The translations under genes were made by a program, and so were the position numbers. Positions 1-64,000 of a DNA stretch of 64,000 nt are shown in pieces (within the stretch, counting starts at the first letter, position 1; every line of letters starts with the position of its first letter). The notes under the pieces are model-generated. The model was not told the origin of the DNA, ran no database searches, and was given only the letters and a program-made list of their open reading frames with translations. Origin of the DNA: Selaginella moellendorffii (lineage: Eukaryota > Plantae > Lycopodiophyta); contig NW_003314279.1 of assembly GCF_000143415.4 (NCBI RefSeq), forward strand, positions 2,172,191 through 2,236,190, read 5' to 3'.

Positions 1-3000
1 ATCCGATTCCAACTGGGGATGCTCATTCAATCAAGGTTCCTGTTCGTCGTCATTCACCAAAGGAAATCAAAATTTTACATGCAAATGTCAAGGAGATGTT
101 GGAGAAGGGTGTTATTCGGAAGTCGAGGAGTCTTTGGGCATGTGAACCTCATCTTGTGACGAAGCCTGATGGGAGTATTCGTTTCTGCATTAACTATCAT
201 CCGTTAAACGACGTAACGATCCTGGATGTGTACCCTCTTCTTCACACTACTGATCTCTTGGATCGTCTGGGGCGAAATCGTTGGTTCTCCAAGCTAGATC
301 TTGCTTCTGGGTATTAGCAAGTACCGATGGCCGAAGAAGATATTCCTAAGACTGCTTTTCGTACACCATTTGGTTTGTATGAGTTCTTGGTGATGCCATT
401 TAGTTTGAACAATACTCCAGCAACTTTTCAACGGATGATGGACGAGGTTCTTTGCGATATGCTGGAGGTGATTGCTGACTTCATTGATGATGTCTTGATC
501 CACTCGGAGGGGACGTGGGAGGAGCATATTCGTGATGTTTGTAAAGTGTTGGATCAACTACGCGACGTTGGTTTAAAGTTGAAGTGGTCGAAGTGCATGT
601 TTGGATCCAAGGACACAACTTATCTTGGGTACTGTATTTCTCGTGAGGGTTTGCAAATTAATCCTAACAAACTTGTGGCTATTCTAAAGTTCCCTACTCC
701 GAAGTGTGTGAATGATGTGCAGTGCTTCTTGGGCAAGGTGCAGTATCTCGGGCGTTTTATGGATCATCTTTCTGATCGCACTGCACCATTGCGAGCGTTG
801 TTGAAGTCATCAACATCATCTTTCATTTGGTCTTCAGATTGTGAGTGGGTGTTCAGGGATCTCAAAGAGTTATTAACAACTCCTCCGGTTTTAGCATATC
901 CTGACTACACTCGACCTTTTATTTTGCGTGTGGATGCTTTTAACATTGGTCTTAGAGGTGTGTTAATGCAAGAGAGCTCGAGTGTGCCTGGTCAGCGCCA
1001 TCCCATTACATATATAAGCCGTACCTTACAACCAGCGGAGATGAACTACTCTACGACAGAGGAGTGTTTAGCGGCAGTCTGGGGTTTTGAGAAACTTCAT
1101 GCATATCTACATGGTTCTCAGACATTACTTGAAGGTGACCATGCTGTTGTTACTTCGTTATTAAAGCGGAAGAACCTGGTTGGTCGTACGGCTCAGTGGG
1201 CTTTGAAGCTTCAGATATATGATTTTGATGTTATTCACCGCCCAAGGAGTTCTATGGCTAATGCTGATGCCCTTTCTCGAGCTCCTCTTCCTTCTTCACT
1301 CTCTTCTCATGTTTCTGACGAGCCTGTTGTTCCAGCATCTATGGATTTTCTAGACGAGGATTCTATGCTGTCGGCAGTTGCTGTACTTGACATTTAGTGT
1401 CCACAAGGTGCAGAGCAAGATCTACCTTCGCTTGATGAGGTTCGTGAGGCTCAAAAGATTGAGCCCTAGATTCAAAAGCTTCGAGATGGGTTTGAGAATC
1501 CTGCATCACTTGCTGATGACTTGCCTTTCCGGCATTTACATTCTAAATATCGTCTTGAAGATGGCCTTCTTTATTTTGTGGGGACAGATCCTGATGATCA
1601 TTTACGGCTGATGGTGCCTTCTATCTTTATTCCACGGTTTCTCCATACCTACCATGATTCTCCTGTTCTAGGTGGGCATATGGGACATCGTTGTGTAATT
1701 GAGAAGCTACGCAGGTCTTTCTATTGGCCGGAGATGCGACGTGATATTATTCGGTATGTGCGTAGCTGCATTTGGTGCCAAACTCGTAATACTCCCCCTC
1801 GAGCTACAGAAAGACGGTTGGAGTCAATTGTAGTTTCCCGTCCGTTTGAGTTTGTGGCGTTTGATCTTATGGGACCTTTTCCACGATCAACTGCTGGCAA
1901 TGAGTATGTTATTATTGCTTCTGACTATTTGACTCGTTGGGTGGAAGTTAGTGCTCCTTTTCCACAATCAACTGTTGGCAATGAATATGTTATTATTGGT
2001 TCTGACTATTTGACTCGTTGGGTGGAAGTTAGTGCTCTTGCTAGCGCCTCTGCAACTACTGTTGGATACTTCCTCCTCAATCAAGTGGTGTTCCAGCATT
2101 CTTGTCCAGAGCGCATTCTTTTGGATAATGGTCCCGCATTTATGGCTGAGACATTTCATGTTTTGACGTCTCGGTTGGGGATTCGCTACACTTTCATGAG
2201 TGCTTATCATCCACAATCAGACAGTCTGGTGGAACGGCTCGTTCGGACGTTCAAGGGGATGATTGCAAAGTATGTGAACTTTCAGCATTCGGATTGGGAT
2301 AGTTAATTGTCGTCTCTTCAATATGCATATGTCACTAGGGTGCAGAGTTATGTTGGTGCTTCACTATATAAACTTCTATATAGTCATGATCCAATATTAC
2401 CAACAGAGTTGGGTTTACCTTCGCGATTGCCACGAGCTGCGGATGCTAGGTCATGGGATCAATATTTGACAAACATTCTTCCACTTGTCCGAGCGGAGTC
2501 TGTCGAACACTTAGGCTGCATACAAGTGGGACAACAATGGTGCTACAACTCCCATCATCGTCCACCTGTAGAGTACAAAGTGGATGATTTGGTGTTAGTC
2601 TGTTTTCCCCATCTTACGGTACGTGGTTTATTTAAGGGGCTCCTTGCACAGTGGAAAGGACCGTATCGGGTGTTACGGCAAGTTGGACCACAAGTTTATG
2701 AGGTTTGGCATGACATCCAACAGGCCGATCCTCCAGAGGTTGTGCATGTGCAGCGGTTGAAACACTTCATACAAAGGGATCATGAGCAGTTAATACCATC
2801 TACAAATCTACCGATGCCTCCTCCTGATGTTCCTCCAGATCCCGGCCCGTCTACAAGAGAACCCTAATGATCTTCCATTATTCCAAGAGGAGGGGATGAT
2901 GTGAAGGCCAAGTGTACAGCTACGATGCCGTATACTAATATTAGCGCAGTGGGATTTTGGTAGTCGTCAGATTGGTTTTAATCCGGACCACTCACTGCTG

Positions 3001-3074
3001 TATATAAGCTAGGGTTTTTGGGCTAATTGATATGCACATTTTTGTATTCCCTTTCTATATTCCATGCACTCACA
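1..3074 (+). mobile_element. Ty3/Gypsy LTR retrotransposon, 3' part (decayed RT-RNase H-integrase, PPT, 3' LTR)
   Basis: RT motifs (KPDGSIRFCINY, KLDLASGY*Q, KTAFRTPFGLYEFLVMPF, FIDD), RNase H (VDA...NYSTTEECLA), integrase (HH-CC zinc finger, FDLMGPFP, DNGPAF, WKGPY) in Gypsy order. In-frame stops at 315 and 2304 and a frameshift near 1397. Confidence 0.95.
2900..3074 (+). repeat. 3' LTR (~175 bp) of the Gypsy element
   Basis: Follows the polypurine tract AAGAGGAGGGGA (2885-2896). Inverted termini TGTGA...TCACA, with internal TATATAA at 3001. Confidence 0.75.
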
Positions 3075-4377
3075 TATTAATATTTAAATAATTTTTAGTG
3101 TAAATTACTTCTATTGTAGTTTCTAACTAAATTTCTTATTAATGCTACATTTCAATAAATATCTTCTTTCTTAAAGTTTATATATTGTAGTCTTCAATTG
3201 GATTTATTTCTCATGATAAAAATTAATGAATATCATATACATATTTTAAATTTTTAACTAGTAATTTAATTACTTTTATCAAAGTTTCTAAGTAAAGTGC
3301 TTTAAAATTTGGTTAAAATCCCACTCTTAAGTGCTAAGATTACATGTGAATATGATAATTGAGCTTTATAAGTTTAGTTAATTGCTCTCTTTATTTCAAC
3401 ATAATAATTTTTATTTAATGTTTGCAAAAGTTTCCTTTAATTACCCATGAATAATTACACAAAGTTAAAAAAGTATAATCACTATGTACTTCACCTTTAA
3501 TAAAAAAATACCATATAATTGAATCTGAAAAGGATTGTATATAGAATTTACGAATGTTATCCTTGTCAAATTTTACTTCAAAGGTATTAATGTTTTTTTC
3601 TTTAATTAGGTATTTTTATTTATGATTTTGAATAAAACTATTATCTTAATAAATCAATCATTTGTATAAACCCTAATAGTAAGTTAATGAGATGCCTTAA
3701 TTGAATTATTTATCTCGTCATACGCATGGAGGAAATTTCAACCCACATATTTATGAAATACAAATTAAAAAATTTATAAAAGTTAAAATATTGACATTTC
3801 ATCTCACATATCTATGAAATACACATAAAAGAAATTATAAAAGTCAAAATATTGATTTACTTATCAACTTTATCCTTCTATTAATCTTGAAAATACTTGA
3901 TAAATTCTCTTTAATTTTGAAAATTCACCTCAAAATGTTTGATAAGTTACTTAATCTTAGCTCACATAATAGTATCATTATAATAAGCTTGAATTAAATG
4001 ATATATAATATTTTCAAAATGTTTCCATATTTCCCCATAATTTCACTTGACAAATAATATGTTTGAGCAAATTCCTCTTTACATGCCAAGTACATAATAG
4101 AATTTGACAATCAAATGTAGCTCTATATAAAAGTAAAATGAAATTAAATTATAGCATATTAAATTAATTACCCTATAACATTAATCTCCACTTCAACATC
4201 ATCAATTAATGGTTTTCCAATCTAATATGTGTTCAAAAATTTAATTCTTAAGCATTGTCATTCATTAGGAATTGTAAATTATCAAAGATAAAATAAATGA
4301 AAGCTTTACTTTATAGCAATTACTTTCAAAAGTTTATTTTTCCTGAATCATAGACATACATAACACTTCATCATTAT

Positions 4378-4800
4378 ACAGATCCAGTAGCACTTTCCAG
4401 ACAAATCCAACCCCCATTGCAGTGTTTCTACACTCTGGTTCCCTTTTCCAAGCAAAGTGCTAGGAGAATCTTAAATGCTCCAGTAAGAGGATTCCATACT
4501 ATAAGATCTTTCCCTTTCACCCCAAGTAACAAACCACTGCTAGCATATAAAACATAATCCATGTCATGCTCCATAGCAACCCAGCTTGCTTCTTGTCCCA
4601 CAAAGCGGTTGCATCTGTAAAGAAACCTTTGGCACATATACTCTAGACCCAAAACATGAGGACTACGATTCAAGTGGTGTGTGTAGTGAAGAGCTGCAAC
4701 GGGTGTCTCTATGAGATCCTTCCATGCCTTGCACACGGCTCTCACGCGGAAGTGTAAAACAGCTGCTGGCAGGCGCTTGAGCACCTCCCCATTTTCATTT
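4378..4800 (-). pseudogene. F-box protein fragment
   Basis: EVLKRLPAAVLHFRVRAVCKAWKDLI F-box motif, followed by ASSGLLL and LIVWNPLTGAFKIL F-box-associated motifs. Truncated. Confidence 0.7.
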
Positions 4801-4833
4801 TCTTTAGCCAAATTCAAACCTAGTCTTAAGTGT

Positions 4834-5945
4834 CGCTGATCAAGAATGCGAGGTGCCCGAGGAGAGCGCCAGTAGCAGCGAAGATCGGCACGAGTGAGAG
4901 GAAATCTCTCTCCACATTTCTGGAAGTTGAGCCTGAGATTCACAGCTGTGGAGAAGCATGAAGCTGTGATGAAGTAGGCAATGTTTTCTCTCCGCTTTTC
5001 TCGTGCCTTTGATATCTTCTCGCTGGCGAGCTCCCAGATACACCAAGAAATTCGCTTGGCAACATTGTCGAAAGATCTTCCAGATCCAAAGTTATAACTT
5101 TTCTATGTTGCAAGAGTCAGATCTCATTCACGTTTTGGCAGCTCGATCCAGATGTCCAAGCTGCATTTGCTGTGGCCTTTGACAACATCTATAAATTTCT
5201 CGCACGGCGGAAAACTCAAGAGCTTGAAGTAGAAACCATGCCCGGTAACTTGGAGCTTTCGTGATAAATGCTTACTCCCCAGCTGTTCTAGGGAGTTAAA
5301 TGCCGGCAAGTTGCGAGGAGTATCGACGGGCCTTTACGTTCCTGGATCAACAGCGCTTATGCTAGCAGTGGTACGTCATGTCTTTCACTGATCTTTCTTC
5401 TTAAAGCTGCGAGATTAATAGCCCGCAAGTATTGCCGGATGTGAGACCATTGTTCTTGCAACTCCACCACGGTCAGACGGTTCAATCTGTCCGGTATGTG
5501 TTACTTTTTCTTTCCACGAAAAGTTTTCAAGCTTGATGGAGCAAGGAAGTTTTATATTGCGCTAAGAAAGCTGGAGAAGCACAGGCACTTGAAAGTATTT
5601 TTTCTCTCTTGTTGCATATACTCATTTTTGGAACTGTTTAGGCCGTAGCTGCCATGCCATGAGGAACTCATTCCTGTCCAAAAGTAAGAACTGTTGGTGA
5701 CACTTCCGTGACTGACATTCCATCTCCATATTGCCACAGGTTGACAAGATCCTGGGCCCTGGAAATCAGTATGTAACTGCTGCGAAGATGCTGCTACAGG
5801 TATAAAGTTGCGTTTGCTTTTCTTACAGAATAGGGAGTCTATGATCTCCATAAATATGCCTGCTGGTCCCTCGGAAGTCCTTGTCATCGCGGATAAAAAC
5901 GCGAATGCGATCCATGTAGGAGCTTCCCTGGGGAGTCGAGCGTCG
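4834..5945 (+). pseudogene. HISN8: Histidinol dehydrogenase pseudogene, copy 1 (N-terminal half, with introns)
   Basis: Spliced translation gives DPDVQAAFAVAFDNIYKF, GLYVPG-STALMLAV, KEVLYCAK, VDKILGPGNQYVTAAKMLLQ and MPAGPSEVLVIADK, typical HisD motifs. Has a GTAVLP deletion, other indels and a 3' truncation. Confidence 0.88.
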
Positions 5946-6074
5946 CAATAATAAAATAACTCACAATGAAAACAAAATTCTGCTACTTTCTTTCCTTTTA
6001 ACTCCTTAACATAAGGCAGAGTCATTCACTTGGGGAAACGAAGCCATCGGCATGAGGATTGCCCCTGCTTAAAT

Positions 6075-6335
6075 AGGTACGATATTGTCATCCTCATGGA
6101 AACTTGGGAAGCAGAAGATCGACAGCTCGGTGACTTCCCAGGGTTTGAGAAATACACTACCTGGGCAAATGTCCGCAGACCGCATTGAACATTAGCCATT
6201 TACATCCACCAGGAATGGAACATCAAGATCCATTCAATCACCCATGGCCCAGATGGACTCTTCACAGCTATAACATTTGACACAGGTGGAACCAAGCCAC
6301 TGATCATCTGTGGATGCTATTTTCCCCCCATGTTG
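6075..6335 (+). mobile_element. LINE (non-LTR) apurinic endonuclease fragment
   Basis: Translations YDIVILMETW, LAIYIH and LIICGCYFPP match APE-type endonuclease motifs. Interrupted by a stop. Confidence 0.6.
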
Positions 6336-6639
6336 ATCCAACACCTTACGATCACCTGATAGACCATGTCACTGTTGACCTGCTTCTTTTAGGAGACTAA
6401 GCACTACAAAGTCATTGCACATACCTTTGTGATCCTTATGCAAATTCACGCGCATGGGAGCCGAGGATCACGCCCTCAACCTCACAGGAGACAAGCTCCT
6501 CACTTTGCCATGACAAATGAACTCTATCTTTAAGGGTGCCATGAAATGACGGGGGTCACCTGCTAGACATGGAATGTGAGTTCCACGCCCAGCTCATTTT
6601 GCAGATTGGATGATGTACACGAAAATATTTGACCATCCA

Positions 6640-7330
6640 CCCATATCAAAGGGTAGAGGCATAAAATTAGGTCATCTCAGCAAAAAGTGTTTTAACAGTT
6701 TTCGTGGAAAGGCAAATGATTTCCACTGTGGGTTTTTACACATTTAAAGGTAAGAATGCTCATTTAGGCTTGAGTTTTCTGAAGGATCCTAAAGAATATT
6801 CACCCGTTTGCACTTAGTTACCTCTAGATGAGGATCAGATTTATGCTCGTTTGGCTGCACCCAGTTCTCCCTTCCACACCTACACTGTGTAAGGATGGCC
6901 CCAGCACTTTGCTTGGAAAGGGAACCAGAGTGTAGAAATACTGGAATGGGGGTCGACTTGTCTGGAAAGTGCTACTGGATCTGTTTAATACAAGGTTGCT
7001 CTGCCTCTTGGCTGGTCTGGCATATATTACTCTGCTGCAATTGTCAAGGATAACAATCTATATGCATACTGTAAAAGCAGCTTATCCTTAGAAGCGACAT
7101 CATTTAACCATCCTCAATTTTATGGTTGGAGCTTTCCAACCCAACTAAATTACATGGAATAAATGCTGCTGGATTTGTGATTTTCACAGGTGATATATTT
7201 GTGGTGACAACTGGAAGATATAATAATAGAAAAACTCACAATGAAAGTAAGGCAGAGTTTCTTTGTTTTTAAACTCCGAACACTTCTCTCACTTGGTAAA
7301 GGGATGCCCTTCTTCGAATCGTGGATTGAC
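6640..7330 (+). pseudogene. F-box-associated gene fragment (inverted paralog of the 4.4-kb fragment)
   Basis: 6905-6985 is the near reverse complement of 4378-4465. Multiple stops. Confidence 0.55.
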
Positions 7331-7654
7331 GCTAGTATATAGATGTTAGTAGACTTTGATTATGAATATCTGGACTCACGCACAAATCAAACTCAAGAGA
7401 AACGGGCTTGCAGTTTCAAATCGCCCAACACGGTTGATAGGTTGAATCGAGTTGGTCCTCCAATTCTTTCATAAAAAGCCAGAAATTTGTGGTGCATAAC
7501 CAGAATTGTGTTCTCGTAGACATATAGGTTCCTCGGTACCAGGCCCTTCCTCCACAAATCCTTTAGTAGGATCCATCCTCAACAAGTAAGATTTTGAATT
7601 GTCTGCAGTTGCCACAAAGAAGGACTTTGCGGAAGCTCAGCTAAAGCTTAACGA

Positions 7655-8699
7655 ACCTACATGGATCGCATTCGCGTTTCTATCCGCAAACTTCCGAGGC
7701 TTTGGAGATTGCTAATCTGTATGATAGAAAAGCAAAAGACACAACTTAGCAACATCTTCGCAGCAGTTACATTCTGATTTCCAGGGCCCAGGATCTTGTC
7801 AACCTATGGCAATATGGAGATGGGATGTCAATCACGGAAACGTCACCAACAGTTCTTACTTTTGGACAGGAATGAGTGCCCCATGCCATGGCAGCGGCCT
7901 AAAGATGAGTATACGCAACAAAAAGAGTTTCAAGTACCTGTGCTTCTCTTTCTTAGCGCAATATAAAACTTCCTTTGCTCCATCAAGCTTGAAAACTTTT
8001 CGTGGAAAGAAAAACAAACACATACCGGCTTCGATCGACAATCGTCTCACATCCGGCAATACCTGCGGGCTATTAGTCTCGCAGCTTTAAGAAGAAAGAT
8101 CAGTGAAAGACATGACGTACCACTGCTAGCATGAGCGCTGTTTTCAGGAACGTAAAGGCCGACGGCGTCAATACTCCTCGCCACTCGCCGGCATTCAACT
8201 CCCTGGGTGGCAAACAACCGAGGAGTTGGCATTTATCACACATGCTCCAAGTTACCGGACTCGGATACTTCAAGCTGTTTTCCGCTGTGCGAGATGAAAT
8301 TTATAGATGTTGTCAAAGGCCACATCAAAGGCAGCTTGGACATCTGGATCGAGCTGCCAAAACGTGAATGAGATCGGACTTTCTTTGCGGTTGCAGAAAG
8401 ATAGATCGAAAAGTTATACCTTTGGATCTGGAAGGTCGGACATTCTTTCGACAATGTTGTCTTCCATAGAATTTCTTGGTGTATCTGCAAAGCTCGCCAG
8501 CGAGATGGTCTTAAAGGCACAAGAAAAGCAGCTTCATCGCCAGAAAATCTCATTTCAACTTTTGAAAGAAAAACTTGAAACGAGATTTTCTTCCTCAAGT
8601 GTGATTTCTTTCTCACTGTTTTTAAAATGGAGCCCTTCATAGAATTTCCCGCTCAAATATCGCCGCTGCTATTCGCCCACCTCGCATTCTCGATCAGCG
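7655..8699 (-). pseudogene. HISN8: Histidinol dehydrogenase pseudogene, copy 2
   Basis: Reverse-complement homolog of 4834-5925 (GVECRRVARSIDAVGLYVP, KEVLYCAK). Frameshifted at the GTAVLP lesion. Confidence 0.88.
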
Positions 8700-8754
8700 G
8701 TTGAGCAGTCATATTATTAGGGTTTTCCGCAGGGTTTTATTAGGTCAGCCAGGC

Positions 8755-9362
8755 ATGGCGGAGGAGGAAGAGGATCCGTGGAGCGATGGCGATGGCGATG
8801 GTGGTGAAGGCCCTCGAGAATCCGAATGGCAGAGCAGGAATTTCCACACGGTAGTGTCACTCTTCCTTCGATTCGCTCGAGTTTCCGTTTGATCGAGCGC
8901 AGATTTTCTAGCTCGGATACCGCGATGGTCTCTTTGCTGGGAAAGAATCGTCGGCACAGAAGGGGTTCGACGCTGGATTCAAGGAGTCGGCTCCAGCCGG
9001 ATTCGATTGGGGGATTGCGAGAGGCATTACAAGGTCTTTTGGATCTTTGCTTTTCTTCTTCTAGAGATTGTAACAACTTTGGTGTTTGTAGTGCTTTTGC
9101 GGCATTGTCACCGAGGCATCAAGAGTTGCTGGCTCCGGACAAGAATGCGCGCGACGATCTAAAGTCTCTGCGCGATTCCATCTCCGGTATTTCCTCCAAC
9201 GATGCTTTGGCCTCGTACCACAGCCACCAAGTCCTACGAGACGAAACCTCCACCGTGGCTGACGTTGGTGTCTTGAGCTCTCAAGCCAAAGCAGCGGCAG
9301 ACAAAGCTTCCATCGCCTACGATGCTCTTCTACAAAATAGTCGATCCAACAATCTCAGGTAA
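8755..9362 (+). CDS. YAE1: Yae1-like protein (Yae1_N domain), 3 exons
   Basis: MAEEEEDPW.../LGYRDGLFAGKESSAQKGFDAGFKESAPAGFDWGIARG shows the GxxxG repeats of Yae1/Lto1. GT-AG introns at ~8851-8911 and ~9033-9090. Confidence 0.82.
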
Positions 9363-10059
9363 AAGCTTCTCAAGCCTGATCCCTTTATCGCTAAAGTAGC
9401 CAACTTCAGCATGACGGAAGTTCCAAGAAGTTGACAGAACGAGATGGACACAAACATATTTGCGAAAAGTCTCGACGATCCGACACGAAAAGTAGCTAGG
9501 AAAGTTTCTCAAGACTTGAGTGGTTTTGGTGGACGAGAAGGCTGTTTTCGTGGACTTTTAGGTGGTTTTCTTCGGTGCGAAGAAGCTGGCTGCCATTCGC
9601 AAAGCTGGATTCCCCGGCAGCCACGCTGCTTGCCGCGAAGAAACTATTTTTTGGAATTCCAAGTCTTTGTGCGGTGGCAACAGTGGACGCCGTGCTCATC
9701 GACACCAACACCGTCAACAGTGAAAGAAGCCTGGCGATGCTCCTCTTTCCAAAGTACGAGCCAAGTCGACAAGGAATGTGTCGCGCACTTGCGCGGGTCA
9801 AACAACGCACGGGGACCTTTGACACGGAGGACGGATCTTTGGCTTTGGACCGGGCTCCAACACAAGCAGTGTCGGGACTCGCCGAGTTCCCGTGCCGGCA
9901 TCTTTGAACGGATCAAATCCATATCCAAAGCCCAGCCTCTTCCTTTTCTCGTCATTATCATAAAGGAAAAAAGAGAGAAGCAGAAAGATCTGATAGATAG
10001 CTCCTGGCTAACATTCGCTTGTATAAGAGCACTTTCGCGCGCGCTGGGCGAGGCCGACG

Positions 10060-10310
10060 TGGCGGCGGGCTTTCCACGCGTGCGGCCACGTCGGCATAAA
10101 GGCGGAAAGCGCGCGGCGCGAGTCAATGAATGCGAGATGCTTCGTCGCGTGGACGCCGACGGCGACATATCTATCTATCTATCTCTGACACGTCACTTGG
10201 CCGCCCCGTAGTACGTGGACGTGTTCTCCTCCCTCCCTTTTGTTGCGTTGCGGGCTCCCGAGATTCGGATTACCTGGCTGTGGCTTGCCTGTCGTCCACG
10301 TCAGGCGATA
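10060..10310. promoter_or_regulatory. Cluster of ACGT-core G-box/ABRE-like and CE3-like motifs
   Basis: GACGTGGC (10066), CCACGCGTG, CCACGTCG, ACACGTCA, TACGTGGACGTGT (10212) and CCACGTCA within ~250 bp. Confidence 0.5.
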
Positions 10311-11983
10311 TGGCCATCCATCCCATCATCCGGCCCCCATGCGCCCATTGGTCTAGCGTGGCCTCGGCAAAAACGGTTGATGTGGATGATACTGCGCGCC
10401 AAAAGTCAGAATGTAAAACGTGCTCGATCGCATTTCATGCAGTGACGTGAAGCGCCAACTTTTTTTTTTTTGGACCCATTTCTTTCCCTTGCGGCCGTAC
10501 ACTATTGGCATCTCAATCAAAGCAGTTGGTCACAACCATATCGCGACCAAAAACCCCCCCCAAGAGAGAATTAGAAACGAGTTTTTGGCCACAAGAAAAA
10601 AATGAGACAAAATGTTTTGGTCATGCGCTTTTTTCGTTGCGTAGCGCCCGAAGTCTAGATGCCCGGTGGACCAGGTGATGCATTGTTTTTTTTTCCCTGT
10701 GATGTGTGTGTGGTGTTCTAGAAGCCCGCAAGGCGAGAGGGGAGACCCCGCGTCTATTCTTTGCGAGCGTTGAGCTTCAAAGCAGTTGCCTGTGGGTGGG
10801 ATTTTGGGCAAAATCAATTCAAGCCAATCGAGATTGACACCGGGCACCGCCTTTATCTGTGTCAACAAGCCCCATCTGGAAAATGGCACCAACCCTTTTT
10901 CCCCTTTCAAAGCTTTTGTGTGGCCGCGTACCACAAGCCCGAAAATGCTGCATGCGCCTCTCTTTCACACGGCAAAAACTACCAAGGATTAGATCCATAG
11001 GTCACTGAATCTCGTTTCTTTTAAGATGAGATAGGATTAGATAAGGTTAAAGATCACGCCCATGACGTGTGGAGCGAGTGAATGGCCGCCACCTCCGCCA
11101 CCTTGAATCCCCCATTATAAATTTACAGCCAGCCCGTGTGTACTCTCCAACGCGGAGGAGTTTAAACAAAGAATATCCCGGGAAATATATTGCTGTGTCA
11201 GTCAAGGAGCTCTCTCTCTCAAGCAACGAGAAAGAAAAGAAAAGCCTCCCCCAACTCAAAAGCAAACCTAAAAGCTTATCCTCTTATCCTAAAACCGCCA
11301 GCCCGGCAGCAAGCAAATGGGGGGATGAGATCACAGCCAAGATCCCCATCGCGCATCCCCATCCCATCCCATACCACCACACTACCCATTGGATAAGGCC
11401 CCCCCGGGCGTTTTTTAAAATCCCGCGCACCGACGGCCAGGATCTCCCCTGCCCCGGAATGCCCGGCACATCCGACGGCCGCGATGCGCCCCCGGAATGT
11501 CGTGCAAGCCAAGGCCCCCAAATGCTTCGAGCTTATCCAGTGGGCTTGTGAGATCAGACTGACTGGAAAACAAGCCTATCCGCATCATCGTAGGTACGTT
11601 AAGTAAAAAAGCCAGGATTTTTACCCGCGGGGGAGGTAAAAAACCGACACCCACGCCTCTATCTCTTGTGGGGGGAAAGAGGAAAACAATAAAATTAAAA
11701 CCTCGTTCGTTGGTCTGGGGGGTCCGTGTTATATCATCCACAGCGTGGTAGTGAGATTCGCCCTAAGCGCGGTGTGGACGAAGAAGAGGAGGAGCTCGTA
11801 GCGTTCTCTCCAATCTTCGCCTTTTTATCTCTTCTTGCCCGCCCTCTGTGAGAGTTCTTCGGTTGGAAGGAAGAGGATCTAATCTCGAGTGGGAGCTCCC
11901 GCCGGGCGTTGGTTGTATTCGGCGAAGCTTGGGGGATAAGAGGGAATCCACGCTTTGATACCTTCGTTCTCCTCTGGCGGTAG

Positions 11984-12758
11984 ATGATCCTCCAGCCCAG
12001 CGCGCGCATTCGCATTCCAGTGGCGATTTGGGCGGGATTGGAGATGGAGAGCGGCAGCGATCGGTCGCCAGTGGAGGAGAAGAGTAATCCGCGGGATCAT
12101 CACCATCCCCAGCACCAGCTAGGGAAGCTCCAGATGCTGCCGGCATTGCCAAGGATTGTGCTGGTTGTGGAGTCGATTGGAGATTTCCAGGCGCGGCACG
12201 GCGGCGATGGGGGCGATTCCTCCTCTTCCCCTCGCTGCTCCTCCACGTCCACCTCCTCCATCGGCGCCTCCGATTTGGGCGAGAATGTGGATGAGAGCAA
12301 TGAGGTGGAAAGCCCCCTGCGCGATTCGTCCTCGTCGGGGCCCCTGGAGCGCATGGAGACGCTGGAATCCTCGCTGCCGCTCAAGTAAGCAGTGTTCTTC
12401 CCCCATTTCATTTTCCTTGCTCTTCCAAGAAGCTCTCTCCTCATTCTTTGTCTCTTCGCGCGATTCCAGGCGAGGATTGTCGCAGTTCTTCGATGGCAAG
12501 TCGAGATCTTTCACATCGCTCAAGGAGGTGGCGTCGGCAGCATCGGCGACGCAGCTGCGCAAGCCCGAGTACCCATTCAAGCGGCGGAAGATGGTGATGC
12601 ACAGCCAGATGCGCAGCCGCGCCAAATCCTCCTCCAATCTCCGCAAGATGCTGGGCCGCGCCGGGGGCGAGGCGTGGTCGCCACCGAGATTCGTCAGCGT
12701 CAGCTCCTTCCTACCCAGATCTTTCTCGCTCTCCAACATCGTCCACCAAAACGTTTAG
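11984..12758 (+). CDS. OXS3: OXIDATIVE STRESS 3 (OXS3)-like protein, 2 exons
   Basis: EVESP...GPLERMETLESSLPLK/RGLSQFFDGKSRSFTSLKEV...KPEYPFKRRK family motif. Intron 12385-12469. The start could be 12044. Confidence 0.85.
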
Positions 12759-12784
12759 GGTTCTTGGCGGGATGGAGAATACTC

Positions 12785-12811
12785 ACACACACACACACAC
12801 ACACACACACA
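12785..12811. repeat. (CA)n microsatellite
   Basis: About 13 CA units in the OXS3 3' region. Confidence 0.95.
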
Positions 12812-13889
12812 AAGCAAATGCGCTGGTACTCTTTCAAACGTAGCGGTGGACAGCCTCAATTTTGGAAACTTCTCTCTTTCATCTCTTTCCTCTTCCTCTC
12901 TTCTTGTACAAATACCAAAGCATTTCCATTCTCTCTTTTCTTTGTTCTTGGAGAGTTCTTTGTGAGAGTTCTTTGTGATTAGGCTCTTGGTGGAGTTCTT
13001 TTCGTATCATCTTATCGACCAAAGCTCATCGCTTGTCATCGTTTCGCGAGCGTTCTCTGGGTGAAAAACTTGGTTTTGCGCGTTTTTTTTTTATTCTCTG
13101 TTTTTCCGTAGATTTCGAGCACCAAATCCGATCCTGCTGCCCCTCCCCGGAAGAACGAACTGTAGCATAGCAGCAGCCAACATCACGCAGAATCCAGAGT
13201 GCCTTGGAGGGCCTACTCCTCCACAGCACACAAATCACACTATAAACACCGCTGCGCGGCTATGCCTCGGGAGAACAAACTCGGCTCCTTTTCCCCGCTT
13301 CTTTTCTTTCTTTTTCTCGCTCTTCCTGGGTCGATGAGAGGAGTCCCTGGAAAGAGAAGGATGATACAGAAAAATACAAATAAAGTAACGTAGAAAGGAA
13401 ATCTCGTACCTCGCTTGCGATGATAACATCCGAATCAGTTGCTGTGGTTTTTGTCTGAAAGGCTCTGTGTTCTGGAAACTTTTCCCTGCTTGTCTCCTGT
13501 TCCCGGCTGCTGGCGCTGTTAACGGAGAACACTTTCGCTTTAAAGCCTTTCTTCTTGTTCTTTCGAGTCAGCAGCAGCGGCAACAGTGGCAACGGCAGCA
13601 GCGGCGTTTTGTTTCTCCTTCAAGATTGATGGCTGGAGCGACCTGCGGCAGAAGTGAGCTCAATGAGAGATGCCGCGGACAGCAATGGCGACGACCACGA
13701 GGCCGGAAACCAGAAAATCCAAAGAGCATGACGGTTACCTTCAGCTGAAGTGACGACTGTGTTTTTCTTCTCGTCGAGTAGCAAATGGCCTGTAAATAGA
13801 ACGGAAACCGCAAGAAGCAAAATGGCTCAAACTTATTCCATTTCTCGAAAGCATCGAGCTATAAAAGAATAATTTTTCGTCTTTGGCAG

Positions 13890-15156
13890 TTAATCCAAAC
13901 CTTGTGCGAGAGTATTAAAATCCGTAACACACCAGTCAGCTCCAGCTGCAACGTTGGGACGCATTTGGACGCCTGCGAAGCAGATGAAAATATCCGCACC
14001 ACCGGGCATTCGCGCCTATAAATTTTCACAGTTAAGACAGGTGATCTGGTACTAGAACGACGTAAAACTCACCTCAAGATCCGTAGCTCCATCTCCGATC
14101 ATGACCATTCTCTTGTAGCCATGCTGCTGTTATAACGAACGGCAAATATCAGCATAACCGCAAAATAGTGTAGAAAAATGCACGCAAACCTTTTTTATCA
14201 GAGCAATGGCAGTAGCTTTACCACCACTCCGTGACGTCGGCTCGTCCTCGTCAAAGCCATCAAATCCTCCGGCGTCATCAAACACCAACCGGTTCGCAAA
14301 AATGTTTTCTTTAGGAATGCCCAGAAGCACTGCTGCAGGCTGTGCGCACGCACACACGAGCACACGCAAAGTTCTAGTTCAAAGGACCCAGAGTTTTATA
14401 GCACGCGCAGTACCTCGATCATCTGCCTGAAACCTCCAGATACCAGGTATACTTGCGTGCCTCTCGAGTGGACCTTTTCCACGAGCTCCCGTATTCCTGG
14501 CGTCAGTCTATTATATGTAGCACACATAGAGCTCAGAGTCGAGAACTAAAATTCCTTACTTTGGCGGATGGCTGGTCAGGTACTGGTTCACGACGGACAG
14601 AGACGGTCGAAACAATCCTAGCCTTGCAGCTAGTGCTTGTTGAAAAGTCACAGTTCCGCCCATAGCTCTGAAAGAAAGATACTTAAGTCACAAGAGTACG
14701 CAAAAGTTCTTTTCTATTTTTCTTTCTTTCTTACTTGGCAGTCCAGGACGCAACAGCTTCTCCGGCCCCGCAGTAGCTGGCCAATTCATCTATCCCCTCG
14801 TCAACGCAGACTGTGCTATCCACATCGAAGCACACGGCCTCGGCAGTTCTCCACAATTCGAGCACATCTACGCATTTTTATTTTTTTAATTTTGTTCTCA
14901 AGAGATTGAGTGAAAGAATCAGTAGAAAAGAGGGCATACCTCTAGATGGAGCAACAATGGGCTGCATTGTCGAATCCACAGCTCCTGCTGCCAAGATCGT
15001 CCATCGGCCTTTCGACGGCAAAATTTGCTGCCTCTGCCTCAAACTCACAGCAGATCCGGCCTGGAAGAGCTTGAATCGCAGCGGCGGCTGCGCGGAAGAC
15101 GTGTTTGGCAGCCGATTCGCCGGGTGCGCGAGCCGCACCATGGCACCCAGCTCCAT
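13890..15156 (-). CDS. PSP1: Plastid phosphoserine phosphatase (HAD family), multi-exon
   Basis: AVCFDVDSTVCVDEGIDELA (DxDxT), GFDEDEPTSRSGGKA, MIGDGATDLE and a transit-peptide-like N-terminus. Confidence 0.93.
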
Positions 15157-15241
15157 GATCTAAGCCCCAACATCGTAAACCCTAAACTCATACAGCGCTT
15201 TAAGAGAATCTTTTACATCGTAGCGAAAGAATATCCTATAT

Positions 15242-15664
15242 TCAGGTGTGGAGGTAATTTGCCGCCATCAAGAGCTCCAGCGTCATCTCGGGCTCGATAT
15301 GGAACTCGGTCTCTTTTCCACTGCAAGGAAGAACAACGAAGAAAAAATCCAAGCATTGTGGCAATCGATCGATCAATCGCTTCGCTCACCTCGCAAATTG
15401 CAATGACCAGTAGAAGTACTGGCACACTTTCTCGAGAATCGGCGTGCTGATCTCTGGAAATCTGACCTCTCCCAATTCGGTCTCGGTAAAGCTCCCTAGA
15501 ACGCCGAGAATCTCAGAGAGGAATTTTCAGTGAATCTCCCGAGGGCTACCTGCGGATGTGAGCATGTTCTTGAGCGTGTTCGACACGAGCGCGGCCTTTC
15601 GATCGATGATGAACTCGAATCCCTCGGCGCTGATGAGCGTCACCGTGTCTTCCTTCCTCACCAT
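15242..15664 (-). CDS. ELOC: Elongin C (SKP1/BTB fold), 3 exons
   Basis: MVRKEDTVTLISAEGFEFIIDRKAALVSNTLKNMLTS...EISTPILEKVCQYFYW...EFHIEPEMTLELLMAANYLHT*. Confidence 0.93.
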
Positions 15665-15725
15665 GGCAAAAGACCTCTCCTTCTCCACAAACCCTAGCGA
15701 AGAGCCCTAAAAAAGCTTTTGGAGT

Positions 15726-16060
15726 ATGGTAGGGGAGATCTTTGGATCGATTGATCTATCGATCTAATGCGCTCGCCGGATCTTTGCAGTCGGCGCTCTT
15801 CAACTTCCAATCGTTCCTCACAGTGGCGCTCCTGGTGATCTGTACGTGCACATTCGTCAAGCTCCAGTTCCCGAGCTTCATGAATCGCAAGACTGGGTAC
15901 GCGGCATTTTTCCATTTCCTGGCTTTGATCTCTAGATCCGACGCTCGAGCTACACAGATTTCGAGGAGTTTTCTGGAAAGCTGCTCGGATCGGGGAGCGA
16001 TTGAGCCCTTGGGTAGCAGCAGCGTGTCTGGTAATGGGATTATACATGCTAGTCTTTTAG
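15726..16060 (+). CDS. TMEM167: Protein Kish / TMEM167, 3 exons
   Basis: ATG, intron 15729-15789, then [22 protein letters not shown]...[22 protein letters not shown]...*. Confidence 0.92.
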
Positions 16061-16191
16061 ATGAAATTTATTTCTTTGGAGCAAAGCTAGAACACCTTAA
16101 AGATTTCCAGCCGAGGATTTTCACAAGAACTTCCTTCTATCAGGTATCAAACTCTTGTTCTTCTCCATCCTATCGGGAACAAACTCTTCTT

Positions 16192-17053
16192 TCAGCTTGC
16201 CTCCGAGATTTTCACTCCGGATGAGACTGTGGCTTGATCAAGCCCGTGAAGAGCGTCGATAAGTTGGAGCCGGAGAGAGGCCGGGCCGCTTGCCTTGCTC
16301 ATGCCGATCTCTCCGGCCAGGCCGAAGAGCGCTAGAGCAAACGCGCAAGCCTCTAGGTGCTGCTCGCGGGGGTAGACCGCTGCAAACGCCGCGATGAGAG
16401 CCGTGACCGAGCAGCCAGACGCAGTGATCTTCTGGAGCATCGGCACTCCATTGCTCACGCTCACCACTCTCGTCCCGTCCGTGACCAAGTCCACCGCTCC
16501 AGAGACCGCGACGACGCAGTGATACTTCTCCGCCAGCGATTTTGCTGCTCCGAGAGCCTGGGACGGATCATGGGCACTGTCCACTCCCTGTGCATTGATC
16601 GAACGAAGAGAAAAAACGATTTTTCAGAAGAAGAACCGGAGATGGTACCTTGGTGGGCGGAAGATTTGACGCTCTGGACAGCGCAAGGATCTCGGAAGCA
16701 TTGCCTCTCACGATCGAGGGGCCGAGAGCGAGGAGCTCGATGCAGGCCGAGGTTCGAAAGCTGGTGGCGCCGGCGGCGACGGGATCCAGGACCCAAGGCT
16801 TGTTGAGTTGCCGAGCTCTCGCTCCAGCGGCCTTCATCGACGCGAGCCACTCGGGCGAGAGGGTGCCAGCGTTGATGCACAGAGCGTCGGCTATGGCGAC
16901 GAACTCGTCGATCTCGTCGATGGCGTGCGCCATCGCCGGGGATGCTCCGGCGGCGAGAAGCGTGTTGGCCATGAAATCCATGGACACGAAGTTCGTGATG
17001 CACTGGACGAGTGGATTTGCGTCCCTCATCTTGGCCAGCGCCTCCCACGCCAT
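16192..17053 (-). CDS. THIM: Hydroxyethylthiazole kinase (thiamine salvage), 2 coding exons
   Basis: PLVQCITNFVSMDFMANTLLAAGASPAM, PWVLDPVAAGAT, RGNASEI and KITASGCSV. A splice acceptor at ~17080 suggests a 5'-UTR intron. Confidence 0.93.
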
Positions 17054-17206
17054 CTCCCTGGAGCTCTGGAAGGAACCCACTGCGAGGAACTAAGAAGAGA
17101 AGAAAAATACCTCGTTTCCTCGATCACGATGTTACTATGGTTTTTGCCAGCGTTCTAGCTTTAGCCAGGAAGTTGAAAGACCTGGAAGTGGTATAGATCA
17201 CAAGAA

Positions 17207-17719
17207 TCACAGTGGAAGATTGAGGCCTTTGCCGACTTCAATCCCAAAAGTTTGCAAAATGCCTCTTCCCAGGATCTATCACGAAGAACACTAGCGTAAA
17301 TTCTCGAGTTAGAGAGAAAAAAACGAAGTTACCAGTTCCACGAGCGTCATTCCGACAATGCCCAGCATCGCAGTACGAGCATTCCACAACTCGGCCGTGC
17401 TTGTGAATCCCCAGAACGCCACTGGAAGCTTGGGATTCTCTTTAGGAAGATCTATCTGCAAGAACGATCCAGGCCAGAATCAAAAGCCTCCAAGGGAGAG
17501 AGAGCACTCACTCCTTTCAGCTTGGGAGAAGCCGCACGAACACACGGCATGGAGCGGCTGCCACGAACGCCATAGCTGTGAGGAACGCCATAGCTGCGCA
17601 GCTGGAAGAATTTCATGGGAGCGTTCTGCCGGATAAGAGAATACCGACCTTGGATTGCCGCGACGAGAGACCAGCGCGCTTCCAAACAAGCTGGTTGGCG
17701 CGATGGCCGCCATCGCCAT
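17207..17719 (-). CDS. OHP1: One-helix protein 1 (LHC-like), ~4 exons
   Basis: Transit peptide plus FWGFTSTAELWNARTAMLGIVGMTLVEL/ILGRGILQTFGIEVGKG, containing the ExxNxR chlorophyll-binding helix. Confidence 0.9.
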
Positions 17720-18300
17720 TTCTTCTCCGCCACACACAGCCTATCCCCCCCGCTCTAGCTGGAGGAATTAGGTTTGGAAAGTTTGCTTTAGTCCATGGAG
17801 TTTGGCCGGGCATTAGAAAGAGTGGAGAAGAACGAGCCCTGGAAGAAAGGTGGCGCCTTTACCAGAGAAAAACGAGGGCAAGCATGGCGTTGCTAACCGT
17901 TGAAGCATCTGCCACGTGGCGCGACCGTGGCCGCCGATTGGTGCTCGATGATGGTAGCGAGAAAGAAAGTCTCCATGGAGAGAAAGAGCTACAGCGCCAT
18001 GGAAGGGCGTGTAGGCTAGGTTGAATCCTTGTTCCATTTCATGCTTGGGGGGATTTTCTCGTGGTATCGATGGCGCATTCTATGGCGCCTCATGGAGCCG
18101 CTTCGCTTGTCGCTGGAAGGAGGAAGAGGCGGAGCTCCTGCTAGGGTGTAGGGTTTTACTAGGGCTCCTTCGCTCCAGTGCCTCCGCGCCATCGCCACGG
18201 CGAAATCCTCCTCGGCTGGTCTGTGATTTTTCTATATTTCTCCCCTTCTCTCGCTCGATCGGAGGAAGATTATGGCTCGCGGCGATGGCGTGAGAAGATA

Positions 18301-20288
18301 ATGGTGGGGAAGTTCATCTGTGCCTCTGCCGCTGCCGCTCCTCAAGAGAGAACTGTGGAGGAGCCACACCAAGGGGCGGTGAGCATGAAGTACTGGGACG
18401 ATTGGGCCGATCCCCAGGACATGGATGCAATGTGGTCTCATCCGGAGATCAACAAGGAATGGATCGCTGCCGGAGAGATTTTCGGCAAGAAAGTTCACAT
18501 GCTGAGGGATCCAGATGGAAGGCCTTATATCACCCAGACCGAATTGCAGGTGAGAGGAATTCTTTGTTTTGGAGCTCATGCGATTCTTTCTATTTGTTTT
18601 GGCAGGCTATCGCAGAGATTCTTGTCAAGAGACACTTTAGAGGCAAGATCAGCCAAGTGAGTGTGTTCTATCGTATAGTTTTATCTTTTTTTTTCCTTCC
18701 CTTTCTCTTGACAGACCACTTGTAGGCCATGATATGCGCTGTCGCGGAGATTGAAAGCCAAAGACACCCGCTTGCGTACACTTACAATTCCAGGATCAAA
18801 GATGTGCTCTGTGGGCTCATGAAAATGCGAAAGTCTACGGTGGAATGGCTCTCAAGGTACTAAAACATGCTTGGCTAGTGATTGATTCTCGAAAGTTTGC
18901 TCAGGGAGAAGGATTATGGAGCATACGCCGTGGACTGGAAAACTTCGATGCTCTTCAAACCATTTGTTGGAGTATATTATGGTGCTGCGTACTTGAGTTG
19001 GCTATCATCGTACGAGGGCAAGTATGTGGTGCATGTAGTTTTTTCAACTCACTTTTTTTGGCACTTTGGCAGGAGGAAAACTGAGGAGTTTATTGTCCGC
19101 GCCTACCACTCTGGCCCCAAAGATGCCAACAGCAAACAGTCTTTAGCGTATTGGAATAAGTATCTAAGTGCCAAGCAAAGCCTCCCAACGAGATGGTTTG
19201 AGTTGGTATGGCATTGGAACTGCGTTGCTAAATTGATTCCGTGCTGCAGGGACATCCCAAATCCGCACAACTCTCCACCTCCTGTAGAGAAGGAAAAGCC
19301 GTCGATTGGAACGGCGAAAAAGCTTCTCTATGAAACGTCTCCAGGTCAGAAGATCAGAAGGCTGGCTACATTCAATGGCTGATTCATCAAATCTCGTAAG
19401 CAGGTCGCAAATGGATTTACTGGGAGGAAAAGACTTCGCCTGAAGATATGTCTGACATGTGGAGGCATCCCGAACTGAGAAAGGAGTGGACAAGAACCGG
19501 AGAAAAACCAGGAAAAGTACGCTTCTCGCTCGATGGCGAGATGCGACCTCACCTCAAGAAAGTTGAACTTAAGGTGGGCTGGAATTTTCTTCTTCGAATG
19601 TCGATCACGCAATGAACTTCATCACGCAGGCTGTTGCTGAAATAATTGTGGCCAAATACTTCTCCGACAGGGGAATGAGTCCGGTAAGAAGGTTCTTTAC
19701 GACATTATCTTGACTCGGACTTTTTCCAGGCCATGCTTTGTACAATTGCCGAGATTAGCAGCAAGCGACTGCTTTTCGGGACCGATACAGGAATCATGCA
19801 GACACCATTTTCCACAGCTGCGTGGCTTTACACGTAAGTTCCTGTCGAAGTTTCCAATCTAAGTTTCCAGAACTTTTTTTGCTTTCCAGGAACCTTGGAT
19901 ACAAATCATACAAGCTAAAGTCCGCGGAGGACCTGACAAAGCCATTCGTGTCAATGTATTTCGGTGCGGCATACGTGTGCTGGCTATCAACACACGGCGG
20001 AAGGTATCCATCCTCATCTTTTTTGCGTGGCTTACCCGCGATCCAATTTTGTTCTTCCTCTTGACAGGACAAGAAGCGATCAGTTCATTGTACAATCCTA
20101 TCGGGGGGGGCCACAGAAAGTCGAGAGCTCCGAAGCTGGACCCTTTTGGCTCAAGTACATTGACAATCTTCCCCAATATCTCACAAACCACAAGTAAAAA
20201 TCTCTTCTTTTTACTCGCAAGACGAATTTTTAACTCGCGTCTCTCTCTCACTTTCAGGACCCGTCACGCTGCCTGCTGCATCCAGTAA
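18301..20288 (+). CDS. Plant protein with two lysozyme-like/SLT transglycosylase-type domains, multi-exon
   Basis: Two repeats of W..MW.HP....EW...RD....YL, AM(I/L)C..AEI, and L.KPFV..Y.GAAY..WLS. Ends in CCIQ*. Confidence 0.78.
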
Positions 20289-20409
20289 GAAAAATTCACA
20301 CGTTGTGTAAATTAATAGTAAAAGCAGCAAAGCAACAAAATGGGGGGTTTTTGATAAGCCGGTTTAGGGTTTTAGGGTTTAGTTTGTTTCTAGGGTTTAA
20401 CGGGCAGCG

Positions 20410-22774
20410 ATGAACGCGATCGCGCATCCGGCGAGGCGCTACGCCCTCTGGGCCTCGGTGCCGCTGTCAGGTGATCTGCATTCTCAGCTCTATCCCTCTT
20501 GGATCGCAATTTTGATCCAATTCTGGGCGATCTTTCCAGTTGGAGGGCTTTGGGCGCTTTCGTACTACCTGCGCGAGCGAGAACCAGTGCCCGATATTGT
20601 GCCCGGCGGGACGTTTGAGCCACAGCCAGGCCAGAAGCTTCCGCCAAATATGCCCAAGCTCATCACAAACGAGGACACTGGAAAATGGAGCATTTACACG
20701 AGCAGAGGCAAGAATCTCTTCACCCAGGTAAGCGATTTTCTTCGCTTCTGGGATTCATACGAGAGATTCTCTTCGACAGGGTCGGCTTGATGAAGCCGAG
20801 AAGTATCTGGTTAAAGCCATCGATCACGCAAAGAAGGGATTTGGTGAAGAGGATGCGCATGTCGCTACCAGTTTCAACAATCTCGTGAGTTTTCTCTCCT
20901 TTTTCTTTGTTTAGTTCTTGGTGGATCTATGCGGTAACTCTCTTGTGCTTTACAGGCAGAGCTCTACAGGCTAAAGAAGGAGTACAAGAAGGCGGAGCCT
21001 CTGTATATTGATGCTATAAGTCTTTTGGAACAGTCAATGGGTCCGGAACATCCAAGGTTACATGCTTTGATTTTTCTCACGTTTTAATCGTCTTCGGTTC
21101 TCTGCAGTGTGGGCTTCGCGTTACACAATCTCGGAGGGTTCTACCTCCTCCAGGACAATTTTCCAAAGGCCATTGAATATTACGAGGTTGGACGTTTTGC
21201 TATCGTTTTTACTCCTTTTATTGACCATTTTACTGACAACCAGTTTCTTCGTTTCAAAACTTTTTCAATAGCGAGCACTTAAGGTGGATTTTACTTTTTA
21301 TGTTTCTAAGATCCTTTCGTGACAATTTCTCTGGTAGATCAAAGGAAGGGGCCTTGGTTTGAATCATCCTGAATACGCGAACACTATGTTTCACCTCGGC
21401 AAGGTATGAAAGCTTGACAACAATGGTCATTTGCATCCCGACGTTATGAACTTTTTGTTTCTTTTCTTACAGGCAATGCAGTTAACCGGGAAGCCAACGG
21501 AGGCTGAGACGCTTATTCGTCACTCAATACAAATTCTAGAGGTTTTGTCACTCTTTCTGTTTGCCGGTCAATCTCAATGACGTTGGAATGCACAGGACGG
21601 CGGTTATGGCCAATCACAGAGTGCCATTCGAAGAATGGTGGTTCTCGCAGAGGTGAAAATTTATCTATTCCGGAAAAAGGTCATGTTCTAAGCTCTTTAA
21701 ATGCAGATTCTGACACAAACAAATCAACTCCAAGAAGCGGAAAATTTGCAGAGAAAGATCTTACACAGCGTTGAAATCACGCAGGTAGAACATCAGCCAG
21801 CTTTCTTCTTTATCGATTGTTCTTTCAGGGTCCTGAAGCTGCAAGCACTATCTATGCATTGGAAAGCTTGGCAGAGACACTTCAACTGCAAGGCAACTTC
21901 GATGAGGCAGAGGAACTGCTCAAGAGGTTGTTCTTTTGTATTTATTGACGTCGATGCCAAAAAAGTGGTAAGCAGGTGTCTCGACTTGCGGCAAAAGAGT
22001 AATAGCGGCGACCATATTCAGGTGGTAAAATTATGACTAGTATTTGACGACATTTTGGAGTTTGTGATTGCTAGATCTGGGCCACCTTGTTCAAGCTGGC
22101 ATGCGTAGCGATGGGCCGTGCTAAAAGACATGAAGGCGACGGTGCTAAAGATGCAACGGCTGCGGAGTACGATAAAGCAATGACACTCCTCCAGCAAGCT
22201 ATCAAGTAAACAAAGCTGTGTTTTTATAATTCTTTGCGCATGATGACTCAGTGCCTTTGACGTAGGATTGCAGAGAATAACTGGAAGCAAGTGACATCGG
22301 CTTCGGATGAAGTAAAAAGTTCTTATTTTCTCCCACTGGTAATGCTGCTGTTCCTGGTTCTCGTCTTTTCTCATTAAAATATGCCTCCCTCCAGGTACAA
22401 TCGTTGAGCATGGCTGGTCTAGTCAGTGTGAAGAACCTTGAAGCGTCGGGAAATACTGCGGTAAAGCATCACTCCTCTCTGGCGACGCTAAGTTGTGTGT
22501 CCACTGTAGGATGAAGGGGTGAAATTGGGAGAAAAGGCATTGCGGCAATGCCTGGAGATTTTCAACTCCACGGTATGCTCTTTTTGGTCTCAATTGTAAG
22601 CAGTGGTCTGGTTGCAAATTCATCCAGGATGTGCCCGATGTTGGGGCGGCGAGGGAGAAGCTGAAATGCACCGAGCGGCTTGAAAAGCTTACTCGTTTGA
22701 TGCACGGGAACACGGCCGAAGCCAAGCGGCTTAGAAAGGAAGCGTCTCGTCTCAAGGCTGAAGTGCCTGGCTGA
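20410..22774 (+). CDS. Kinesin-light-chain-type TPR protein, many exons
   Basis: KWSIYTSRGKNLFTQ/GRLDEAEKYL...AKKGFGEEDAHVATSFNNL/AELYRLKKEYKKAEPLY...GPEHP TPR repeats. Confidence 0.85.
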
Positions 22775-23530
22775 AGAACAAAAGAACTGCGAGCTTGAGG
22801 TAATCCATAAGTATAGAGCTTTGTTAAAATTTGAGGGAAGAAATAACAAGCGCGCTCTCTGTCTTTTTCGCTCTCTCTGGCTTGTTTCAGATGTACTTGG
22901 TGTAATAAGGTGCCCACTCGCGCCGCGGTGGATCGGCGCGTCCTGCCACAGTGATCGAGTTTTGCGTTTCATCCTTGACAACAGATTCAACACCTGAATT
23001 TGGAGCGATTCATCAACGGAGAAGATGCTACGTACGTACTCTCTAATTTGTTGAGAACTCTTTTCAGCCTCTGTTCCCAGCCTGCAATGCACAGCAATGT
23101 TACCTTGACTTCCATCTCGCCCAGATGTTTGGAACGAGTGCTTGGTGGAGCTCTTTCCATTCTGTAGTAGCAAAAGAGTGTGCCCCCATCATCCTTCTAA
23201 AAAGATAACTCCACCAACGTTCTCGCTGGATTTCCTTTTAGTTGGTCGGTCTTTCGCAGGGCACCGACAAATCGAAAAAAGAGAATAAGAATCCACTTAT
23301 TAAAGTTTATTGTTTTGAAAGGTGTTCAAGTTTCTATGGTTTGGATGACTTGCTGGAAGCAAGACCTGGAGCAAGCCGAGATGGTCCCTCAAAGGCATGC
23401 TGTAGAGAGTCTAAGTTGCCGTGCATGCTCACCAGCGCACAGATGGATCAAAGCTCCATCTCTCAGCTGATTATGCCTTCCCAAATAAGGATATCTCCCC
23501 GACTGGAGCTTTCATTTAACAAGAAGCTAA

Positions 23531-23581
23531 AAAAATTTGGACCATTTCTCGATTTGTGCGTGTCATCCTTGCGCAGGGGCC

Positions 23582-23613
<32 letters not shown>

Positions 23614-23633
23614 TCTGGTGTCTCCGAAGAGAC
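23531..23633 (-). ncRNA. U6: U6 spliceosomal snRNA
   Basis: GTCTCTTCGGAGAC 5' stem, ACAGAGAAG box, GATTAGCATGGCCCCTGCGCAAGGATGACACGC and an oligo-T terminator. Confidence 0.98.
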
Positions 23634-23656
23634 ATAAGTAAGTTAGGAAGCGTGGG

Positions 23657-23699
23657 TATTTATATGGCTTGATCGCGAAGTGTTTTGGGCATGTGGGAT
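23657..23699 (-). promoter_or_regulatory. U6 Pol III promoter: USE and TATA box
   Basis: USE ATCCCACATGC (23689-23699; consensus RTCCCACATCG) and TATA ATATAAATA (23657-23665), ~24 bp apart as expected for Pol III snRNA genes. Confidence 0.88.
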
Positions 23700-23790
23700 A
23701 GGGCTTCTTCACAGCCCTATACCCTAACCCTAACTTAAATTTATTATAAAATGAAATTCAAAATAGTATGTACATTCTTGAGAAAATCTT

Positions 23791-26700
23791 TTAACAATAA
23801 TCACCACAAGAACAAACCCCTTGCTCAATGTGATGAAACCGGTAAGAGTCCCTCACCACGATCTTACGACCGGCAATCTTGGAAATCACCTTAGCAGCGT
23901 CGTGACACTCTACGCAAATCCTCCGAGTATTGACAACGTTGATAGTGCTTCCCTGTGGCGAAGCAAGCACGCCGAAAGCAATGGCTAGCTTCAAGCTGTG
24001 CTCGTTCTCTTGCACACTCCCCTCTTGTCCGCCTTCTTCACACAAGGAGGATCCCCTCAAGATCATCATCTCCTCTTGCAACCTCTGGAGCTCCGCCACA
24101 ATCTCCTCGATCCGAGGATGGCTCCAGTCCCCGGCCACAAACTCGTGAACTCTCCCTTTCACCTCGATCAAGCTGCTGCATTGATCTTCCTCTGGATCAC
24201 TCTGCTGCTCCTCGTCCGTGTACATGTTCGATAGCAACACATACGGCGCCGACGCAAACGGGAGCGCCAGATCGCAGGCCAGCTTCGCGATCCTCTTCGC
24301 CCTGTCCGTGTGGGAATGAACCTTACACGCCCCGAGCAAGCTATTCCACGCCGCCTTGTCTGGCTCCACCGGCATCGTTCTCAGCAGCTCCTCGGCCTCC
24401 TCTAGCCACCCAGCCCGGCCAAGGAGATCGATCACACACCCATAGTGCTCCGTCACAGGAACTATCCCAAAGTCCCCGACCATGATGTGGAACTGCTCCA
24501 ATCCATCGCTCACCACCCCAGCATGGCTGCAATTAAAGAGCACGCTGACGAAGGTGATTACGTTGGGCTGGATGCCCTCCAGCGCCATAGCCTTGAACAC
24601 CCTCCTCGCCTCCTCGGTATGCCCGTGGTGGGCATACCCCGCCAGCATGGCCGTCCATGACACCACGTTCCGCCACGTCATGGCGTCAAACACCGTACGG
24701 GCGCTGCCCAGGTGGCCGCACTTGCCGTACATGTTGACCAGCGCGTTGGCCACGTTGGTCTCGGCCTCGAACCCGCAACCGCTGACCCGGGCGTGAGTTC
24801 TTCGCCCCTCGGCTATGGCGCCCGTGCTCGCGCAAGCCTCCAGCACGCTCAGCAGCGTTACTTCGTTGGGCTGGATCCCATCCAGATCCATGCGATGGAA
24901 GAGCTCGATCGCGTCCCTGCCTCGCCCGTGCTCCGCCAGCGCCGCGATCAACCCCGACCACGACACCACATTCCGCCGCTCCATCCGATCGAACACCGCC
25001 CTGGCCTGATCGAGGCAGCCACACTTGCCCAGCGCGCTCACCAGCGCCGATCCCACCAGCAAATCGCCCTCCAGCCCCAGCCGGATCGCGTCCTCCTGGA
25101 GGAGCTTCGTGTCCCTGGCCGATCGGAGGCTCAGCGCCGCCCCCAGCGCGTGGACCAGCGTGATCTTGGTCGGCTCGAGCCTCTCCTCGCCGATCATCCG
25201 CCGGTACGTCTCCAGCGCCTCGTCGCTGCCGCCCAGCTGCGAGTGGGCCGCGATCATGCTGTTCCACGACACCACGTCCTTGGAATCGATCCTCTCGAAC
25301 GCCGCGCGGGCGAGATCCAAGCGCCGGCACTTGGAGTACATGTTGACGAGAGCGTTCCCCACGAACACCTGCGTGTCGAATCCATCCGCCGCGACCCTGT
25401 CGTGGATGCTCTTCCCTTGCTCGAGATCCCGGAGCCCCGAGCACGAGCACAGCGCGTGGATGTAGNNNNNNNNNNNNNNNNNNNNNNNNNNNNNNNNNNN
25501 NNNNNNNNNNNNNNNNNNNNNNNNNNNNNNNNNNNNNNNNNNNNNNNNNNNNNNNNNNNNNNNNNNNNNNNNNNNNNNNNNNNNNNNNNNNNNNNNNNNN
25601 NNNNNNNNNNNNNNNNNNNNNNNNNNNNNNNNNNNNNNNNNNNNNNNNNNNNNNNNNNNNNNNNNNNNNNNNNNNNNNNNNNNNNNNNNNNNNNNNNNNN
25701 NNNNNNNNNNNNNNNNNNNNNNNNNNNNNNNNNNNNNNNNNNNNNNNNNNNNNNNNNNNNNNNNNNNNNNNNNNNNNNNNNNNNNNNNNNNNNNNNNNNN
25801 NNNNNNNNCCCATCCTTCGCAGATCTGCATTGCCTCGCCCGGATTTCCCTGCTGGATGTAGATCCCCATGAGCGTGGAGCACGTAATCGGGTGCCGCCAC
25901 ACCAGATTATCAAAGACCGATCGAGCCTCCTCCGCGCTGCCGCACTTGCAATACATGTGGACGAGCGTGTTCCCGATCTCTTGCGAGAATTTGCCCCCAA
26001 ATCGTTGCAAGACACTGCCGTGAATCTTTCTTCCCTCTTCCACATCCTTGACGCTCGAACAAGCCCCAAGCACGGTCACATACGTGATCTCATTGGGAAT
26101 CACTGGCGGATTGGAGCAATCTTGAGCGACAGATTCGCGATCTTGATCATCCCGGATGCCGCAACCCTGATCTTGGCGTCCGGAAACGATCATCTGGTGG
26201 AACAGCGCCAGCGATTCCCTCCCATGCCCGTTCTGCGCGTAAGCCCCGATCATAGAATTCCAAGAAATCAAATCCCTAGCCTCCATAACATCGAAAACCT
26301 CCCTCGCCATCACCGTGCTGCCACACTTGCCGTACATGGCGATCAAAATATTTCCCGCCAGCTCGTCCACTCGGACCCCCATGGCCACCATCCGTACGTG
26401 GGCTTCCCGCCCACACCGCAACCCCAATCCTCCCCCAACCTTCGAGCACGCGCCCAGCAGCGCGAGGATCGCCGATCGATTCGCGCGAACGCCCTCGAGG
26501 TCCATGCTCCGGAAGAGGCAAATCGACGCGGAGAAATGCCCCAGCCGGGCATTTGCTGCGATCATCGCCGCCCACGAGTGGGCGTTCCAGAAAGCCCACG
26601 AATCAAACACCGCGGCCGCGTCCTCGACGCTGCCGCACCGCGCGTACATCTGGACGGCGATGTTGCCCAGCAGCGCATCGCCCGAGTAGCCGCTCTTGAG

Positions 26701-26868
26701 GAGGTGCGCGTGGGCGTGCTTGCCGCGCGCCAGATCCCCGGCGACGCCACACTCCCGCAGCACCGCGGCATACTTGGATGAATCCGCAGCCTCCAGCGCC
26801 TGCTGCCACCGCTCCTCCACCGCCGCATTTGCCCAGGAGGACAAGAGCCTCCGTCCATACCTCCTCAT
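23791..26868 (-). CDS. PLS-class PPR protein with E and DYW-like domain (RNA-editing factor family)
   Basis: Repeated NALVNMYGKCG/SWTAM PLS motifs. DYW domain reads HSLKLA...CVECH...RFHH...CSCGDYC. Spans an N-gap, so continuity is assumed. Confidence 0.9.
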   Translation of the reverse strand: MRRYGRRLLSSWANAAVEERWQQALEAADSSKYAAVLRECGVAGDLARGKHAHAHLLKSGYSGDALLGNIAVQMYARCGSVEDAAAVFDSWAFWNAHSWAAMIAANARLGHFSASICLFRSMDLEGVRANRSAILALLGACSKVGGGLGLRCGREAHVRMVAMGVRVDELAGNILIAMYGKCGSTVMAREVFDVMEARDLISWNSMIGAYAQNGHGRESLALFHQMIVSGRQDQGCGIRDDQDRESVAQDCSNPPVIPNEITYVTVLGACSSVKDVEEGRKIHGSVLQRFGGKFSQEIGNTLVHMYCKCGSAEEARSVFDNLVWRHPITCSTLMGIYIQQGNPGEAMQICEGWXXXXXXXXXXXXXXXXXXXXXXXXXXXXXXXXXXXXXXXXXXXXXXXXXXXXXXXXXXXXXXXXXXXXXXXXXXXXXXXXXXXXXXXXXXXXXXXXXXXXXXXXXXXXXXXXXXXYIHALCSCSGLRDLEQGKSIHDRVAADGFDTQVFVGNALVNMYSKCRRLDLARAAFERIDSKDVVSWNSMIAAHSQLGGSDEALETYRRMIGEERLEPTKITLVHALGAALSLRSARDTKLLQEDAIRLGLEGDLLVGSALVSALGKCGCLDQARAVFDRMERRNVVSWSGLIAALAEHGRGRDAIELFHRMDLDGIQPNEVTLLSVLEACASTGAIAEGRRTHARVSGCGFEAETNVANALVNMYGKCGHLGSARTVFDAMTWRNVVSWTAMLAGYAHHGHTEEARRVFKAMALEGIQPNVITFVSVLFNCSHAGVVSDGLEQFHIMVGDFGIVPVTEHYGCVIDLLGRAGWLEEAEELLRTMPVEPDKAAWNSLLGACKVHSHTDRAKRIAKLACDLALPFASAPYVLLSNMYTDEEQQSDPEEDQCSSLIEVKGRVHEFVAGDWSHPRIEEIVAELQRLQEEMMILRGSSLCEEGGQEGSVQENEHSLKLAIAFGVLASPQGSTINVVNTRRICVECHDAAKVISKIAGRKIVVRDSYRFHHIEQGVCSCGDYC
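25466..25808. other. Assembly gap (N run)
   Basis: Run of Ns. Confidence 1.
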
Positions 26869-27075
26869 TCATTTGCCCAAAACCCTAATCTTGTTTTGAA
26901 AAAACGGGTCGTTTATATATCAGTGTTAGGGTTAGGGCACCACTACCCCAGCCCTAATATTAAACTTTTTACAAAAGGTAAGAAAAGGGCTTTGCCCTAA
27001 CCCTAACCCCGCCTACTGCCAAGTGGACAAGACGTCTCTTGCTGGAGTGCTCGAGCAAACTCGAGCTCAAAACTT

Positions 27076-27747
<672 letters not shown>

Positions 27748-28223
27748 CTAGAGAGATCCGCGCTCGCGCTCTCTGCCTGACCTAAAATCTTTCCCCCCGC
27801 GCCCCTCCAAGAACCTAGGAATCGATCGATCCGCTGCCCTCGCAACCTAAAGATCGATCGATCTCGCCGCCGCTTCGCTCTCTCGATCGACACCGCCCCC
27901 GATCGATCTTTATAGCTCCTTTACCTCAGGTTCCCGGCGGCCGGTCACCGCCCTTTGCCTGGTCTCCACGCCGCCGCCGCCGTGCGCACAACAAGAACCT
28001 TCCAGCGCCATCTCAAGCGCCATTCCAAAAACCTCTAAATAAGTAGATGGACGGCCAGGAGCCAGCCAACGGCCCAGGACACCCTTTTCAGTTATTTTAT
28101 TCGCCCTTTTTAAGTACAGGAGATATTTTTGAAAGGCGGGATATTCGACCTTTAGCGTTAACGGTCGACCGGAAAACACTGTTAAAAAAAATTTACAATT
28201 TTCTTTTCGCGCGAGAGGGATCG

Positions 28224-30054
28224 TCAGTAGAGACGAATTCGTGTTGTGATTCTTTGGCGACAGATCGGGCAATTCGCCAAGCTTTTTCCACAGTCTCTAC
28301 ACGTCTGCATTGAAAAACACATACGTCAAGGTCGATATAGCGCAGAGAAAGAGCAACTTGAATCGCCCCACCTGGTGGCCACAGCCGAAAGCTAGGTCCT
28401 TTCTCTCGCTCAAACAAATGGGACAAAGCTGGGACCAACACAGACCACCAAGCTCGTGACTTCTATGCCAGCAACAGTTGCGTGAAAGATCCAAAGTCTT
28501 ACCTGGTGCTCATAGTTTGCTGCTGCTTGTGGCGGTGTTGGTGGTGCCGCTGGCGGGCGACTATAAGCCGAGCTGTTCGATCGCCCGGCGTCAGCTCGCA
28601 ACACCGATGGTGGGGGTGATAGTGGCTTCTTCACAGCGTAGCTTCCTGTTGTTTGCCTGATAAGAATGTTACAGACAAGCTAAACGGGAGAATCGGTAAA
28701 GCGGAAGACGTACCCCAGGATTTCGAGCTCCATTGTCGCCCTGTACTGCGCCGGGATTTCCATTAGCGCCTGCAGCGCGAAGGATGCTTCCCTCTGAGCA
28801 CCCTTGGACATAATTTCCGAGAAGTTCACAAACTGCACGACAAGAGAGATTAAGTCAGTCGCGCTAGAAACAACATAGAAAGCGAGAATACTTGGAAGTT
28901 GTCAAACAATCGCTGAGGAATGTTATCGTCAAACTGTCGCATCATGTCCCATGGCCCATCTCCAACACCAACAAGAACTATAGACAACGGAAGATTACTG
29001 CGCAAGCAAGCACCAAGTTGAGTTTTTCGCGGAAAACAAGAAGGCATTGACCTGGCTGCAACGATCGCGTCCACTGTACTCTGCTCTTGAGGGCTCAGTG
29101 CTCCATTTTCTACATCAACACTCCTGGTTACCTGTCCATTCAGACTCATCAGCACGCATAGGACTATATAATAATCCCACAAACGTAGTTACCTGGCCAT
29201 CGGCGATGATAAGTAGGACATGATACTGGCCTCCACTTTGCTCAACAATGTCCATTGCAGCTTCAATGATTGGTGCGAAAGATGTTGGGCCTGCGCAGAG
29301 AATATAAGCAAAAACTACGTGCTGACCGTCCCACAAGAATAAAAGAACCTGCGAGGCGGACATTCGGTGCAATCTCTCTGTATCGCGAGAGAGCTTCCTC
29401 AAATCCTTGGCACGGCCTTTGCTCCGGATAGAAGCCAAAGACGTGCTCGTCGTGAGTCGAGGCTGCGAGCAAAGAGTTTTTTTTTTACAAACTTTGCCAA
29501 GTTCTAGTTCATATGAAAACAAACTTACCATCTCCAAAGCCAAAGCATGGAATCAAATTGTCCTCGTCGAACTTCGAGAGGGTGCGTCCAATGATGGAAA
29601 TCGCCTGCTCGTATGGATTTTGGTGGTCTCCAAGAGCATGCAAGCTCCTCCCGTTGAAAGTACGCTTTCCTGCAAGGAAAGGTTGCAATCCTCAAACAAT
29701 CACTGAAAATCATTATCTAGCTCTAGCTCTACTTTGTGATACCTGTCCATTCGTTGCTTTTCGTGAAATCGATACCCACGATAAGATTGGAGGATTCCAG
29801 GCCAGCTTTGTGTAGGGCCTCCTGGACCTGGAAGAATGAAAAGGAAGCCACTGTTCACTGACAAGAAGGAAAAAGAGAGTTTGGCATGCCTGCTCTATCG
29901 TGCCGAATTGGTCGCCAATGTGAGAATATTTGCTGGAGAACCTCCTATCCAGCGACTTTGGAAGACCTCTCGGCGACGGCTCGTTTGACGACGATCTGGG
30001 CGATGGCTCGGCATAGTAAGTGCTGGTGCTGCTCTTGGAAGAAGCGCTTCCCAT
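28224..30054 (-). CDS. RGLG: RGLG-type E3 ubiquitin ligase (copine/vWA + RING), multi-exon
   Basis: MGS N-myristoylation start, [30 protein letters not shown] and [28 protein letters not shown]...CPICR. Confidence 0.93.
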
Positions 30055-30827
30055 CAAAGAATTCTTCGCCCTTTCTTCTCAGTCCACAAGGAAGGAATGA
30101 GCTAAATTTACAACGTCGATCGCGAAGAGAGCTCGGAGAAATCTCACTAAGAAGCACAGCGCGAACACGAAGAAGGAGAAGCCGGACATATGGAGACGGA
30201 CGAGCTCACCGATCCAGCACAATTCGCCCAAAACCTAGCTCCCGGAACCGAGGAATCGACAGCGCCTCGTCAATGTGCGTCCGCCGAGCCAGATCCATCG
30301 AGCGCGCCTAGCTCGCTCTGCCCTTGCCTGGCAGGAACCTTCGTTCACGGCGTGAGCGGGGAGGGAAATCTTCCCTGGCGGAATCGCTACTCATCCAGCG
30401 GCTGCCGTGCTCGGAGCTTACGGAAAGCGTGTGGCGACTGACGGTCTGGATTCAGGCGGATTTTCTATGCCGTGGATAACTGCTCTTGGAGAGAAGAGGT
30501 CCGAGGTTCGATCCCACTGAATTCTTCGTTCTCGAAATTTCTAGGGCTGATGCGCTTGGGAGCGTCTGCATGGCGCTGGAGCTGCGCGATTCCACAGGTA
30601 CGATGGCTGGAAATCTCGGGAGGGTAGCTCGCATGGGAGAATGTAGGCCTTGAGAAGATGGATAGAGCAAGGAATTCAGGTCTATAGAGCAGCACAGCAG
30701 TGGTAAGGCCGTGAGAGTGGAGTCCACTGGTAGTGAAGAACTTCAAAGCGCTGGAAGAAGTTTTTGGTAGATTTCTTCCTGGCACTGCGAAGATCACACA
30801 AAGAAAATCACCAAGGCCAGGAATGTC

Positions 30828-32189
30828 ATGGACGCATTGCCAGACGAGGTTTTGTCTCACGTTTTTAGCCGCATCACCAGCACGGCGGACAGGAATTCTC
30901 TGGCTCTCTCTTGCAAGCGCTGCCACCATGTAGAACGACTCCAGAGATGGTCTTTGAGGCTGGGCTGTGGCTTGCATCCGGTTGACGAGGCCTTGGTTCG
31001 ACTGTGCAAGAGGTTTTCCAACTTGGTGAGTGTGGAGATTTCTTACTTGGGATGGATGTCCAACCAGGGAAGGCAGCTGGATGATCAAGGCCTGGCTCTT
31101 CTCTCGGAGAATTGCCGGCTTCTCACGACTCTCAAGCTGAGTTACTGCTGCTTCATCACAGATACCGGGCTTGGGAATCTGGGAAGGAGCAGCAACTTGG
31201 AGGTTCTGACGCTCAACTTCATCCCGCGGATAAGTGGTATCGGGATGCTTTCGCTGGTGACTTGCTGCAGTAAGATCAAGGAGCTAGAGCTGGATCGCTG
31301 CATGCATGTCGACAGGGTGGAGTGGCTAGAGCATCTGGGAGCGGAGGGAAGGCTCGAGAATTTGTTTATACGCAACTGTCGAGGTGTTGGAGAGCTCGAC
31401 CTTGCGGGCCTTGACTGGGGATGGAGTAGCCTTCGCAGGCTCGTGTTTGAGGTTGATGGTAGCAACTATCGCTTCCTCAAGGAGTTTGGAAATGCTGGAG
31501 TTTGCGGGATCGACGTCAACTCTGAGTCTCTCCAGCTTTTGGTTCTTACGAACTGTGTGGTCACTCCGCGAAGAGGATTATCGTCGGTTCTCGCCAGATG
31601 CAGCAGCGCGCTGGTGGACGTGGAACTCAACATGTGTTTGGGCCTGAGGGACGAGCAGCTGATTGCTCTAGCGGAAACTTGCTCGCAACTCAAGTCTTTG
31701 ACACTCAGGCTCTCGTCACTTTTCGAAGGATCAACAAGGATCACGGACGCAAGCTTCTGTGCGCTAGCGACGCACTGTGTGTTCTTGGAGAAGGCATGCA
31801 TTGGCTTCAGCAGTGGGGAGTTTCACTTTGTCACTGTGGCAGGCCTGGCACTTGTGATTCAAGGGTGCTGTTTCCTGAAAGAGCTCGTACTGGAGAACGT
31901 GGGATGTTTCAACGACGAAGGCATGGAGGCTGTTTGCTCTTCGGGATCATTGGAGACTCTGGAACTGGTGGTGTGTGGTCAAGTGGGAGACAAAGGCATA
32001 TCTGGTTTGGCATGCTCAAAGCTGAGGAAGCTGAGGCTTTGCCGGTGCAGTGGGATCACAGGGACAGGATTTAACTCTCTTGCTGGCAGAAGTCCAAAGC
32101 TGAATGTTCTGGAAGTTGAAAACTGCCCGCGTGTAGTGATTGATAGTTTGGAGGGTGTTGCAAGCACGCTGCGTTATAAACAGAGCTAG
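30828..32189 (+). CDS. F-box/LRR protein (FBL14-like), intronless
   Basis: MDALPDEVLSHVF F-box followed by cysteine-containing LRRs; 453-aa ORF. Confidence 0.9.
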   Translation: MDALPDEVLSHVFSRITSTADRNSLALSCKRCHHVERLQRWSLRLGCGLHPVDEALVRLCKRFSNLVSVEISYLGWMSNQGRQLDDQGLALLSENCRLLTTLKLSYCCFITDTGLGNLGRSSNLEVLTLNFIPRISGIGMLSLVTCCSKIKELELDRCMHVDRVEWLEHLGAEGRLENLFIRNCRGVGELDLAGLDWGWSSLRRLVFEVDGSNYRFLKEFGNAGVCGIDVNSESLQLLVLTNCVVTPRRGLSSVLARCSSALVDVELNMCLGLRDEQLIALAETCSQLKSLTLRLSSLFEGSTRITDASFCALATHCVFLEKACIGFSSGEFHFVTVAGLALVIQGCCFLKELVLENVGCFNDEGMEAVCSSGSLETLELVVCGQVGDKGISGLACSKLRKLRLCRCSGITGTGFNSLAGRSPKLNVLEVENCPRVVIDSLEGVASTLRYKQS

Positions 32190-33558
32190 AATTCGTCGAC
32201 AGAGGCTTCGTTTCTTGGACTTCGGTGACAAAGTTAAGAGGTAAGTGCTTCGCATTTGAGAAAGGTCGTGCGTTTCCAGATGCTAACAAGCGTTTTACTT
32301 TCACGTTGGCTAGCAGGTCTCGCAAAAGTCTGGAAACGACTGTTCTTAATTTCATCTCAGGCTTTCAATGGAAGGTGGTAAGGAAGCTGCTTGTGTTGGT
32401 AGATCATGCGTTTTCAAATGACGTTTTCTACAGTGATCACGCTGCAAGGCCGAGTCGCGACTTGACGATATGAGAACCATAAAAACTGTAAGAACAGGAG
32501 ACTTGGTCTTGGAACGAGTAATTGGACATATTGTGACGCTTTCCTCCTCTTAAAGGAATCATGGGACGATATCGAGGGCCTTGACGGCCGGATCTCGCGT
32601 TAATGCGCGCCCTGGGAAAGAAACATGCCTTGTGCCAACTTGTTTCCACACCAAGTAAGTAATTTCCTGAAGTTTCCAAATGATCACGAGACAGACAGTC
32701 AATAGGACAAGAAGACAAACAAAACAAGCAAGCGAACGTGCGTGTCCGGGAGGAAACAACACCCGAAGCGTCCCCTTGTCCGCTTTGGACGCTCGAGAGA
32801 GAGACCCAAAACACACCAAAGCGTAAGTAGCTCTCTAAGTTGCTCGTAAGTTGTGAGTGATCTGGATCTGGATTTGCAGCCCGACAAGGCGATGTGCTTA
32901 AGACAAATCCAGCCTTGGATAGATTCCCAAAACAGTCACGATGAACAAAGCGAAGAAGAGAGAAGGAAGAAGAAAGAAAGAAAAAAGAAAAAGCTGGCGA
33001 GGTCTCCATCGCAGCACTGCGCCTTTGGCATTAAAGTCCAGCGCAAGCTTTCGGCTTGACCTTTGAGAACACAGCGTTCGTACGGGGACTGACCCCGCGC
33101 TCGATCCACCGTCCGTACGTGTCCTTAGAATATAAACTGTCTCCACCACCATCATGGTCGTCTCGGTTGTGTAGAGGAATCCAGTCCAGCTAAACTTCAC
33201 CTCCAATTCTTCGCAGTTCTAGAAGAGAAAAATAAGATTTTTCACATACAAATCTATGCAGTCAGCCAGCAGCAGGCAAAGATTTGGAGTTTTTTATCCG
33301 TGTAAGAGCAAGAGTCAGACATGAGGATTGTCACAATCAGGCATGCAAACCCACAAAGAAAAAGAGTAAACAGAGACCCAGCTTTCACTTGTTTTTATAG
33401 TTTCAGCGCTTTCTCCCATCTCCGATCAAACGAATCATGGGAGGCCATCGGCATTAGATTCGCTGCGGCATTTCTTTTTTGTGTTCCCCCTTCGGCCCGG
33501 TGCGATGCCTCTGTTTTGTTTCGTGTGTGGTTTTGTGTGTATATAAAAAAACTTGAGT

Positions 33559-33580
33559 TGTGTGTGTGTGTGTGTGTGTG
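33559..33580. repeat. (TG)n microsatellite
   Basis: About 11 TG units. Confidence 0.9.
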
Positions 33581-35471
33581 CGTCTTGTTTTGTTTTGCTG
33601 GGGTTCTTCTTTAAGGTCACACAAGAGAAGAGCTATCATGCCAAGCAAGCAAACCTCCAATTTGGAAGATCGAAACGAAGAGAGATCACACCCAGAGTCA
33701 CCATCCGGGCTTCTGTGAAAGCCTGCTTTGTTTCGCCTTGGCTCTCTGGAAAAGGAGAGAGGGGTAAAGAACAAAAGTTAGAAAAGTCCTCCAGGGAGAT
33801 TGCTGGTTTACTGTTTGTACCCTTTCCATAGCTGGAAGGCAATGGAGGGAAGGCTATGGAGGGAAGGTGGGCTTTCCAAAAACAAAACATATGTGTGTGG
33901 AAAAAAAGGTGGTGGGCTTCAATCTATGTGTTTAGTCTGAGAGGGGGAGGGAGGGGAGGGACACTTTCAACAGCCTCCCCTCCCCTGCTACTGCACCCAA
34001 GCATGCATTTTGCAATTACAAACAACTTTGCAACAGAGGCAAGAAGCGGGAAACAGGAGTACATTCAGTCAAGTACAATCAATGGATTTTTGCAAATCCC
34101 CTGCCCTGTACCATGTTGTAATGTCAAGAATGCCATGCCATGCCCTCCCCCTCTGTCACAAGGGTGGCACACACACACATACACAAAGACACCTGTCTGC
34201 ACCCTAGGCAGACTTTTTGTAGCCGATTTCAAAACACAGGTTCAACATGTTCAATTGGAGGGAAGGAAAGGTGGTACAGAAAAGCAGTCCTCCCATTGCT
34301 TAGTTGACAAGCTTTGGCTTAAAATGATAGAAATCTTCTGAGCGAGAGCTGTAGCAAGAGCAGGAGCAAGTGCACTTTGTAGCAGCCGGCCTTGATTCTT
34401 GAGAAAACACCTCGGCCTCGTTCGTCTCAACCCCAAATCCCACACAAAAAACTGTTAATTCTCGGGAAAACGACCGACTCGCCTGCTCCGGCTCCGCGGT
34501 TTCAACCAAGAAGCACTCATGCTCCTCTCAAATACTTAGCCCATGCCATTCATTTCTCCATTTCATCATGGCCTATTGCCCAGAATAATCTATTATACAG
34601 CATCAATCACAGGAAAACTTGTCTACAAGTTCGTTGATAACAAGTAAAGCGCCACCTTAAAGAAAGACAAAGAAATATTGACTCCGAGCTTGTTAATGAG
34701 AAGCGATTAACTAGTAGATTAATAAAGATTAACTCTCATTTTTCTCATTTTTCTTCTTTTCTTTTTCTTTTTTGAAGCATTCGTTCGTTCCCATTAGAAA
34801 AATATTTAAGAGTTAGTCTGGCCTGCCAAGCCTCTACCAATCACCAGACCAGATCTATTCAAAGCCCAAAGCAATCCAAAGCACACCCTCCCTGCCGCAC
34901 TGAACTGCAACAAAGAGCACAGCCTGCTGCTTCCTCCTGTTGACTGTCCCAAGAGATGAAAGCCTCCTTTCCTCTCACTCTCACTCTCTTTCTCACTCTC
35001 TCTCTCTCTCACGAGAAGAAAGAAAAAAAAAGTAGAAAAAAAAAAACCAACTTTCTTTTTTACTACTTACTTGTTTCGCCGGATCGAATGCGCAATCAAA
35101 GCTCTTGTTGTCTCTTGCTTTGCTGCTATTTCTTCTCTGATCTCCATGCTCTGACCCCCCAGGAGTTTCTTCTATAAATCGTGCCACAGATAAGGCCCAC
35201 CCGCCGGAGGAGGAGCAGCTCGGTTGGAGTGGAGACAAAAACCCGGCATCAATGCGCAACCTGCAGCTCTAAAAACTAGTAGCGTAGTGCTCCTTAATTA
35301 TCCCCCCCCGTCTGATCGGCCGTAGTCCAGGAAAACCACTGCTGGAATTTGCTGCTGCTGCTGCTGCTTGCTAGACCAACTGGCCGATCCAAACTGCTGT
35401 TGGACTGGATGGAGCTCCGCCTGGACCCGCTGCCAGTACTAATAGTAATACCTCTCCTCTTGCTTCCGCTT

Positions 35472-36876
35472 TTAGAAGAGATCCCACACCGAATGATCAC
35501 CGCTGTTCGCCATTGACGACGATAGCTTCTTCCTCACCGACTGGCTCTCCACTTCAATTCTCCTCTTTTTGAGATTCACTTGGCTCCCGCACCAATCCAT
35601 GCTGCTGCTGCTGCCGCCGCCGCCCGCCTGGTAGAGGTCGATCACCGTCATCGGACTAGGTGGCGACTTGGAGCTTCCAAAGGTCTGGCCGAGTGACACC
35701 CCGGGGCACACTGGATCGATGATGAGGTCCTCGATCAGCCTGTAGCACTGGTGTAGAGTTGCCTATCAACCAGCAAGCGGGGTCAGGTATTCCAGCCTCG
35801 TAAAAAGACAAGCTTTAGCTTTTGTACCACCAACCTGGTCCGTTGGGAGCGCCATGAGCAGCACGCGTTGATACGTCGCGGCCTTGAGGGGTACAATCTC
35901 ATCCAGCGCGCAGCTAAATGCCGCAAGAGCGATCGCCGATGGCCGGAACACCAAGAACTCGGGCTCTGAGAGAGCAAAGACACGGTCATACAACACAAAC
36001 GTTACGCTCAAACGTCGAAACAAAAAAGAAGAGACGCACTCTCACCTGAGAGGGTCCCCAGAATGAGCTCAGTAATTCGTGCCAGAATCGATGCCTTGAG
36101 ATGCTTGGAGATATCGAGCCTGTAGAGCAGATCATCCACGTATTCGAACGCTGTCACACCACACATGCGCCAGTCCAGCGTTTTCAGCACCACCAGCTCC
36201 ATTCTTTGGATTGTTTTCGCCTCGAAGACGTGCTCCAGCCCCTCGACCTGGAAGGGGAACCTTAGATCCAAAAGAGGAGAAACGCGAAGAAAAAACTTTA
36301 CTTGCAAATCTGGCAGACAAGGCACGACGATCTCTTCCATCTTCGCGGCAAGAGAAATGCAGGCAATGGAGAGAAGTTGTATCGCCCAAGCCTTGAGCGA
36401 CTGGAAAGAAGGAGAGAAACGATCAACAGATGGAGCAAGAAAGGATTTTTTTGCGATTCTACCTTTGGAAGATGCCTGGATAGATACCGATCTAAGTAGC
36501 TCGAGGCCAGCGCGGCCGTCATGGGGCTGAAAGCATAGACATTGCGAACCTGGAGCTTTCTGGAATGAGGAGAAGAAAAAAAGATGGATTTGAATCCACA
36601 TTGCTTTACCTTGAGCATCCAATTCACGGCCACGGCCCTAGCGTGCAGCACAGACGCATCGCGCTGCAGCGCAAGAAGATATCCATCGCCGAGCGTCTGG
36701 CTCCTTTCTCTCGAAACAACGCTCTGGAGAGCCGCATCGTCTCTTGGGGGGAAATCTGTGAGGGCCGCAAGATCGGCATTGTCGGGGCTTTCGTCCAAAA
36801 CCTCGGCAGAGTCGCCGCTCCAGGGGCTGCCGATCATCTCCTCGGTGCAAAACAGGCCTCCGTCCTGACACTCCAT
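35472..36876 (-). CDS. CYCD: D-type cyclin, multi-exon
   Basis: N-terminal LxCxE (LFCTE), ARAVAVNWMLKV, YLDRYLS, QLLSIACISLAAKMEE and FEAKTIQRMELVVL. Confidence 0.95.
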
Positions 36877-39368
36877 GGCACTTTGCCGAGCGATCTCGAG
36901 AGTAAAAAAGAGAGAAAAGCGACGATCCGGAGATTTCAGCTCATCGGAGGAAAAGAGAGAAGCATTCCAGAGGAAGAGCGCATGGAGAATGGAGCTTTCT
37001 CTCTCGCGACCTAGCAAGAAAGTACACAGCGCCGTGGCGCAGCAAGAATGCGATGGGAAAGAAGGATGAATTAGGGGCGAGAAGGAGGAAATCAGGGTCT
37101 TCTTCTCGCCCCACAAGAAGAACAAGGAAATATACCTAAAATGCCAACACACATACACATTCCAAAACCCTGGATTCAAGGCGATTGAAAAGGCGGTCTC
37201 AAATCCGCAATCTCTTACCATTTGGGGATAGACGGCCGGATTGCTTGCCACCTCATTAACGGTGACGGGCTTGAAGTCTACATCCCCACCATGATTTTGT
37301 CATGATGCTGTGTAGAAGTATACAAGATAAGACAACAAATACTTTTCACGACGGCAAATATTTTCAGTTTTGATATTCTCAAGCCCGCCCGCCCACCGCG
37401 TCCAAAAATTTGCCGCGAAGTAACGACCATGGTAAAAATCTCTCCGGCATTTGCCCTAGAATACGGGGAGATTCGAACCTGCAACCGGGTAAAAGCCAAG
37501 GGAGTAAATTCGAGCTGTACGCTTGTAAGTATTTACAGGTATATAGGCCTGTGGTAATGTGTCGGTGACTTTGGAATATGCGCGAGGGATTTTTCATGGT
37601 TTGTCACTTTCAATTTTCCCTGCAAAAGTGAGAGAAGGAAAAAAAACTAACTGCTTGATACGATTGATGGCTGGCCTGGTTAATTCTAACATTTGTTTTT
37701 TAGGGGATCTCATCGTTCGCTCTCGTCCTCGTTATAAGGTTGTTTCAATGCACGAAAGAGTCCATTTCAATGCGGTGGTTAACCGCTGAGAGAGGGGTAA
37801 ATCATGGCTGCTTTTGGAGGATTAAAGATTAATCACGCAGCGTTTCAGTTTTGGTTTAGCCCCTAACCGCATTGAAGGGTCCGTAACCCTGGAGTTAATC
37901 CAGCATTTTGACCCGCATTTAAGATTCACCCCACGGGGGTGATTATCGAATTTCACCAGCCACGCCACGCCACCCACAGTAAAAAGACCAGAGTGTTTGA
38001 ACCGCGCGCCCCGCGGGAGCAAGTGTGGCGCGCGGTTGCTTTCGGCGCGCAGTTTCAAGTACACAAGGGCGAGAACCGTGCGGCGCTTGATAGCGCTGTG
38101 TATAGGGTGTGCGTGTCTGCTTGTGGCGGCATTTTTTTTAAACCGTTGCTGTTGTCCATCGCGTGCAACATGTGAGCCCTAAGAGAGACTTCGTCTTCGT
38201 CGTCTCGTCGCGTTCATAATCTTCCAATCTCGCAAAAGGAAAAGAAGCATTGTCACCTTCAAGGGAAAAAAACAAATGCTGTCGGCCAAAGTTGCGTTCC
38301 CCGACCTAGAATTTTAGGGTTTTACCGATTATGTGTGGCTCTCAAAGTCAATGTTGCATATGGACAAGAGAGATAAATATTAGCAAAATTATTTTCTCTA
38401 ATTTAGTTTCTTTTCAATCTCTAGGAAAGCTTTAGATCTTGATACGGCCCTACTCCTATAGTTTTCTAAGAAGCTTCTCCTTTGGTAAGAAGCTTTTTCC
38501 TTATTGCTTATGGCTAATACTATTGGCATTGGGTTTGATGTGTTAAACCGATGTTACATGGAAACGTCCATATGGCATCACTTTATTGGTTCTTATGTAT
38601 ATTTTTGTATATGAAGTTGAATATTCTCACAGATTCTTAAGAACTTGAAGGATATTCCTTAGAATCTAATGGGTATTATGGGTCATTATATGGGGACTAT
38701 AGCCATGTTACATGGACATCTATAACCATTCATCCATCCTAGCATACCTATTTTTTGTATTTGAAATGAAAATTTCTCAAATTCATTGACTTGCTTACTA
38801 TATTCCATAATTCAGTTGAAAAAACATTATGGCACCTCTTCTAATTCCAATCGATATAAGCTTTTTTCATTGTTCAAATTCAACAAAGACTGAAGAGCTT
38901 AGAGAGAGTGATTTCAGCTGTTAATAGTATGGCATTAGATGCTCATTGTAGAGTAATGCACAAAATTCTATGAAATTCTATTTAATATATTATTTATATA
39001 TTATTATACAATATACAATATAATATTATTATTTGGATTTCAAAATGCTTGGATATTTAGTTACTTCTATTGTTTGCAAGAATGTGCCAAAAAACAGGAG
39101 GATAGAAATTTGTCAAGATTAGAAGACAATTATACTATTACTAAATTATATAATCTTTGTCACAAATGTGACTACAAATATTAAGAATTACCTGTTAACA
39201 AGTATTTTTTGATATTGTTCTTTTACTACCACAATAGTAAGAAATTGAACCCTTTATCAATCCTTCTTGTTCAAGTATTACTAAACTAAATTTAGCATTT
39301 ATACTTGGCCAAATTAGCATAAAAGAGAATTCTTAAGTATTTTTTTAACCAAGTATATTTGGCCTAGT

Positions 39369-39742
39369 TGCTAATGACTAAATTTTCTATTTTACTTTAA
39401 TCACTTAACCACACTTTTAACCATTTAGAAGAGTCTCACTCACAATCTATATAAGTTCTATTCTCGACTTAGAAGCTTATTAACCTTGTGAATAACATTT
39501 ATGCTATTCAGCTTTTGCACTTAGTCCAAGTGCTCCACATGTTCAATCCCATAATCAACACCACAACTACTGATATATCAATCTATTAAGCTAAGGCCAT
39601 GTTCATTTACCTTTGTCTCACTAGTAATCTTAAACCACTTGTCCCAAAACCACACCTTAACATCTTTAATATGCCTAGAGATATAAGGAATAACTTTCCC
39701 CAATATCTCTTGTTAGTCCTCACCAAGTTCCTCTCCATCCAT
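39369..39742 (-). repeat. Older LTR of the 43-50 kb family, left half (split by the Mutator-like insertion)
   Basis: Collinear with 43259-43685 and 49006-49435. Stops at CTCCATCCAT and resumes at 57699. Confidence 0.8.
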
Positions 39743-41209
39743 AGGGGGATGGTCCAAAGTTGAGTTGAGTTTATGAGTTGAGTTTAATTCAACATAAGTC
39801 AACTTAAGTTAACATAGTCAACTAAAAGTTTTATAAAGGAAATCTAAATTGAAGAAATGAAGGTTCTAGTAAACTTTAAAATATTTAAATATGTAAATAT
39901 CTAAATTAAAAGTTTCTATAAGATTAAATTGTTTAAAAAAGACAAAGTTTACGAGAACCTATCTTTTATAAAGCTATATTATTTTATTATGACTATTGTT
40001 ACAGCTATTTTAATTTGACTACTTAATATTTTGAATACTTTTACAGCTGTATTTTGTAGTTTTTTAGGGTTCTTGAGAAGATGGGAAGCAAGGAAAATAT
40101 AAGATTTATGAGCAAGAGTTGTAGTGCAAAGGAATGTAAGAATGTTAATTTTGTTTCACTACCACAATCTTTATATTACACTCTTGGTCTTTATTACCTA
40201 TTTGGGAATGTGGAAACCATTATCATAATTGATAAAAATGCTTCTATTACTTCTGAAACAATGGTCTAGAGTAAGAGAAATAAAGAAATAAACAATATGG
40301 TGGAAAGCATAAAGAAATCTAATCAATAAAACTTTCCATGACATTTGTAATTTACATATTAATTCATATTAAAAACTCTGTTGCCTACCTATATTGCAAT
40401 CCTCTCATATGATAACACCAAGGTATATTTTTGCAATGAATCCTCATTAAATGTTTGAGAATAATAATAAAAGAAATTGAAATCTTTCGATAGACTCAAA
40501 TGTAATATCATATCAAAGAATCAACTTTATCTACATTTCCAAGATTGAAAGACAATCTCACACGAGAGAATGGTAGTGTGCCAATGTGCTCTGCCACTAT
40601 AATGTGGTTTATATTTCCTTGTAGTCTATTTCCCTAGACATTTAGCATGTGTAGAAAAAAAAATATGTGGAGTAAAGTAGGATTTCATCATAATGATAGA
40701 GCCTGTGTATACACGATAATCTAAAATTCTAGAAGCTCTTATGTTTACAAGCAAGCTATAATTATGAAACCCCATTTCCAAGACTAACATTTAAAGAATA
40801 TGAGTTTTATTAGTGTTATAATAAATAAACCTCATTCATGAGACTAAACTTAATATATAAACTATCTAGAAAAGTTATAGTCATTGTAGTTTTTTTGTTC
40901 TCCTTGAGTTCCTTGGAAGTTTGTATTGAAATGGCTCAAAGGAAAGTCACTACTACTCTTACTTGGCCCCTTAGCATTTCATATCAATCTCCATCTCCAT
41001 TCCTAAGTTCTACCAACATTCCATCTTCACCTCCACATAACAATCTTTTTTCTACTAAGGGCTCTAGTGAAGCTAAATTAAAGCTTCTTATATATAAAAT
41101 TCTGAATCTTGCTACTAGAGAGGGATTGCTTCCAATGCTTCAAGAGTAATACCATATGTTTTTGCAAGATTTTATTTCTAACATAACAAGATTACTTAAA
41201 AGCACATAA

Positions 41210-41476
41210 CACTATTACATTTGGTGTCCAATATGCTACTTTTTCTTGGACAAGACAAATGGCTCTATGGGTTTACAAAATTTTCTTAAGCACTATAGGA
41301 ATTGCCCAATGGCAGGTTTGGAAAATGTGCACGTGTGGATGTACAATAGATTTAAGAATGAGTTACAAACACATACCCATTATCGCTTCATGGTGAGGAA
41401 CAACATCCCCTTAGGAAACATTGCATTGGCTAGTGCAAAATATGTGGTTTTTAGGCCACCCTACAATGGAATGTAA
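41210..41476 (+). CDS. Small C2HC/BED-like zinc-finger ORF or exon inside the transposon
   Basis: IWCPICYFFLDKTNGSMGLQNFLKHYRNC (CxxC...HxxxC). Confidence 0.4.
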   Translation, partial: HYYIWCPICYFFLDKTNGSMGLQNFLKHYRNCPMAGLENVHVWMYNRFKNELQTHTHYRFMVRNNIPLGNIALASAKYVVFRPPYNGM

Positions 41477-41801
41477 GATCTAGAATTACTTTACTATAAT
41501 ATAGTATTGTCACTATTAAAAGAAAAAAATATAATAAAATGATATTAGTTATAGGTAACATACTTTGTTCTAGAAGGTGCTATCATATCACATACAATTG
41601 TTTAAAAAATGTTGAAGGAGGAGATGGCAACACACAAGCGCTACAAGGTGATGGTGTGGGTGAGAATGATAATTTGCAATTATGATATCTAACACTGACA
41701 CTGACATCTGACACTTTCACTAACATTGACACTTTCACTTACATCTGACACTTTTATTGATTTGATATATAACAAGCTTTTCATTTTATGTAAGGATGCA
41801 A

Positions 41802-43258
41802 TTAACTTTTTTCTGCCTCATCATCAACATATTGATTTCTTTTATGTCTCCTCCTATATTGGTATTGTGGGGAAGATTCACCTTGTATATGTTGAGCCAT
41901 AGCTTCTACATAGTTAAGGAGACTTCCAAAGCCTCAAATTCTAGAAACTCCAAGTGACTGTGATCTATAAAATAGAATTAAACATATATTGAAATTTTAA
42001 TAAACATAATTTACCTCTTTGAGGTTGAAGGCAACTCATGAAATCTTTTGAGCCGATGTTTGAAGAAATGATGTTCTTCAATAGCAAACACCGACCTACC
42101 AAAGTCACGTATTGCCTCCACCATAGAACTGCTATCTACTGTGCAATCAATCACAACACCATTTGATGGGTACGACAGTTTGAAATTAGTACCTTAGAAA
42201 CATGTTGCGGATCTTCTCATCCACAAAGTTAATGTTAATAGAACTGTCGTACCCAAGCAAAACATATGCTAAATGTTTGTTATCATGAAACCCATTATGT
42301 GTGTTTCTGCAGAAGGCATAATAGATCCACATCATAACCTAGAAAATAAAAATGTTTAGAAATTAGATAAAAATATAAAATGCATACTTGCCTTTTCAGG
42401 CTTCCCTTGGACACCCCTCGTATCGACACCAATAGGATCCATGATGCACCTCAAAAAGAATAACTTGAAATGAACTTTTGTTGCACATGTCATAAACTCA
42501 TACATTCAGTTGGGGTTGTTCGGTAGAATGAAGACAACATAACCAACTTCGAGCATAAATGCTTTGAACAAGAGGAATGCATTATGCACGTGGTTAGGTG
42601 TGAGAAAGTTCCAATCCTCAACTTTTCTATCGATATCTAAAAGACCATTTGGAAAGTTGAAGAGAATAAAGTCTGTAATTGGGAGCAAAGGCCTTTATAT
42701 ATCTTTTGGCACCAATGGTTGAACTAGTGCTGTATATCCATATTGATGTTATCTTCCATGAAAGATGTCAACAATCTACAGTAGGAACTAATGAAGATAC
42801 CCACAATGTCTCACTATGTTATTGGGGACACAAGATGGACCTATAAAAGAGCTAGGTGAATGAAAAAAGCAATAAATAATATACTACCGTCATATGGCAT
42901 GTTGTCGATGAGAGTTCCTCCAGCTCCTCTTCACGAGCATCTTGTCGAGCTGGAATGAAATTACTACCAACAATCATTGCTGCAAAAAGCATGTATTACC
43001 ACCTTTAGTTTGTAAAATTCACTTTTGTTTACCTTGAGGTCGACGTGATATTCTATAAACCACTTGATCATTGTTATTTATTGGTAGAACCTGATATAGA
43101 TCTTGGTTGTTTGATGGTTGAACTGGAGCTTGATCCTGGCTGTCTAGTGGTGGAACACGAGCTTGATCTGAAGCTTCCTCATCCTCGTCTCCATCATCAC
43201 TTGCATTGCCATCGTTGTTAGCATTGACAACTTCTTCGTGATCTAGTGTAAAGGTTTC
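41802..43258 (-). pseudogene. Decayed beta-class DNA amino-methyltransferase-like domain (3' part of transposon cargo gene)
   Basis: DFILFNFPNGL (motif IV-like), then MLEVGYVVFIL, then SYPSNGVVIDCTVDSSSMVEAIRDFGRSVFAIE (motif I-II-like). Contains introns, stops and a frameshift. Confidence 0.6.
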
Positions 43259-44332
43259 TATAAGTGACTAAATTTTCCATTCTACTTTAGTCACTTAACC
43301 ACACCTCTAACCACTTGGAGGAGTCTCATTCACAACCTCCTTAAGTCCAATTGAGGACTTGGGACCTGCTAGTCCTGAGAATGGCATCGATGCCACTCAT
43401 CCCTTGCACTTAGTCCAAGTGCTCCACGTGTCTAGTCCCAAGATTGACACCCAAAGGTACTATTGACATATCGGCCCGTTACACTAAGGCCATGCCCATT
43501 CACCTTTGTCGCACTGGTGGTCCAATACCACTTGCGTCACAATCCCGTCTCTCCAAGACTGGGGCATCCGTCCATGAGTGGTCATCCCCAATCCACTCCT
43601 TAGCATCCTTAGGATGCCCACAAACATGGGAATAGCCTTCCCCAACATCCCCTTGTCAGTTTCTGCCAAGTCCCTCTTCCATCCACGGCTATGTTCACCA
43701 ACACTGCCACTAGATCAAGGCCCGCAGGCTCAGCCACTAAGTCCCATTGTCCTTTAGGATTTCCTCTCCATGTGACCGTATCCATAGTTACTACACTAGA
43801 GGATTGCTCCTCCTCCTTTCCCCCATTTGGGACTTTGGGACAACATTTCGAAACACCGTGGCCCTACGCGAGCCCCATGGGTACTTTCCCCACCTTCTGC
43901 CTTTAGGTGCTCTAGCCATGGGCTTAGAGTGAGGTTCCGTTGAGCCACACCAGGTATCCAAGTAGGTAGTGCCACCCACACTTGGACTGTGAGCATCAGC
44001 CAGTCGATCTCCCGGGGGAACTAGAGCTGGCTCTTGAACATTTCACCAAGCTACCCTGCTTGTCGGTCCATGTTCACTCTAGTCTTGGACTTCCCAGTGG
44101 TCAGTTCATCACCCAACACTGGGTCTGGCCTTCCTGAGCCAAACTGGCCTTTCCTGGCCAAACTGGCTCCATTGCAATCCTCCCCATTACTATACTTTTG
44201 GAGCTCACCAAACTCCCCAGGGTCTGGGAGATGAACACTTTGGGCTTTCACCCTCTCAAACTCGAACTCGGACTCGGACTTGGACTCGGACCTAGACTCG
44301 GACTCGGACTCAAACTCGAACTCGGACTCGGA

Positions 44333-44364
<32 letters not shown>

Positions 44365-47300
44365 TGGTCTTGGCCTCGGCCTCGACCTCGGTCTCGGTCC
44401 CAGTCTCGGTCTCGGTCCTGGTCTCGGTTCCAGTCCCAGTCTCGGTCTTGACCTCGGACTCCATCTCGGATTCCATCTTAGGTCCATCTCAGACTCCATC
44501 TTGGACTCCGTCTAGGTCCATCTCGAACTCCATCTCGGACTCCATCTCGGGTCCATCTCAGACTCTATCTTGGACTCCATCTCGGTCTATCTCGAACTCC
44601 ATCTCGGGTCCATCTCGGACTCCATCTCAGGTCCATCTCGGACTCCATCTCGGACTACATCTCGGTCTATCTCGGACTCCATCTCAAGTCCATCTTGGAC
44701 TCCATCTCGGGTCCTTCTCGGACTCCATCTCGGACTCCATCTCAGTCCATCTCGGACTCCATCTCGGGTTCATCTTGGACTCCATCTCGGGTCCTTCTCG
44801 GACTCCATCTCGGACTCTATCTTGGTCCATCTCGAACTCCATCTCGGACTCCAACTCGGGTCCATCTTGGACACTTCCACGTATGATGTGTTGGTCCTTT
44901 TGGGTCCCTTTTTGGAGCCTCGCTTATTGCTCGCTTCATGCTCATTCCTTGAGCACTCTGTTAGGAGTTCCACTCCCGCTCTCGACCTTTCAAGTTGGAG
45001 CCTTTTAGTCCAAACGTGTTACGCTCGTTTGGCTTTTGCTTCGGCCACTACCACGTGGCACCCTTTCGGCTCCACTTTGGGGCCTAGGGATTTTGTGTCT
45101 CACAACTCCACCACCCATAGATGAAGTTCGATGTCCTCATCGAACGATAAACCGTTTTATAAAGTAACACTAGCATGTATTACCTTCACCATCCTTGGCA
45201 CTTAGCCAATATTCGTCAATGGTTTGACACCGAAGGCTCGCCATGCCTTGTCTAACCTCTAAGGAGCATAGTGTCTCTAACATAAAGACTCATTTGACCA
45301 CCTCAGGTGATTCTCTCCCTTTTATTGTGTTTGCTCTCGCTAAACCCATTAGAGACACTTTCTCTAGTTCAATCCCACTACTCATTCTTGAGTAGTCTCA
45401 ACTTCTATTGACATAACCAATTCACCTTGGAACTTTTAATTTTGACTTCTCAAAGTTAACTTCATTACACATATTATGCAACTTCACTTCCCCATCCTAG
45501 AAAGTTCTCCACTTGAGGGCACTATCATCCTCCTTTCTATTTTGTACCACCTTTGGCACCAAGTTTTAGCTATCGTAAGTTGTGCTAGAGTTGTCCACAG
45601 CCCTATCATTTGGCTACTTTGCCGCTCTCTTTCTTGGAGCTTTCACCTTTGCCAACTTAGAGCAATCAGGAATCCATCCTTGGAAGCACACTTCCTTTCT
45701 CACCATTTGTTAGCATCCACAACATTAGTGTTCCATGCCTAACTTTGCCATTTGCATTCCTTCCAATGAATTCCATGGCTCACACTTGGCCTCTAGTCTT
45801 TTGCTCTTATCCGTTGATTGTTGCACTGAGCAGCATAGGATCGCTACCTTCATTCTCGAGGTATCCTTTTGGTTCCATGGCAAAGGCTCTACTTTGCTAA
45901 GTCTAGAGGGTGCTCACCCTTAGTAGGTCTCTTTAGCATTTTCTGCTACGGGCTCCGTCCACAGCCCAACTTTGCGACCTTCCCATGAGTCTCTCCCAGA
46001 TATTACTTTCTTGGACTTACTACACCATCGTATTGGTACAATTGATTTCCCTTTTGGTGTCTTTCCCACTTGGTCACCTTGACCAAGTCACACCATTATC
46101 AATAGTTCCAATCAACACTTTGAATTAGGAATCATATTCCTTAACCCAAATAAAGACCTTGTCTTGGTTTAGCCATAAGATCACCTAGCGATCCCATCTT
46201 GACCCCTTAACAGGTCTACCAATAGGAACTAGGTCTTCCAGACCCTTTTAAATTGTTGACTATGACCCCGGAGGCATCCCCCACACTTGGCAGTGTGCCC
46301 AAACCAACCCTTCTATAGCAATTGAGACTGAGTGTTCCCATCTCATTCACCACGTCCTTGGTGCCCTTTACACCAAAGTGTTCAAGTTAGATATGCCAAA
46401 CTTTGGCTCTAAGCAATCTAACCGTGCATCACGACTCTGGAGCATCTCCTGCTTGGTGGTGTGCCTAAGCCAATCTTCTCACTGAGATTCCATGACCACC
46501 GAAATATGAGTGTCCTCATATTCCAAACCATCACCACACCCTAGTGATTTGGGATTCGAACCCAAGCACTAAAGGGTTAGAACTCGAACCCAACCTCCAT
46601 ATATGCATTTACGGACGGCATCACCCTAGATGCCTGGCATGACTCCCCACGTCGTTGCACTGATTTATATCCAAAGTGCGCTACGGATCATAACTTAGGA
46701 ACTTAATCCCTACAAATTGCCAAGTCCTCTCACTTGACAAGTCTATGATCATGCATGGACTCCTCTATGCTTGGCCCCATATGCCACCCCTTTTCAAGTT
46801 AGCACCTTCAACTAAGGGATTTGTTCCCCTGACTTGCCACTCTTGCTTAACAAATCATTCGACTACTAGAATATGGTTTCATGCATAAGTGTGAAAGTCC
46901 TTGACCATCAACTTTTGTTCAAAGTCATCCCTTTGAACACTCGGGAACTACTTCCCCAACCTTGATAGTATTGCCTTATGGCAAGTTTCAAGACCATGCT
47001 TTTTCTATACCACTTTGATTTCGTGCGTTTTATGAACCATTTACACTTGGCTTTCTAGGTACTACACTATTTAGAATTGTCTTTGGGAACCTTGAATGAA
47101 CTCTGTCCCTTAGCTTGCTAAAGCTTGTCCTTTCGCAAGTCTTCTAATTGCCATATAGTCTAACATGGACAATTTTATGCCTTAGACTCTCTATGGCACC
47201 ACGGTTACTAGTAACAACATGCTCAAGCACCCACTTGATTCTCCACTCTCAACTGACATAACCACCATTGGTTATGCTCTTTGATCTTAGGGATAAACCT

Positions 47301-50300
47301 ACCCGATAGCCTAGGGGGTGGTTCCTTAATTCGGGTATGCTCACCTTATAATCCCACACACCGAGATTAATGTTGCTACTTATAGACTTTTATATGCCCA
47401 TCACTAGCCTGGCCAAAATCCCATTTTTGGCTTTGTCCAATTCAAGTAGACAGACTTCTCCCGTCTCCGCAACCTTGGACATTTGGATAGCACCTTCTAT
47501 CCAGGGACTTAGTCCCTTAGGCCTTATCTATTGCCCTCATGACATCAAACACTAACTCTTGGTGTTCTAGAGCGTTTGGGTGTGCCAATGATGGCATCTT
47601 TGACAATGAGCATTCCCTTTACAATATTGACTTACTATATCGCAATATAAGCAATTCATTCTTTATAAGGGTATGTCTACCTTCTTTATCCCAATAAGAA
47701 GTCTTATGTAGTTACCTTTTATCAGTTTCATCAATTATTTTGCACCTTTTGCTTAGTTGCCTCATAATTGTCAAGTCCTACAACTCATTGCTGGTGCTTC
47801 CACACCTCCATCATTGTTTAGATCACCACACTCTACCACATGCATTCCAGCTTAGGCTATGCCATTCCCATTTCCATTGGGATTCTCTTGGCAAAAGGTT
47901 CTTATGAACCCACCAATATAACCTCAAGGTATCATACCTTAGCACATTTAGTGTCTCCACACCATCGGCTCCATGAGCTTACTTTTATGACACTTGCACT
48001 CGTGTCTAGGTCTTTTGCCAAGACCAACACAGTCGTTTCTTATGCCAACTATCTGTGAGCACTTCACTATAGTGTTCTCACACAACTCTACACTAAAGTT
48101 GCTTTCTTCCAGGAACACCTTTCCCATGACTTTAGTATGGCATATTCTGCCACCCATGAGATACCCATTGTTCTCATACTTAGATCTTATAATCTTCCCC
48201 ATCCTCTGTAAGGCATAACACACCTCAGTCCAAATGCTTCCATAAGTCCTTTAGGACCATTCTTTGACTCCACTCAAGTCATTCAGCCTATTAGACTTTT
48301 TTTAATCCCCCGACCTATAAAGTTTTACTTTTGAGGTGTTAGCTCATTAGAATACAACTTTTTGTATTCATGTCCTACTCACCAAGACCACCATTACAAG
48401 TGTTATTCTAACATTTGACTATTTTACGTTCTTTGTGGGCTACCTTTGCCTGTTAAAACTATTTATTCATATAATGAGAACATCGATTCATCCTCTAAGC
48501 ACACCCCAAACTCGTGGTCCAGCATTTATTCAAGGTAGCCCCAGCTACCATTTCAAGGACATATGTCCTTATCTATATTTGACTTCCTATGGTCATTAAT
48601 TCTGGTATCAAATTCATGAGCACCAACCTTAACTTCAAGAGGGTAATCTTGTGACTCCTTTATCGTTTTGGAGTCTCTATCTTCCCCGTGATCCCAACTA
48701 TAGTTGTTTATCACAACTACATTAGCCAGTTTACTGAGTCAAACACTCATCTAGATCACATCCTCAACTTAATGAGGAAAACCTTACATTATTCCCAAGA
48801 TCCCAAAATTGTTCCATTATTGGCCCTTTTTTATCCACCACCTCATCTACAAGTTAACCCCTAAATTGTAGTGGAGAGCTATGTTTTCCCGACATGCTAC
48901 TCCTCAAGGATAGGCCCACTCCTAGGACCTTCCGATGCCAACACTAGTGGTGATATACTTCAGCACTAATAAAAGTTGAACTAAGGAATAGCTCTGATAC
49001 CAAATTGTAAGTGACTAAATTTTCCATTTTACTTTAGTCACTTAAACACACCTCTACCCACTTGGAGGAGTCTCTTTCACAACGTCCTTTAGTCCAATTC
49101 AAGACTTGGGACTTGCTAGCCTCAAGAATGGCATCTATGCCACTCATCCTTTGCCCTTGGTCTAAGTGCTCCACGTGTCCAGTCCCAAATCCGACACCCC
49201 AAGGTACCACCAACATACCAACCCATTACGCTAAGGCCATGCTCCTTCACCTTGGTCACACTGGTGGTCCAACACCACCTGCATCACAGTCCCATCTCTC
49301 AATGATTGGGTTATCTATCCAAGAGTGAGCATCCAAGATCCACTCCTTAGCATCCTTAAGATGCCCCTAGACATGGAAAACTGCCTTTCCCAATATCCCT
49401 TTTACAGTCCTCACCAAGTCCCTTTTTTGTCCATGGCCAAGTTTGCCTACACTACCGTTGGGACAAGGCCCACAAGCACGACTACTAAGTCCCACTGTCC
49501 TCTAGGACTTTCTCACCACATGACCATATCCTTGGTCACCACACCAGAGGATTGCTTCTCTTCCATTCTCACCATGGCCTTACGCAAGCCTCATGGGTAC
49601 TCTTCCTGCTTTTTGCCTTTGGGTGCTCTAGCCATGGGCTTAGAGCGAGGTTCCATTGAGCCACACTAGGTATTCAAGTAGGTAGTGCCACCCACACTTG
49701 GACTGGGAGCATCGACCATTCGATCTCTCGGGAGAACTAGAGTTGGCTCTTGAACACTTCACCAAGCTACCCCGCTTGTCAATCTGTATTCACTTTAGCC
49801 TTGGACTTCCCAATGGTTATCCCATCACCCAACACCTAGGTACAGCCTTCCTGGGCCAAACTGGCCTTTCCTAGCCAAATTGGCTCCACTGGAGTCCTTC
49901 CCTTACTATAATTTTGGAGCTCACCAAACCCCCCAGGGTCTAGGAGACGAACACTTTGGGCTTTCACCCTCTCAGACTCAAACTCGGACTCAGACTTGGA
50001 CTCGGATTTGGATTTGGACTCGGACTCAGACTCGGACTCAGGCTTGGGCTCAATCTCGGCCTCGGCCTCGGTCTCAATCTCGGTCCTGGTCTCGGTCCCG
50101 GTCTTGGTCTTGGTCTCGACTTCGGACTCCATCTCGGGTCCTTCTCGGACTCCCCATCCCAGACTCCATCTCGGGTCCATCTCAGGTCCATCTCGGACTC
50201 TATCTCAGACTCCATCTTGGACTCCATCTCAGGTCTATCTCGGACTCTATCTCAGACTCCATCTCAGGTCCATCTTGGACTCCATCTTGGATTCCATCTC

Positions 50301-50509
50301 GGTCCATCTCGGATTCCATCTTGGACTCCATTTCAGTCCATCTCGGACTCCATCTCAGGTCCATCTCGGACTCCATCTCGTTCCATCTCGAACTCCTCAA
50401 GTTGGAGCTTTTAGTCCAAATGTGTTACGCTCGTTTGGCTTTCGCTTTGGCCACTACCACATGGCACCCTTTTGGCTCCACTTTGGGGCTTAGGGATTTG
50501 TGTCTCACA
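43259..50509 (-). mobile_element. LTR retrotransposon, non-autonomous or decayed; LTRs 43259-45104 and 49006-50509
   Basis: Paired LTRs T(G/A)TAAG...TCACA. tRNA-Met PBS (TGGTATCAGAGC on minus, 48991-49002) and a PPT-like tract at 45105-45118. The 3.9-kb interior has no intact ORF. Confidence 0.9.
44258..44872. repeat. Tandem 6-bp (CTCGGN) and 12-bp (CTCCATCTCGGA) arrays within the LTR
   Basis: Directly visible. A shorter version lies at 49972-50395. Confidence 0.95.
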
Positions 50510-51166
50510 CCTCCTCAAAGTAGGATCCTAGCTATTCACAATCTCAGGTGTGACGGTAACGATCTCCGTTGTTCCTGGCTTGCAAAAAGAGACTAGAAAC
50601 ATACTGATATTTGTCACAAGGCCATTCTGTTTGAACAAGTTGTATATGTCCAGGTTGACATAATTGGATGCTATGCGGACAAGGTTCATTTGCTACAAAC
50701 AGCAAAGGGGGATTTCTCTGATCAAGTTGCAAGGGCCTACCCACTTGTGTGCTTCAAGTGTTTGGTGAACTATTTTTTTCCTTGTCCGCATAACAGTCTC
50801 TTGGAAGCACTTGTCCACCACATTGTCAGGAAGGTCTGGAACTCTTTTAGCTCTAAGCTATTCCTCAAGTTCCCTATTGTGAACACCACTACATTGCCCA
50901 ACTTTAGGGATTTACATTGGTGGTGGGCTAGTGAGGAGTAAAGGTGGAGGTGGTAGTGGTGATGGTGGGGGTGGTGGTGGTGGCAGTGGGGGCAGAGGCA
51001 ATAGTGGCAGTGGTAGTAGCAATGGTGGCAGTGGTGGTGGTGGAAGTGGTGATGGTGGTGGTGGAGGTGGCGATAGTGGTGGTGGAGGTGGTGATGGTGG
51101 AAGTGATGGTGGTGGAGGCAATGGATCTCTAAGTAAATATGTTTTTGTTGATATACTAATGGACAT
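50510..51166 (-). pseudogene. 5' part of cargo gene: poly-Pro region plus ParB-like N-terminal segment
   Basis: One frame with internal stops: MSISIST...PPPP...EIPLCCL*QMNLVRIA...NLFKQNGLVTNISMFLVSFCKPGTTEIVTVTPEIVNS*DPTLR. Cut by the LTR. Confidence 0.5.
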
Positions 51167-51329
51167 GTCAATTGTGATGTTGTTGTTAGTGCCAAATTGA
51201 ATTTCTTGTGTCTTCTTGGCTTCAACAACTTCTTTATGTTTTCCTTTTCTACAAAAGAAAAAATTTTATTAGTCAAACTAAATAAAGATAATAAGAAATT
51301 CAAATAGTCAAAGAGAAAAAAAAAATCAA

Positions 51330-51665
51330 GTGGGCCCAAACTCCACCTCAGGCACTTTAGGGGCTGGAGGGGCCAAGGTTATTTGAATAATGTTGGCCCC
51401 TTGGACAGCCAAAGTGCCCGAGGTGGCTAGCCCAAGCTCGACCTTAGGCACTTTGGCTGCCCATAGTGGCCAGCTTGGGCTCGACCTCGGGCATTTTGGC
51501 TTCCCGAGGGCCAAGGTTATTTAAATAACCTCGGCCTCTCGGGTGGCCAAAGTTCCCAAGGTGGCCGGCCTAGGCTCGACCTCGGGCACTTTGGCCACCC
51601 AAGAAGCCTAGGTTATTTAAATAACCTCAACCCCTCAGGCGGCCAAAGTGCCCAAGGTGGCTAGC
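51330..51665. repeat. Tandem array of ~90-bp GC-rich inverted repeats centred on AGGTTATTTAAATAACCT
   Basis: Perfect 18-bp palindromes at 51514-51531 and 51610-51627 and a degenerate one near 51376. Arms CCTCGGGCACTTTGGCC / GGCCAAAGTGCCC(G/A)AGG. Confidence 0.9.
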
Positions 51666-53091
51666 TCTAAAGAAGCAATCAAAAAAGAAGCAAGAAGAAA
51701 AAAACTAGAAGTGGAAGCAATCAAATTGAAATTCACCCTTGGTGGCATCTTTCCTTCCCGATCTCTCGATTGTGTTGGATTTCTCACACTCTCTCACTCT
51801 CTCTCTCAATCTCAACTCACGTTCACACTGGCATGCTCCATCTCCTGCACTCTCCCACACTTGATCTCTCCCACTTGCGCACTCAATCTTTTGCACTTGT
51901 GCACTCCACACTCAATCTCTTGATCTCTTGCAACTCATGGTGTGAAAAGTAACCTAATCTTAGTGGCTACCCTAACCCTAATCTTGATGGCTGCCCTAAC
52001 CCTAACCAATCTCTCATCCTGGCCGTTCATTTCGAATAACCTAAATCTCAACCATCACAATATATTCAATCTTATTTTATCTTATCATTATTATTATATG
52101 TGAATTATGGTTCTTTATTTTGTATATTTTAATGATGATATAACTAGCACCTATCAACATTTCTGTTATTAGAGATATGATATTATTTTTTACAAATTAT
52201 CTAGAAAGGATGCATTCTCATCAATATTTTGTACATATTTTGGAATTGTTACAAGAACTTTAAAGATTATAAATAAGACATGTTAAAATATGTTGTACTA
52301 TATCCATCTATGAATGGATGAATCCTTATCCAGAAATTTATTTTATGTTGTATTAGATTCTAAAAAATAGGCATGTGCTTTAAATGTCATTGAGCAGTGT
52401 TCATAATTATGGATAAAACTTGAGTTGTACTACGAATCAATTCTATCATTGAAGAATAAGATTTGATAATATTTATTATCATCTACCACTTAAAATTTGA
52501 CAACTTGATATATCACATGTACTGATAGTCAGATTGGATCTTTTGGTTTGACACACTATAGCAAAATGCCATTACTGGTATCATTATTAACTATTAAACT
52601 TCACGTGCTGAAAGTCTTTCCTTGGATCTATGTGTATACATGCATCAGGCATCATAATAAATGACAATAATATTAATATTGTCACACTTGCACATGTTAA
52701 ATTTGCTATAAAATTTAAATTCATTTTGTACATTGTTGATATTCTTCTTATTGCTCTATTTAAATTTCAATTATATTTCACTATAGAGTTTTACAAGCAG
52801 CATAAAGAGAGAGAACTCCAAAACTTATTGAGAAGGATAGAGAGGTTTCTTTTTCATTTTCAAGATCACCCACCTCTTTCATTCTCTCAGAGTATTGTTT
52901 CTGAAAGTTTTTTATGTCGGCGTTTTGATCTTCGTCTTAGCTCTATTTCTTTAGAGGTTGTGATTCGCAATGACACCAGTATAGTTGCATACTCAGAGTT
53001 TCTTTTTTTTGGTGTGGGCGAGGGTGGACAACAACAAGATTTACAAAATTCCAATTCAAAGGAGATTCAAGTTTTTGGATCTCCAATCAAA

Positions 53092-56000
53092 ATGCCAAAA
53101 TGCGCTCCAGCCAAAGTGAATGTGAAGCAAGAGTCAGTCGTTATCCTCTTGTCCTCTTCTAGTTCAAGTGAAGAAGTCATGCTAGTGTTGGTGCCAAATT
53201 CACCAGCACCAGCTCCAACTTCAGTAATATTCAAAGCCATTAGCAATGCTTTTCAATATAAGTAGCCAAAGGGAATGACTCTAGAGACGATCCATAGGGG
53301 TTCAAATATAGAGGGAAATGGCTCATGAAAAAAAGTGCACCCCCTTTTCCAATCGGTTAAGGGTCTTGGGATACTTGGGGTTAAGTGTCTTTGGGTTTGA
53401 ATTGTACTAGGCTGGGTGACCTCCCGGGAAATCCAAAAACTCAAGAGCTTACATTCAGTTTTCGTGCCTCTCAATCGACGTGCACTTATTTTTGTATAGG
53501 TTTGTGAGCAAGCTTCCATCCTCCTATAACAGTAACACTTTCTTCGAGTTACCACCTTTTGTCAGTAGCATAGGTTCTAAATAGAAGGGGATGGAAACCA
53601 AGCAAGATGTCCACAATTAGTGCAAGATCAATACCACACATTTCCAACATTTTGAAGGCACAATGTCTATAGTTCATTATGGCAGGCATTTAGATTGCTT
53701 GGATAAAGCATGCAATTGAGACTGTTGTAGAAATTCTATATTTTTCGAAGGGTCTGTAGTCAATCCTCCAGCCTATAACACCATTATTGTTGGATTCAAG
53801 TGTCAGTTTTACAAAAATGCTCCTCTATGTCATGCTATCTGGAAGGCCAAGATGTACTACTTTCTTCCACGGGATGGAGTGGTTGGAAGAGCTATAGTGC
53901 ATGTTAGCACATATATACATCCAATGCAGGAAGGGATACAAAGAAGTTCTCTTAACCATTTTCAAATATGCTATGCAGGAAGAGACCATGAGAAACTCAT
54001 TTGCAACTCTGAAACATGTTCAGAAGACTGTCCTCAAGGATTTTATCATAAACACTTTACTCAACTATACAAGGCTAATTTGTAGGACTTACTACAAGGA
54101 GTACAACCTACTACTAGCCTAAGGAGGTACATCCATTATATTTCATACATTATAATAATATCTTTTTCTTACATTATATTGTTTAAGATAAAATCTTGGA
54201 TGTGTGAATCTCGAGAGGGGAAGTTGCAATAAAAAATTAACTCCATCCTTGAATTGAAATGGACCTATCCATACAAGTTCATCCACGGAAGTTTGTTTCC
54301 AGACCAAGTTGTGAATGAGCAAGAGTGCCCCTTCATTTTCAAAATGTCTACTATGGGCCTTGCCTTTGGTGTAGATTTTGTCTCCTGAATGGACATGTTT
54401 GGGTCTAATGACTTTGCAAATACATAGGTACATTTTGACCATATAGAGTGCATATCGGGTTGGACAACATGAGAGCTCATGTGTATGATTCAAGGTAATT
54501 TTTATTCTTATTATATTGAAATTGTTGTAATATTTGTGTTTTCACAAGCTACATTGTAAATTAACAATTGCGATAGTAGAGTTTAAAGTACAAGACCAGA
54601 CAACCCAAAAAATATTTTGGAAGTCCCTTTCCGATATTGTCCTAAAGTAGACTGGTAAGCCTACAAACTTTTTTGGTTTCATGGTAAATGGGGCTGGTGC
54701 AAATTGGAATGGTGTCCGAGTAGTTTTTGGGAATGGTCAGCCATTGGAAGGTCATGAGAAGACTTGTGAGTTCCATTGGGCTTAAAGTCTAAACCAGTAC
54801 TACCACCTTATTAAGCCAGAGTTTCAATCAATGTTTAAGGAGTTGTGCAAACAATGGCAGGTTGCACATTTTGAAGAAAAGTATGAGGCAAAAGCAAACA
54901 AGATCCAAATGTGGTGGCATGAAGATGGCCATACACATGTAAGCTGCCTATCACAACTTGAGTCATGGTTAGGGTGGTGGGAAGTTAGGATGTTCCAGTG
55001 GGGACATCACTCTTTTCAAGTTGGTTTCTATTTTTTCTTCTCATTTTATTACCTCTTAATATTGCCTTTTCCATTAGGATCAACCACTTGAGGACCTCAC
55101 ATACACCCTAATTGTGAATCTTTTTGAAAGTAAGCACTAGAGTTGGCATTCCTCTGAGGCAAGGAAAGGGAAGATAAGTCTATATGAAGCTTATCTATCA
55201 AATTTGGTACACATTATAGAGCAATCTTCAAAAGCATTGGCATTTAAGGAAGGAAGATATATAGAAATAGGGCTTTTTGTTGAAATGTTACATGATAGGA
55301 TGAAGAGAAAATTAACTCCACCTGCCCGAACAGTGGCAACTGCAGTTGAAGAAGTGGTCCGTGGCACATCTATAGAGTACACTCCCCAGGCTTCTATTGG
55401 TGATATGAAGATTGTTCGCTCAAAGCATCATTTTCCCTTTGCTGGTGAAGATGTTGGTACGGACCTTGGAGCGAAAAGCTCTCACAAGCCTGATGTTGAG
55501 TACCATTTTGCTCCAAGACACCACTCTTGGACTGAGCCACCTCAAGTGGCTGATGAAGAGAGTGCATCACAACAGGTTGAAATTGCTTACCGTAGTGTGG
55601 AGCTGAAGCAATAGGCAAATCTGATACATGCTAGCAAAATCGAATGTAAGGTGTGTGGGGATGCTTCTAAGCTTAGATTCGTGGTGACAAATCTGCTTTT
55701 GTTCCAACCCCATGTTTCTATGGGGAACAAAAGCAAGCAAGATTTTCGAGATGGTGTTGGCTGTATTGTTGCAACACCAACACCAACCATACAAAGTGGC
55801 TTGAAGACACTATAGTGACTAAACCTGATGTAGTATCTAAAGAATGGCCGGTTGCTAATGGGCCAGTTGCTCACCTCGGATGAAATTGAAAACCTTGAGA
55901 AATTTGGTTTCAATCTTGAGAGGAGAGTTGGAAACATGAGTGATAGAACTAGGACTATTCCTATAGAGATGTATAGGAGGCTAGCATGAAAAGGTAAGGT

Positions 56001-56344
56001 AGTTAAATTTATTGGTACCATCTCCAAGCAGAAGCAAGGTAAAATAAAATTCACTCAAACACTTTAAGTATGCGATTCTCTCCACGAAGTACATCATTGT
56101 GCTTGCAAAGGAGTACATAGTCAAAACAGAAGGTGGAGAGTACACAATTGCCATTCAAGATTTTCCTTCTTGCACATGTCCAGACGTTACAGAGCACAAG
56201 GAATATGGGAAGGCATATACTCCTTGCAAACATATGTACTATATTTTCATCAATATTTTGCACCAATATCCTAAAGTGGATATTCATATACACCAAACAA
56301 GCTTTACTATTGCTAAGTTGCAGAAAACTTTTGGAGCTAATTAA
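53092..56344 (+). pseudogene. Decayed Mutator-like DDE transposase with C-terminal SWIM zinc finger
   Basis: HFDH (first D), GFMVNGAGANWNGVRVVFG (second D decayed), TCEFHW (CxxH), NLFESKH (E) and SWIM CTCPD...CKHMYY. Contains introns and stops. Confidence 0.8.
53257..53453 (+). mobile_element. Cassandra-type TRIM solo LTR containing 5S rRNA-like sequence
   Basis: GTTAAGTGTCTTTGGG...GTACTAGGCTGGGTGACCTCCCGGGAAATCC resembles the 5S A/C box region. TSD TTCAA/TTCAG. Confidence 0.85.
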
Positions 56345-56569
56345 ATTTCTCTAACACTATTAATGTTTATTCTCTATCAATAATATAAACTTATTATACT
56401 TTATATAATTAATAAAAAAGTGTTTTTTCATTTTATATGCTTCCAAGTGTTCTTTTCGCAATACTGCCTATAGTACTTGTGTGTTTCCATTTCTGTCTTT
56501 ACCATCTCAAAAAAGATTTTATGGTAGCCTTTCGAGTGCGTGATATTGCAATGTGTTGTGAGAATATAT

Positions 56570-56826
56570 TGTAAGCAACCAAAGGGAATGACTCGAGAGA
56601 CGATCCATTGGGGTTCAAATATAGAGGGAAAGGGCCCATGAACAAGAGTGCACCCCTTTTTCCAATCGGTTAAGGGTTTTAGGATATTTGGAATTAAGCG
56701 TCTTTGGGTTTGAATAGTACTGGGCTGGGTGACTTCCTGGGAAGTCCAAACTCAAGAGGTTACATTTGGTATCAGAGGGGTCTCGAGTCCAACTCTGTTG
56801 GTTGGCTAAGGGAATCACACCACATG
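56570..56826 (+). mobile_element. Cassandra-type TRIM 5' LTR + PBS, truncated
   Basis: LTR TGTAAG...TTACA at 56570-56764 with a 5S-like core. PBS TGGTATCAGAG at 56767-56777. Confidence 0.85.
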
Positions 56827-57698
56827 AAGTCCAAAATCAGGAGCTTACATATATATACCATCATACTAATCATCACCATTGTTTCCGATAGAAAACATAC
56901 GATAGACAATAGAAAATATATAGGGCATTTTTTGAAAGTGGCAGAATTGCACTTTTCTAAAATAAGTAAGAGGGCATTCTTTTCCACCCAATTTTTTGCA
57001 CCCTCTATCATTGTATTTATTTTCAACTCATAATCACTATCCTCACCATCTTCTCTTTCATTCTCTTATGTGGTTTGGTTATGTTGTGCAATATTTTACA
57101 TCTCCTAGCCCTTGAACCCTGGGAAGAAAGATTTTGAGAGTTGGAATTACCAACACTAGAACCCATAGACATTTGTGTGTATTTGCCTTTTTTCGAATGA
57201 GAGTGTGAATGAAAATTTATAAATTCTAGATAGTATATTATGATAAACCTCTCAAGAATGTATTCTAAAAAAGAACCAAGTCTTTCTTTTATATGCAATA
57301 AGCTTATATCAATGGTTATTTTTTTTCTTTTCAAATAGTTATATGGCTTTACATAGAATCTTATTTCAAATTTAATAAATTTTTAATTCTGATAAACCTA
57401 ACATTTATTAGCCAAAAAGCATAAAGTACAGATTTAAAGAAGTGACAAGAATACTTTTGCTGTAAACATCTTATTTTGTATTCTAACAACATCCCTATTA
57501 TGGCATGTAGTAAATACTTAAATTGTTAGAACAAGAAGTATCCTTTAGAACATTTTTTATTTATATAATATGTAAAGAGTTATGAAATTATTAAGTTCTC
57601 TATAACCTTAATATTTAAAAGTTTTTTAATATTTATATTAAACTACAATTAAAACTTCAGCTCAACTTTTCAACTCGTGAGCTCAAGTATAGTCCACA

Positions 57699-57958
57699 CT
57701 CCATCCATGGTCATGTTTGCCAACACTGTCACTAAGTTGGGGCTTGAAGGCCCAACCACTACTTTCTATTGATCTCTAGGACTTCCTTGCTGCATGATTG
57801 TATCTTTGGTCATTACACAAGAGGATTGCTTCTCTTTCTTTCCACAATCTAAGACTTTAAAACAACATTTCAAAACACTATGGCCTTACTCTCCCCACCT
57901 TCCGCCCTTAGGTGCTTTAGCGATATGGCTAGAATAAGGTTCTAATGAGCCATGCTAG
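57699..57958 (-). repeat. Continuation of the split LTR (right part)
   Basis: Collinear with 43676-43952. Confidence 0.8.
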
Positions 57959-58465
57959 TGTAATCTCTTGAATTTAGACTTCTTGAGAAGTCACTTAGCC
58001 TAGTACTATTCAAACCTAAGAACACTTAATGCCAAGTATCCTAAGACCTTTAACCAATTAGAAAACGGGGTGCACTCTTGTTCATAAGCCATTTCCCTTT
58101 ATATTTAAATCCTTATTGATTTGCTCTCAAATTGTTCCTTTTAGTTGCTTATAATCCACTATGCTTCCCTGCAAGTTCACACCCTCGTGAATGAAAGCTA
58201 AGAGTCGTAGCTTTTCCGAGAGCCCCACTATCTTGACACGTACTCAAACTAGACTTACTAGATATCAATTAACATGTGGTGTAATTCCCCTAAGCTAACT
58301 AACAGAGTTGGACCCAAGACCTCTCTAATACCAAATGTAAGCTCTTAAATTTAGACTTCCCAGGAGGTCACTCATCCTAGTACTATTCAAACCCAAAGAT
58401 GTTTAACCCCAATTATCCCAAGACCCTTAACTGATTGGAAAAACAAGTGCATTTTTATTCATAGA
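57959..58465 (-). mobile_element. Cassandra-type TRIM, nearly complete
   Basis: LTR 57959-58153, ~180-bp interior with a PBS near 58323-58333, and a second LTR from 58336 that is cut by a Copia-family LTR. Confidence 0.85.
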
Positions 58466-58673
58466 TATAGCACACGTGGTTTTTACCCTTTATCCTATAG
58501 TGATTTACCATAGGATAACACCACGAAGCGGAACCTAAACCCTCTTTGTGCCATGTGATAGATGCCACGTGTCACATGCCACATATCCATAGGACAGTGG
58601 TGTGGAACCCGAGGTTCAAGGCCTTGGGCCACTGAACGAAGGAACAGTGCCAAACTCCCAAGCATGGAGCCAA
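58466..58673 (-). repeat. Copia-family LTR fragment interrupted by an element of its own family
   Basis: Near-identical to 58674-58882. Confidence 0.75.
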
Positions 58674-61600
58674 TGTAGCGCATATGGTTTTGACCCTTTA
58701 TCCTATGGTGATTTACCATACGATAACACCACGAAGCGGAACCTAAACCCTCTTTATGCCACGTGACAGATGCCACGTGTCACATGCCACGTGTCCATGC
58801 CATGTGTCCATAGAAACCCGAGGTTCAAGGCCTTGGGCCATTGAACGAAGGAACAGTGCCAAACTCCCAAGCGTGGAGCCAAGGAGTGATGGAACTGGAC
58901 CACAGAGCAACTCCTGAGCATATAGCCCAAGGAGCGAAGGGACAGGAGCCCGGAGCGACTTGGAACAGTCCTGGAGCAACCAGCATCCCAATGCCAGGAC
59001 CAGCACGCAAAACGGAGCCAAACGGAGTCTGGCGCTATTTCGGCATACCGGTGGCCTAACATGAGGATATGGGTACTCCACCAGCTAGCATGGAATGGAA
59101 CTTGGGCTTAGACCCAAGCCAGACGCAGAACAAGGACAGGCACGCAAGCGGGAGCTAGACTATGCCTCAGGTTGGTCGGCCATGCCCGACCTACCCACTA
59201 TCCCTACTATACATTTGGAACCCCCCACATCCCTCCCCCCCCTTGAGGAACACACGCTTTGGGCTTTCACCCCAAGCCTCCCTTAGTATCAGGAGTTAGT
59301 CTCTGGGACAAGCTCAAAACTTACTAAATATGGAATGTCCCTAGATTGCAAATTTGGACACGGAACGAACACCATTGTGTTCAGGACGATCTCTACATTC
59401 CATAGATATGCCAAATGAGCAAATCTGGACACTTTCCATAAATAGTATCTAGGACGAATTAAGACTAACACAAAGGGCATGATAGCGAGGGTGTTTGGCA
59501 GACACGGTAAGCTATCATCTAGCGATGTTGAGGGACCAATCTCAATATCGCGGGGGTTCTTGATACTAGCAAGTGCAAGCCAATGACTCAAGTTTCTCAA
59601 ACCAGGCCGAGTATGCTCAGCAAGAAACACATAGGGTTCCTACCTTATGTTTATCCAATCTAAGTGCATGGTCATTGACCAGTTTCTCAACTAGCTCAAG
59701 TGGGAACTGATAACGGGTCCAGCAATACCGACCTCCTGCTATCGCGGCAGTAAGGTAAGAGTGTTCGTAAGGACTGGTTGACAGGTAACTTTCGATACCC
59801 GAAGTCACATTCGCGACACTCTCCCCCCCTTGGGAAGATCGACGTCCTCGTCGATGCATACTTGAGTCTAGAATACCGCCAAGGAAACAACTCCAGAAAA
59901 AGTTTACGGTACTCACACTATGTGAGAAATGCACCAACTTAAATGAGTTAGGGGGCAACCTCTTTGTCTAACGCGGATGCGCTACCAGCTCAGACACCTT
60001 CCGGCCGTCACCGACAAGGAAATGACCAACGGAGTTAGCCACCCTTGCTACTCTGGGTGTCACCCAGCTACAAAAGTGTGATATGCCTTGCCCGCAGAGA
60101 CATAGAGAGAGAAGCTAGAGGCCCCAACCCTCCTGAGCAAAGAAACCAAACCCGTCGGTAAGGTTTAGATAGACTACTGTAAATAGGCAGTTAGAGTTGT
60201 TTACACGGTCACGCCCTTTCAACAAAATAAGGAACATCGACAGAGAGGCAGGTGATGTGACCAGTCGACAGTAGCTACCCCATGACTAGAGATTTCAACA
60301 TGCACACGAAGTGCCGAAGCCAGTTTGCCGATACCGGCCCAAACTCAAAGATCAATAGATGGACAATATCAAAGTCAGAGACAATGATATCTAAGAAGCT
60401 CAATTACTAGTGATTATATCTTAGAGTAGAACACAAAAGTATTCTAAGCAAGTTATCATCCGATAAACCAGTAGTATTGTAGATAGGAACCACCAAGATC
60501 ATCATAATTTGGCAAACATAGGAATGACCATCCAACAAAATTCAATAGCTAGTATATCATCAAGGAAACTCAATGATGAAACTTAACTACCGAAGATAGT
60601 AGACAGTAAGCTAACAACTTACTAGAGAGAACTCAAAGAACACAAAGTATCATTGACTAACAAGCACAATGCTCGCGAATGTATCACCCAAAGGAAATAA
60701 CATCCTAATCTATGAGAACTAACTCGAGCAATAATCAACAGAAGAGAATGAATGTGGTAAGACCAACAAACACTCATTCCTGCCAACTATCACAAAAGCC
60801 AATCTAAATAGATCCCAGCCAACAATACCAAGGAACTCAAGTTGCCTAAGCAAGCGTCAACAACATCCTACTGACGTCTCAAACCCAAGAGACCAATCCA
60901 GAGCAAACCACAAAGAACATGTGGTATTGCGAAAAGCCAAAAACCATCAAAGAGAACAACCAACTATCATGAAAGATCGTCAATTAGCCCATCAATGTAG
61001 TGATGTATAATCATTGTTGAAGAAAGAATCTACCATCCCGAAGAATAGCAAATAATTTCAAACCAACAATAATTAAGCAAAACTTGTGATAAGGACAATC
61101 AACTACCCTAGATGATAGACAATCATCACCAATGATTGCCAGATGCAAAGCCAACTTCAACATCGAAGCTAATGAGCCAAAATGCCCTCCCCAACAACTT
61201 CTAACAAATGGAACAATGAGCATAAAACTCAAAGAACCAAAGCTCGAAGAAGCCTATAGCCAAGTCTTGCCTAATAATGATCACAAGTCTCATAAAAGCT
61301 AACTTCAATGTGAAAGAAGAAATCGTGATGCAACTCACAATATCTTCCTCAACACATCCATAAGCCAAACTTCATAATGCCAAAGCTAATGAAGAGAGTA
61401 TTTGCATCAATCCAAAAGCTAAGTATAACGAAGCTATGCTCAACAAGTGATCATCAAACGATCCTCCATGAATCTATCTATAGCAAGACATAACTCACTT
61501 CATAACAAGCCCAAAAAGAATCATTAATGATCGCTATATCCCGAACTCAAATCCAGCAAGGACTCAACATTCTAATATCGATCATTAACTCTTCCTCTCG

Positions 61601-64000
61601 TAGAGTTAGCATAGTCCATGACTAAATCACTTTTCAAGGAAAAGCTCAAAGCTCAACCCCTACTAAATAATCTCGTTTAGAACACAACTAACTCAAACTT
61701 GCCACTCAGTTCATTTAAACGTCAACATAGTTGCTAACTAACAAATGTACGAATGCCAATAACACAAAGCCATAGCCAAATCATCAACACTATCTTCATT
61801 AAGATTAATGAAACTCAATATCAATCCTAAAGAGAGACATCTCATTTCACTTTGAATCTCAACCTCAATAATGTCAACGACAAGGCATCACTTCAATGCC
61901 ATCAACAACAGAACAAAGCTAGCAGAAAGCAAGAGTGAATCACCACTCAAAACTCTTTAGCAACCAAGCTAACCAAAGTCGGAAATACTTTACTCAGTAT
62001 CCAAGACCAATTTCTCAACAATACTCAGTCACAGATAACACTTCTTCAAGGAGTGAATCACCACGTCCAAGACTCAATGAAATCCAACATTATAGACCAA
62101 ACGCAACCAAATGATATCAACAAAGGAATTGACATGCCAACATGGAAAAACCATGTTAGCCTAATGACACGATCCTCCGCAACACCATCCGGTAAAGCAA
62201 GCCCATCACTGCTAAATCATCATCAAGCAAAGCAAGTGTCAACGGTCCTTGATGAAGTCTACAACTAATCACTAGTCGCAAAGCAACTAACAATCACTCC
62301 TCAACTTGCCTTCATAAGACCCAAACACCAACTCTTATCATCAAGTCACATACTTATCCAACATAAACATAATATCCCAGGTATGAGATAAAAGTTCATA
62401 GACATAGCTCTGAGCATGCCTTGAAGAGGCTAGCTATGCATGATCAACACTCAGCCGAAACAAAAGTGAAGACCATGAGATGAACTCATATCGGTACACA
62501 ACCTCCTCATAGACAAAGCTATAATATGGGTACCAACATCTCAACCTCAAACAACTAAGTTGGACATCACCATCCTTAGCCAAGGCGTAGGGCCACCAAG
62601 ACTAAGTCAAGATCAGTGAGAGCTCACTACTCTCATAGAGTCTTAACAAAATGCAAGGTGCAACCCGCCACCGAGCATAATGCTACAAAAGAAAGGCACA
62701 AGGGTCACCCTTCTTAGAAAAGTGCAACGGCCACTTTTCTACACCAACTCTAGACTCCATCCAACTTAATTGCCTTAGCCTCAAAAGTTAGCATCTCTTT
62801 TGGGTCGCATCATACAAACTACCTACTAAGGCCTAAGTTAACCGAAGTCAACTCTAACCCCTTCACTAGTTTGTACTGGCTTACGAAAACGGAATGGTTT
62901 TTGGGCATAGTGATCAACAGATCAGCCATCGGAAAAGTCTAAGAAAATTTGTGGAAAATTTTCCAGTCCTAGAGAAAGAATGACTCTCAGTCCAGGATTG
63001 CAACTTTCAAGACTCAACCAACTTCCTCCTACAAACAACTTCACATAGATTCACCTTAACACAAATTCTCATGTCCAACAATATGCTTAAGCCTCGAACA
63101 TCTTTACCCATGTTTCCGACATCTAACTCTGACATCCGCAAAGTGCAAAATGAACATCCAAGGCTTGATCACGAAGACCACATCTTCGGATATCCATATT
63201 GCACTAACACCCTTCTTCAATCACCTTCAAGATCCAATGTAAAGCCAAAACACTAACAAGAAAAATGACATGGAAAAATCAAGGTCCAAGGAAAATTCCT
63301 CATCACTTGAAATAACAATGCCACTTCCACTAACACAAGTGCTAGTGACGTCAATGCCCCAACTCCACATCTTCTCCATCCAACAATCTACTCCAAGTGC
63401 TAACGGATCAACCGACAAGCTATAGCAAATGAATGCTACAACCCTTTTCCAACACCTTAGTGGGCAAACTTAAGAAAACAAGGTACCAACTTAAGCTTAG
63501 CATAATGGACCACTATAGAGAATCCAGTCAAAGCTACTACAATGCTACTTCATGCAAATAGACTAGCTTCTCCATCAACCACTTTGGGGTTGATCATCAT
63601 TTACCCAAGCAACTTCGTAAACGCATTACTCTTTATCACATGGATATGATATAAGCATCACAATGACTTGATCATCAATTGAGTAACGCAATGAGCAATG
63701 CCTATGTCATTACTTCAAACGTTTATGTGAGTATCAAATGCCAACTCGATTCGACAAAATGCAACATAAATGCCACACTCCACCAATGGAGGTTTACGAC
63801 ACCCAACACCACTAACTTTTGTTCACAACACGGACAAGCTCATGCCACTCTCTTTTCGACCACACTCAACACTAATCCAACACCAAGCTACTCAAGGAGC
63901 AATAGCAAGGTTCCTCGGAAAAGAATTGAGCATTGCAACCCAAGTCTTCCAATAGCGAGCCTAGACAAAATGGTTTAGTGTTCACCACTATCCATCCCAC
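58674..64000 (-). mobile_element. Highly decayed Ty1/Copia-like retrotransposon (3' LTR 58674-59229, PPT 59230-59244)
   Basis: PPT AAGGGGGGGGAGGGA abuts the LTR. RNase H-like remnant at ~59.3-59.6 kb next to the PPT and an RT LVY.DD remnant near 60460, consistent with Copia order. No long ORF. Confidence 0.7.

What the first reader, a model, noticed from the sequence alone, without database searches (positions are those of the whole stretch)
42010..42780. Catalytic motifs of the MTase-like domain can be restored mostly by reversing C>T/G>A transitions
Motif IV-like NFPN (AAC TTT CCA AAT, 42647-42658) is four changes from DPPY, three of them G>A or C>T. Motif I-like IDCTVDSSS (~42126-42152) becomes IDCTAGSGS by three such transitions. 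It is followed by EAIRDFGRSVFAIE, resembling the AAxxLGRxFIGIE pattern. The IV-before-I order is the beta-class permutation. This suggests an active ancestral enzyme eroded by host 5mC deamination; the reconstruction is inference.
Basis: partly seen in the sequence, partly recalled or inferred. Interest (0 to 1): 0.8.

Follow-up and report, generated by a model that had tools for sequence, protein, structure and literature searches.

The report
Clubmoss transposon methylase with altered site
This is a broken copy of a many-copy gene, likely transposon cargo, in clubmoss-like plant DNA; it resembles a bacterial DNA methylase, but its sister copies lack the usual catalytic aromatic residue too, so the family likely binds DNA rather than methylating it.

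Summary
The domain is real, but the proposed catalytic restoration is wrong. The stretch (minus strand) is a spliced, broken copy of a many-copy gene. Its only true database relative is an intact Selaginella moellendorffii protein, a beta-class amino-methyltransferase-like domain behind a ParB-like N-terminus. That N-terminus lies at 50510-50803, cut off by an LTR retroelement. A palindrome array and a Mutator-like transposase remnant lie upstream.

Sister copies decide the question. Motif IV was D-F-P-D, not DPPY: two G>A reversals are seen, with no Pro-Pro and no Tyr. The distant intact relative reads D-M-P-D. The aromatic residue was therefore lost long before this copy decayed, and the odd motif was kept, which points to a pseudo-enzyme or a retargeted enzyme. 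The motif cannot tell 6mA from 4mC.

ParB-methylase transposon cargo is published for algae (PMC12477816), and this scan noted it before in other plant genomes (e.g. e1-10602347). What is new here is the defined non-canonical motif IV in a clubmoss family.

The parts
42647..42658 (-). Motif IV position. N-F-P-N in this copy; D-F-P-D/N in sister copies; D-M-P-D in the intact relative
   Evidence: best-scoring window for a phage motif IV block, but weak alone (304 of 2,000 shuffles reach it)
42125..42151 (-). Motif I (SAM-binding), IDCTVDSSS; Gly at 42135 in sister copies
42015..42172 (-). Exon part with motifs I and II (…AIE); best match to beta-class MTases
   Evidence: hmmsearch E 1.1e-5 among 3 proteins; profile-profile 95.7%, 43 columns
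42168..42254 (.). 13-bp inverted repeat (42168-42180 / 42242-42254). In this copy a short inverted duplicate replaces a segment that sister copies keep (AMQVLLELYC-like, as in P0003) and shifts the frame
   Evidence: sequence; loose ends and 71-base skip, which I translated by hand
42181..42338 (-).
   Evidence: 47% identity to P0003 506-548, E 4e-10
42339..42391 (-). Predicted 53-base intron; GC donor here, GT in all laid sister contigs that cover it
   Evidence: 42390 G>A in about 100% of depth; flanks join in frame with P0003
42392..42840 (-). Exon with motif III-like (42792-42781) and motif IV; 2-base insertion near 42697-42700; premature stops
   Evidence: 33% identity to the relative over 96 aa; the part upstream of 42700 gives no BLAST alignment
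41965..42014 (-). Predicted 50-base intron (GT…AG) after the MTase domain
   Evidence: sequence only
42841..42887 (-). Predicted 47-base intron (GT…AG)
   Evidence: sequence only
43259..50509 (-). LTR retroelement splitting the gene (LTRs about 43259-45104 and 49007-50509, 82% alike; tRNA-Met-type primer site and purine tract). Flanks do not form a clean target duplication, and roughly 250 codons of the gene's middle have no counterpart
   Evidence: primer-site label recalled
50510..50803 (-). N-terminal part of the same gene, matching the ParB-like N-terminus of model P0005; the DGNHR box itself is missing from the window
   Evidence: tblastn 38%, E 5e-11; ParB-like label of P0005 is weak: PHROG E 0.044, DGQHR E 0.022, Atlas DUF3723 0.96
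51333..51665 (.). Array of inverted repeats with an 18-bp palindrome (two perfect copies, one with 3 mismatches), in the gene's predicted first intron (acceptor near 51250); candidate binding sites
   Evidence: 3 matches, 0.03 expected, 0 of 100 shuffles reach 3 (the pattern came from the site)
52612..56250 (+). Decayed, spliced Mutator-like transposase remnant, facing away from the ParB-MTase gene; a solo LTR at about 53258-53450 interrupts it
   Evidence: C-x-x-H after a candidate second Asp and a C-terminal SWIM-like finger (motif knowledge recalled); SWIM E 0.073, below cut-off; no Pfam or NCBIfam transposase hit

Best explanation
The stretch is a broken copy of a many-copy gene for a ParB-like plus beta-class DNA amino-methyltransferase-like protein, likely the cargo of a Mutator-type DNA transposon; its family motif IV is D-F-P-D rather than DPPY, so the intact protein likely no longer methylated DNA efficiently and would instead bind the element's own palindrome array to keep it active. 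Shown: homology, exon layout, many copies, family letters at motifs IV and I, C>T/G>A decay, and the LTR insertion. Inferred: membership of one transposon with the neighbouring transposase remnant, loss of catalysis, binding of the ParB-like part to the palindromes, and an anti-silencing role. Order of events (inferred): a phage-type DPPY enzyme was acquired; the aromatic residue was replaced by Asp before this family and the intact relative diverged, and the SAM-binding motifs were kept; the family spread; this copy then decayed.
For: The only real hit among 1.84 billion representatives is P0003, S. moellendorffii XP_024519109.1, E 2.5e-14 (the second hit is a repeat artefact). P0003's C-terminal domain: Atlas 0.96 to N6_N4_Mtase clusters, PHROG DNA methyltransferase E 3.5e-5, motifs III, IV, I in beta order. 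950, 928 and 533 contigs lay on 1 kb in three runs of one sample. Motif IV: Asp1 in 73-74% of depth (21, 22, 15 contigs), Asp4 in 25-36% (10, 15, 11 contigs), and no row for Pro2 or Tyr4 at the 8% threshold among 45, 49 and 39 contigs laid. The partner C of the same CHG site is also decaying (42651, 10-18%), which points to G as the ancestral base at 42649. P0003, only 27-33% identical, has D-M-P-D-G. 67 of 68 phage beta-MTases fetched have DPPY and one has DVPY. The aromatic residue stacks on the target base (PMC7544214, passages), a Tyr>Gly mutant is inactive (PMC3036652, section 37), and eroded motifs mark the non-catalytic METTL14 and MTA9 (PMC7544214). Published precedent for the layout: Ectocarpus Sola1-1_Ec32, ParB + N4/N6 MTase on the strand opposite the transposase (PMC12477816); inverted-repeat arrays beside ParB cargo genes in Bostrychia (10.1101/2025.02.11.637652, section 8).
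Against: No activity or binding was measured. Asp1, Pro3 and the SAM-binding motifs are kept in two lineages about 30% identical, which also fits a working enzyme with unusual chemistry. Family letters come from one sample and only from copies at least 80% alike, so a more distant DPPY subfamily would be missed. The motif IV register is weak alone (191 of 2,000 shuffles of P0003 reach it), and profile-profile alignment covers only motifs I-II. The transposase has no significant family hit and no element ends were found. That the palindromes and transposase travel with the gene in other copies was not tested. The ParB label rests on sub-threshold hits to P0005.
Confidence: 0.55

Rival explanations
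1. The same gene encodes an active but atypical DNA amino-methyltransferase. D-x-P-D still supports methyl transfer, with the stacking role supplied by another residue, and the element marks its own DNA with 6mA or 4mC.
For: Catalytic Asp1, Pro3, motif I glycines, motif II Glu and (in P0003) motif III Gly-Asp are kept across about 30% identity. Self-marking is the proposal for the algal elements (PMC12477816).
Against: None of 68 phage relatives lacks the Tyr, though these are one narrow clade. Tyr mutants lose activity (PMC3036652). P0003 has RYRSP where these phage enzymes usually have HPTEKP.
Confidence: 0.2
2. The acidic D-x-P-D site has been retargeted: the domain still uses SAM but acts on a basic substrate such as a histone or other protein Lys/Arg, or reads a modified base.
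For: SAM-binding motifs are kept while the base-stacking residue became acidic in both lineages. Amino-MTase folds are known to act on protein amino groups (PMC7544214, passage on HemK). The rest is inference.
Against: No direct evidence. The model is low-confidence in the substrate-binding middle (pLDDT under 50 over most of residues 119-194).
Confidence: 0.1
3. The gene is passenger cargo or a selfish unit with no function for the element, and the shared D-x-P-D is only inherited.
For: This copy is dead, and selection across copies was not measured here.
Against: Motifs are kept at about 30% overall identity, introns are kept, an intact open frame exists (P0003), and a palindrome array sits in the predicted first intron as in other elements.
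Confidence: 0.08
4. One reading: this family's ancestor was an active DPPY-type enzyme whose catalytic motif was eroded by host 5mC deamination.
For: Motif I is restored by such reversals, and decay is mainly C>T/G>A. A deeper prokaryotic ancestor very likely had DPPY.
Against: No Pro2 or Tyr4 among sister copies at 8%. The intact relative has D-M-P-D. DPPY needs 4 changes including a transversion against 2 for D-F-P-D, and such closeness is expected by chance.
Confidence: 0.07

Closest known systems
Sola1-1_Ec32 accessory gene of Ectocarpus (PMC12477816; passages and reference entries read; it cites Iyer et al. 2011, PMID 21507349, not seen, for green algae)
   Same: ParB-like domain fused to an N4/N6 DNA methyltransferase domain, on the strand opposite a DNA transposase; proposed to bind its own element
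   Different: Here a land plant, a Mutator-like rather than Sola transposase, and motif IV is D-x-P-D; the passages read do not give the algal motif
Plavaka accessory genes PAG2 and PAG3 of Bostrychia (10.1101/2025.02.11.637652; section 8 and passages read)
   Same: Transposon cargo with a PF01555 methylase and a ParB-like protein; inverted-repeat arrays beside the ParB gene; homologues reported on Mutator elements of Chondrus
   Different: There ParB is fused to a 2OG oxygenase and the methylase to SET, as two genes; here ParB-like and methylase-like parts are one gene
Phage ParB-fold + N6_N4_Mtase fusions and beta-class MTases (10.1101/2025.10.10.680097, passages; M.BceJIV, M.MboIIA, CcrM structures)
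   Same: Domain pair, motif order IV-TRD-I, glycine-rich motif I
   Different: Intron-containing, eukaryotic, multi-copy; lacks the motif IV aromatic residue
Pseudo-methyltransferases METTL14 (EPPL), MTA9 (NALW) (PMC7544214, passages) and DIRS1 MTase domains called likely inactive (PMC4738411, passages)
   Same: Amino-MTase fold kept with an eroded motif IV
   Different: Different clades; no active partner is known here. A 2026 preprint finds the DAM pocket of retrotransposons conserved (10.64898/2026.05.21.726589, passages), so the DIRS comparison is contested
MpDN4MT1 of Marchantia (10.1101/2021.02.12.428880) and N4CMT of bdelloids (PMC8885841); passages read
   Same: Prokaryote-derived beta-class amino-MTases in eukaryotes
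   Different: Those are active host genes with SPPY; this is a repeat family without that motif
VANDAL/VANC anti-silencing system (PMC5735166; abstract read)
   Same: Transposon cargo protein acting on tandem motifs in its own non-coding DNA (functional analogy)
   Different: No homology was tested or seen; anti-silencing here is only inferred

Membership tests
Beta-class amino-MTase fold (PF01555-like) | Motif order IV - TRD - I | tested here: met
   III at 360, IV at 411-421, I at 580-588 of P0003; same order in the window. Motif IV register is weak alone
Beta-class amino-MTase fold (PF01555-like) | Glycine-rich SAM-binding motif I followed by acidic motif II | tested here: met
   DATAGCGS…AIE in P0003; Gly at 42135 in sister copies; 42138 and 42130 were not among the 40 of 280 rows shown
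Beta-class amino-MTase fold (PF01555-like) | Pfam gathering score | tested here: not met
   P0003 13.8 bits against 26.7; window translation no hit
Beta-class amino-MTase fold (PF01555-like) | Structure matches beta-class enzymes | tested here: inconclusive
   Top 11 chains are beta-class MTases, best Z 11.9, rmsd 3.5, 166 aligned (also 104), but the model (pLDDT 62) was built on an alignment of beta-class phage enzymes, so this is circular; the single-sequence model failed (pLDDT 38)
Catalytically canonical N4C/N6A DNA MTase | Motif IV (D/N/S)-P-P-(Y/F/W) with an aromatic fourth residue | tested here: not met
   D-F-P-D/N in sister copies; D-M-P-D in P0003
Catalytically canonical N4C/N6A DNA MTase | Methyl transfer to DNA | not testable with these tools
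   needs an assay
ParB-MTase transposon accessory genes | ParB-like N-terminal domain in the same gene | tested here: inconclusive
   Window matches P0005 36-134; P0005 has VDGNHR and sub-threshold ParB/DGQHR hits; that box is deleted from the window
ParB-MTase transposon accessory genes | Inverted-repeat array beside or in the gene | tested here: met
   51333-51665
ParB-MTase transposon accessory genes | Many dispersed copies | tested here: met
   533-950 contigs laid per run; a count of contigs, not a copy number
Mutator-like element | DDE transposase with CxxH and SWIM finger | tested here: inconclusive
   Motifs seen by eye; SWIM E 0.073; no MULE hit
Mutator-like element | Terminal inverted repeats and a target-site duplication of about 9 bp (recalled) | tested here: inconclusive
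   No convincing pair between 37501-43258 and 50510-64000 (best E 0.065)

The most novel reading that the evidence does not exclude
A clubmoss transposon lineage turned a phage-type DNA amino-methyltransferase into a protein with a conserved acidic D-x-P-D site. Guided by its ParB-like clamp to palindromes in its own intron, it reads or shields bases, or methylates a non-DNA chromatin target, to block silencing, and the intact gene LOC9661604 is a still-working or domesticated member that can be assayed directly.
Probability: 0.3. Interest if true: 0.7.

Novelty: new variant of a known kind. Interest (0 to 1): 0.42.

Why it matters
It corrects a tempting reconstruction. Reversing C>T/G>A changes recovers the SAM-binding motif but invents the catalytic one, so expressing a DPPY version would test an enzyme this family did not have. 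The real motif, D-x-P-D in two lineages about 30% identical, suggests that ParB-methylase cargo genes split into canonical and non-canonical forms. An intact natural copy (XP_024519109.1) and a defined 18-bp palindrome make the open question, whether such transposons bind and modify themselves to escape plant silencing, testable without any reconstruction.

Tried and rejected
No whole genome is held for this window, so paralogues came only from run contigs. Pfam, PHROGs, NCBIfam and PDB sequence searches with the window translation gave no MTase hit. A word-based homologue search with it found none among 77 candidates. Searches with the relative's two halves found only the two gene models of one locus (proteins outside about 345-1,140 aa were not searched). 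No close relatives were found in prokaryote genomes or metagenomes. P0004 was rejected as a repeat artefact. Phage and plasmid tblastn hits are weak (best E 0.02-0.04), mostly over motifs I-II. No RNA holder was listed, which says nothing on expression. The single-sequence fold was unusable. The window's KPE before the intron looked like motif X, but the relative does not share it, so I rejected that reading. The first 130 bases of the exon give no BLAST alignment to P0003. A context test of decay was uninformative: 27 CHH, 4 CHG and 3 CG of 34, close to availability (319, 38, 38), but the best-supported rows are biased against CG and CHG sites; 5mC as the cause therefore rests on the two symmetric sites in motif IV and on general knowledge. 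Slips: one piece was in the wrong frame (redone in 77; a second piece in 77 was also off-frame), one row was in the wrong frame (alignment dropped), and the count 328 is an artefact of the N run (true count 2). Paper searches showed no description of this family in Selaginella, and the supplement of PMC4738411 does not list locus 404703 (2 of 8 Selaginella mentions seen). Iyer et al. 2011 and bioRxiv supplements could not be seen and may mention it.

Full report
Setting. The window is plant DNA: ordinary genes up to about 38 kb, then AT-rich, CpG-poor repeats (CpG observed/expected 0.92 in 5-38 kb, 0.26 in 39-43.2 kb). No assembly was available.

Observation. On the minus strand N-F-P-N lies at 42658-42647 and IDCTVDSSS at 42151-42125, followed by EAIRDFGRSVFAIE. 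The first is not beyond chance, since 24 of 9,676 12-mers nearby are as close to DPPY, about 0.6 per reading frame of this length. D-F-P-D needs only two changes, both G>A.

What the gene is. The read-through frame has no Pfam or PDB hit. Among 1.84 billion representatives it hits two proteins. One is a repeat artefact. The other, P0003 (XP_024519109.1, LOC9661604, 627 aa, open frame), aligns at 29% over 216 columns. Its C-terminal domain resembles N6_N4_Mtase clusters in the ESM Atlas (0.96, 196 of 256 features; the family is carried by 39-60% of members of the top three clusters), a phage DNA methyltransferase family (E 3.5e-5) and PF01555 below cut-off. A profile of 68 phage beta-class enzymes finds the motif I-II region in both P0003 and the window (profile-profile 95.7% over 43 columns). 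The best windows for motif III and IV blocks in P0003 are FTVLIGDYMKLL and VDFVFFDMPDG, in the right order, but each is weak alone (80 and 191 of 2,000 shuffles). A model built with phage homologues matches beta-class structures (best Z 11.9, rmsd 3.5, 166 aligned), which is circular. A second gene model of the same locus, P0005, adds an N-terminus with a VDGNHR box and weak ParB-type hits. The window holds the start of that N-terminus at 50803-50510 (38%, E 5e-11), ending where an LTR retroelement begins (43259-50509; LTRs 82% alike). The flanks of that element do not match, and the gene's middle, including the DGNHR box, has no counterpart in the window.

Exon layout. The gene is spliced. 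An intron at 42391-42339 joins the motif IV exon to an exon in another frame that is 47% identical to P0003; its donor is GC here and GT in the sister contigs. Further predicted introns lie at 42887-42841 and 42014-41965. This copy also has a 2-base insertion near 42697-42700, premature stops, and a 13-bp inverted duplicate at 42168-42180 in place of a segment that other copies keep (loose ends translated by hand).

The family test. Four runs were laid, at most two samples; 7, 950, 928 and 533 contigs lay on 1 kb. Of the 40 difference rows shown (of 280), 34 are a T or A here against C or G in the family, and 230 of 256 differing places in run X2 are transitions. At motif I, 42135 is Gly-coding in 82-91% of depth in the three deep runs. 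The other two predicted places (42138, 42130) were not among the rows shown, but P0003 has Ala, Gly, Gly at the three places. At motif IV (45, 49 and 39 contigs; 8% threshold) the first residue is Asp in 73-74% of depth and the fourth is Asp in 25-36%, Asn otherwise. There is no row at 42655 or 42654, so Phe stays, and no row gives Tyr. The first codon is part of a CG site and the fourth of a CHG site, and the partner cytosines of both are also decaying (42659, 13-15%; 42651, 10-18%). That fits 5mC deamination and makes G the ancestral base at 42649. The family motif was thus D-F-P-D-G, and the distant P0003 has D-M-P-D-G. Family letters also bring the copy to P0003's residue at 42628 (Gly) and 42508 (stop to Trp), though not at every place. 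Limits: one sample gives nearly all the data, depth is not copy number, and copies under 80% alike were not seen.

Meaning. Canonical motif IV is (D/N/S)-P-P-(Y/F/W), and the last residue stacks on the target base; METTL14 and MTA9 have eroded motifs and are the non-catalytic subunits (PMC7544214, passages). A Tyr>Gly change inactivates HP0593 (PMC3036652, section 37), and SPPY>APPA inactivates N4CMT (PMC8885841, passages). All 68 phage relatives fetched keep the Tyr (67 DPPY, 1 DVPY; one narrow clade). Sharing D-x-P-D at about 30% identity means the aromatic residue was lost before the two lineages split and the site was then kept. Deamination explains the ruin of this copy, not the loss of the canonical motif.

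Context. Upstream of the gene, in its predicted first intron, lies an array of inverted repeats with an 18-bp palindrome (3 matches, 0.03 expected). Beyond it, facing away, is a decayed transposase-like frame with a CxxH and a SWIM-like finger, Mutator-like by recalled motifs but with no significant library hit. Element ends were not found. I looked for the palindromes after earlier notes of this scan described them in other genomes.

Mechanism. Most likely (0.55) the intact protein bound the element's palindromes through its ParB-like part and used a SAM-binding but catalytically impaired methylase fold to hold or shield DNA against silencing, in the manner of VANC (PMC5735166, abstract). Binding, loss of catalysis and anti-silencing are all inferred.

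Known and new. ParB + N4/N6 methylase cargo opposite a transposase is published for Ectocarpus, with similar proteins cited for green and red algae (PMC12477816, passages). Red algal Plavaka elements carry related cargo and inverted-repeat arrays (10.1101/2025.02.11.637652, section 8), and phage ParB-N6N4 fusions are common (10.1101/2025.10.10.680097, passages). Seven paper searches and one supplement showed no account of the Selaginella family; Iyer et al. 2011 and bioRxiv supplements were not seen. This scan's notes report the system in other plant genomes (162 findings held my search words, 8 shown), some as likely inactive and Mutator-borne; these notes are unchecked. Also read, passages only: PMC4738411, 10.1101/2021.02.12.428880 and 10.64898/2026.05.21.726589.

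Verdict. This is a real feature and a new variant of a known kind. Interest 0.42.

Noticed in passing
window 43259-50509: LTR element of about 7.2 kb with long LTRs that contain 6- and 12-bp satellite tracts; the internal region shows no ORF of 100 aa or more. A truncated third LTR piece lies at about 39375-39800 and a fourth at about 57700-57950.
   Followed up: partly
window 53258-53450, 56571-56768, 57959-58462: Several copies of a roughly 200-bp LTR; the one at 56571 is followed by a tRNA-Met-type primer site, suggesting a small non-autonomous (TRIM-like) element.
   Followed up: no
window 50910-51130 (minus strand): Proline-rich low-complexity coding stretch just before the ParB-like N-terminus; absent from model P0005.
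   Followed up: no
P0003 / P0005 (LOC9661604, SELMODRAFT_404703): Two gene models of one S. moellendorffii locus; neither holds both the ParB-like start and the full MTase domain, so the fusion is hidden in annotation. An intact, possibly domesticated member.
   Followed up: partly
P0005 30-300: ESM Atlas neighbours are fungal DUF3723 proteins (0.96); DUF3723 is, from memory, a cargo gene of Starship elements, hinting that it is ParB-like too.
   Followed up: no
window 5115-8380: Long degenerate inverted duplication (arms 77-96% complementary) around an F-box-like region.
   Followed up: no
window 318-2867: Nearly intact Ty3/Gypsy pol (RT, RNase H, integrase by eye) with an 81-bp tandem duplication at 1875-2037.
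   Followed up: no
window 58465-64000: Further LTR-like and decayed pol-like sequence on the minus strand, running off the window.
   Followed up: no
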